In this document: positions 1 to 64,000 of the stretch, in pieces | How the letters are laid out: the number at the start of each line of letters is the position of its first letter | Numbering within the stretch: position 1 is the stretch's first letter | From: Eledone cirrhosa | Lineage: Eukaryota | NCBI GenBank assembly: GCA_964016885.1 | Contig: OZ024749.1 | Coordinates: 32,922,001-32,986,000 of the forward strand | DNA length: 64,000 bases | Reading direction: 5' to 3' | Notes under the pieces: model-generated | Told to the model about the DNA's origin: nothing | Databases searched by the model: none | The model's input: only the letters and a program-made list of their open reading frames with translations | Position numbers and translations under genes: made by a program

Positions 1-315
1 GGGTGTATTTTATTGTGGAACCTGTGCTACCACTTTACAGACTGGGTTAGGTGTATTTTATTGTGGCACCAACACAACCACTTTACAGAGTGGACTGTGT
101 GTATTATATTGTGGCACCAGCACTACCACTTTACAGAGTTAACTGGGTGTATTTTATTGTGGCACCAGCATAGCCACTTTACAGAGTGAACTGGGTGTAT
201 TTTATTGTGGCACCAGCATAGCCACTTCACAGAATGGGCTGGGTACATTTTATTGTGGCACTGACACGACCACTTGCTGAATGGGCTGCGTGTATTATAT
301 TGTGGCACCAGTACT
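1..315. repeat. 48-bp minisatellite, ~6.5 copies
   Basis: Unit GGGTGTATTTTATTGTGGCACCAGCATAGCCACTTTACAGAGTGAACT. Confidence 0.9.
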
Positions 316-606
316 AGGGTGCTCGTTTTGTCTTCCTAAAAATATGGAACATTTTATGAATTTGAGCATTTACGTCTATATCCTACACTATTATACATTT
401 ACAGCTACCTCCCCCAACAGCATTGCTTATTACTCACCTTGAGTGCTACAACAACCTATACCATCATTAGAGTTATGGCCCTTGCCATTCTGAGTTCAAA
501 TCCCGCCGAGGTTAACTTTGTCTTTCATCCTTACAGGGTTGATAAAATAAAATACCAGTAATGCACTGGGTAATTGCTGGTCTTGTGCCAAAAGTAGAAA
601 CAATTA

Positions 607-1075
607 TTAACCCTTTTGGCATCAATCCACCTGAAACTGCCCTTATTCTATTATTCCAAGAGTTCATATTTAAATTTAAACCTTCCATTATAATTTTATG
701 TATGAATCTTTAATTAAGATATATTTCAAACATTAACTTCATGAGAAAGTTATTTTACTAAATCCTCCAAAATTTATTATTTTCAGAATTAACCCTTTAG
801 CATTTACATTACTCTATATTTACTATTATATTTTCATGGTAAAGGCTTTACCTCACATAATTAGCTCACATAATATCGAATCTTTGAGATTTTGATATTA
901 TTTATTTTGAGAACAATACCTTAACATCGGTATGAGTGGCTGCTTACGGATGATTTGAACAGAAAGAGGTGAGAGAATTCTGGCCAGATACGGCTGGTTT
1001 AAATGCTAAACAGTTAATCAAAACACATATGCAGTGTATTTATTCCATTTAAAATATGGTAATGAAAAAGGTTAA
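607..1075 (+). mobile_element. Older TTAA-ended MITE family B (~250 bp without the nested insert)
   Basis: TTAACCCTTTTG...ATGGTAATGAAAAAGGTTAA. Diverged copies near 3541-4113, 12890-13126, 22230-22433, 31490-31751, 60786-61230 and 63282-63430. Confidence 0.65.
789..1017 (+). mobile_element. piggyBac-type MITE family A (~225 bp), nested in a family B MITE
   Basis: Family termini TTAA-CCCTTTAGCATTTA...TAAATGCTAAAGGG-TTAA (right end slightly degenerate here). Other copies at about 3820-4027(-), 6109-6314(+), 8268-8447(-), 60292-60490(+) and 63431-63535 (partial). Confidence 0.85.
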
Positions 1076-1749
1076 TATTTTCACAATAGTCAATAGATAT
1101 ATTTCAGAATTACTTTTTGTATTTTTCTTTTATTTTAATCAGTTTTTTCCTTACTAGTTTCTTAGATTTTTCCTCTTATTTATTTATTTTCATTTTGTCT
1201 TAATCCTAATTTTTTTCTTTCTGATTAACAGTTATAGCATAATAAATTTCCAACATTGTGAAAATACTTGTTTCAACAGTGTGTTTACAAAAGCCCTAAT
1301 ATTGCTAACTACTAACATATATATTTCCCCAATGTGGCTCGCTAAACCTATGTAAATCTGGGTCATAATAGCAATAATTGTTTCTACTTTTGGTACAAGG
1401 CCAGCAATTATGCCAGTGTATTACTGGTACTTTATTTTATCGACTCCGTAAGGATGAAAGGCAAAGTTAACCTTGGCAGGATTTGAACTCAGTCCGTAAA
1501 GGGACGTAACTGTGCTGCAAAGCATGGCGTCCGACCCTCCACCGATACTGCCAAATAGCAATAATAACATGTCTGCAGTTAATTCAATCTAATTCATTTA
1601 TTTTGACCACAAAATCATAGCAAATTACAGAGTGTAAACAGAAAAATCATTATCACCCTTATCATCTTTATGTCCACTTTTCCATGCTGGAAGGGGTTGG
1701 AAAGAACTTTTTAAGGAAGTGTTTTATAACCGAATGCTTTACCTGATGC

Positions 1750-1839
1750 CAGAGATTAGAATACGTACACTGCTTACCTACACATAGTAAGTTACCACTT
1801 ACTATGTGTAGGTAAGCAGTGTACGTATTCTAATCTCTG
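1750..1839. repeat. Perfect 43-bp-stem hairpin, 4-nt loop
   Basis: 1750-1792 is the exact reverse complement of 1797-1839. Confidence 0.92.
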
Positions 1840-4644
1840 TGATAGACAGTAGAGAATAAAAAAATACTTATAGTTGAAGATGCATGTATATTGATCTGTA
1901 ATTCCTTGAGCACTTTAAAATCTGGTGGAGTCCATCTCCTCTTCAGGTTAGAACACAACAGAGATTTGAGAAAAAGCAAGTGAGAAAGAGATATAGAGGA
2001 AGAATTGACCCCGGTACTAACTAGGCAGGTACTTTTTTTCTCAAACTCGGCAGGATTTGAACTCAGCATGCAAAGAACTGTAATTAATACTGCTAAGTAT
2101 TCTGGCTGATATTCTCAAAACTCTGCCTATTTGGAAGGCCAAAATTGTCAGCAGGGCTTCAAGGATCTTTGTGGTTTTTGTATCTGAAACAACTAAACAA
2201 CAGTGGCAACAAAAACATAATAACCATATTTCCTGGTACTGTGCTATATTGATGGGGTTTTGTTGTTGAAAACAGGTCTACTGAAAATTACAAAGATGTA
2301 CAGATATAGACATGGACATACTGTCATTGACACCGATAGACACACACCGGCATTATCATCATTGTTTAATGTCTTATTTTCCTTGCTTAATGTCTTATTT
2401 TCCTTGCTTGCATGGGTTATATGGGTTATTATGTTCTGAGGCCACCAGACTGACCCAGTGGCAATGCTTATCTTATTTTTGACATGGTTTCTACAGCTGG
2501 ATGTTCTTTCTAATGCCAGCGATTTTATCATTGTGCCAGCACTACCACATGACAGTGAAATTGGGTGCTTTTTATTGATACCACAAAAATTGTTAGCCCT
2601 GTGCCTAAATCAGAAACCATTATTACACACGTCTTGGAAATGGGTGTTATGTAATCGGTTGATTTATGATGGTTTTTGAAAGCCATACTCATTTGTATCA
2701 CCACTACCACTTTACAGTGTGCACAGTGAGCATTTTATCATGTCACCAATGCATATATGTTACTGTACTTATGGTTTCTTTTCTTTTGAAACAACATTGA
2801 AAGAACAGAAAGATGACTCTGTGTAGTGCATAGGAAGGGTATTGGAATGGACTCCATTAAATGTAAGATATATACTGGCTACTGGGTACATTTTGCTGGT
2901 TTGCTAACAATTTGGATATCAAACTGAAATTTTTATCTATTGTCTTCTTTGTATTATGTCTATTTTTGTATGTTGCCATGGGTTAGACAGGTTATTTCTA
3001 CCAACCATCTTACAACATATAGGAGGGATGTATCATTATTACCACTTAATGTCCATACCTCTCTGCTAGTAAAGGTTTGATGGGTTGTCGCTAGTCAGTG
3101 CTACTGACCTCTCAGATGGGCCAGTGGCCATATCTCTCTTACATATCTTCCTGCACTCTACAGAGTGCACCAGGTGCATGTTTATGTTTATATGTATATA
3201 TGTTTGTATGTATATTTGTATGTATGCTTATATATGTATCTACGAGATGTGCAGTCTGTAGCTGTACTTCTGCCAAAGCAATATGTTAGAGGTACAAGTA
3301 CATGCGGAATACTCCACCACTTATACTGCAATATATGATAAAATGTATAATGGAACCAGCATTAGGGATGTTGTGTGTTTGATACAACTGAAGAGTCCTC
3401 CTAACTCTTTATTTGGCAAGTTTTCTATGGTTGGATGCCATGTACCTATTCTAAAAGCAGGATACACACAATTATTGCTAACTGCATTATCAGAGTTAAA
3501 AGGATCAAGGGATCATTAACCATGTTTTACAGTATGCAGGTTAATCTTTTACATACCACCCCTGAAATTGCCCTTGGTTCTCTGATCAAACCTCTTTATT
3601 TTGAAGTGTTTATATTTAACTAATATCCTACCCCTCTAATTTTATGTAAAAATCATTAATTTATACTCCAAACACCAGCTTAATAATGAGAAAGTTCCTT
3701 TTGATTCCAAACTGCTAGAAACTGGTTTAGTTTATACAATACCAAGCTGTTTATTTTAAAGTGTTTATATTTAAAAAAATCTTAATTTGATGTAAGTGTT
3801 ATTGAGTTATGTTCTAAACATCTAGCAGCATTTCAACCAGCTGTATCTGGCCAGAATTCTCTCACCTCTTTGTGTTCAAACTGGCTGTAAGCGGTTGCTC
3901 ATACTTATGTTAAGGTATTGTTTTGAAAATAAATAATATCAAAATCTCGTAAATTCGATATTATGTGAGATAAAGTGTTTACCATGAAAATACAATAGTA
4001 AATATAATGTAAATGCTAAAAGGTTAAACCCCTCCAAATTTTTGATTATTTTCAAAATTATTTGAAAATCATAAGCAGTGTCTTTCATTAGAAATATGGT
4101 AACGTAAAAGTTAATTGATATAGAGAATAGATGAGTTTTGGGTGTTTATGCTCAGTTTTTTGAACTGCATAGGATTTTAAAATAATTTTGAAAATAATCA
4201 AGAATTTCGGAGGACATAGTAATATATAAAAATCTTCAATCATAATTGTATGTAAGAATATTTACAAACTCCTTAACCACACAACCATGATTGCAGTTAG
4301 GGCCACCTTATGTATTTCTAATGTGATTTTTTTGAAGACAGTAGAGTGGGATTTGAGGATGATTTGGCAGCTATTTCTGGCTGGCACGAAGAATTGGTTA
4401 TCAAGATGGCTAGGTAGCTTAGCTAATGGTGTGTATACACAATGAAAAACAAAACAAAACATGAGATATGAAAAAGACCCTAAAACCAATAAATAAAAAA
4501 AGCCCCATAAATCAATGAAAACAAAAACAAAACTAAACAGAACATACCTGCTTTGTAAATAAAAGAAACCAACAAAAAATACTACAAAATTAACTTTAAA
4601 AAAATTTAATTTCCTGCAAATATAACTTATCAGCACTATTTACA

Positions 4645-5052
4645 TCGTCATCATCACCATCACATCCATCACCACTACCATCACCATCACCAGACTAGGA
4701 CCATCACTAGCACCATCATCATTATGACAACCACCACCACCTCTATCATCATTATGACTACTACTACTACTACCACCACCATCATCACTAGGACAACCAT
4801 CACCATCACTGCCACCACTGCTGTTATCATTACGACTACAACCACCACCACCACCACCATCATCATCACTAGGACCACCATGACCATCATTATGACGACA
4901 ATCACCACCATCATCATCTTATTTCAACCATTATCATTACTGCCATCATCACTGCCACTACTATCATCATCATCATCACTACGACCACCATTGCTGTCAC
5001 CATCACCACTACTACCACCATTACCACAACAACCACCACCACCACCACAATA
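4645..5052. repeat. Degenerate CAT/CAC trinucleotide tract
   Basis: Visible low-complexity run. Confidence 0.9.
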
Positions 5053-6549
5053 ACAAATATTCCCTCTCATACCAGTTCATATTGTGTATTTTCTTTCTTA
5101 GTATGGATTACTGCATATACTCAAATATAACCCCAACCCTTAACCGGATCCCTCTCCCCTATTTTATGTCTCAGAAATGGGCAAAAATGCAAACTCTGTT
5201 TATAGGCCAAGGCAGGTAATCAACACGTTTAGAGGGTGCAGTTTTGAAGAAATTCTCATGAATGGAAAATATATTTATAAAGTTTTAATATTTTGATATT
5301 TAAAATGTTTTTTGTGTCATTTAAAGTATAGTTTTTGTTTCACAACTTCATAACATAGTGATTATTTTTTCCCCATTTCATCTGTTTTATAATATTTGAA
5401 CAAGTTTCTCAAATTTTTGTTTACTTCTGACTACTTGAGGAAGATCAAAACTGTGCAAGGGGACATAATAAATAGGGAATAGTTGAAAGAAAGAGATTGA
5501 CTAAGGGAACATTGTATAGGGATTCAGAGCAGATGAGGAAAGGAGAGAGATAGGAGAGGCAGAATGAGAAAAAGAGAGGGTGAGAGAGAGCAAGAACAAT
5601 AAAATACAAGACAGAAGTAAGATTGAAAGGAAAAATATAATTATGTCGCAGAGAAAATCAGTCATCACACGTGTGTGTATGTGTGCGCATGTACGTGCAT
5701 GTATGCATGATCATAGAGTGTGGGTTTGATTCCTGAACTAGGTGACCATTGAGATCTTGAGCAAGATGATTCATTTCATGCTACTTCAGTCCACTCAACT
5801 GAAAAAATGAGTACCAACAGTATCTGGGGGTTAAACCTCTCAATAGACTGGCATCTGGTTCAGTGGTGGTGGTGGAGGTCCTTTTCATGATAAGACCAAG
5901 GTCTTTTTCATTAAAACACCCAAGAACCTTTCTATGAGATGCAACTGTATAGAAGACCAGCTAAACCTACATAGATGTGAGCTGTAATGATATTTCAGTA
6001 CTGGTTATAATGGAAATAGGGTGAAGGGATTTAAGAAACATTCAATGATGTGTTGCAGTTGCTCGAGCTCATGAAAAGTGTAAGTGGTTGAGTATTCTAT
6101 AGACACTTTTAATGCTTTAGCATTTACATTACTTTATATATACTATTATATTTTTGTGATAACGGTGTTACCTCACATACTATCGAATCTATGTGATTTT
6201 GATATTATTTATTTTGAGAACAATACCTTAACATCAGTATGAACAGCTGGTTTGAACAAAAAGAGGTGAGATAATTCTGGCCAGATACGGTCAGTTTAAA
6301 TGCTAATAGGTTATGGTAATTCTTGGAGATTCAAATTGACACTATGTAACTAGGCTGGTCCTTTGAATTGCAGTCCATCCGATGGGCTTCCAAACGTTTT
6401 CTGTCTGCCCAATTTTATTCAAAAGCCATTGGTTGACCCTAGGCTATAGTATCTGACACTTATGGTATGTGCCTTTATATTAACAGCACTAGCAGAAAAA
6501 CCACCCTTTGGGTGATTTTCTGCTAGCATGTGTAGTGTGTATATTGATA

Positions 6550-6965
6550 TAATACGCAAGTATATATACATGTAGATATGATACATCAAATAAAATCGTA
6601 ATTGACAATATAAACAGAAATTGAACGAAGACGTTGTTACATTGTCTTATGTAATCAGTAACGTAATCCATGATACATTAAAAAAAGACGATATTATATA
6701 TAAACTGCATTAGGAGAAAATTAGTATGTTTATTTAAGTGATCGCCACCGGAAGTGTTGACATCACTCACTCTCTCTTTCTATATATATGAAGTGGTGGT
6801 GGTGGCAACGATATACCGGAAGTGCAACTTTGAAAAGAAGTCAATTTTAAATTATTTATTTTTACGAAATTTAGTAGATAAATTATGAAATATTCATTCA
6901 TTATTTATTCAAAGTAATCCAACTTATTTTACTAACGGCATAAAAAAAAAAAACGTACGCAGTCC
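6550..6965. promoter_or_regulatory. CpG-enriched promoter-like island with two ETS/GABP consensus sites
   Basis: ACCGGAAGTG at 6747-6756 and 6815-6824. CpG is visibly denser than in the CpG-poor flanks, and the sequence is non-repetitive. Confidence 0.5.
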
Positions 6966-6986
6966 CTCCTTTATTATAGTTTACAT

Positions 6987-7215
6987 TTAACCCTTTAGCA
7001 TTAGCATTACTCTATATTTACTATTATATTTTCATGGTAAAGGCTTTACCTTACATAATTATCTCACATAATATCGAATCTTTGAGATTTTGATATTACT
7101 TATTTTGAGAACAATACCTTAACATCAGTATGCGCGGCTAGTTACAGTCAGTTTGACCAGAAAGAGGTGAGAGAATTCTGGCTGGGTACAGCCGGTTTAA
7201 ATGTTAATGGGTTAA
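6987..7215 (+). mobile_element. piggyBac-type MITE family A copy
   Basis: TTAA-flanked, same internal sequence and TIRs. Confidence 0.85.
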
Positions 7216-8644
7216 AGCAAGTGGTCAAGATTATGTCCAGCAACCTGGTGGTCTACAAAGATGAACGGAACAAAAATAAAGTATAGGTTGACATCAGGAA
7301 AGGCATCCAGCCTTAGAAAAACTGCCTGAAAACACTTTTGTCTAACCCATGCCGGCATGTAAAAACAATGATGAATGAAATGAGAATGGACCTAATGATT
7401 GCGGAACGAACCTCTTAACCATGTGGCCATGCTGTGGCAGTTGCCATGATGGTGGAAATACCTCATTAAATCTTATTAACACTAAGAGAAAGAGGAAGGG
7501 AGAGAGATTTCTTAAAATAACACCTTATATGTATTGTTCTCTATCCATGTTGAATACTTTGTGTACTAAATGTCAAGTATGTGTGTGTGTGTGTGCAAGT
7601 GTTTGAGTGTGTGCGAATATGTGTGCACAGTTTTTATCGAGAGCTTGCACCTTCATATTAATGTAATAGTGGTGTGAAAATTGTATAAATTACTTTACTC
7701 TTACAAACTTATTCTGGAGCTATACGTTATTAAAGATTCTAGGCTAATTCATCTATGACAATTCCTCTACAGATCTACAACAATTCATCTATCACAAATT
7801 ATGATGGAAGGAAGGTTTAAATTTAAACCTGAGTATAATTACATACAAATGGCTTTGTATGATAAACCCAGGTGCTGTTTTTTTTAGTAATGAAATGAAA
7901 ATTATTGTGTACAGTGCTCAGGTGCACTACAACTCATCAAAGGTGCACATATAGTACATGTAAAAAAGTCAGGAAAGTGACAGCATATACATGCGTGCAT
8001 GTGTATGGAGGGGGAATATCAGTTATACCATGTGGCTGAACAGTGAGCTTCTTAATTACACCGCCAATGTTTGTCTAATTTTAATTATATTAACATTAAA
8101 TATATTTAACATGTAACAGCATCAGTTTTATTTCTTAACTCTTTAAGCAAGCAGTTTATTTCTATAATTGACTTCAAATAACATTTACTTACTATGTAGC
8201 TTCGTCTTGGAGAGTGTGATTTATGATCCAACGGTTTCTATAAGTTTTATTTATTATCAGGGATTTTTTCTAGCATTTAAACTGGCTGTATCCGGCTAGA
8301 ATTCTCTCACCTCTTTCTGTTTAAACCAGCTGTAGCCAGCCACTCATACCAATGTTAAGATATCGTTCTCAAAATAAATATCAAAATTATAGATTCGATA
8401 TTATTGTGAAAATACAATAGTAAATATAGAGTAATGTAAATGCATAAGAACTTGTTTGATTATGCTTTAAACACCAGCTTAATTATAAAAAAGTTAGTTA
8501 TATTGCTAAATCCCTCCAAATTCTTGATTATTTTCAAAATGGTTTGAAAATCATAGGCAGTTTCTTCTATTAGACATATGGTAATGAAAGTGTTGATAAT
8601 AAGCTAGTTGCATTTGATCGGAGATCTCATATGTGTGGAGTTCT

Positions 8645-8858
8645 TTAACACTTTAGCATTTAAACTAGCCGTATTTGGCCAGAATTCTCTCACATCTTTC
8701 TGTTCAAACTGGCCCTAACCAGCTGCTCATACTTATGTTAAGGTATTGTTCTCAAAATAAATAATATCGAAATCTTGTAGATTCAATATTATGTGAGATA
8801 AAGTGTTTACCGTAAAAATATGGTAAATATAGAGTAATGTAAATGCTAAAGGGTTTAA
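8645..8858 (-). mobile_element. piggyBac-type MITE family A copy
   Basis: Reverse-complement copy with TIRs. Confidence 0.8.
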
Positions 8859-10184
8859 TTACTCTTGGGTGTTTCTCCTTGTATTGTGGAATTCTGTTAT
8901 CAATTTGTTTTTATTTTTCTCTTCACACATCTCTCTGTAAATTCTCACTGTCCTTGTTTATTGTATTATTCTCAATGTTTTCGGCCAATAAAGAAACTGA
9001 AACTAAATATGTCCCATTTGTTGGGTGTAGAACCCCAGAGAGCTGAGACTATAAGCCAGAAAGCCATCTGACCACATGTACAGAAATTTGCACTTATAAA
9101 TAAAAAAAATTATACAGGAAAAAAAAAATCATTATTATAGAGTTTATGTATTTTCATTTCTAATACAAATATCAGGTTTTGGCTGAAATATTCACTTGAC
9201 CTTCTGAGTATTTCCATTGACCCTTGGGGGACAACTGGTATAAGGGTTCTAAGCTACAAATTTTCTGTATTTTGTTTTTATTTCCTACACATGTAAACAT
9301 CAATACTTCTTTCTGTAACAGTAGATATTTTTCTCTCTCCATTAAAAAATATAACTACTGAGTCTTCTGATCTCTTCAAACTAAGCCTTCTTCAGATGTT
9401 TTATGAATTATAGGGTTAAATGTTTTCATTGCCATAATAACCTGCTGAGTTTAGTTGACAGATTAATACTTAACATGTTGGGCCACATGAAACTGCATTA
9501 TAGCAAGGCATTCTTGAAAAGTATAAAGCAGCACTGTGATTGCATCACATTAAAAATTTAAACTTTGCACTAATACTGCAAATTTTCACAACAATCTCTC
9601 TAGTAAAGATATGAATATCTAAATTAACAAAGCTAGTTTTAGATATTTTCTGCTAAATCATAACAGTATGTTAAAAGTTGGGGCAGTGAATTGGCAGGAA
9701 TTAAAATGTTGGATTAAATGCCTTACAGAATTTGTCCTAGCTCTCTGTACTTCGAATTCAAACCCTACCAAAGAAAAGCAAGCGGCAGCTTTGCTTTTCA
9801 TCCTTTTGTGGTCGATAAATAAAGTATCAGTCCAAGGTAGTGGATTTGTGCAACTGTTAAAGCTCAGTCATGATGTTTTGGATTATCTCTTTTGGCTCTT
9901 TGCCTTCGGAGTTCATTAGCAGTGACATTTGTGCCAAGCTGTATTGGTCCTTGTCTGTCTGTCCCTTGGACATCATCCGTGGTGTGGACAGTAGAAACTT
10001 GCAGGCATGGGCAACTTTTGGTCATCCTCGGAAAAAAAAAAATCCCTTATCCAGCCTGTACTTTCAAGAGGATGTTTCTAGGGGCTGACCCGTGACCAGT
10101 GTATATTTCATGAGATAAGGGGACTGTTGATCATAAATATTTGAGAACCACTCATTTAATGAATTCATTAAAGGACAATAATTA

Positions 10185-10392
10185 TTAAGCCTTTAGCATT
10201 TAAACTGGCTGTATCCAGCCAGAATTCTCTCATCTCCTTCTGTTCAAACCGGCTGCCGATACTGATGTTAAGGTATTGTTCTCAATATAAATAATATCAA
10301 AATCTCAATAGATTCGATTATTATGTGAGGTAAAGCCTTTACCATGAAAATACAATAATAAATATAGAGTAATGTAAATGCTGAAGGATTAA
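10185..10392 (-). mobile_element. piggyBac-type MITE family A copy
   Basis: Reverse-complement copy, TTAA at both ends. Confidence 0.8.
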
Positions 10393-10549
10393 AGTTGAAT
10401 ATTCCCTTGGTCATTTGTTTAGGAGCAGTAGCAATCCATCTGTTAGATGTGACCTATCTTTTACCCAGGTTGAAGTGTAGCTGTTGTGAAAACCTTTAAA
10501 AATTTGTTAATTTCTGTTGTCTTCTTTTTCTTTTGTCTGTTTGCAATAG

Positions 10550-10641
10550 CTTCTGACCTGCTCATTGATCTGCATGTTCACTTACTCCGACGTATTGGTA
10601 AGAAGGTTAACACAGAAAAATGGCAACGAAGTATAATAAAG
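10550..10641 (+). CDS. RSF1: RSF1-like exon (first visible; DDT-like region, SDLLIDLHVHLLRRIGKKVNTEKWQRSIIK)
   Basis: Polypyrimidine tract + AG before and GTATGT after. The peptide resembles the RSF1 N-terminal LHxxLxRxIGKxVxxxxW segment as recalled. Starts in phase 1, so an upstream exon is required. Confidence 0.88.
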
Positions 10642-12184
10642 GTATGTACTTTCTCTTTTGTTGGATATGTTGCTTTGTGGTATCTGTTCCAACTCTCTTC
10701 ACTGTGTTCAGATCCCACAGGTCAACTTTAGGTTGATAAAAAAAGTACCAGTTTATTTATTACTGGGGTTGATTCTTCCTCTACATCTCTTTCTCACATC
10801 CTCCATATTTCTCTCTTTCCCTCACTCTCCTCCCTTCTATCTATTTCTCTCTCGTTCAGACCTAGAGAGGGGGAAGGGCTCTGCCAGGTTTAAATGCCAA
10901 TGGCGAAGCCCCTACGATTCCGCCAGGAGTCCAGGGCTCATGGCATGGTTTTAATTTAATATATTCTTTAGATGATTAGTGTCGCTGATTAATGTATCCC
11001 TTGTTTTCCCTTCTTGGGTCACTTTTAGTGACCCTTTTTCACTGTTTTGTGAAGGAGGGAGCAGCTGTGCCCATCACCCTTTTCAGGGCCTCTGAAACTG
11101 CTAGGAAGAAGACATCCTCAAACCAAACACCTGGCCTGAATGTTAAAGATACCCAAAGATTGGGTGGTCCTTGTAACAAAATGGACTCTGTTAAAGACAC
11201 CCAAAGGCTAGGCAGTAGTTTTAAACTGGATGATTTGAACTCTGAATGCAAAGAACCAGAAGAAATACTGCAAATTATCCATTTTTGAAGACCTTAACTA
11301 AGTTTCTGGGTTTTTTTTTTGTATTTTATTCAATATGATGACATGCTTGCAAGACATGGAGAAACACCATGGGAATCTACAGAACTATAGATGTGTTCTG
11401 TAGGCATTGCCATAGCACCATACATAGGATTTCTTGGGAGTGACCAGATCAGAAATGAGGAGTTCATGGAAAGGGCCTTACATCTGGCCACAAAGAGACC
11501 AGTGAAGGCCTCCCTGAAATGAAAGCCTCAAGCAAGGCAGACCTGGTTGAGGTCTGTTGACCTGGTAGACATAGGCTTGACCTGGGGGTAGCCATATGAC
11601 AGGGCTTATAACTCTGTAGAAAGATTTCTTATTGCCCAATGCTCCATAGGGAGCAAAAAGAACTAAAGAAAATGGCTACTACATTAGAATTTGTCTTTTT
11701 TTGAATTGTCAGTACATTTCTGTCTCCCAACATCCCAGACCCCTGAAAAATCCGCACTGTAATTAGTTACCCATTCCCCTCTTCTCCAAAAGAACCCAGT
11801 CCACCTTGTTAAGTTATCATTTGATGCCACGATAAAATGTACTCAGTCCATTTTGTTAGATGGTCATTTTGGTGCCACGATAAAAAGCACCCAGTCCACA
11901 TTATAATGTGGTTGGCATTAGGGAGGGCATCCAGTCGTAGAAACCAAGCCAAAAAAGAAACATCCATATGTAAGAACCTTTAAGTTATGTCTAGCTCTTT
12001 ACATTCTGAGATAAAATCACAATGAAATCAAACTGTCTTTCATATTTCCTGGGTTGATAAAATAAAGTACCAGTCACCTCCCCACCAAATTTCTTAGTCT
12101 TGTATCAAAATAGAAATAGTTATGTATTAAGTAATGTTTTATTTTTATGTATTGTTTTATATATTTATCTTTTATTATATATAG

Positions 12185-12277
12185 TTCTGCCATTATTTTG
12201 ATAATGCTGATGCATGGGAAATTGAACAGAATGGCTATGAAAATGTCAAAGTCAGCACAAAACTAAAAATATTAAAG
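12185..12277 (+). CDS. RSF1: RSF1-like exon (FCHYFDNADAWEIEQNGYENVKVSTKLKILK)
   Basis: TAG|...|GTATGT, 93 nt, phase 0-0. Resembles the RSF1 AWExExxGY...KLxxLK (WHIM1-like) segment. Confidence 0.9.
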
Positions 12278-13667
12278 GTATGTTTTCAGTTTCCATAATA
12301 TCCATTTTACAACCACCATACACAAGATTTAAGAAGACTGTTCAGTTGTATCAAGGACATGGCAACTTCTTAGTACACTCTGTAAAGTGATTGGTGATAG
12401 GAGGGGCATCCAGCCATAAAAAAAAGGGTTGGGAAAACTCTTCAGTTAACCTCCCTAATGTTGGGGATTTACATAATTAATGCACCCTGTACACTCTGTA
12501 AATTGGTTGGCAATAGGAGGAAGGGCATCCAGCTATTAAAAACTTGCAAAACAAATAGTCAGGAGGACTTTTCTTCTGTGTTAAAGACATGACAACTTCC
12601 CTATTACTGGTGCCATGTTAAAATGCACCTGGTGTACTTGGTAGAGTGCAAGAACATATGTGAAATAGATGCAAGCTCTCAGCCTGTGAGAGGTCAGTGA
12701 CCCCGATTAAGTACTGACTTGATCTGTGACAACCAATCTAGGAGGGAAAGCAGTCGTTAAATGATGATGATGATGACACAGTATTTTAGCAAACTTCCTG
12801 AAACTGCATCTGATTCTACATTACAAATCACTTGTTTTATTCCTTATCACAAACAATGCTTTGAATTTCTAGAAAAATCACAATAATCTTTTTGATACTA
12901 AACTACCAAAAACACCCCCCTGATTCTACAATTCAAAACTCTTTATTTTAAAGTGTTTGTATTTATCTAAAAGCCTTCAATCATAATTTTATATAAGAAA
13001 GTTAGGCTACAAGCACCAGCTTAATAATGACAAAGTTAGTTATTTTACGAGATCCCTCAAAATTCATGATTATTTGAAAATTGCGGGTAGTATTTTTCAT
13101 TAGAAATATGATAATGGAAAAGTTAACCTCCATGTCCTACCAAAAGACTTGAAAAAATATGATGTCCCCTTTCTCCACTTTAATAAAAAAAAACATGTTT
13201 GGTATCAATAAGACATAATGTAGAAAGTAGAATTTAGAAAATTTTCCCCTCAAAATATTCAAAATGCCTCCTTGTGGGACATCATCATCAACATCATTTT
13301 CACCACCAAAGAGACAGACATAATTTCTTTGGCAGAGTGTGTTAACGTTTGACATGAAGAAGGGCATCCAGCAGTAGAAACCAAGCCAGAATCAGTTCTG
13401 TATGAGCTAGACATAGTCACCTGACCTGGCATTGCTCACAACAGGACAACTCGTCTAACCCATGCCAGCGTGATGATGGTGATGATTATGATGAAACTGT
13501 TTTAGAGCCTTCTAAATAAAACTTGCATGATTTTGACAGATTTTGTTATAACAGATAGACAGACAGAAAACATGGTATAATTATTATAATATAATATAAA
13601 TTTGTATGAATAACTAATTCTGGTTTATCCATTGTTTTTCTTTTTTTTTTCATATAACATTTGACAG

Positions 13668-13796
13668 AATCTTCTAGAAACTCAGTTTGATTTGAACTTG
13701 AAGTTTCGTGAAAAAATCAGTGATTATGAACCAAATCAGCTTCGCTGCCAACCTCTTGGTCGCGACATAAATGGAGGATCTTACTGGTATTTAATT
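13668..13796 (+). CDS. RSF1: RSF1-like exon (NLLETQFDLNLKFREKISDYEPNQLRCQPLGRDINGGSYWYLI)
   Basis: CAG|...|GTAAGT, 129 nt. Contains QFDxNLKF and the RxQPLGRDxxGxxYW WHIM2/WSD-type motif. Confidence 0.93.
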
Positions 13797-14403
13797 GTAA
13801 GTAAAACTTTCTTGACATTTTTTTAGGCTTTCTTATTGGTAGTTCTTTTAACTCTTTTCATACCGAATTGCTTGGAATCTCCCCTGGTACTACAAAACAA
13901 AACTTTCTATATACAAGTATAGACATACATATGAGGGCGTCCAACCAATACCAGTTTTGCTCAATGAAGGAATTAACAAAAATTATGTTTGAGAAAAGCA
14001 AACAAGATAAGAAAAAAATCTTTATCTTTACCTATTTACTTTGATGTCCCGGTTGCTGCAGTTTCACTGAGTAATCAGTTTTTTTAGTACCATGTGAAGT
14101 CAGCTCATCAGGGAACTTCTCAAACAAGAAAGAAAAATTCTTCCTTGTTACCCGCTACTAGTGATCATTTTGAATGGAAGAATTATCACATGAGCAATGG
14201 TCAACAGAAGGGCAATGATAGGTGGACAATAGTAAGTTATGGGCCGCTTGAAAAAGCAGTCTAATTCAGCCAGATTTTATACTCTACTATAGGGGAATAA
14301 TTAAATATATATATGTATATATATACTACATAATAGATACCATCGAAATATATATAACAATAAAATGATGTAAGATTCAAATAAACTGACTTCATTATTA
14401 TAT

Positions 14404-14838
14404 CATCATCATCATCATCATCATCATCACCGTTTTACGTCCGTTCTTCCACCCTAGCATGGGTTAGACGGGTTGTCCTGTTGTGGGCAGTGTCTGGTCG
14501 GCTGACCATGCCTTGCTCATACAGGAACTGATTTTGGCTTGATTTCTACAGCTGGATGCCCTTCCTAACACCAACCTCATTTACAGTGAGTGCTGGGTGC
14601 TTTTTCGTGGCGCCTACACGTCCACTTTACAGTGTGGGCTGGGTGCTTTTTTGCCGTGGCACCTCCACGACCACCTTGCAGTGGGAGGGTGTGGGGGCAT
14701 ATTGTCTATATGCTTCAGCCTGTACCCATGGGAGGTCGGGTACTCTGTATTACTGCGTGACGCCAGAGGTCACGGTCGTGTGTCATCGCCTTTGAGAGGT
14801 GTAATTGGGTAAGGTTGACTTTTATCACCTCATCCCAT
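14404..14838 (-). mobile_element. RTE-like LINE 3' end with (GAT)n tail
   Basis: (CAT)n on the plus strand followed by sequence nearly identical to 15277-15705. Confidence 0.75.
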
Positions 14839-14918
14839 GTGTATATATATGTATATATATATACATTTATATATATTTGCACACATATATACATATATAT
14901 AATCTTTATATTACCCAG

Positions 14919-15001
14919 GACAAAGATTTGAATCTGCGTATTTATCGTGAAGATCACCCAACCATAAAAGAAGAGGATGAAGTTTGGAGAATCATATGCA
15001 G
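14919..15001 (+). CDS. RSF1: RSF1-like exon (DKDLNLRIYREDHPTIKEEDEVWRIIC)
   Basis: CAG|...|GTAAAG, phase 0-2. DxDxNxRxYxE...W pattern continues the previous exon. Confidence 0.88.
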
Positions 15002-15276
15002 GTAAAGACTCAATTTCTTTTTTTTTTTATTTTTAAATAATTTAATATTGAATAAAAAAAAAAAATTACAATTTTTAATGATGAATAACCCTTTTGTGAT
15101 TGTATTTTTAATGAAATATTTCAATTACTGTATATAGTCGAATATAAGTTAATCTGAATATATGTTGACCCTTATTTTATGTCTAAGAAATAGGCAAAAA
15201 TCCAAACCCCAAGTATAAGCTGAGGCAGGTAATCCACACTCTGTTTAAATGGTGTGGTTCTGAAATTCTCATGAGT

Positions 15277-15810
15277 CATCATCATCATCATCATCATCAC
15301 CGTTTTACGTCCGTTCTTCCACGCTAGCATGGGTTAGACGGGTTGTCCTGTTGTGGGCAGTGTCTGGTCGGCTGACCATGCCTTGCTCATACAGGAACTG
15401 ATCTGGCTTGATTTCTACAGCTGGATGCCCTTCCTAACACCAACCTCATTTACAGTGAGTGCTGGGTGCTTTTTCGTGGCGCCTACACGTCCACTTTACA
15501 GTGTGGGCTGGGTGCTTTTTTGCCGTGGCACCTCCACGACCACCTTGCGGTGGGGGGGGGGGGGGCATATTGTTTATATGCTTCAGCATGTACCCATGGG
15601 AGGTCGGGTACCCTGTATTACTGCGTGACGCCAGAAGTCACGGTCGTGTGTCATTGACTTTGAGAGGTGTAGTTGGGTAAGGTCGGCTTTTATCACCTCA
15701 TCCCAAGTCATCTTGGGTCTCCCCACTCCGCGGTTTCTATCAACTTCTAGTGCTCTGCACCTTTTTATGCAGCTGTCATCCTTCATACGCATCACATGCC
15801 CATACCAGTG
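15277..15810 (-). mobile_element. RTE-like LINE 3' end (ORF2 C-terminus, 3'UTR, (GAT)n tail)
   Basis: Minus-strand peptide WYGHVMRM..GVGRPKMTWDEVIKADL..DRDFWR is typical of the RTE-clade ORF2 end. Confidence 0.8.
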
Positions 15811-16189
15811 AAGAATATATTTATAAAGTTTTAATATTTTGATATTTAAAATGTTTTAAGTGTCGTTTAGAGTATAGATTTTGTTTCACAACTCCATTAC
15901 GTAATGACTTTTTACCAATTTCCGACTGATTTGAAGGCCATATTCATACAAAACATATAAAAAACAATAAGAAATATGAATTTCATAACAAAAATGAAAC
16001 TCGTGTAATATTTACCTGGAAAGTGAAACCAGTGTAATATTCACCTCCAAAGTGAAAATATTTTAGCACCTCATTTATGTAGAATTTCGAAGTTGGTGAA
16101 AATCGGCAAAATATTGACCTTTAATATAAGCTGATCCCTCAATTTTTGGTAATTAACAAAGGATTTTGATGGATTTATATTAGACAGTC

Positions 16190-16381
16190 ATAATTGTTTC
16201 TACTTTTGGCACAAGGCCAGCAATTATCCCAGTGCATTACTGGTACTTTATTTTATCGACCCCGTAAGGATGAAAGGCAAAGTTAACCTCGGCGGGATTT
16301 GAACTCAGAATGGCAAGGGCCGCAACTCTATACGTCAAAGCATGGCGTCCGACCCTCTACTGATACTGCCAATCCACCACC
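16190..16381 (-). mobile_element. tRNA-derived SINE family 1
   Basis: A-box-like TGGCAGTATCAGTAG and B-box GAGTTCAAATCCC on the minus strand. Similar copies at 465-606(+), 1374-1553(-), 29005-29162(+) and 56335-56522(-). Confidence 0.8.
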
Positions 16382-16650
16382 ATATTAGACAGTCATAATG
16401 CCATTTAATACTTTTCAAGAATGCTTTGCTAATGCGGTTTCATGTGGTACAGGATGTTAAGAGTTAAACAACCTTAACTATGGAATGCATTTGAAGATGC
16501 AATAAAAATATTCAACATAACGAAATAAAGTTAAGATCTGGATATTCATGTAGCCAAAATATATTGAATTTCTACTAGTCCCACTAGTTATTTTTGATGT
16601 TATGAAATTGTTGGATGTTCCTATACGTTGACACTGCTTTCTTTTAACAG

Positions 16651-16784
16651 GGATCGTGACGATCTTGCTGGTTTGGTTGCTATCTTGGATTCTGAGATAA
16701 ATCCCAAAAAAGAAAAAGAACAGACTGAAACTGATGAGAAAGATGAAGTCAAAGAAATGGACATTTCTGATTCCCAGGTGAAAC
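16651..16784 (+). CDS. RSF1: RSF1-like exon (RDRDDLAGLVAILDSEINPKKEKEQ...)
   Basis: CAG|...|GTAAGT, phase 2-1, compatible with both neighbours. Confidence 0.85.
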
Positions 16785-17284
16785 GTAAGTGTCATATATT
16801 TCTGTATTTATCCAAATGATTTTCATGGAATCATTCTCTGAGTTATTAACCCTCTAGCATTTACATTAATGTAAATGCTAGAGTAATGTGCCAAGTAATC
16901 CCAATGGAAGGAAGACCACAAAAAACATGGCTTTCCTGAAGCTAACTCACATTTTTTTAAAGTAAGGTGTATATGTAATTATTTCAAATTTAGGCACAAA
17001 ACCAGTAGTTTTAGTGGAAGGAAAATTCGATTATATCAACCTCAGTACTTCACTGGTACTTTATTCTGTTGACCCTGGAAGGAGGAAAGGCGAAGAAAAT
17101 TGTGTAAAATACTACTATAGATTGAAAAAGTGACCAGCATCCACTATGAAGAATCGAACTAGTGGCTGTTGGCCACTTTTTTCTGAGGGGTATTTTACCT
17201 GATTTTCTATGTTATTATTTATAGTAACTCCGCTGAGGTTAACTATGTCTTTCATCCTTTTGGGGTTGATAACACGGGGTCGAT

Positions 17285-17510
17285 TTAACCCTTTAGCAAT
17301 TACATTACTCTCTTTATACTATTATATTTTTGTGGTAAAGGCTCTACCTCGTATAATTATCTCACACAATATTGAATCTATGAGATTTTGATATTTATTT
17401 TGAGAACAATACCTTAACACCAGTATGAGTGGCCGGTTATAGCCGGTTTGAACAAAAAAAAGTGAGAGAATTCTGGCCGGATATGGCCATTTTAGATGCT
17501 GAAGGGTTAA
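17285..17510 (+). mobile_element. piggyBac-type MITE family A copy inserted in a SINE
   Basis: TTAACCCTTTAGCA...GCTGAAGGGTTAA, with SINE sequence continuing on both sides. Confidence 0.85.
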
Positions 17511-17682
17511 TTGACTTTCCCCTTCCCTTCAAATTACCGGCCTTGAGCCTAATTTAGAAACAATTATTTATAGCAACTAACTGGTTAAAGTTATTTTCTG
17601 TGTCTAAGATTTCTACTCAATGCTCCAATGGTATATTTTTTAATTGTTTGTTATATTTCCTTGTCTTTTTTTTCAATTCCAG

Positions 17683-19033
17683 CTGAAATAAAACAACCTC
17701 TCACAGTGGATGACTTGCTGGATACTACAGTAAAAAAGCGAGAGCATTTTAAAATTAACCCAATTATTATCAAGTCTGAAACAGACGGCAGTCACGGGAA
17801 GAAAAGGTACGAAATCAGCGAAAAGGTTAGGGATACGACAGAAGAATGCAAAGTTCTTGTGAAACCTTTGGCAGAAGGCAGCTACGTGAAAGTGGAGCCT
17901 CCTGATGATGGATTTTATAAAATATCTAAGCCTACCACATCTGACAAGAAAGACTCGGAGATCCGTAAAACAAATGACGGTTGCCGAGATGTCAGAATTG
18001 TGCTTGAGAAAGACGAGATGGAAATTAGTATTAGTGATGGAAGCTGTGATGGAAAAGAGCCATCTGCGACTGGCATGAACAGACACGGTGGAAACAAGGA
18101 TGCGGGAACTGTGTCGGCGAAATTGACTGAGAGCAAGTTTAATGATGAAAGTGATAAGAGAGAAGTACAGGATGTTGAAAAGAAAGACAAGCCTGAGGAT
18201 GTTACCAATGAGATTGGCAGTGACAGGGCGAAAGAGAAGCATGTGAAGGACTCCAAAATCAGTAGTGAAGCAAAAAGTGAGATGTCACAGGTGAAAGAAG
18301 CCAAAGAGGAGAGATCAGAGGTGAAAGACACAAAAAACATTGAAGAGGAAGACAAAAATAAGAGTGACATGAAGGTGAAAGGTGAAGAACAGCCACAAGA
18401 GAAGAAAAAGGACAAAGAAAGTAAGTCCAGGAGTGATAAGATAGAAGAGAAGAAAGATCCTAGTCACAGTAGAGTGAGCAGTGAAAACCTACAGGATTGT
18501 AAAGATAAGGATAGTAGGAATGAAATGTCAGAGAATAGTAAAGATAAAAAGTCTGTTGAAATGAAAGGGAAAAGGGTAAAAGAGTCGGATGTAACTAGAC
18601 CAGAGATGAAAGATGAACAGATCCCAGAGAAAAAAAATAAGGGTAAGGAGAGCAAAGAGGATAATAAAGACAAGGATACAACTAGAACGGAGGTCGAAGG
18701 TGAAAAGTCACAGGCTAATAAAGGGTCTGCTGAAATTAAGGTCAAAGGTGAAGAGTTACAGAGCAAGAAAGACAAGGAAAGGAGTAAGACTGAGTTAAAG
18801 GATGACGAGTTACAGGGCAAGAAAGATAAGGACAAAGCCAACGAAAGCAAAGCGGAGCAGCAAGAGAAGAAAGACAAGCTGACTGCTGGCATTGAGGTGA
18901 AAGCCGAGAAGCGAAAGTTGGTTAGCTGTGAGGATCCTGGACTAGAGAGTAAAAGCCGGAGAGAATGTGGCATAAGCGGGACTTCTGATTCTAGTGCTAC
19001 TACCACTTCTACTACTACTGTTAGTAGTAATAA

Positions 19034-19065
<32 letters not shown>

Positions 19066-21479
19066 ACGGCAGTTCTTCACCTGAAAAAGTACTTGTCACC
19101 ATTAATCTTGATTCCGAGGAGAAACCGATTAACTTTCGCAGAGAAAGTGTTATAAAGATTGGCAAACGACTCGACAAAGGGGCAACTGAGGAGACCTCCC
19201 CGAAGAAACCTGGTGACAACAAGGAGGGCAGTTCAACCCCAACCAAAGAACAGCAGCAGTCAGGTTCTAGTGGGAAGGAATCAAAAGAAATAGGTGTACC
19301 GATAGATCTGAGTAACAAGAAGAGAGACAGTGGTGGAAGTATCGTGAGCTCTACTTCAAGTTGCAGCCAGTTACTTAAAATTGCAGATAAGCTTCACGCT
19401 AAGAATTTATGCAAACAGAATGAAGAAAAGGACGAGAAAAAAACAGTTACAAGCATTGGTAAAGAAGAAGTTAAGAAAAAGGCAGAAAGAAAAGATGTGG
19501 GTAGAGAAGAACACAGCAAAGATGAGCAGGAATCTAGTTCTTCATCTGATGCAAAACACGTCCAGGAATCGTCAAAATCATCGGAAAGTCGAACATCACT
19601 TTCCGCTATGAAACAAAAGCAGCCTGCTGAGAAAACAAGTGAGACGTCAGCAACTTGGAAACCATCCGACTCCAGTTCCTGTAGTGATAAAAATGTCAAG
19701 GACAACAAGGAATCCAGTGGTTCTAAGAAACTTTCTGAAGAGACGAGAGGAAAAGATAAGCCTAAGTCGGTCTCTGAAGCGAATAATGATGGTTCGAAAT
19801 CTCAAAACAAACATAAATCTGAGAAACTCCCGGAAGGTAGTGGCAGTGATGTTTCTTGTTCTTCTAAGAAGTCAGATGGGAAGCAATTAGGGAAAAGTGA
19901 TGAAGCATTAAAGAAGGAAACAAGTAGCAAAGGTGAAAGAAATGTAAGAGAAGACAGAAATAGCCCATCCAGTTGTTCAAATGACTCAAATGTTCATAGT
20001 GAATTACTAACTAGCAAGAAGGAAGAAGAGAAACTGAAAATTAAGGCCACAGAGGTTCATAGTGAGAAAAGCAGTTCAGAAAAGAAAACCTCTTTAGAGG
20101 ACAAAAGCAAAGAACTAGAAAATAAAGAAAAGCTTAAAAGTGGTTGTTCAAAACAATCTGAGGACATTGGTTCTGTTGAGAAAAAACCCGAGAGCATTAC
20201 GAAATCTGAGGGAGCTGCTGAATCGGGGAAAGATAAGAAGAAGTCTGTAAGCTCAGAAATAAGTGACCAAAACAAAACTACTAATAAAGATGTCTCTCAA
20301 GAGAAGACAGAGAAAAAAGTAGTGAAAAGGAAGTTGTCTTCATTAAGTAAGTCAGTGTGTGGAGAAAATGAGTCTGACAGTCAGAAAGAAGATCCCGTTG
20401 ACAAACTACAAAAGAGCAGTGAATACTCTGTTAAACATAAGGAGGAACAGCAGCAGTCAGCATCTTTGGGGGCTACATGTGATAAAACAGACGATAAATC
20501 TAATGCAACTAACTCCTTAGATCAAGATATTGATAATGAAGAAGAAATGTTGTCGGATGATGACTCAGATGACAACAGAAATGACTGTTCTCGAATACGT
20601 AAGAGGAAAGCATCTGATAAGCTGCCTATAATAACACCCCCCTCTAAAAACGAAAGGAAAATAACACCTGAGGAATCTTATGTGAATGCTCAAGAGAAGA
20701 AATCCTCTGAGCTAACAACTGAGGTATCAGAGACAGTTGCTTCTAAGACAGATGTGGATCTGTCTGAGAAAGAGGCTGATAGTTCTGTGAAAGTGGCTGA
20801 TAGTTCTGTGAAAGTGGCTGATAGTTCTGTGAAAGTGGCTGACAGTGCCGTTAAAGCGACTGACGATTCTGCTAAAGATGCTGAGATTTCAGCAAAAGAA
20901 GCTGAGAGCTCTCTGAAAGAAACTGTCAGCGATGCCGAAGTCAGTAATCTTCGGTCATCTCGCAGGCTACGGGCCAGAAGACAGCAAATTTTCACTCCTA
21001 TACCAGAAGTTGAGAAGAAAAAGAAAAGTAAGGAATCAACTGTAAACGGTACCAGTGGTACTACGGGGGAAAATGAAGATGCCCCAGACGGGAAGCGAAC
21101 CCGATCCCGGAGGCGGACAGAAGCTGAGCTAGTGTGTACAGATTTAATCATTCCTGACGATGAGAAACGGACGCGGGGTAAGAAACGTCAAAACAGCCTT
21201 CTTGAGGAGCTTGCTAGTGCTGAAACACCTGAAGAAATTGAGCCAAAGAAAGCCAAGAGCTCCAAGAACTTTCGCAAAACTAAATCACGTAAGAAAGATG
21301 GTGATTGTAGGCCGAGTTCACAGTCAGACAGTGATGATATGCCTTTGAGTAAAGTGTCGAAAGGACGCAAACGACACGGCAAAGGTAAAGGCCGCAACAA
21401 AAATTCTCGGCAGCCACTAACAGTCCTTGGAGATTCTGCTTCAACTTCTCCTACGAGAAAAAGTACTCGCAATGTCAAG
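17683..21479 (+). CDS. RSF1: RSF1-like giant exon (3797 nt, K/E/S/D-rich, predicted disordered)
   Basis: Lies within the 1289-aa ORF 17628-21497. Acceptor TTCCAG ends at 17682 and donor GTATGT starts at 21480, phase 1-0. Confidence 0.92.
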
Positions 21480-21784
21480 GTATGTGTTTTAAAATAGTTT
21501 CTTTTTAACCTTTTACATGCAAAACTGATAAAAACCACCACAATTATATCTGTAACCAATTAAACCATTTGGTACACAATTACTCATTTTAAAATGTTCT
21601 TACTGAAATAAAACTATTATAGAAGCTTTGAATATAAGAAACATTTTTTAAAGTAATGTTTCAGACATCATCTTATACTAATAAAAAAGATAGATATCTC
21701 ATTAAATTTTTCAAGTTTTCAAAATTAATTGATACATTAGAAATACAGTAACAAAATGGTTAATTCAGTATATGAAAAGCAAGT

Positions 21785-21974
21785 TTAACCCTTTAGCATC
21801 TAAACTGGCTGTATCTGGCCAGAATTCTCTCACCTCTTTCTCGTACCAATGTTGAGGTATTGTTCTCAAAATAAATAACATCAAAATTTTGTAGCTTCGA
21901 TGTTATTTGAGATAAAGCCTTTACCACAGAAATACAATAGTATATATAGAGTAATGTAAATGGTAAAGGGTTAA
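21785..21974 (-). mobile_element. piggyBac-type MITE family A copy (internal deletion)
   Basis: TTAACCCTTTAGCATC...GTAAAGGGTTAA. Confidence 0.85.
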
Positions 21975-22689
21975 ATGCTTAAATATATTTAATGTTGCAT
22001 AATATTGGCAACGAAAATCACCAGTTTTGCAGCCTTTTATGTGTCTTAACTTTTTAATGTCAACCTGCCAACAACCACCTCTGGTTTTATGAAACAAAGC
22101 CACATATTTTAAAGGGTTCTTTGAATTAAAATCTTTTAGCATAATTTGAGGTTTAGATGTATTGTTCCAAAATGCTCAATTTTAGCAAAGAAGCATGTGA
22201 ATGTACATATATTTACAAAACACACCCACACATTTGTGTTTAAAGTGTTTATATTTATCTAAAATCCTTCCATTATAATTTTATGTCAGAACCTCTAAGT
22301 TATGTTCTAAACATAAATTTAATAACGAGAAAGTTATATTACTAAATCCTTCCAAATTCTCAATTATTTTCCAAATGATTCTGAAATCATAGGCAGTGAC
22401 TTTTATTAGAAATATGGTAATGAAAGTGGTTAAATATTACAGTGTATGTGAGATATAACTGTTACTTTATATTTCTGTTGAGATGTGAATATATTTCTTA
22501 CAAGGCATGTGGCCTTGTGGTTAGGGTGTTGGATTCAAAGGTCATGAGTTTGATGGCAAATTGTTTTTGTCATGGTGCAAGGCACTTTATTTCACAATAC
22601 CTTTCATTAAAACATCCAAGAAGCCTCCTATGACATATAATCTCATAGGAGGCCAGCTAAACCTGTATAGGTATTAGTTTGTAACAGCA

Positions 22690-23901
22690 ACATAATTGGA
22701 CTGGGGACCCTATCATTAAAACACCTGAGAAAACTGAGGTACAACCTCGTAGAAGGCCAAGCTAAATCTGTATAGCTGTATCAACATAATTGGACTGGGG
22801 ACCCTATCATTAATATACCTGAGAAACTTCCTATGAGGTATAACCTCAGAAAGTCGGCTAAACCTGTATAGATGTGAGCTGTAACAACATAATTGGACTG
22901 GGGACCCTATCATTAAAATACCTGGGAAACCTATGAGATATAACCTTGTAGAAGGCCAGCTAAACCTGTATAGATGTGAGCTGTAACAACATAATTGGAC
23001 TGGGGACCCTATCATTAAAATACCTGGGAAACCTATGAGATATAACCTTGTAGAAGGCCAGCTAAATCTGTATAGATGTGAGCTGTAACAACATAATTGG
23101 ACTGGGGACCCTATCATTAAAATACCTGGGAAACCTATGAGATATAACCTTGTAGAAGGCCAGCTAAACCTGTATAGATGTGAGCTGTAACAACATAATT
23201 GGACTGGGGACCCTATCATTAAAATACCTGGGAAACCTATGAGATATAACCTTGTAGAAGGCCAGCTAAATCTGTATAGATGTGAGCTGTAACAACATAA
23301 TTGGACTGGGGACCCTATCATTAAAATACCTGGGAAACCTATGAGATATAACCTTGTAGAAGGCCAGCTAAACCTGTATAGATGTGAGCTGTAACAACAT
23401 AATTGAACTGGGGACCCTATCATTAAAATACCTGGGAAACCTATGAGATATAACCTTGTAGAAGGCCAGCTAAATCTGTATAGATGTGAGCTGTAACAAC
23501 ATAATTGGACTGGGGACCCTATCATTAAAATACCTGGGAAACCTATGAGATATAACCTTGTAGAAGGCCAGCTAAATCTGTATAGATGTGAGCTGTAACA
23601 ACATAATTGAACTGGGGACCCTATCATTAAAATACCTGGGAAACCTATGAGATATAACCTTGTAGAAGGCCAGCTAAATCTGTATAGATGAGAGCTGTAA
23701 CAACATAATTGGACTGGGGACCCTATCATTAAAATACCTGGGAAACCTATGAGATATAACCTTGTAGAAGGCCAGCTAAATCTGTATAGATGTGAGCTGT
23801 AACAACATAATTGGACTGGGGACCCTATCATTAAAATACCTGGGAAACCTATGAGATATAACCTTGTAGAAGGCCAGCTAAATCTGTATAGATGTGAGCT
23901 G
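22690..23901. repeat. 102-bp tandem repeat, ~11-12 highly homogeneous copies
   Basis: 34-aa periodicity in ORF 22716-23831. Confidence 0.95.
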
Positions 23902-23943
23902 TGAATTTCATTTTCCTTTTTTTTTTTTTTTTTGTTTCTTCAG

Positions 23944-24349
23944 AAGAAAGAATATGACGAAAGTGAATTTGATACTTGTTTATCGGGACGGTACTCAACC
24001 AACGGGCGAGGCAAACAAGGACGAAGTGGCGTCGCAGTATCAGTGAAGGGCAAGAAGCATGGCAAAAAACGCAGCAGCTCCGTTGAGTCTGACAAGTGGG
24101 TGTCGGACAAAACAGAAGAGGAGGAAGAGGAAGAAGATGATGATGAGGAAGAAGAGGAGTTATTTGTGGGAGAATTGCTCCGTAGGAGTACACGTGTACG
24201 TCGTCCAGTTGGCACCAAGAACAAGTTGCTCTGTCTCGGTACTTCCAGCGATGAATGTAAATCAGAAGAGACCAATGAAGATGACACGAGTGATGAAGAG
24301 TTCCTGTTACCAAAGGGCAGAAATGCTCGGAGAGCTGCAGCACGATCAG
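23944..24349 (+). CDS. RSF1: RSF1-like exon (KKEYDESEFD...poly-E/D...RRAAARS)
   Basis: Poly-T + CAG acceptor, GTATGT donor, open frame, phase 0-1. Confidence 0.85.
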
Positions 24350-25334
24350 GTATGTATATATTTTAGTGTTTATCATCATCATTTCCGTTTAGTGTCGGTT
24401 CTTCCATGCTTGCATGGGTTAGACGGGTCGTCCATGCTTGCATGGGTTAGACGGGTCGTCCATGCTGGGATGTAAGTTAAGTCTGGCCATGTCACACCAC
24501 CTTGCTCTGGCGAGGACTATAAATTTGGCCAGGTATTTTACAGTTGGATGCCCTTCCTAACACCAACCACATTATATATTTATCTAAAAAACCTTCCATC
24601 ATAATTTTATGTATGAACTTTCGTTAAGTTATGTTTCAAACACCAGCTTAATGATAATTACCATCACCATTTAATGTCCACATTCCCTGTTAGCTAGGGT
24701 TGGACAGGTCTTAACAGGTGGAGTCTGTACTAATGCTGGTCTACCGACCTCCGAGACAAGTTGGGGTTCATATCCTGCTTACATACGGTTCCACATTCTA
24801 CCAAGTGCATTTTATGGTGGCATCAGCACCAGAGAGGCTGTCATGTTTCCAACGCAATTGGAGAATCCTCCTAACATCTGTTTGACAAGCTTTCTACGGT
24901 TGGAAGCCCTTCATAATACCAACCACTTTACAACGGGTACTGGGTACTTTTTTGTGTAAATCACTAGCACTAGGGAGGTTGTCATTCTTGACACCACTGA
25001 AGGGTCCTAATTAGTAATATTATTAAATCCCGCCAAGTTCTTAATTATTTTGTACATCAACCACTTTACAGAATATACTGGGTGCCTTTTATGTCAGCTT
25101 TTCTATGCTGTATGGGTTATTACAGACCAAATCTGTACTAGTACTGTCACCCTAGACAAACCAGAGCCTATTTCTCACTTTCATTTCAGTTTAGGTAGTG
25201 TTTCTACAGCTAGATGCCCTTGCTAAAGCAAACCACTTTACAATGCATTTTATTATGGCATCAGCACTATGTATATATATTTATGCAAAAACATGCCCAT
25301 AAACTCTCACAAATATGTTATACCTATTCCCCAG

Positions 25335-25417
25335 GTGCTAAAGAAGCTGAAAAGGTAGAAGATACTGAAAATGATAAACCTTGTAGCAAATGTCAGCAAT
25401 TTGACCGACCAGAAACG
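25335..25417 (+). CDS. RSF1: RSF1-like exon, PHD finger N-part (AKEAEKVEDTENDKPCSKCQQFDRPET)
   Basis: CAG|...|GTAACT, phase 1-0. Supplies the first CxxC pair of the PHD finger. Confidence 0.9.
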
Positions 25418-25669
25418 GTAACTGTTTATCTTCACTTTATTTTTTTTTTTATTCTTGTCTTTTAAATAAAATTTGTTAGGTGCCATTCAGCTCATATGAT
25501 CTCTTTTAGGCTTGGTTTTCTACAGCAGTATGCCTTTCCTAACAACAACCACTTTACATGGTGGACTGGGTGCTTTTGTCATAGCACCTGTACAACCTCT
25601 TTATGGGGTGGACTGTGTGCTTTTGTCGTAGTGCCAGCATGACCACCTTACAGAGTGGACTAAATATTT

Positions 25670-26635
25670 TTTTGTCATGGTACCAGCACTACTACTGTAC
25701 AGACTAAGCCAGGTACTTTTTGTCATGGTACCAGCACTACCACTGTACATGCTAGGCCAGGTACTTTTTGTCATGGTACCAGCAATGCTTCTGTTCAGGT
25801 TGAGCCAAGTATTTTTTTGTTATGGTACCAGCACTGCCACTGTTCAGGCTAGGCCAGGTACTTCTTCTCATGGTACCAGCACTGCCACTGTTCAGGCTAG
25901 GCCAGGTACTTCTTCTCATGGTACCAGCACTGCCACTGTTCAGGCTAGGTCAGGTACTTCTTCTCATGGTACCAGCACTGCCACTGTTCAGGCTAGGCCA
26001 GGTACTTTTTCTGCTACCAGCACTGCCACTGTACATGCTAGGCCAGGTACTTTTTGTCATGGTACCAGCACTACCACTGTACATGCTAGGCCAGATACTT
26101 TTTGTCATGGTACCAGCACTACTACTGTACAGACTAAGTCAGGTACTTTTTGTCATGGTACCAGCACTACCACTACATGCTAGGCCAGGTACTTTTTGTC
26201 ATGGTACCAGCACTGCTACTGTTCAGGTTGAGCCAGGTATTTTTTTGTTATGGTACCAGCACTGCCACTGTTCAGGCTAGGTCAGGTACTTCTTCTCATG
26301 GTACCAGCACTGCCACTGTTCAGGCTAGGCCAGGTACTTCTTCTCATGGTACCAGCACTGCCACTGTTCAGGCTAGGCCAGGTACGTCTTCTCATGGTAC
26401 TAGCACTGCCACTGTTCAGGCTAGGCCAGGTACTTTTTCTGGTACCAGCACTACCACTGTACATGCTAGGCCAGGTACTTTTTGTCATGGTACCAGCACT
26501 ACCACTGTACATGCTAGGCCAGGTACTTTTTGTCATGGTACCAGCACTACCACTGTACATGCTAGACCAGATACTTTTTGTCATGGTACCAGCACTACCA
26601 CTGTACAGGCTGAGCCAGGTACTTTTTGTCATGGC
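25670..26635. repeat. 48-bp minisatellite, ~20 copies, in the intron splitting the PHD finger
   Basis: Unit CATGGTACCAGCACTGCCACTGTTCAGGCTAGGCCAGGTACTTCTTCT. Confidence 0.95.
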
Positions 26636-26749
26636 ATCTATTTTTATGCTTTTCCATAGGTTTGATATAACAAATAAACTAATATTTTATAGCCTGACAA
26701 GTTTTAGTTTCTCCTTCCCTCATTTATTATCACTCGGCCTCTTTTCTAG

Positions 26750-26854
26750 ATCTTGCTCTGTGACAAGTGTGATGCTGGTTATCACACTCTCTGCATCCAC
26801 CCGCCACTGTTTGTCATTCCTGAAGGAGACTGGTTCTGTCCACCCTGTGAACAC
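26750..26854 (+). CDS. RSF1: RSF1-like exon, PHD finger core ([35 protein letters not shown])
   Basis: TAG|...|GTAAGT, 105 nt. Completes the canonical C4HC3 PHD pattern. Confidence 0.96.
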
Positions 26855-27021
26855 GTAAGTACATTGTAAATTTTATGATATTTTATACTTGAACTTCTCC
26901 CACCTGAGTGATGAAAGGAAGGAAGCTATATTAAATAGGACCTGCAGGTATATGGTGTCTCTGTTCTACACATACACTGGATGTTGTAGTAAAATTTGAA
27001 CTTAGGACTGGTTCAGCATCA

Positions 27022-28245
27022 TAACCTCATAGATATTGTGACAACAGACACCTCACAGATATTGTGACAACAGACACCTCACAGATATTGTGACAACAGA
27101 CACCTCACACATATTGTGACAACAGACACCTCACACATATTGTGACAACAGACACCTCACAGATATTGTGACAACAGACACCTCACAGATATTGTGACAA
27201 CAGACACCTCACAGATATTGTGACAACAGACACCTCACAGATATTGTGACAACAGACACCTCACAGATATTGTGACAACAGACACCTCACAGATATTGTG
27301 ACAACAGACACCTCACAGATATTGTGACAACAGACACCTCACAGATATTGTGACAAGACACCTCACAGATATTGTGACAACAGACACCTCACAGATATTG
27401 TGACAACAGACACCTCACACATATTGTGACAACAGACACCTCACACATATTGTGACAACAGACACCTCACACATATTGTGACAACAGACACCTCACACAT
27501 ATTGTGACAACAGACACCTCACACATATTGTGACAACAGACACCTCACAGATATTGTGACAACAGACACCTCATAGATATTGTGACAACAGACACCTCAT
27601 AGATATTGTGACAAGACACCTCACAGATATTGTGACAAGACACCTCACAGATATTGTGACAAGACACCTCACAGATATTGTGACAACAGACACCTCACAG
27701 ATATTGTGACAACAGACACCTCACACATATTGTGACAACAGACACCTCACAGATATTGTGACAACAGACACCTCATAGATATTGTGACAACAGACACCTC
27801 ATAGATATTGTGACAACAGACACCTCATAGATATTGTGACAACAGACACCTCACAGATATTGTGACAACAGACACCTCACAGATATTGTGACAACAGACA
27901 CCTCATAGATATTGTGACAACAGACACCTCATAGATATTGTGACAACAGACACCTCACAGATATTGTGACAACAGACACCTCACAGATATTGTGACAACA
28001 GACACCTCACAGATATTGTGACAACAGACACCTCACACATATTGTGACAACAGACACCTCACACATATTGTGACAACAGACACCTCACACATATTGTGAC
28101 AACAGACACCTCACACATATTGTGACAACAGACACCTCACACATATTGTGACAACAGACACCTCACACATATTGTGACAAAAGACACCTCACAGATATTG
28201 TGACAACAGACACCTCATAGATATTGTGACAACAGACACCTCATA
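27022..28245. repeat. 26-bp minisatellite, ~47 copies
   Basis: Unit CACCTCACAGATATTGTGACAACAGA, with occasional 23-bp variants. Confidence 0.95.
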
Positions 28246-28456
28246 GTGTCATTATTGACATCACACAGATATTGTCTCAACACTCATCTTGTCATTACAG
28301 ACATTCGCCCTGACATTGTGACTACAGACACCCTCCATGGCAGGTGTCTGTACCACCTACATGTACAGAGTTCCATGGATTACAAATATTTCAATATTGT
28401 TTCTTTATATGTATGTTTTATGATTTATTTTTGTATATATTTTTTTTCTTTTCTAG

Positions 28457-28536
28457 AAAATGTTATTAGAAAAACTGCTGACCAATCTGCAGGAACTTGA
28501 TCTCCAGTTAAAGAAAAGGGAAAGATTAATGAAGAG
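28457..28536 (+). CDS. RSF1: RSF1-like exon (KMLLEKLLTNLQELDLQLKKRERLMKR, coiled-coil-like)
   Basis: TAG|...|GTAAAT, phase 0-2. Post-PHD helix as in RSF1. Confidence 0.9.
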
Positions 28537-29307
28537 GTAAATAATTATGCTGTTGTGTGGTGTTTATCTTTCATGTGTTGTGGTTGAATGTTAAATGTTT
28601 TAGTCTCAAATGGTAATTGTGTAGTGTATGTGATGTGTGAGTTTGGTTAACTGTGTAGAATGCGAGTTGTGTTATTTTATTGGGTAATGAGTATACTAAA
28701 GTATTGTTTAAATTGCACGTGTTATTGGTAGTGTTTCTGTATAATATGTGTGAGCTGCGTTGTTATTATTATATTGGGTGATGATTGTGTAAAGTATGTG
28801 TTGTATAGCTTGTGTTATGTTATTGGGTAGTTATTGTTGTGTGGCTTGTTATGTTATTGGGTGGTTATTGTGTTGTGTGGCTTGCGTTATGTTATTGGGT
28901 GGTTATTGTGTAGAGTATGTGTTGTGTGATTATTACTGAATGGTATTCTCTATAGCATGTGTTCAGTGTGTGTTGTTTTATGAGGTAGTTGTATGTGTTG
29001 TATATGGCGGTGAATTGGCAGAGTCGTTAAGACGTCGGATAGAATGCTTATGGTATTCGTTCCAACTCATTGCACGCTCTGAGTTCAAATCCCGCCGAGG
29101 TCAACTTTGCCTTTCATCCTTTTGAGGTCGATAAAAAAGTACCAGTGCAGTACTGGGGTCGATTCTTCCTCTATAAAAAAAATCGGCTGTGTTCAGACCT
29201 GGAGAGGGTTGGGCTCCACCAGGTTTAAAAGTGCCCTAGACACTTTATCAAATTATCTATATATTTCTTTTCATAGTGTAGGGTCTTTTAACTGTTGTTC
29301 TTTTTTT

Positions 29308-29352
<45 letters not shown>

Positions 29353-29449
29353 AAATGAAGTAATTCCGTCGGAAAAGTCCAGGAAAAAAGAGTGCTCTAT
29401 GTAGGTAACAGAGCTTAATAGTTATGTAATAAACAACATAAGGCAATTA

Positions 29450-29509
29450 TTCCATTTACCAGTGGTTTCTTAAAAGCAAAAAATTTTGCTTTCAATCATC
29501 AGAATGAAA
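29450..29509 (-). ncRNA. Type I minimal hammerhead ribozyme motif
   Basis: Minus strand reads TTTCATT-CTGATGA-[TTGAAAGCAA..TTGCTTTTAA stem II]-GAAA-CC-ACT-GG-TA-AATGGAA. Stem I pairs over 7 bp (one G-U) and the cleavage triplet is GUA. Confidence 0.7.
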
Positions 29510-29610
29510 AAATCCTGGTCTGTTTATTGATATTGGATTTTAAAAACAAAAATGCAAATGGAATGCATTTTTGTTTTTAAAATCCAATATCAATAAACAG
29601 ACCAGGATTT

Positions 29611-29670
29611 TTTCATTCTGATGATTGAAAGCAAAATTTTTTGCTTTTAAGAAACCACTGGTATATGGAA
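29611..29670 (+). ncRNA. Second hammerhead copy in the opposite palindrome arm (one stem I mismatch)
   Basis: CTGATGA at 29618-29624 and GAAACCACTGGTA at 29651-29663. The first stem I pair is U-U. Confidence 0.55.
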
Positions 29671-29695
29671 TAATTGCCTTATGTTGTTTATTACA

Positions 29696-29727
<32 letters not shown>

Positions 29728-29729
<2 letters not shown>

Positions 29730-30001
29730 AGCAAATTATAAATGTAAACATGTAAGTATGTTTTTTGAAACGGTGCGCGAGTTTGAAAATTAGAAATTAT
29801 AAGCTTTCACCGTATTTTAGACTAAAGAAATTTCTAGCCTCATAGTGGGGTTTATAACCCTCGGAGAAAATGGAAAAAGATGAATGTTGCCGTACGGCAA
29901 CACTCATCTTTTTCCATTTTCTCCGAGGGTTATAAACCCCACTATGAGGCAGGCTAGAAATTTCTTTAGTCTAAAATACGGTGAAAGCTTATAATTTCTA
30001 A

Positions 30002-30007
<6 letters not shown>
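29728..30007. repeat. Second foldback palindrome (~107-bp arms) inside (TA)n
   Basis: Centre TGTTGCCGT|ACGGCAACA at 29893/29894, with a 4-nt insertion in the right arm. Confidence 0.9.
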
Positions 30008-30040
<33 letters not shown>

Positions 30041-30079
30041 ATCAAATTGACCTTTTTTTCATATATTTGTCCGTTGCAG

Positions 30080-30128
30080 AAAGGAAAGGCTGGCTTTTGT
30101 TGGTATTAGCTTGGATAATATTTTGTCT
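30080..30128 (+). CDS. RSF1: RSF1-like 49-nt exon (KERLAFVGISLDNILS)
   Basis: CAG|...|GTAAGT, phase 2-0. Matches the RSF1 KERLxxVGISxxNI motif. Confidence 0.92.
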
Positions 30129-30194
30129 GTAAGTATTTCAGTTTCTTTAATGATCTACTAGCAAGTTTGTAGTTTTTTTTGTAGTTTTTCTTTT

Positions 30195-31372
30195 TTTTTT
30201 CTTCTCTTCCTCCCACTCATTCCTAAGGGGGTCATGGGGGCCGAGTCCTCAAACACTCCTTCCAGCTGGTCCTGTCAGAAGCAACTGTCTTCAATTGATC
30301 CAGCTGGATTCCCAAGCAAGACCAAGCGAGCTTATAGATGTTATCCAAACATCTTGCTTGGGGTCTACCCCTGGGTCTCCTGCTGGTTGGTTTTTGCCCG
30401 TAAAATCTTTCCAGCAATTCTTTCCTGAAATATTTTAACTACATGCCCATAATATCAGAGCTGTGAACTCTCAATTTGGAGAAGTAGCAGCTCGACCTGG
30501 GGTGACTCTCTACTCTCCGAGCTACACACTCTTTTGAGTAACGTTACTCCAAAGGCTCTTTGATGGAACCCCATTTTAGCCGCTTGTATTCATGATCATA
30601 TTCTTTCGGTCATTACCCAAGATTCATGACCATAGGTAAGGGTTGGTACGAATACTGAATGGAAGATAGCAAGTTTGGCTTTTACACCTACCTCCTTTCT
30701 TCTGATTACCAAATGCTGAAGCTGGCACATTACTGCACCAGCACCTGCAATTCTTGTACGTAATTCAGCCTCCTGCCTTCCATCACTCGTGAACACGGCC
30801 CTGAGATACTTGCATTTCTCCATCTGCTTTGCAAGCTTCCTTGAGAAGGCAAGTGTATCAGTCTTCGTAGCTCTAATTTTCATTCCAGCCATGCAACATT
30901 CATCATCAAACCTATCAAATGTATGTTGGAGATCACCTTCTGACGAGTTAAGTAATACCATGTTGTCTGCAAATTCTAGCCAACAAATATTGCTCCCATT
31001 ATAGAGGGATCTCCTTGTTAAGCCTCCTCGGTAAAAGTCTATGCTAAGTGTCTGGCAAAGAGATGTAGGGAAATTGTCAAGTTCTAGCTAGCTGGTGAAC
31101 AGTGTGGTTTTTGCCCCAGACGCAGCACTGCCAACCAAATAGTCACACTGCGACAGGCCTTTGAGAAATCGCGGGAGTACTGCCAAGAGGTGTATTCTTG
31201 CTTTGTAGACCTTGAAAAGGCATATAATCACATTCCCGGGAGATCTGCTGTGAAAGGTTCTGCACGAGTATAAGATCGATGGTCAACTTCTTGTTGTCCT
31301 GATGTCTCTATACAAATGCCTGAGTATTTGTGTTCAGGTAAATGATGCTAAATCGAAACCTTTCAATGTAGC
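30195..31372 (-). mobile_element. Degenerate RTE-like LINE reverse transcriptase with inverted 5' segment
   Basis: Minus strand 30195-30999: FADN..KYL..PTLTYGHESW..RPRGRP. Plus strand 31000-31372: YRGISLLS..EQCGF..FVDLEKAY. Confidence 0.85.
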
Positions 31373-32008
31373 TATATGGAACATAATGCAAAAAAAAAAA
31401 GAAAAAAATTAAATAAAAAATTTGTCAATATAATCCTAATCTAAACCTTCAAAATGTATTTCTGCAAAATTTCATGAAAAGATATGCATTATTATACCAA
31501 ACTGCTTCAAACCATTGCACCCCTGGTTCTACAATACAAAACTGTTTATATAAAGTGTTTATAATTATCTGAAAACTTTCAATCATAATTCTATGTAAAA
31601 ACCTTTCTTAAGTTAATGCTCCAAACACCAGCTAGATAATAAGAAAGTTACTTATATCACTAGATCCCTGTAAATTCTTGATTATTTAAAAAATTATTTG
31701 AAAGTCATAGGCAGGGTTTTTCATTAGAAAATACGATAATAAAAGAGTTAAGAAAGTTGAGGCAACAAAGTTGATAAGGCACTAAACTGGTGTTATGCCG
31801 ACATGTTTGTCTACTGTTATTATTTCTTTCTGTTTTCAAACAGTAACAATGTCAATGGAAACAGTTCTATAATGAGAACAATTTCCAAACTTATGAGTCC
31901 TCAGTCTCTCGTGAACATTGTACTAATATTTTACAACTATTAATCATTTGTACCGAGAGATAGATAGAGAGACAGACACATGCGATATGTGTGTGTAAGC
32001 AGCTTCCA

Positions 32009-32067
<59 letters not shown>

Positions 32068-32428
32068 ATACTTTGGGAGGGTCATGTTGCCAATATATAT
32101 AGAACAAAAACAGAGAGGCAGTACAAATATGAGTTTATTAGGTTCACGCTTTTGAGAGTGAGGGCGGTGGATATATATATATATATACGTATGTATGTAT
32201 AAAATATAAAATAATTTAAAAAGGATATATATAGATATATCAATTGAGAAACTAACCAGGCTTTAATACATATATACATATAAAAACAAATACAATTTAA
32301 AGTGTTAAATAAAAAAAACATTACTCACATAACGATTAAGTTATATTTAAATGGCTGTACTTCCAAATATGACCATCCAGTCATATCTATGCATATTTTA
32401 TATGTATTGATTAAACCTAAAATTAGAT

Positions 32429-32465
<37 letters not shown>

Positions 32466-32894
32466 CCACACATCCATATGTGCTTATACACCCACCCATA
32501 TATGCTTATATATACAAATTACATGTTCAAGCCAGCGTAGCTGTGACTCCACCTGGTTAGCTAGAGATGTGGTCTCGCCACAAAATGTTTATTATGGATC
32601 GAAGATGGTGCAGCTGGCAACTCATTAGCTTCTTAATGTGTTGACGATACCCTTGCTAGCAGGGAAAGCAGACGTTAAAACAGCGATGATGATGATGGTG
32701 TATAGTTGTGCCAGTGCTTTTGGTCTACATGCTTATAAGAGTGAAGCATTATTGATGAAGATTTTTCGTTGTCTAACTGTAATAATTTAGAAAAAAAAAA
32801 CCTAACACCAAGTCAAACTCGATTACAAGTGGTTGCTGAGGAAGAACTTAATATAATGTTTGTATTTGGTTATGTTTAGTTATTTGTATGTATA

Positions 32895-33268
32895 ATGAAG
32901 CAGGTATGCTCCGATGGATGTGCAATGTCAATGTGCGTGATAGACCAAGCATGGACGGGTTGAGAGAAACTGTATATAAGAGGAATAAACTAGTGTGCGG
33001 GAGAGAAGACTGCGTTGGTATGGCCATATGATGCGGCACATGGATGATGACTGCTGGGTGAAGAAGTGCCAGGTGATCCCTGTGGAAGAAAGACGCAATA
33101 GAGGAAGACCGCGGAAGACATAGGGCGAAGGTGGTGAGAGCTGACCTCAAATCGCTGAAGCTCACAGAGGAGATGACGAAGGTCTGTGATGAGTGGAGAG
33201 ATGCTGTACTGAAGAGGACCACCCTTGCAAGCAGGGAAAAGCAGATGTAAAATGATGATGATGATGAC
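32895..33268 (+). mobile_element. RTE-like LINE 3' fragment with (GAT)n tail
   Basis: MLRWMCNV..RLRWYGHM..RGRPRKT pattern, frameshifted. Confidence 0.7.
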
Positions 33269-33464
33269 ATGTATACATATGTGTGCGTGTATATATGTAT
33301 ATTTGAGCATACACAACACATACAAGTAAACATGATGTTCTGTTGCCATGATATGTATAACAAATTAACGTAAATCATAATCATAACACATGACCACCAC
33401 ACCTGATGTTGATTCACCTTTTCTATTAATCTTTGTCCAATCACCCCCCCCCCCTTCTCCCAAC

Positions 33465-33693
33465 TTAACCCTTTAGCATTTAAACCGGCCAGATCCTGCC
33501 AGAATTCTCTTATCTCTTTTTGTTCAAACCGGCCATAATCGGCCACTCATACTAATGTTACGGTATTGTCCTCAAAATAAGTAATATCAAAACCTCATAG
33601 ATTCAATATTATTTGAGATAATTATGTGAGGTAAAGCCTTTACCACGAAAATACAATTGTATATATAGAGTAATGTAAATACTAAAGGATTAA
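33465..33693 (-). mobile_element. piggyBac-type MITE family A copy
   Basis: TTAA-flanked reverse copy. Confidence 0.85.
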
Positions 33694-34429
33694 TGAAGTT
33701 CACAATGATTATAATGACTTCTTAACTTATTCCTCTCAAATTCCTTGTAAATCCTCTCTTATTTATTTACTGCCTAAGTTTCTTCATTGCCTTATAATAC
33801 CATTCCAGTTATACTCATCCATTTTGTTGTCATATTTTACCTTTCATACGAGGTCAATAGAAAAATTATCAGTCCAGTACTGATTCATTCAGTGTTTTGT
33901 AGAGAATTGTGGAGACAATATGAATTGTAATTAAATCTACTAGGGAGAATAGTTATGTACCATAGCCTCAGCTCGATCCAACCCTTGTCAGTGAAATTAG
34001 GTAGACGGATGCTGTGTGGAAGCTCGTCAGACGGATTGAACCTGTCTGAGAATTATGTTAAAGGTACATGTGTCTGTGGAATACTCAACCACTCCGTTGT
34101 TACTTTAGAAGTTCGACTGTTAGTTGGTTGAATTACAGAATGCTCATAGTTGAAACCATACTCACATGCACACTCAAACACTCTCTCTCTCTCTCTACTT
34201 TAATAGTTTCTCCTTCTTAACACCTCTCTCTCTCTTTCCCTCTCTCAACATGATCTATCTCCCTCTTTTTTAACACGCTTCCTTTCTCTCTACTCCTTCT
34301 CCATCTCCTCCACCCATGCATCTATCTTCCTCCTTCCTAATATGATCTATCTCCCTCCTTCCTAACACTGTTTTTCTCTCCTCCCTCTCCCTATGACTAT
34401 CTCCTTCCCTTTTAACACTCTCTCTTTCT

Positions 34430-36255
34430 CTCCTCCTCTCTCAATATGATCTATCTCCCTCCCTCTTTAATACATGCACTCTCTCCCTTCTCTCTCAATA
34501 TGATCCATCTCCCTCCCTCTTTAATACATGCACTCTCTCCTTCCTTCTCTCTTAACATGATATATCTCCCTCCCTAATACATGCACTCTCTCCTTCCTTC
34601 TCTCTTAACATGATCTATCTCCCTCCCTCTTTAATACATGCACTCTCTCTCTCCTCTCTCAATATGATCTATCTCCCTCCTTCTTTAATACATGCACTCT
34701 CTCCCTTCTCTCTCAATATGATCCATCTCCCTCCCTCTTTAATACATGCACTCTCTCCTTCCTTCTCTCTTAACATGATCTATCTCCCTCCCTCTTTAAT
34801 ACATGCACTCTCTCTTTCCTTCTCTCTTAACATGATATATCTCCCTCCCTAATACATGCACTCTCTCCTTCCTCTCTTAACATGATCTATCTCCCTCCCT
34901 CTTTAATATGTGCACTCTCTCCTTCCTTCTCTCTTAACATGATCTATCTCCCTCCCTCTTTAATACATGCACTCTCTCTTTCCTTCTCTCTTAACATGAT
35001 CTATCTCCCTCCCTCTTTAATACATGCACTCTCTCCTTCCTTCTCTCTTAACATGATCTATCTCCCTCCCTCTTTAATACATGCACTCTCTCTTTCCTTC
35101 TCTCTTAACATGATATATCTCCCTCCCTAATACATGCACTCTCTCCTTCCTCTCTTAACATGATCTATCTCCCCCCCTCTTTAATATGTGCACTCTCCCC
35201 TTCCTTCTCTCTTAACATGATCTATCTCCCTCCCTCTTTAATACGTGCACTCTCTCCTTCCTTCTCTCTTAACATGATCTATCTCCCTCTCTCTTTAATA
35301 TGTGCACTCTCCCCTTCCTTCTCTCTTAACATGATCTATCTCCCTCTCTCTTTAATATGTGCACTCTCCCCTTCCTTCTCTCTTAACATGATCTATCTCC
35401 CTCCCTCTTTAATATGTGCACTCTCCCCTTCCTTCTCTCTTAACATGATCTATCTCCCTCTCTCTTTAATACGTGCACTCTCTCCTTCCTTCTCTCTTAA
35501 CATGATCTATCTCCCTCCCTCTTTAATACATGCACTCTCTCTTTCCTTCTCTCTTAACATGATCTATCTCCCTCCCTCTTTAATATGTGCACTCTCTCTT
35601 TCCTTCTCTCTTAACATGATCTATCTCCCTCCCTCTTTAATACATGCACTCTCTCCTTCCTTCTCTCTTAACATGATCTATCTCCCTCCCTCTTTAATAC
35701 ATGCACTCTCTCTTTCCTTCTCTCTTAACATGATATATCTCCCTCCCTAATACATGCACTCTCTCCTTCTCTCTTAACATGATCTATCTCCCTCTCTCTT
35801 TAATACGTGCACTCTCTCTTTCCTTCTCTCTTAACATGATCTATCTCCCTCTCTCTTTAATACGTGCACTCTCCCCTTCCTTCTCTCTTAACATGATCTA
35901 TCTCCCTCTCTCTTTAATACGTGCACTCTCTCTTTCCTTCTCTCTTAACATGATCTATCTCCCTCCCTCTTTAATATGTGCACTCTCCCCTTCCTTCTCT
36001 CTTAACATGATCTATCTCCCTCCCTCTTTAATACGTGCACTCTCTCTTTCCTTCTCTCTTAACATGATCTATCTCCCTCCCTTTTTAATACGTGCACTCT
36101 CTCTTTCCTTCTCTCTTAACATGATCTATCTCCCTCTCTCTTTAATACGTGCACTCTCTCTTTCCTTCTCTCTTAACATGATCTATCTCCCTCTCTCTTT
36201 AATACGTGCACTCTCTCTTTCCTTCTCTCTTAACATGATCTATCTCCCTCCCTCA
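34430..36255. repeat. 57-bp pyrimidine-rich minisatellite, ~32 copies
   Basis: Unit AACATGATCTATCTCCCTCCCTCTTTAATACATGCACTCTCTCCTTCCTTCTCTCTT, with degenerate lead-in from ~34200. Confidence 0.95.
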
Positions 36256-36812
36256 TTTTTTAACACTACCCCCCCCCCCCTCGTCTTGTTCTATATAAAT
36301 AGTTATGTTGTTTTTCAACGCCCTTCACCCTTTCTACACACAAACAAGCCTCAAATATTTTATGATAGTCACCAGTTCATTCAAGAGGAAATAAATACTG
36401 TGTCTTTACCTACACATCTGTGTGTGTGTATGTTTACACACATATAACACATACACTACGCAAAAACAAATGTAAACACCCTTGTCCACTTTCACGTTCA
36501 CATGCACATAAATATGCACATTTACACACATGCTTATATATACATCCCATATATATATACACTCATATATATGCTAGCAGGGAAAACGGACGTTAAACGA
36601 TGATGATGATAATGATGTGTATATATATATACATATATACATCGTCTGCTCATTCATGCAATACACTAGACACTTGATTCAAGTATACATACGCCCTAGT
36701 AAGTATTATCTTTTAAATATATATATATATAGATATATATCACAGACGGAAGAAAGAGTACTCAATACTGGCGTTAGAATTTAAATTATATACAGGAATA
36801 AATGTGTGTGTC

Positions 36813-36857
<45 letters not shown>

Positions 36858-37670
36858 TTATTGTTCATTTTTTGGGATATTTCTTTGATTATATTTTATT
36901 TTTGTTGCCCTCTCAAAAAATCTGAAATGAAGAAGTAGGGAGGGGGTTCTTTTTTGTTTCTTTTTTGATAGGTAAAATTGTTGTTACAGCTCACACCTAA
37001 GTTTGTAGCTTTAGCTGGCCTCGTAAGGGGTTTCTCAGCTGCTTCAATGATAGGTACCGCTGCAGTGTTGTTATTACAGCTCACTCACACCTATGTATGT
37101 ATGTAAGTTTAGCTGGCCTCCAATGGGGTTTCTCGAGTATTTTCATGGGGGCCTCATTGTTATTACAGCTCACACCTATGTAGGTTTAACTGCCCTTACA
37201 GCTCACATCTATGTAGGTTTAGCTGGCCCCCTATGGCGGTTTCTCGGGTGTTTTCATGATAAGGGCCTCAGCATTATTACAGCTCCCATCTATGTAGGTG
37301 TAGCTGGCCTCCTATGGGGGTTTCTCAGGTGTTTTCATGATAAGGGCCTCAGCATTATTACAGCACACACTTATGTAGGTTAAACTAGCCTTCTATGGTG
37401 TTTCAATGATAGGGACCATCCAATACTATCACAATAAAACTGTGTATAAAGTGGATAGCAACAAACCTTTTTAGTAATGTTGTATTTATATCTGTATACT
37501 CGTAGTTAGTAGCCTGTTTATATAAATATATATATATGTGTGTGTGTGGGGGATGTACTGGTGCACTGGTGCCTATTCAGAGAATAAAGTTTATACTCTA
37601 CCTGCAAGTATTGAGTGTTAATTCCGTTAATGCTTGAATGTTTCAAGTGTTGTATTTTAAACACCCATTC

Positions 37671-37728
<58 letters not shown>

Positions 37729-38021
37729 CATACACAAACTTCACACACACAATAGTGTTACAGGTAACACAAGATCTCCATTATGTGACATGTTGGAGAT
37801 ACCTTTTCCCTGTGATATATATGTATCTACACTGTAAATGTGGTTGGTGTTAGGAAGGGCATCCAGCTGTAGAAAACCCGCCAGACAGTCCTATGCGAGC
37901 AAGACAACCACTCTTGCCTCAAGTGGGAAAACTCCCATCCAAACCCATGCAAGCGTGGAACATGGACGTTAAACGATGATGATGATGATATATATATATA
38001 TATATATATGGTTATGAGTGT

Positions 38022-38320
38022 GCATGGCTTAGTGATTAGGGTATTCAGCTCATGATCGTAAGGTTGTAAGTTCGATTCCTCATAGTGCATTGTGTCCTTG
38101 AGCAACACACTTTATTTCACATTGCTCCAGTCCACTTGGCTAACAAAAATGAATTATACTTGGAATTCGAAGGGCTAGCCTTCGAATTACATGTCATGCT
38201 GAATCTTTCTTAGAACTATGTTAACGGTACGCATGTCTGTGGAATGCTCAGCCACTTGCACGTTAAGTTCTGTAGATCGTATCAACTGCAACACTCTTCG
38301 TAACTGATGAAGTGCCCAAA
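38022..38320 (+). mobile_element. tRNA-derived SINE family 2 with CORE-like central domain
   Basis: TGGCTTAGTGATTAG (A box), GTTCGATTCC (B box), then TGTGTCCTTGAGCAACACACTT resembling the CORE-SINE domain. Copies at about 5705-5860, 22505-22600, 44200-44360(-) and in the duplicate. Confidence 0.65.
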
Positions 38321-38999
38321 GAAAAGATATATATATGTATATAATATATATATATATATATGTTATATACATATAACTGCATTTTTGCATTCCTGTGTTT
38401 GTTTTGTTTCTTTATTAACTATATGTATACATTAGTTTTCCAAACTGTGCTGTATAGCAATGACCTAATTCTCCACCCTAGTAACAATGACCTAATTCCC
38501 CACCCTAATAACAATAACCTAATTCTCCACCCTAATAACAATAACCTAATTTACCTTTTCTATCATCATCATCATCATCGTCATCATCATCTTTGATTTT
38601 AAAAAAAAATTCCTTTCCCTCCCACTGTCATTAGTGACTCTTGCATTTCCCCATAAATCAATCCCTGTGTCAGGTATGTGTGGTGGTGTTGGTGGTGGTG
38701 GCAGTGTTGGTAGTTGTGGTGGTGGAATTTAACCCTTTTAGCAACTCGATAATCAACAAAAATCACTTGTTATATCACTGCCCAAGATTGCTTCAAGTTT
38801 CATGATATATCATAAATTTTCAAATGCTTGTCCCCCATCACTGTTTAACATCAATTTTCCATACCTGCATTGGTTAAATGGTTGTAATATGAGGCTACAC
38901 AGGTCAGGGGATCACTTTGCATTTCTATGGCTGGATGCAGTGTACTGGGAACATTTTTCATGCCACCAGCACCAACCATCCGCCAGTCGTGATACCACC

Positions 39000-39400
39000 T
39001 CCAACTTGGCTGCGCATGGGATTCCTCCAAAGCGCCTTTCCAGTAACGTTACTTGATAAAGTATGTAACTCGGAAATCAGAGAGTCACTCCAGGTAGAAC
39101 CGCTACTTCTCGGAATTGAGAGATCACAGCTCCGATACTATGAGCATGTGGTTAGAATGTTTCAGGAAAGAATCGTTGGACAAATTTCACGGCCAAAACC
39201 AACCAGCAAGAGACCCAGGGGTATACATACCTCAAGCAAGATGGTTGGATAACATCCATGAGCTTGGCTGGTCACACTTGGGAATCCAGCTGGATCACTT
39301 GGAGATGGTTGCTTCTGACAGGACCTGCTGGAAGGAATGTTTTAGGACTTGGCCCCCACGACCCTCTCAGGAATAAGTGGGCGAAGATGAAGACGACACG
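39000..39400 (+). mobile_element. RTE-like LINE 3' fragment (duplicated at ~48045-48445)
   Basis: IERSQLRYYEHVVRM..RPRG. Homologous to 30200-30590 in the opposite orientation. Confidence 0.75.
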
Positions 39401-39870
39401 ACCAGCACTAACTACTTTACAGGGGTAGAATAACAACAGCAATAACCTCCTCATTGTTAGACCAATATTTGTAGAGACAGAATAACTTAGTAGATAATGT
39501 AAATCCACTCTGATAGGATGAAAGGTAAAGTTGGATTCAGTATGATTTGAACTCAGAATCCAGAGAACTGGAATGAAGGTTGCAAAACATTCTATCCAAC
39601 ACTCTAACAACTCTGCTATTTCTTTACCCCCAACCCTGATCATCTGTATCTAGTGAAAGCAAGGAACTCTTGTTTAATAGAGACAAACTTTTAGCTGTAC
39701 AAACTAGCTATACACTATAGCTACCCACGGGCTGTCTCAACTCAGTATAATATAAACTTATATAGCAGTTTCTTGGGTGTCTTCATCTCCCTCCTTCTCT
39801 TGCTGTCTCTCTCTCTCTCTCTCCCTGCTAGCAAGTATCTACAACTAATCCAGAAAATAGTTTAACTCTG

Positions 39871-39903
<33 letters not shown>

Positions 39904-39996
39904 TTACTAATACTACTACTGCTGCTAACACCACCACCACCACCACCACCACAACTACTGCTACCTCCTGATGATTTGTCAGTATGTGGTGTGTAC

Positions 39997-40470
<474 letters not shown>

Positions 40471-40516
40471 AACGTAAGATGTGGGAAAATAATTCAAACT
40501 CAATTCAAATATATAT

Positions 40517-40556
<40 letters not shown>

Positions 40557-40581
40557 TAGCAACATGACCCTCCCAAAGTAT

Positions 40582-40639
<58 letters not shown>

Positions 40640-40739
40640 TTATATGTATATGTGTATATTTATATGTATATGTATATATGTATATATATATATATATATA
40701 CATATATGTATATATATATACATATATATATATGTATAT

Positions 40740-40778
<39 letters not shown>

Positions 40779-41522
40779 TGTATATATATATACATATATA
40801 TATATGTATATTTATATGTATATATATATATGTATATATATATATGTATATATATATATGTATATATATATATATGTATATATGTGTATATATATATGTA
40901 TATATATGTATATGTATATATATGTATATATATATATATGTATATATGTGTATATATATATGTATATATGTGTATATATATATATATGTATATATATGTA
41001 TATATATAAATGTATATATATGTGTATATGTATATATATATATATGTATATGTATATATGTAAATGTATATGTATATATATATATATGTATGTATGTATA
41101 TATATATATGTATGTATATATATGTATATATATATTCCTGGCTGACAGACAGGTCTAGTCTGGCCTATTTACAAGCCCCCACCCTCCCACTACCCTGTCT
41201 TTCCCCATCCTCCCTCCCTCCCTTCCTTGTTATTGTATATTACTAGCTAATATAACCTCCTTTACAGTCTACAGAGGAAAGTGTGGAAACTGGCCTGTCT
41301 GAATGGGCCTACTTTGACTGTGTTTCTAAGAAAGAAGAAAATGAAACTGGGAAAGGGTTCTTTAAATGTCTTTGGTATTCTGGGACTGTGTGTAGGTTTT
41401 TTTTATCCCACCCAACCCACCCTTCCCCGAATTCTATGATTTTCAAATAATTTTGAAAAATAATTAAGAATTTGAAGATATTTAGTAAAATAGTTAACTG
41501 ACATTATTAAGCTAATGTTTTT

Positions 41523-43915
41523 GTAGTAGTAGTGGGGTGTATCTCTGTCCCAGACCTCTAACATTCTGTGGTATAGGTAGTAGTAGTGGGGTGTATCTCT
41601 GTCTCAGACCTCAAACATTCAGTGGTATAGGTAGTAGTAGCGGGGTGTATCTCTGTCCTAGACCTCAAACATTCAGTGGTATAGGTAGTAGTAGTGGGGT
41701 GTATCTCTGTCTCAGACCTCAAACATTCAGTGGTATAGGTAGTAGTAGTGGGGTGTATCTCTGTCTCAGACCTCAAACATTCAGTGGTATAGGTAGTAGT
41801 AGCGGGGTGTATCTCTGTCCTAGACCTCAAACATTCAGTGGTATAGGTAGTAGTAGTGAGGTGTATCTCTGTCCCAGACCTCTAACATTCTGTGGTATAG
41901 GTAGTAGTAGTGAGGTGTATCTCTGTCCCAGACCTCTAACATTCTGTGGTATAGGTAGTAGTAGTGGGGTGTATCTCTGTCCCAGACCTCAAACATTCTG
42001 TGGTATAGGTAGTAGTAGCGGGGTGTATCTCTGTCCCAGACCTCTAACATTCTGTGGTATAGGTAGTAGTAGTGGGGTGTATCTCTGTCCCAGACCTCTA
42101 ACATTCTGTGGTATAGGTAGTAGTAGTGGGGTGTATCTCTGTCCCAGACCTCTAACATTCTGTGGTATAGGTAGTAGTAGTGAGGTGTATCTCTGTCTCA
42201 GACCTCAAACATTCAGTGGTATAGGTAGTAGTAGTGGGGTGTATCTCTGTCCCAGACCTCTAACATTCAGTGGTATAGGTAGTAGTAATGGGGTGTATCT
42301 CTGTCCCAGACCTCTAACATTCTGTGGTATAGGTAGTAGTAGTGGGGTGTATCTCTGTCCCAGACCTCTAACATTCTGTGGTATAGGTAGTAGTAGTGAG
42401 GTGTATCTCTGTCTCAGACCTCAAACATTCAGTGGTATAGGTAGTAGTAGTGAGGTGTATCTCTGTCCCAGACCTCTAACATTCAGTGGTATAGGTAGTA
42501 GTAGTGAGGTGTATCTCTGTCTCAGACCTCAAACATTCTGTGGTATAGGTAGTAGTAGTGAGGTGTATCTCTGTCTCAGACCTCAAACATTCAGTGGTAT
42601 AGGTAGTAGTAGTGGGGTGTATCTCTGTCCCAGACCTCAAACATTCTGTGGTATAGGTAGTAGTAGTGGGGTGTATCTCTGTCCCAGACCTCAAACATTC
42701 TGTGGTATAGGTAGTAGTAGTGGGGTGTATCTCTGTCCCAGACCTCAAACATTCTGTGGTATAGGTAGTAGTAGTGGGGTGTATCTCTGTCCCAGACCTC
42801 AAACATTCAGTGGTATAGGTAGTAGTAGTGGGGTGTATCTCTGTCCCAGACCTCAAACATTCTGTGGTATAGGTAGTAGTAGTGGGGTGTATCTCTGTCC
42901 CAGACCTCAAACATTCTGTGGTATAGGTAGTAGTAGTGGGGTGTATCTCTGTCCCAGACCTCAAACATTCAGTGGTATATGTAGTAGTAGTGGGGTGTAT
43001 CTCTGTCCCAGACCTCAAACATTCAGTGGTATAGGTAGTAGTAGTGGGGTGTATCTCTGTCCCAGACCTCTAATATTCTGTGGTATAGGTAGTAGTAGTG
43101 AGGTGTATCTCTGTCTCAGACCTCAAACACCCAGTGGTATAGGTAGTAGTAGTGAGGTGTATCTCTGTCCCAGACCTCAAACATTCAGTGGTATAGGTAG
43201 TAGTAGTGGGGTGTATCTCTGTCCCAGACCTCTAATATTCTGTGGTATAGGTAGTAGTAGTGGGGTGTATCTCTGTCCCAGACCTCTAACATTCTGTGGT
43301 ATAGGTAGTAGTAGTGGGGTGTATCTCTGTCCTAGACCTCTAACATTCTGTGGTATAGGTAGTAGTAGTGGGGTGTATCTCTGTCTCAGACCTCAAACAT
43401 TCTGTGGTATAGGTAGTAGTAGTGGGGTGTATCTCTGTCTCAGACCTCAAACACCCAGTGGTATAGGTAGTAGTAGTGAGGTGTATCTCTGTCCCAGACC
43501 TCAAACATTCAGTGGTATAGGTAGTAGTAGTGGGGTGTATCTCTGTCCCAGACCTCTAATATTCTGTGGTATAGGTAGTAGTAGTGGGGTGTATCTCTGT
43601 CCCAGACCTCTAACATTCTGTGGTATAGGTAGTAGTAGTGGGGTGTATCTCTGTCCTAGACCTCTAACATTCTGTGGTATAGGTAGTAGTAGTGGGGTGT
43701 ATCTCTGTCTCAGACCTCAAACACCCAGTGGTATAGGTAGTAGTAGTGAGGTGTATCTCTGTCCCAGACCTCAAACATTCAGTGGTATAGGTAGTAGTAG
43801 TGGGGTGTATCTCTGTCCCAGACCTCTAACATTCTGTGGTATAGGTAGTAGTAGTGGGGTGTATCTCTGTCCTAGACCTCTAACATTCTGTGGTATAGGT
43901 AGTAGTAGTGAGGTG
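41523..43915. repeat. 54-bp minisatellite, ~44 copies (duplication copy A)
   Basis: Unit GGTATAGGTAGTAGTAGTGGGGTGTATCTCTGTCCCAGACCTCTAACATTCTGT. Confidence 0.97.
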
Positions 43916-45482
43916 TGTTGGAAGATGTCAACTTTACCTTTCATCCTTCCATCTGAATTTGGTAAAACTTTATACAAGAAACAATCATCATCATCATCAT
44001 CACACGTCCGTTCTTCCATGCTAGCATGGGTTAGACGGTTACGTCCGCTTTTTCCCTGCTTGCAAGGGTGGGACGGGAACTGATTCTGGCTTGATTTCTA
44101 CAGCTGGATACCCTTCCTAACACCAACCTCATTTACAGTGAGTGCTGGGTGCTTTTATGCCGTGGCACCTCTACGACCACTTTGCAGTGGAATGATAGGG
44201 ACCCCAGTCCTATCATCTCATTTCTACAGCTGAGTAAACTGGAGCAATGTGAAATAAAGTGTCTTGCTCAAGGACACAACACATCACCCGGTCTGAGAAT
44301 TGAACTCACAACCTTTCGATTGCAAGACCAATGCTCTAACCACTAAGCTATGTGCCTCCATATCAATACACAGATACATAGAGGGAATGTGACACAAACA
44401 TATATATGTACACATACGTGCACACACACACACACACATTGATACAGACTGGAGCATGCATCCAGAAACTATGCTGTGACACAGACACATACAAATCCAG
44501 ATACACACACACAAACCCAGACAAACACACAAACACACAAACACACACACACCCAGACAAACACACACACACACACAAACTCAGACAAACACACACAAAC
44601 CCATACAAACACACACACACAAACCCAGATAAACACACACATACAAATCCAGACAAACACACTCATACACACATTTAATCAGTTTGTGTTTGTTAGTTGT
44701 CCTATCAGTTCAATCAGCCTAACTATTATATATACCTAATTATTTAAAACATCATAATTAACACAGTAACTAATTAATTCAGTATATGAAAGCAATTAGT
44801 GATTTTGTCAAATATTGGTCTTATAACTATGTGTGTTTGTTAGGCAATGAAGGTCACCAGTTTTATTTCTTTTTCACATGTCATAACCCTTTCCATAGTG
44901 AGAGATGAGGAGAGTGGGAGAAACGGGGGTAGTGACAGTGGCAGTTTGGTTCTTTTGTGTTCTAGACCTGGTGTATATATGTGTATATACACTCCACCAC
45001 TCACCCCCTACTCCATCCTTCCACCTCCGTCCACTGTAAAGTGTGGTAAAAAAGCACCCAGTTCACACTGTAAAGTGGTTGTGTAGGTAAAAAAAAAAGT
45101 GGGAAGTCCACACTGCAAATATGGTTGGTGTTAGGAAGGGCATCCAGCCATAGGAAACATGCCAGAAACAGATCTGTACGAGTGAGACACGGTCTCCCGA
45201 CCAATCTTGCCTCAAGTGGGACAAAACTGTCCAACCCATGCTAGCGTGGAAGACGGACTTTTAAGATATGTTCCAAACACCAGATAAATAAGAAGAAAGT
45301 TAGTTATACTACTCTCTCCCTTCCAAATTCTTAATTGTTTCAAAAATTATTTTAAAATCTTTTATTAAAAATATGGTGGTAATAACAGGGTGAACAGAGG
45401 AATCACTGACCAACAGCATCATTGTTGTCATTTTTATGTCTACTTTGCCTTATTGGCATGGAATGGGAAAGGTATTTTTTTT

Positions 45483-45697
45483 TTAACTCTTTAGCATTTA
45501 CATTATTCTATATATACTATTATATTTTCATAGTAAAGGCTTTACCTCACATAATATCGAATCTATGAGATTCTGAAAGTATTTATTTTGAGAACAATAC
45601 CTTAACATCAGTATGAATGGCCAGTTACAGCCAGTTTCAACAGAAAGAGGTAGAGAATTCTGGCCGGTTTTGGCCGGTTTGATCATTAAAGGGTTAA
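45483..45697 (+). mobile_element. piggyBac-type MITE family A copy (duplicated at 54791-55005)
   Basis: TTAA-flanked, part of the 9-kb duplication. Confidence 0.8.
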
Positions 45698-45821
45698 TGC
45701 AGAATTCTACAACCAGATACCCTTACCGCTTCTTTCTGTCCTTAAGGATATTTACCCTATTTACTAAACCTATTTTCATTTATACCGATTTTGTGTTTGA
45801 ATTCCAATGTTTATGTATGTA

Positions 45822-45896
<75 letters not shown>

Positions 45897-46709
45897 TTAT
45901 TGTTCATTTTTTGGGATATTTCTTTGATTATATTTTATTTTTGTTGCCCTCTCAAAAAATCTGAAATGAAGAAGTAGGGAGGGGGTTCTTTTTTGTTTCT
46001 TTTTTGATAGGTAAAATTGTTGTTACAGCTCACACCTAAGTTTGTAGCTTTAGCTGGCCTCGTAAGGGGTTTCTCAGCTGCTTCAATGATAGGTACCGCT
46101 GCAGTGTTGTTATTACAGCTCACTCACACCTATGTATGTATGTAAGTTTAGCTGGCCTCCAATGGGGTTTCTCGAGTATTTTCATGGGGGCCTCATTGTT
46201 ATTACAGCTCACACCTATGTAGGTTTAACTGCCCTTACAGCTCACATCTATGTAGGTTTAGCTGGCCCCCTATGGCGGTTTCTCGGGTGTTTTCATGATA
46301 AGGGCCTCAGCATTATTACAGCTCCCATCTATGTAGGTGTAGCTGGCCTCCTATGGGGGTTTCTCAGGTGTTTTCATGATAAGGGCCTCAGCATTATTAC
46401 AGCACACACTTATGTAGGTTAAACTAGCCTTCTATGGTGTTTCAATGATAGGGACCATCCAATACTATCACAATAAAACTGTGTATAAAGTGGATAGCAA
46501 CAAACCTTTTTAGTAATGTTGTATTTATATCTGTATACTCGTAGTTAGTAGCCTGTTTATATAAATATATATATATGTGTGTGTGTGGGGGATGTACTGG
46601 TGCACTGGTGCCTATTCAGAGAATAAAGTTTATACTCTACCTGCAAGTATTGAGTGTTAATTCCGTTAATGCTTGAATGTTTCAAGTGTTGTATTTTAAA
46701 CACCCATTC

Positions 46710-46769
<60 letters not shown>

Positions 46770-49047
46770 CATACACAAACTTCACACACACAATAGTGTT
46801 ACAGGTAACACAAGATCTCCATTATGTGACATGTTGGAGATACCTTTTCCCTGTGATATATATGTATCTACACTGTAAATGTGGTTGGTGTTAGGAAGGG
46901 CATCCAGCTGTAGAAAACCCGCCAGACAGTCCTATGCGAGCAAGACAACCACTCTTGCCTCAAGTGGGAAAACTCCCATCCAAACCCATGCAAGCGTGGA
47001 ACATGGACGTTAAACGATGATGATGATGATATATATATATATATATATATGGTTATGAGTGTGCATGGCTTAGTGATTAGGGTATTCAGCTCATGATCGT
47101 AAGGTTGTAAGTTCGATTCCTCATAGTGCATTGTGTCCTTGAGCAACACACTTTATTTCACATTGCTCCAGTCCACTTGGCTAACAAAAATGAATTATAC
47201 TTGGAATTCGAAGGGCTAGCCTTCGAATTACATGTCATGCTGAATCTTTCTTAGAACTATGTTAACGGTACGCATGTCTGTGGAATGCTCAGCCACTTGC
47301 ACGTTAAGTTCTGTAGATCGTATCAACTGCAACACTCTTCGTAACTGATGAAGTGCCCAAAGAAAAGATATATATATGTATATAATATATATATATATAT
47401 ATGTTATATGCATATAACTGCATTTTTGCATTCCTGTGTTTGTTTTGTTTCTTTATTAACTATATGTATACATTAGTTTTCCAAACTGTGCTGTATAGCA
47501 ATGACCTAATTCTCCACCCTAGTAACAATGACCTAATTCCCCACCCTAATAACAATAACCTAATTCTCCACCCTAATAACAATAACCTAATTTACCTTTT
47601 CTATCATCATCATCATCGTCATCATCATCTTTGATTTTAAAAAAAAATTCCTTTCCCTCCCACTGTCATTAGTGACTCTTGCATTTCCCCATAAATCAAT
47701 CCCTGTGTCAGGTATGTGTGGTGGTGTTGGTGTTGGTGGTGGTGGCAGTGTTGGTAGTTGTGGTGGTGGAATTTAACCCTTTTAGCAACTCGATAATCAA
47801 CAAAAATCACTTGTTATATCACTGCCCAAGATTGCTTCAAGTTTCATGATATATCATAAATTTTCAAATGCTTGTCCCTCATCACTGTTTAACATCAATT
47901 TTCCATACCTGCATTGGTTAAATGGTTGTAATATGAGGCTACACAGGTCAGGGGATCACTTTGCATTTCTATGGCTGGATGCAGTGTACTGGGAACATTT
48001 TTCATGCCACCAGCACCAACCATCCGCCAGTCGTGATACCACCTCCAACTTGGCTGCGCATGGGATTCCTCCAAAGCGCCTTTCCAGTAACGTTACTTGA
48101 TAAAGTATGTAACTCGGAAATCAGAGAGTCACTCCAGGTAGAACCGCTACTTCTCGGAATTGAGAGATCACAGCTCCGATACTATGAGCATGTGGTTAGA
48201 ATGTTTCAGGAAAGAATCGTTGGACAAATTTCACGGCCAAAACCAACCAGCAAGAGACCCAGGGGTATACATACCTCAAGCAAGATGGTTGGATAACATC
48301 CATGAGCTTGGCTGGTCACACTTGGGAATCCAGCTGGATCACTTGGAGATGGTTGCTTCTGACAGGACCTGCTGGAAGGAATGTTTTAGGACTTGGCCCC
48401 CACGACCCTCCTTCTCAGGAATAAGTGGGCGAAGATGAAGACGACGACCAGCACTAACTACTTTACAGGGGTAGAATAACAACAGCAATAACCTCCTCAT
48501 TGTTAGACCAATATTTGTAGAGACAGAATAACTTAGTAGATAATGTAAATCCACTCTGATAGGATGAAAGGTAAAGTTGGATTCAGTATGATTTGAACTC
48601 AGAATCCAGAGAACTGGAATGAAGGTTGCAAAACATTCTATCCAACACTCTAACAACTCTGCTATTTCTTTACCCCCAACCCTGATCATCTGTATCTAGT
48701 GAAAGCAAGGAACTCTTGTTTAATAGAGACAAACTTTTAGCTGTACAAACTAGCTATACACTATAGCTACCCACGGGCTGTCTCAACTCAGTATAATATA
48801 AACTTATATAGCAGTTTCTTGGGTGTCTTCATCTCCCTCCTTCTCTTGCTGTCTCTCTCTCTCTCTCTCTCCCTGCTAGCAAGTATCTACAACTAATCCA
48901 GAAAATAGTTTAACTCTGCTGCTACTACTACTACTACTACTACTACTACTATTACTAATACTACTACTGCTGCTAACACCACCACCACCACCACCACCAC
49001 CACAACTACTGCTACCTCCTGATGATTTGTCAGTATGTGGTGTGTAC

Positions 49048-49164
<117 letters not shown>

Positions 49165-49256
49165 TATATACTATTTTTCCATTTTGACGCTATAGTCACT
49201 TATATATTATGGAATACTGTTGGCTTCTTGCTACAATAATTTCTATACTTTTTATT

Positions 49257-49328
<72 letters not shown>

Positions 49329-49457
49329 ATAATATAGAAATTATTGTAGCAAGAAGCCAACAGTATTACATAATATATAAGTGACTATAGCGTCAAAATG
49401 GAAAAATAGTTAACGTAAGATGTGGGAAAATAATTCAAACTCAATTCAAATATATAT

Positions 49458-49491
<34 letters not shown>

Positions 49492-49518
49492 ATTAGCAAC
49501 ATGACCCTCCCAAAGTAT

Positions 49519-49588
<70 letters not shown>

Positions 49589-49700
49589 GTATATATATAT
49601 ATATGTATATTTATATGTATATGTATATATGTGTATATATATATGTATATATATATATATACATATATGTATATATATATACATATATATATATGTATAT

Positions 49701-49739
<39 letters not shown>

Positions 49740-50565
49740 TGTATATATATATACATATATATATATGTATATTTATATGTATATATATATATGTATATAT
49801 ATATGTATATATGTGTATATATATATGTATATATGTGTATATATATATGTATATATGTGTATATATATATGTATATATATGTATATATATATGTATGTAT
49901 ATATATATGTATATATATATATATATGTATATATGTGTATATATATATGTATATATATGTATATATATATATATATATGTATATATATGTATATATATAA
50001 ATGTATATATATGTGTATATGTATATATATATATATATATGTATATGTATATATGTAAATGTATATGTATATATATATATATGTATGTATATATATATAT
50101 ATGTATGTATATATATGTATATATATATATATGTATGTATATATATATATATGTATGTATATATATGTATATATATATTCCTGGCTGACAGACAGGTCTA
50201 GTCTGGCCTATTTACAAGCCCCCACCCTCCCACTACCCTGTCTTTCCCCATCCTCCCTCCCTCCCTTCCTTGTTATTGTATATTACTAGCTAATATAACC
50301 TCCTTTACAGTCTACAGAGGAAAGTGTGGAAACTGGCCTGTCTGAATGGGCCTACTTTGACTGTGTTTCTAAGAAAGAAGAAAATGAAACTGGGAAAGGG
50401 TTCTTTAAATGTCTTTGGTATTCTGGGACTGTGTGTAGGTTTTTTTTATCCCACCCAACCCACCCTTCCCCGAATTCTATGATTTTCAAATAATTTTGAA
50501 AAATAATTAAGAATTTGAAGATATTTAGTAAAATAGTTAACTGACATTATTAAGCTAATGTTTTT

Positions 50566-53228
50566 GTAGTAGTAGTGGGGTGTATCTCTGTCCCAGACCT
50601 CTAACATTCAGTGGTATAGGTAGTAGTAGTGGGGTGTATCTCTGTCCCAGACCTCTAACATTCTGTGGTATAGGTAGTAGTAGTGGGGTGTATCTCTGTC
50701 CCAGACCTCTAATATTCTGTGGTATAGGTAGTAGTAGTGGGGTGTATCTCTGTCCCAGACCTCTAACATTCAGTGGTATAGGTAGTAGTAGTGAGGTGTA
50801 TCTCTGTCCCAGACCTCTAACATTCAGTGGTATAGGTAGTAGTAGTGGGGTGTATCTCTGTCCCAGACCTCTAATATTCTGTGGTATAGGTAGTAGTAGT
50901 GAGGTGTATCTCTGTCCCAGACCTCAAACACCCAGTAGTATAGGTAGTAGTAGCGGGGTGTATCTCTGTCTCAGACCTCAAACATTCAGTGGTATAGGTA
51001 GTAGTAGTGGGGTGTATCTCTGTCCCAGACCTCAAACATTCTGTGGTATAGGTAGTAGTAGTGGGGTGTATCTCTGTCCTAGACCTCTAACATTCTGTGG
51101 TATAGGTAGTAGTAGTGAGGTGTATCTCTGTCCCGGACCTCTAACATTCTGTGGTATAGGTAGTAGTAGTGGGGTGTATCTCTGTCCTAGACCTCTAACA
51201 TTCTGTGGTATAGGTAGTAGTAGTGGGGTGTATCTCTGTCCTAGACCTCTAACATTCAGTGGTATAGGTAGTAGTAGTGGGGTGTATCTCTGTCCCAGAC
51301 CTCTAACATTCAGTGGTATAGGTAGTAGTAGTGAGGTGTATCTCTGTCCCAGACCTCTAACATTCAGTGGTATAGGTAGTAGTAGTGGGGTGTATCTCTG
51401 TCCTAGACCTCTAACATTCAGTGGTATAGGTAGTAGTAGTGAGGTGTATCTCTGTCCCAGACCTCTAACATTCAGTGGTATAGGTAGTAGTAGTGAGGTG
51501 TATCTCTGTCCCAGACCTCTAACATTCAGTGGTATAGGTAGTAGTAGTGAGGTGTATCTCTGTCTCAGACCTCTAACATTCAGTGGTATAGGTAGTAGTA
51601 GTGAGGTGTATCGCTGTCCTAGACCTCTAACATTCTGTGGTATAGGTAGTAGTAGTGGGGTGTATCTCTGTCCCAGACCTCAAACATTCAGTGGTATGGG
51701 TAGTAGTAGTGAGGTGTATCTCTGTCCCAGACCTCTAACATTCAGTGGTATAGGTAGTAGTAGTGAGGTGTATCTCTGTCCCAGACCTCAAACATTCAGT
51801 GGTATAGGTAGTAGTAGTGAGGTGTATCTCTGTCCCAGACCTCTAACATTCAGTGGTATAGGTAGTAGTAGTGGGGTGTATCTCTGTCCCAGACCTCAAA
51901 CATTCTGTGGTATAGGTAGTAGTAGTGAGGTGTATCTCTGTCCCAGACCTCTAACATTCTGTGGTATAGGTAGTAGTAGTGAGGTGTATCTCTGTCCCAG
52001 ACCTCTAATATTCTGTGGTATAGGTAGTAGTAGTGGGGTGTATCTCTGTCCCAGACCTCTAATATTCTGTGGTATAGGTAGTAGTAGTGGGGTGTATCTC
52101 TGTCCCAGACCTCAAACATTCTGTGGTATAGGTAGTAGTAGTGAGGTGTATCTCTGTCCCAGACCTCTAACATTCTGTGGTATAGGTAGTAGTAGTGAGG
52201 TGTATCTCTGTCCCAGACCTCTAATATTCTGTGGTATAGGTAGTAGTAGTGGGGTGTATCTCTGTCCCAGACCTCTAATATTCTGTGGTATAGGTAGTAG
52301 TAGTGGGGTGTATCTCTGTCCCAGACCTCTAATATTCTGTGGTATAGGTAGTAGTAGTGGGGTGTATCTCTGTCCCAGACCTCAAACATTCAGTGGTATA
52401 GGTAGTAGTAGTGAGGTGTATCTCTGTCCCAGACCTCTAACATTCTGTGGTATAGGTAGTAGTAGTGAGGTGTATCTCTGTCCCAGACCTCTAACATTCT
52501 GTGGTATAGGTAGTAGTAGTGAGGTGTATCTCTGTCCCAGACCTCTAACATTCAGTGGTATAGGTAGTAGTAGTGAGGTGTATCTCTGTCCCAGACCTCT
52601 AACATTCTGTGGTATAGGTAGTAGTAGTGGGGTGTATCTCTGTCCCAGACCTCAAACATTCAGTGGTATAGGTAGTAGTAGTGAGGTGTATCTCTGTCCC
52701 AGACCTCTAACATTCAGTGGTATAGGTAGTAGTAGTGAGGTGTATCTCTGTCCCAGACCTCTAACATTCAGTGGTATAGGTAGTAGTAGTGAGGTGTATC
52801 TCTGTCTCAGACCTCTAATATTCTGTGGTATAGGTAGTAGTAGTGGGGTGTATCTCTGTCCCAGACCTCTAACATTCAGTGGTATAGGTAGTAGTAGTGG
52901 GGTGTATCTCTGTCCCAGACCTCTAATATTCTGTGGTATGGGTAGTAGTAGCGGGGTGTATCTCTGTCCCAGACCTCTAACATTCAGTGGTATAGGTAGT
53001 AGTAGTGAGGTGTATCTCTGTCCCAGACCTCTAACATTCTGTGGTATAGGTAGTAGTAGTGGGGTGTATCTCTGTCCCAGACCTCTAACATTCTGTGGTA
53101 TAGGTAGTAGTAATGCGGTGTATCTCTGTCCCAGACCTCAAACATTCAGTGGTATAGGTAGTAGTAGTGGGGTGTATCTCTGTCCCAGACCTCTAACATT
53201 CTGTGGTATAGGTAGTAGTAGTGAGGTG
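50566..53228. repeat. 54-bp minisatellite, ~49 copies (duplication copy B)
   Basis: Same unit, different variant order. Confidence 0.97.
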
Positions 53229-55129
53229 TGTTGGAAGATGTCAACTTTACCTTTCATCCTTCCATCTGAATTTGGTAAAACTTTATACAAGAAACAATCA
53301 TCATCATCATCATCACACGTCCGTTCTTCCATGCTAGCATGGGTTAGACGGTTACGTCCGCTTTTTCCCTGCTTGCAAGGGTGGGACGGGAACTGATTCT
53401 GGCTTGATTTCTACAGCTGGATACCCTTCCTAACACCAACCTCATTTACAGTGAGTGCTGGGTGCTTTTATGCCGTGGCACCTCTACGACCACTTTGCAG
53501 TGGAATATGGACCCCAGTCCTATCATCTCATTTCTACAGCTGAGTAAACTGGAGCAATGTGAAATAAAGTGTCTTGCTCAAGGAAACAACACATCACCCG
53601 GTCTGAGAATTGAACTCACAACCTTTCGATTGCAAGACCAATGCTCTAACTACTAAGCTATGTGCCTCCATATCAATACACAGATACATAGAGGGAATGT
53701 GACACAAACATATATATGTACACATACGTGCACACACACACATTGATACAGACTGGAGCATGCATCCAGAAACTATGCTGTGACACAGACACATACAAAT
53801 CCAGATACACACACACAAACCCAGACAAACACACAAACACACAAACACACACACACCCAGACAAACACACACACACACACACACAAACTCAGACAAACAC
53901 ACACAAACCCATACAAACACACACACACAAACCCAGATAAACACACACATACAAATCCAGACAAACACACACATACACACATTTAATCAGTTTGTGTTTG
54001 TTAGTTGTCCTATCAGTTCAATCAGCCTAACTATTATATATACCTAATTATTTAAAACATCATAATTAACACAGTAACTAATTAATTCAGTATATGAAAG
54101 CAATTAGTGATTTTGTCAAATATTGGTCTTATAACTATGTGTGTTTGTTAGGCAATGAAGGTCACCAGTTTTATTTCTTTTTCACATGTCATAACCCTTT
54201 CCATAGTGAGAGATGAGGAGAGTGGGAGAAACGGGGGTAGTGACAGTGGCAGTTTGGTTCTTTTGTGTTCTAGACCTGGTGTATATATGTGTATATACAC
54301 TCCACCACTCACCCCCTACTCCATCCTTCCACCTCCGTCCACTGTAAAGTGTGGTCAAAAAGCACCCAGTTCACACTGTAAAGTGGTTGTGTAGGTAAAA
54401 AAAAAAGTGGGAAGTCCACACTGCAAATATGGTTGGTGTTAGGAAGGGCATCCAGCCATAGGAAACATGCCAGAAACAGTTCTGTACGAGTGAGACACGG
54501 TCTCCCGACCAATCTTGCCTCAAGTGGGACAAAACTGTCCAACCCATGCTAGCGTGGAAGACGGACTTTTAAGATATGTTCCAAACACCAGATAAATAAG
54601 AAGAAAGTTAGTTATACTACTCTCTCCCTTCCAAATTCTTAATTGTTTCAAAAATTATTTTAAAATCTTTTATTAAAAATATGGTGGTAATAACAGGGTG
54701 AACAGAGGAATCACTGACCAACAGCATCATTGTTGTCATTTTTATGTCTACTTTGCCTTATTGGCATGGAATGGGAAAGGTATTTTTTTTTTAACCCTTT
54801 AGCATTTACATTATTCTATATATACTATTATATTTTCATAGTAAAGGCTTTACCTCACATAATATCGAATCTATGAGATTCTGAAAGTATTTATTTTGAG
54901 AACAATACCTTAACATCAGTATGAATGGCCAGTTACAGCCAGTTTCAACAGAAAGAGGTAGAGAATTCTGGCCGGTTTTGGCCGGTTTGATCATTAAAGG
55001 GTTAATGCAGAATTCTACAACCAGATACCCTTACCGCTTCTTTCTGTCCTTAAGGATATTTACCCTATTTACTAAACCTATTTTCATTTATACCGATTTT
55101 GTGTTTGAATTCCAATGTTTATGTATGTA

Positions 55130-55191
<62 letters not shown>

Positions 55192-55563
55192 TGTTGTGAC
55201 AAAAAAGCACCCAGCCCACACTGTAAAGTGGTCGTGTAGGTGTCATGACAAAAAGCACTCAGCACACACTGTAAATGTGGTTGGTGTTAGGAATGGCATG
55301 GAAAATGTATGTTAAACGATGATGATATATATCACAAGCATACACACACATGCACATATACACATTAATATAAGCTTCTGTACATTTTCCTGTCTACCAA
55401 TTTTGATTTGAAGCTTAACTTTAAATACTAATTAAAACTTAGTATTGTGTTTAAGCAGGCACTAGTGTGTATGTGAGGGCATAATTTCAAGATATATTTT
55501 ATACGACATAATATTTGATTAATTTTAGCCACTTAAAGTCATTTGAAAAGCTGTCAAATACCA

Positions 55564-55610
<47 letters not shown>

Positions 55611-56082
55611 ATTATGGATATATTTACATATAAAGTAATAGAGAATGTGTGTGTGTGTATGTATGAGTGGCAATATAATTTGTGTGTATGTGGCAATATG
55701 TGTGTGTGTGAAATACATTGTGTATATGGCAATATATTGTGTGCGCTTGTGTGTGTGTGTATTGAATACTAACCCTTGGATATAAACACTATGGATATAA
55801 ATAAATATAAAATGGGTGCATGCATGGTTGCATATTCAACTATTCAACTATGTATGGCTGTGCCTTTGCATGTGTGTGTGTGTGTATATACATGTGGGAA
55901 TATTAACAACAACAACTGTACTATCTAGAGTATGAATATATAATTAGCTGTAATATGAACTCTATTGAGATCTAATCTAGTTGGAATTTTGGGCAAAATG
56001 TGACACAAGCAATAGTTGCGTGTGTATGTACTAATCTAATCATATGTATGCATTCATACATACACACATTCACTACTGTATA

Positions 56083-56136
<54 letters not shown>

Positions 56137-56152
56137 TATATATGTGTGTGTG

Positions 56153-56188
<36 letters not shown>

Positions 56189-56192
56189 TATA

Positions 56193-56291
56193 CAGGCTGT
56201 CCCCCAAAATGTATACACACTTTGATTACCTGTACAGGCAATATTTATTAGAATGCTGTTGAAGTGTGTATACATTTTTTGTGACACATTG
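56193..56291. mobile_element. Tc1/mariner-type MITE (~99 bp)
   Basis: TA-flanked, with ~30-bp imperfect TIRs CAGGCTGTCCCCCAAAATGTATACACACTT / AAGTGTGTATACATTTTTTGTGACACATTG. Confidence 0.7.
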
Positions 56292-56700
56292 TACAATATA
56301 TGAAACTTGCTCACACATAAAACATGTAAACACAATAATTGTTTCTACTTTTGGGACAAGGCCAGCAATTATCCCAGTGCATTACTGGTACTTTATTTTA
56401 TTGACCCCGTAAGGATGAAAGGCAAAGTTAACCTCGGTGGGATTTGAACTCAGAATGGCAAGGGCCGTAACTCTATGCATCAAAGCATGGCGTCCGACCC
56501 TCTACTGATATTGCCAATCCACAATAATGCATGGTTGCCAGATATGGTACCTTGTTAAAACTGGGGTTTTGTTATAGGAACACAAAATTCTTTTACAGTA
56601 AAGCTACATCTATTTTAGTATTAGTATAAACAAGTGTACACACACACAACCCATGCTAGCATGGAAGATAGATGTTAATTGATGATATATATATATACAT

Positions 56701-56731
<31 letters not shown>

Positions 56732-58242
56732 GAACACTGGAAGGTAATATCTGTAGCGGTAGAGAACTCAGTCCATGGGAACGAGTTTGGTAGAAGTAGT
56801 AACACAACAGTTAGTTCACTGTACCGAGAACAATTGCTTCACTTTAGCGGATCTTCAACTTCTACTTATATATATATATATATATTCCGACCTCACACAC
56901 TTACACCTCACCAAGACAATGTCACTGGACCGAGACCTTTGGCGGTACTCAGTAATAGAGAAGACCCGCCTTACCTAAATACAAAGTAAAACCTACTACA
57001 GTCAGTAGGCATCTCTAACAAAATACACCCCCGTCCCACCACCCCCACCCCATCCACACCGCCCCTTTCAATGTAAAGTTATGTTGGTGCCACAACATCC
57101 AGGCCGAAACAAATGAGATCGTGTAGGTGTCACGTCAAAAAAACACACAGTTCACGCTGTAATGTGGCCGTGTAGGCAACACGGTAAAAACCTCCCAGCC
57201 CCACACTGTAAATGTGGTTGGTGTTAGGAAGGGCATCCAGCTGTAGAAAACCCGCCAGATAGTCCTATGCGAGCAAGATAACCACTCTTGCCTCAAGTGG
57301 GAAAACCCTCCGTCCAAACCCATGCAAGCATGGAACACGGACGTTAAACGATGATGATGATGATGATGATATATAATATAAGCAACTATTGCACCAAGAA
57401 AAATATAGACTTCAGCGAGAAAAGAGAGTAGGAGTTTATTGGCTTTAACATATGTTTCTGTGTCATAATAGTCTACATATGCTGACTACAATATATATTG
57501 TTCAATCGTATGCAATACTTAATTATTTATACCACTATATATATATATATGTGTGTTTGTGTGTAGTAGATTTCTATTTCTATCTACCTGTTTTCTTGTT
57601 ATTGAAGTATTGCCTTGTAAATGTGGTGGTGTTAGTGCCTTGATGGTGGTGGTGTTAGTGCCTTGATGGTGGTGATACCATGATAAAACACACTAGGTAC
57701 ACACTGAACTGGTTGAGTGAGATGCAGTCATTTGACCTGTCTAGCATCAGAACTTGACAACCCTTCTAACCCAATCAAGTATGGTAAATAGACACACAGA
57801 CAGAATAAAGCTCAAGACATACCAGCATTTCTCAGTTATTTCCCCACTTGGTTTTATTTTGGGTGACACAGATCATTGAATTTATGGTGACTTTACTCAA
57901 AATATACTCTCACTGCATCCTTTAAAACCTCCATGCTTCCTGAGATTCACCAATACTACACCTAATATTCCCCCTCCATTCACATGCACACATGTATAAC
58001 ATGACTCATACACTATTCACTTCCCTGACATTTGTATATTATTCTATGTGCTATACATGCACCTTTGACGAGTTGTAGTGCACCTGAGCACTTTACACAA
58101 TAATTTCATTATTATTATTATATGCATACATCATCATCTTTTCCATGTTTGCATGGATTGGATTCTCTCCAGAACAATATCTCACCACTTGTTGCATTTC
58201 TTATTTTTTTGTTATCTCCCTTTATATCCATATATATCTATG

Positions 58243-58281
<39 letters not shown>

Positions 58282-58386
58282 GTTATCACATACATAAAAT
58301 AAAATTAAATTAAATCAATGATACATATATGTGTTGCAACTGTTCACTTTTAAGCTCAATAAGTTAAAATAAAAAAATCAGAGCAT

Positions 58387-58581
58387 TATATCATAAAACG
58401 TGTCTATAGAATCAATCAGATATTAAAATATATACTATTTCTTCCTCTAATCAGCATAATTAACCATATACATAATCAAATCCAGCATTTGATTATGTAT
58501 ATGGTTAATTATGCTGATTAGAGGAAGAAATAGTATATATTTTAATATCTGATTGATTCTATAGACACGTTTTATGATATA
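58387..58581. repeat. Foldback palindrome, 95-bp arms, 5-nt loop, ending in (TA)n
   Basis: 58387-58481 is the reverse complement of 58487-58581. Confidence 0.9.
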
Positions 58582-58849
58582 TATATATATATATATGAAT
58601 ATGAATGAGATGTTTCTAATTAAGACCAATAAGACTATTATTCAACTTAGTACTCTATACTTAAGAGAATCCTTATAATAATATTGCGCACCAGCAAGGT
58701 GGCTGCTAAGGTAGAGATGCAGTTCGTCTTCTGTAGCTGTTTCTCTTTGGGCATTTTCTGCTGATTTTATATATATATATATATGTGTATATATGCAAAA
58801 GGTTAACAGAAATAACAAAGCAAATGACATAGTACAATGAAGAAACAAT

Positions 58850-59127
58850 GAAGAACGGACATAAAACGGTGATGATGATGATGTGTGGAAGAACGGACAT
58901 AAAACGGTGATGATGATGATGTGTGTGGAAGAACGGATGTAAAACGGTGATGATGATGATCATGTGTGGAAGAACAGACGTAAAACGGTGATGATGATGA
59001 TCATGTGTGGAAGAACGGACGTAAAACGGTGATGATGATGATGTGTGTGGAAGAACGGACGTAAAACGGTGATGATGATGTGTGTGGAAGAACGGACGTA
59101 AAACGGTGATGATGATGATGATGATGT
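58850..59127 (+). repeat. ~37-42-bp tandem repeat of the LINE 3' terminus, 7 copies
   Basis: Unit GTGTGGAAGAACGGACGTAAAACGGT(GAT)n, matching the reverse complement of ~15277-15322. Confidence 0.9.
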
Positions 59128-59344
59128 GTAGAGAGAGAGAGAGTATGAGAAGGAGATCTAAGGTGAATGAAACTGAAGAGGCGGAGAAAGAAAGACAAGA
59201 ATAATCTTAGGCAGTGCATAAAACGAAGAGGTCGCCTGTGTCATAGCTGGCCACGGGAGATAATTGAACCCACATAACTTTTATTGTTATTGTTGTTCTT
59301 CATTATCTTCTTTTTCTTCCCCTTCTAGTTATTACTATTATTAT

Positions 59345-60060
59345 TAGGGCAGTGAATTGTCAGTATCGGTAGAGGGTCGGACGCCATGCTTTCTAGCATA
59401 GTTACGGCCCCTTTACGGTCTGAGTTCAAATCCCGTCGAGGTTAACTTTACCTTTCATTCTTACGGGGTCGATAAAATAAAGTACCAGTAATGCACTGGG
59501 TAATTGCTGGCCTTGTGCCAAAAGTAGAAACAATTATTAGGGCGGTGGATTGGAGTGTCGGTAGAGGGTCGGACGCCATGCTTTGCAGCATAGAGTTACA
59601 GCCCTTACATTCTGAGTTCAAATCTCGCCGAGGTTAACTTTGCCTTTCATCCTTACAGGGTCGATAAAATAAAGTAACAGTAATGCACTGGTGTCGATTC
59701 CCCTTTCAAATTCCTGCCCTTCTACCTATCGAAAAAAATCATTATTATTATTGTTGTATTAAGAATGGCAGATTAGCAGAATTAGTAGAGCTTCGGACAC
59801 CATGCGATGCAGCATAGAGTTATGGCCCTTTACGTGATTTGAACACAAGCATTTTTATTACATAGTTCTTTATAACCAGATATCTATTCTGACTGATCTA
59901 CCTTTTCTTCCATAGCAACGTTATGGAAGACGGATTGGCAGTATCGGTAGAGGGTTGGACGCCATGCTTTGTCGCATAGTTACGGCCCTTGCCATTCTGA
60001 ATTCAAATCCCGCCAAGGTTAACTTTGCCTTTCATCCTTACGGGGTTGATAAAATAAAGT
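59345..60060 (+). mobile_element. Cluster of 3-4 same-orientation SINE family 1 copies
   Basis: Repeated GGCAGTATCGGTAGAGGGTCGGACGCCATG...GAGTTCAAATCCCG...GATAAAATAAAGT-type units at about 59347, 59539, 59765 (partial) and 59930. Confidence 0.85.
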
Positions 60061-60534
60061 CTGTACAAGCTGTAAGAGTGTTTTTCTGACTGTAATAGAG
60101 CCATATATATATATAGCGAAAATATCCATAAGAGGATAAAGCGCTCTCTACATAAAGAGAGCTAATATTTATTTAATATGATTTATACAGATGAAAATCC
60201 ATTGCAGTCAAAGGTTTCATAAGCTATCAAGGCTGCTATGTGCAAGCTATGTCTGTTAGTCATATCATCATATATATATTGTCTGGTTGATTTAACTCTT
60301 TTGCATTTACGACCATATCTACTGTTGTATTTTCATGGTAAATGCTTTATCTCACACAATATCGAATCTATGAGATTTTGATGTTATTTATTTTGAGAAC
60401 AATACTTTAACATCAGTATGAGTAGCCGATTACGGCTGATTTGAACAGAAAGAGGTGAGAGAATTCTAGCCGGATACTTCTGGTTTAAACGTTTTTCTTT
60501 TTGGTTATTTCTTAATCCAATTCAATTTTTGTAG

Positions 60535-60709
60535 GAAAGAAAAGAAAATATGGAGCCTAATGTAGAATGTCAAGGCCAATCAGCTTCTGGTACTCGAACA
60601 TGTCGCGCACGTCGATCGATCAACTACAAATTTACTGAGTTTGATGAACTTATTGACAGCGCTATCCAGGACGATATGAAGACAGTGAAAGATGCTTCGG
60701 CTGGAGAAT
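60535..60709 (+). CDS. RSF1: RSF1-like exon (ERKENMEP...RARRSINYKFTEFDELIDSAIQDDM...)
   Basis: TAG|...|GTAAGC, phase 0-1. Matches the RSF1 RxRxxIxYxFxEFDExIxxAI motif. Follows a 30.4-kb intron. Confidence 0.9.
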
Positions 60710-61235
60710 GTAAGCTCTCCCAGCAAACATTTCTTGCTTCTTGCGGATTTTTTCTTTAATATTTTTATAGTTTTGCTTTAAATTCTTAACTCTTCTAATA
60801 CTTCTACCAAACTTCCTGAATATATCTCTAGTTCTCTGATACAAAACTCTGAATCTGCCTCTAGTTCTCTAATGCAAAACTGTTTATTTTAAAGTATTTA
60901 CATGAATTGAGTTTTGAAGCAGTTTTCAAAAGCATTGTGACATTATAATACTTTTAAATAATTTGAAGTCCAAAAAATGCAAAGAATTACAACTCGTTTT
61001 ATGCAACATTTTTAATCTGTTTTAATTATTTGTACACATTGTTTGAGCATCTGGCCATTTAAAATTAATTTAAAGTATTTATATTTATCTAAAAATCTTC
61101 CATCATAATTTTATGTAAGAAAACCAGCTTAATAATTTGCAAGTTAGTCATTTTACTAAATACCTCTAAAATTATTTGTTATTTTCAAAATATAGGCTGT
61201 ATCTTTCAGTAGAAATATGGTAATGTTAAACGATG

Positions 61236-61288
<53 letters not shown>

Positions 61289-61309
61289 TTGTATATATTT
61301 TATTTTTAG

Positions 61310-61625
61310 GTAATGAAGATGAAGAGTCACATAGTGGTAAAGACATGTCGAACTTCAGCTCCCGGGAAGCCCCTGTTAGCAGGGGCAAAGACATGGACAC
61401 TATAATGACAGTGTACAGTGAAAGCAATGACCTTCGACCCCAAGGAATCCAAGCCAAAAAGGAAGCTGGTCGTCGCCGAGGAAAGGACATTTCTAATCTT
61501 GTGGGTAAAGGAAGCGACAGCGACGAACAGTATCCTGCACCTCGCAAAAGGCGGCCTAGGAGAAAGCTAACCACTCTTGACAGTGACAGTTACGGCTCTG
61601 ATAGTGAAGAGTACAAAGCTTCCGA
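61310..61625 (+). CDS. RSF1: RSF1-like exon (GKDMS/GKDMD/RGKDIS motifs, RKRRPRRKLTTLDSD)
   Basis: TAG|...|GTAAGT, phase 1-2, open frame with an RGKDIS motif. Confidence 0.88.
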
Positions 61626-62655
61626 GTAAGTAACCTTATATGATGTAATGATGTATGTAGAAAAAAAATGAAATAAAATGTGCAAATCAAATTTACAGCT
61701 CACACATATGTAGGTTTAACTGGCCTCATAATGAACTTTCTTGGGTGTTTTAATGATAGTGTCCCTAGTTCTATCATGTCGTTACAGCTCACACTTATGT
61801 AGGTTAAGCTGACAACCTATGAGGTTGTATTTCATAGGAGGTTTCTTGGGTGTTTTAATGACAGGGTCCCAGTCCTATCAGATGTTATTACATCTGGAAT
61901 GACTTGGATTGTAGAGTTGTATTACTAAACCCCTCAAAATTCTTGATTATTTGAAAATCATGAGGAGTGGGTGTCTCTAATTTGAAATATGGTGATGAAT
62001 GGGTTAAGACTTGGATATGAAATGGGATCAGTTTTCATCCAAATAAAGGCTCACCTAAAGATTAACCCTTGTTTATAGCAACCTGACCTACTTAAATTAA
62101 AATCTTTATTAAAAATTATTTTATAAGAACCATCTGTTAAATGTTAAGTTAATATGTTAGTATTGAAATAATTAGTAATTTTAGTAAATCCCTCAACATT
62201 CTTCATTAATTAATTGAAATAGAGTGTATTTCTTTAGAAATACAGTCACGAAAGGGTTAAATATGTGTTCCATTTGCTGTACCAAACATTTACACTTAAA
62301 AGGCTTATACTAATAAAAAAAAAAGATTGTAGCTCACATCTATACAGGCTTAGATAGCCTCTTGCAACGTTGCATCTCATAGAAGGTTTCTTGGGTACTT
62401 ACTTTATTGATAGAGGACCCCAGTGTTTTTACAGCTCATACATAGCTATGTAGGCTTAGCTGGCCTCTTACAAGGTTGTATCTCATCACAGGTTTCTTAG
62501 GTACTTTAGTGATAGAAATTGCAGTCTTATAATGAATGAATTAACTAATTAATTGAAATAGTGTATTTCCTTAGAAATAGTGTAGACTTAACCAGCTTTT
62601 TATCCTATCTGGAAGGTTTATAAGGTTGATAACAGATTTATTTATTTTCATTTAG

Positions 62656-62855
62656 GGAATCTGACCCTTCAGTTGAAGATCTTGATCTAAGTGATTATTC
62701 AGAAGACGAAGAAGATGACGATGATGATGATGATGAAGATTATGGCAGCAGGCGTCGCTCAACCCGTTCATCAACCAGACAGAATACCCGTGCCAGTCAA
62801 AAATCATCTAGAATTAACACTCGGAGGAGCCGGCGACGTAACTTTGATGACTTTG
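62656..62855 (+). CDS. RSF1: RSF1-like exon (acidic, then R/S-rich: ESDPSVEDLDLSDYSEDEED...RRRNFDDF)
   Basis: TAG|...|GTAAGG, phase 2-1, open frame. Confidence 0.85.
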
Positions 62856-63533
62856 GTAAGGAAACAAACACCCATTTTTTTTTAACTAGTCCCACCTCCT
62901 CCTTTACAATGTTTTTGAAGAGTCCTCTTACCCTATGTTGTTAAAAAAATATATATATCTGTAGTTTTTAGTTTTATCAAGGACAAGAGAAGATCTCTAG
63001 TACTAGTGCCACTATAATATGCACCCAGTATACTCTGTAAAATAATTGATGGTCGAATGTAGACAAGGTAGATGGAAAGCGACTTTAGTCTTGTCAAGGA
63101 TACAACAATCTCATTAGTACTGCACTATTAGAACTCCAATACAATTTCTCATTATTAGTGTCTAATGTTATGTCAAGGGAATGAACTCAACAACTGAACA
63201 CTAAGCAGAAGTTATTCCTACTTGCTTGACATACATTATACATGGGCTTCTTTACAAAAACATACAAAGGACGTCAATTTTTAACCCTTTTGGTACTAAA
63301 CCACCTTAGCCACCCTCATTTTATGAAATAAAACTGCCCATTTAAAAATATATATATTTATATTAAAATCTGCCATTATAATTTTATCTAAGGAATATTT
63401 AAGTAATGTTCAAACATCAGCTTACTAATATTAACCCTTTATCGGTTACATTACTCTATAGTTACTATTATATTTTCATGGTAAACGCTTTACCTTACAT
63501 GATTATCCCACATAATATCTAATCTATGAAATT

Positions 63534-63695
63534 TGGTACAACAGTGGTTGTCATAGTGACATGTGGGAGGCTGACAGTGAGATGGTACAACAGTGGTTGT
63601 CATAGTGACATGTTGTGGGAGGCTGACAGCGAGATTGTACAACAGTGGTTGTCATAGTGACACATAGGAGATTGACTGAGGTAATATGACAGTGG
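63534..63695. repeat. ~50-bp tandem repeat, 3 copies
   Basis: GTACAACAGTGGTTGTCATAGTGACA recurs three times. Confidence 0.8.
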
Positions 63696-63818
63696 CTAGA
63701 GTCCAAAAGTGTCCATTATATATTTATTTGTGAATATATTTTCATCTTTTTTATTTTATATTCATATTTAATTACTTTTGATTTTTATTTATTAAAATTT
63801 TTTAAAAATTTATTTCAG

Positions 63819-64000
63819 TCGTTGATGACGATTATGACACCGATGACAGTGGAAATTACCGCAGGTCCACAAGGGCTTCGGTTAAGCGGAAAGTAAATTA
63901 CCGTGAGAAATTCAGTGACGAGGAGGAGGAAATGACACCATCGGAGGAGAGCGAGGCAAACAGCGAAGATTTCTCTGACCTTGCATCTGACGACAGCGTG
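63819..64000 (+). CDS. RSF1: RSF1-like exon, truncated by window end (VDDDYDTDDSGNYRRSTRASVKRKVNYREKFSDEEE...)
   Basis: TTTCAG acceptor, phase 1, frame open to the last base, KVNYxE motif. Confidence 0.85.

Follow-up and report, generated by a model that had tools for sequence, protein, structure and literature searches.

A foldback with a hammerhead motif in each arm in an intron of Eledone cirrhosa, and its parent Penelope-like family

The foldback locus and its host intron

The window, by which we mean the whole stretch of 64,000 nucleotides analysed here (Eledone cirrhosa, assembly GCA_964016885.1, contig OZ024749.1, positions 32,922,001 to 32,986,000 of the forward strand), includes a plus-strand gene with a PHD exon. 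A 1,543-nt intron of this gene, bounded by exons of 80 nt and 49 nt that read in frame after the PHD exon, harbors an inverted repeat set between (TA)n tracts (Table 1). Its arms of 139 nt each are 99% complementary, with 1 mismatch, and are separated by a 7-nt spacer; the predicted RNA fold reaches -239.1 kcal/mol (z -32.8), which none of 100 shuffles equalled. An earlier reading by a model, made from the letters without database searches (the sequence-only reading), had described a 139-bp near-perfect inverted repeat within (TA)n, extended by about 65 nt on the left only and lying about 400 nt upstream of the 49-nt exon. The arm coordinates, fold energy and flanking tracts agree with this description, the extension measures 66 nt, and the 3' boundary of the element lies 377 nt from the acceptor of the exon. 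The same reading called the host gene RSF1, which is its likely name: the PHD exon match fits, an Atlas lead is weak (score 0.84 at rank 4), and sequence searches for gene identity with one host exon found nothing.

Table 1. Features of the foldback locus, in positions of the window
Feature	Positions	Strand	Remarks
Host intron, phase 2, RSF1-like PHD gene	28537..30079	+	Exons 28457-28536 and 30080-30128 on either side; gene name tentative
(TA)n target tract, left	29312..29348	.	
Tail of the Penelope-like element (PLE), 66 nt	29352..29417	-	Identical to the stretch between 5' pLTR and start codon in full-length elements
Left arm, 5'-truncated pLTR 3' end	29418..29556	-	Element-sense on the minus strand
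Hammerhead, left arm, family-typical sequence	29451..29508	-	Stem I 6 bp, core 29502-29496, stem II 11 bp, palindromic stem III
Spacer, 7 nt, inversion junction	29557..29563	.	
Right arm, inverted 5'-truncated pLTR copy	29564..29702	+	Stops at the short end, without tail
Hammerhead, right arm, host-transcript sense	29612..29669	+	A17 at 29663; private change at 29664
(TA)n target tract, right	29700..29727	.	Common to a second, unrelated foldback insertion

Several other repeats occur in the window. A second foldback (29728-30004) has the same layout, with a left-only extension (29728-29786), two arms (29787-29893 and 29894-30004) and (TA)n flanks. Its family (L061-L079), unrelated to that of the first foldback and likewise young, gave 1,462 first-look candidates at 94-98% identity. 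The family's unit, about 285 nt long, is repeated head to tail, and part of it resembles a tRNA (22.8 bits and E 0.025 with the Rfam tRNA model, below gathering). A ribozyme scan of this second foldback found none, and a PLE may have moved it as a non-autonomous element with a tRNA head. Long intronic minisatellite arrays lie at 22700-23850 and 27024-28150, the latter with a 26-nt period, and the stretch at 29050-29165 presumably resembles a tRNA-derived SINE. The pieces of a roughly 9-kb intronic tandem duplication (about 36800-45900 and 45860-55190), including an array with a 54-nt period, are 94-99% identical; the duplication is either real or an assembly duplication.

The hammerhead motifs of the two arms

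The hammerhead core is present on both strands, with C3 at 29618 and A17 at 29663 on the plus strand, and C3 at 29502 and A17 at 29457, within a GUA cleavage triplet, on the minus strand. The features of a type I hammerhead are all there (core C3-A9, G12-A15.1, U16.1, H17 and three helices), the plus copy being mismatched at 1.1-2.1. A loose core pattern matches six times within the window against a shuffle mean of 2.18, a count that 3 of 100 shuffles reach and that is not significant. A full descriptor, which demands the core, stems I and II of at least 4 bp each, a stem III pair and H17, finds only the two arm sites across the 64 kb, the plus site only with the 1.1-2.1 mismatch allowed, and just 1 of 200 Markov controls gave any match. 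The claim of a hammerhead in each arm is thus borne out by core and descriptor. An Rfam search of the region and of a single arm returned no hammerhead family up to E 10.

Three peculiarities had been listed as caveats. The G10.1-C11.1 pair is indeed absent and replaced by U-A, but this is not a defect, because by our own count 19 of the 26 Hydra-clade rows in File S2 of Craig et al. (2021; PMC8557442) lack G-C at the first stem II pair. The supposed 3-bp stem III is more aptly described as a palindrome of 9 nt around a single central nucleotide, and this palindrome forms 8 bp in the cofolded dimer. The U-U in stem I of the plus copy is real and private to this copy (1 of 74 examined); it is the lone difference between the arms and adjoins the cut site of the host-sense copy.

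The parent Penelope-like family

We searched the 3.0-Gb, AT-rich genome with the arm and obtained 1,417 first-look candidates, with 43 matches scored at 95-100%. A 32-nt pattern comprising stem III and its 3' flank has at least 3,918 exact matches in the genome, and its reversed control has 0. The window copy is 98-99% identical to the best other copies, which marks it as a young insertion. At longer loci an RT-endonuclease (RT-EN) frame has the arm on either side, each time in sense orientation, and in full-length elements the arm immediately precedes the 5' UTR and recurs after the ORF. One such locus (L054) carries an open frame of 711 codons (2945-5080) between hammerhead-bearing repeats, and its translation shows RWK, DKT, a CxCX5C linker, CxxC, and CxH near the C-terminus. 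The window copy is truncated and has no RT-EN frame of its own; like most retrieved loci, it ends in (TA)n. The search of the genome proposed in the sequence-only reading therefore found the expected linkage of the arm to PLE frames, the PLE origin stands, and the "ORF-less PLE remnant" can be specified as a 5'-truncated stub of a family with full-length RT-EN copies.

Pfam gave no significant family for the protein of the element. A search for its homologues yielded 1,292 proteins, the best 120 of them at 41-57% identity and nearly all unnamed. The Hydra clade of PLEs has been described with the RWK, DKT, CxCX5C, CxxC and CxH motifs, (TA)n targets and hammerheads (Craig et al., 2021; PMC8557442). 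By these motifs and by-eye likeness to the File S1 sequences, rather than by a reference tree, the family is assigned to this clade, and it is a separate, new family within a known PLE clade. Other PLE-type frame fragments lie beside or nested with it in (TA)n (L030, L045, L059, L068, L035, L009 and L023), some of them Hydra-like at about 70% DNA identity, and the hammerheads of other repeat families (L012, L079, L031, L034 and L051) have a 6-nt palindromic stem III and a stem II of 4-5 bp.

Two 3' ends and the frequency of foldbacks

The tail stretch was found in 70 distinct copies, 15 of which continue into the 5' UTR; 54 of the other 55 end within 14 nt of one point. Copies without the tail stop at the short end, giving the family two preferred 3' ends. 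Judged by its sequence, the left-only extension of the window foldback is such a PLE tail. Inverted pairs less than 700 nt apart make up 21 rows at 20 loci (one locus accounts for two rows), with the tail in one arm only in 18 rows, in neither in 2 and in both in 1. Among the first 100 matches listed (68 loci on one contig), 14 divergent, head-to-head pairs no more than 600 nt apart stand against 1 convergent, tail-to-tail pair; extrapolated from 14 per 100 matches, there would be roughly 550 such foldbacks genome-wide. The insertion habit known for PLEs, an inverted partial pLTR, thus recurs here at 14 of the 68 sampled loci, and the short foldback is a routine insertion product of the family.

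A pile-up of element 5' ends at the hammerhead cut site was weak (42 copies against 25 in the neighbouring control window, p 0.05), in a comparison that is confounded by TA microhomology. In a single case, the window foldback itself, the spacer has the same letters as the first 7 nt 3' of the cut site; this may be chance or templated filler, as if a cleaved fragment had been reverse-transcribed right up to its 5' end.

Ribozyme conservation and predicted folding

Common variants of the family were taken from contigs of public runs, in which 16 differences were listed, 7 of them inside the 58-nt ribozyme. All 7 either lie at N7, in loop II or in the pair that closes it, or change G-U to a Watson-Crick pair in stems I and II, and none affects the core, the palindrome or H17. 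The nominal p value for this placement is 1e-6, or 4.5e-4 with the loop excluded, for classes fixed after viewing the data, variants shared by descent and a loop II that is a mutable homopolymer. The 74 assembled terminal copies, many picked for their likeness to the window, likewise vary most at N7 and loop II and have no core variant in three or more copies; single-copy core mutations do exist (9 substitutions over 11 core columns in the 74 copies). Compensatory changes among these copies and the common variants are one-sided and compatible, and none that were two-sided were seen. Because the common variants avoid the core and leave the stems paired, the ribozyme was probably under selection in the active lineage, and its motif is probably a genuine hammerhead in the parent element.

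The minimum-energy structure of two cofolded copies is a double hammerhead (-34.8 kcal/mol, against -25.8 for two monomers), and in the parent element the ribozyme likely works as a dimer. Within the window foldback, the pair probability of stems I and II is near 0, and forcing the hammerhead costs 79.0 kcal/mol on the plus strand and 77.5 on the minus strand. Both hammerheads at the locus are thus predicted to be held off by the hairpin, the lock that the sequence-only reading had suggested. Given the head-to-head layout, the antisense arm comes first whichever strand is transcribed, and the ribozyme arm would zip onto it as it emerges. The host-sense copy additionally lacks a dimer partner and is mismatched beside its cut site.

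A second, internal hammerhead in one subfamily

Many elements (e.g., L036, L045, L048, L054 and L055) hold a second hammerhead, here called B, in the 3' UTR. It lies 240-420 nt past the stop codon, and its distance from the terminal copy, A, is mostly 1.1-1.4 kb. With G at position 17, B is a feature of the youngest subfamily. Position 17 is A in all 74 copies of A. In B it is G, making a GUG site, in 16 of the 19 copies found without seeding (L042, L046 and L049, of terminal type, left out) and in all 26 further copies, which were retrieved by a G17 query; by our own count, 15 of the first 100 pattern matches listed have G17. TA-rich sequence marks both boundaries of B, and other subfamilies have nothing but (TA)n at that site; this suggests that B arose by self-insertion. 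In a tree of 33 ORF ends, rooted at the midpoint on a long outgroup branch whose outgroup label is spurious, all 16 rows with a G17 B fall in one clade (100/98), together with L059, L042 (without B) and L027. L037, whose B still has A17, adjoins this clade, and elements without B branch deeper. The single hammerhead of L059 looks like a B-A recombinant. L045 and L055 share a G variant at N7 in both the internal and the terminal copy, which hints at conversion or template switching between copies.

PMC3884650 reports that a G at position 17 is strongly damaging to minimal hammerheads and makes stabilised ones 8- to 100-fold slower. In a cofold of B with A, the A site is open, and the B site is closed by a C3-G17 pair. 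Only four fixed differences separate B from A, too few to show constraint on the B core. In the plain reading, B is a passenger that was disarmed either by drift or because cuts in the template were selected against. We think it rather unlikely that the youngest subfamily has captured its own hammerhead and turned it, core and palindrome intact, into a cleavage-resistant helper that pairs in cis with A, an asymmetric double hammerhead cut only at A, an arrangement that would free the element from the need for a tandem partner or protein help. Searched by title and the start of the abstract, with most subscription papers and bioRxiv supplements outside the scope, the literature yielded neither an internal G17 nor a self-inserted PLE hammerhead.

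Origin of the locus and alternative explanations

We are highly confident that the locus is the truncated 3' end of a multi-copy PLE inserted in (TA)n, made of a tail-bearing copy and an inverted tail-less copy, in which a hairpin is predicted to block both hammerheads and which is likely a passive scar. By analogy with PAc Poseidon (Frangieh et al., 2024; PMC11167929), the protein of the element would nick AT-rich DNA, and reverse transcription would begin at two internal RNA sites whose spacing makes the tail. At this locus, one cDNA would have started from each site, both halting after about 140-200 nt before being joined head to head.

The alternative with the most to recommend it, though in our judgment an improbable one, is that the insertion affects its host gene. 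Either the 139-bp duplex would undergo editing or change how the 49-nt exon is spliced, or selection would have favored the lock and the stem I change as protection of the pre-mRNA against cleavage. The insertion does lie 377 nt from an acceptor, the one difference between the arms sits beside the host-sense cut site and is private (1 of 74), and Xenopus retrozymes are depleted in introns according to a 2026 preprint (10.64898/2026.07.22.740005). The same preprint, however, leaves 42-44% of those retrozymes intronic, the host-sense hammerhead is a lone copy without a dimer partner, and by our own estimate one mutation would hit one of about 20 critical sites among 278 with a chance of roughly 7%. 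Selection is not needed, because the insertion is young (98-99%) and its architecture routine. The intronic hairpin is likely an ordinary insertion scar, not a gene switch.

Palindromes can be sequencing artefacts, and no contig from three public runs spans the whole stretch, two of those runs coming from one study and possibly from the assembly's own material. A chimeric foldback of the assembly is nonetheless very improbable, given arms with distinct family-specific ends, a one-base difference between them and an intervening spacer, the same polarity at many loci, and flanking exons in order. Least credible of all is a MITE-like foldback DNA element or a miRNA-type hairpin with an incidental likeness to a hammerhead. 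The long perfect inverted repeat in TA would suit it, and Rfam plant miRNA models do score, all far below gathering; against it, most copies are not foldbacks, arm length differs between loci and variants respect the ribozyme, and the link of the sequence to an RT-EN frame refutes it.

As a PLE scar, one of roughly 550 foldbacks by extrapolation, the locus itself is of little consequence, but its family is of more use: it is young, includes a copy whose frame is open, and is placed by motifs in a PLE clade that has been little studied, and its thousands of copies preserve both RT start sites. What hammerheads do for PLEs has been described as unclear, and the paired GUA and GUG copies lend themselves to testing whether cleavage depends on dimers. 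Near-perfect hairpins in the hundreds would also supply dsRNA in sizeable amounts wherever they lie in transcripts.

Comparison with known systems

Metazoan non-LTR retrozymes are likewise short, non-coding and PLE-related and carry type I hammerheads, but as described they are head-to-tail tandem units, whereas the locus here derives from an autonomous family, its copies truncated and joined head to head (PMC7229834; 10.64898/2026.07.22.740005). We considered a non-LTR retrozyme for this locus, and the inverted arrangement of its hammerhead copies rules it out.

PAc Poseidon shares with our family an AT-rich target, a pLTR hammerhead and a tail set by two internal RT start sites. It belongs to a different clade, however, and its hammerhead overlaps the start codon, whereas ours lies about 200 nt upstream; in vitro, its ribozyme required the protein, and insertion did not depend on the ribozyme (Frangieh et al., 2024; PMC11167929). 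The minimal PLE hammerheads reported by Cervera and de la Pena (2014; PMC4209133) are of type I, with a long helix II, a short palindromic helix III and dimer dependence, as here. That report stresses a conserved G10.1-C11.1 pair, which is absent here, and its elements have highly variable copies, whereas our family is very uniform.

The closest likeness is to the Hydra clade (Craig et al., 2021; PMC8557442), which has the same motifs in a protein of about 710 residues with RT and C-terminal endonuclease, (TA)n targets and a sense hammerhead near the 3' end. Several features set the present family apart from what is described there: stem II, at 11 bp, is longer than in any Hydra row of File S2; the tail is about 66 nt rather than 30-40 nt; and the 3' UTR is long and microsatellite-rich, with a second, G17 hammerhead in one subfamily, G17 occurring in 0 of the 26 Hydra rows of File S2. 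Hydra-1_Obim, the nearest element seen, has the same 4-bp palindrome arms in stem III and differs by eye in its protein and in stems I and II (PMC8557442). The dual arrangement itself has precedents: hammerheads 100-700 bp apart on opposite strands were already reported in Schistosoma in 2014 (PMC4209133), and Penelope-13_HM is likewise listed with hammerheads on both strands and a 5'-truncated copy in inverted orientation (PMC8557442).
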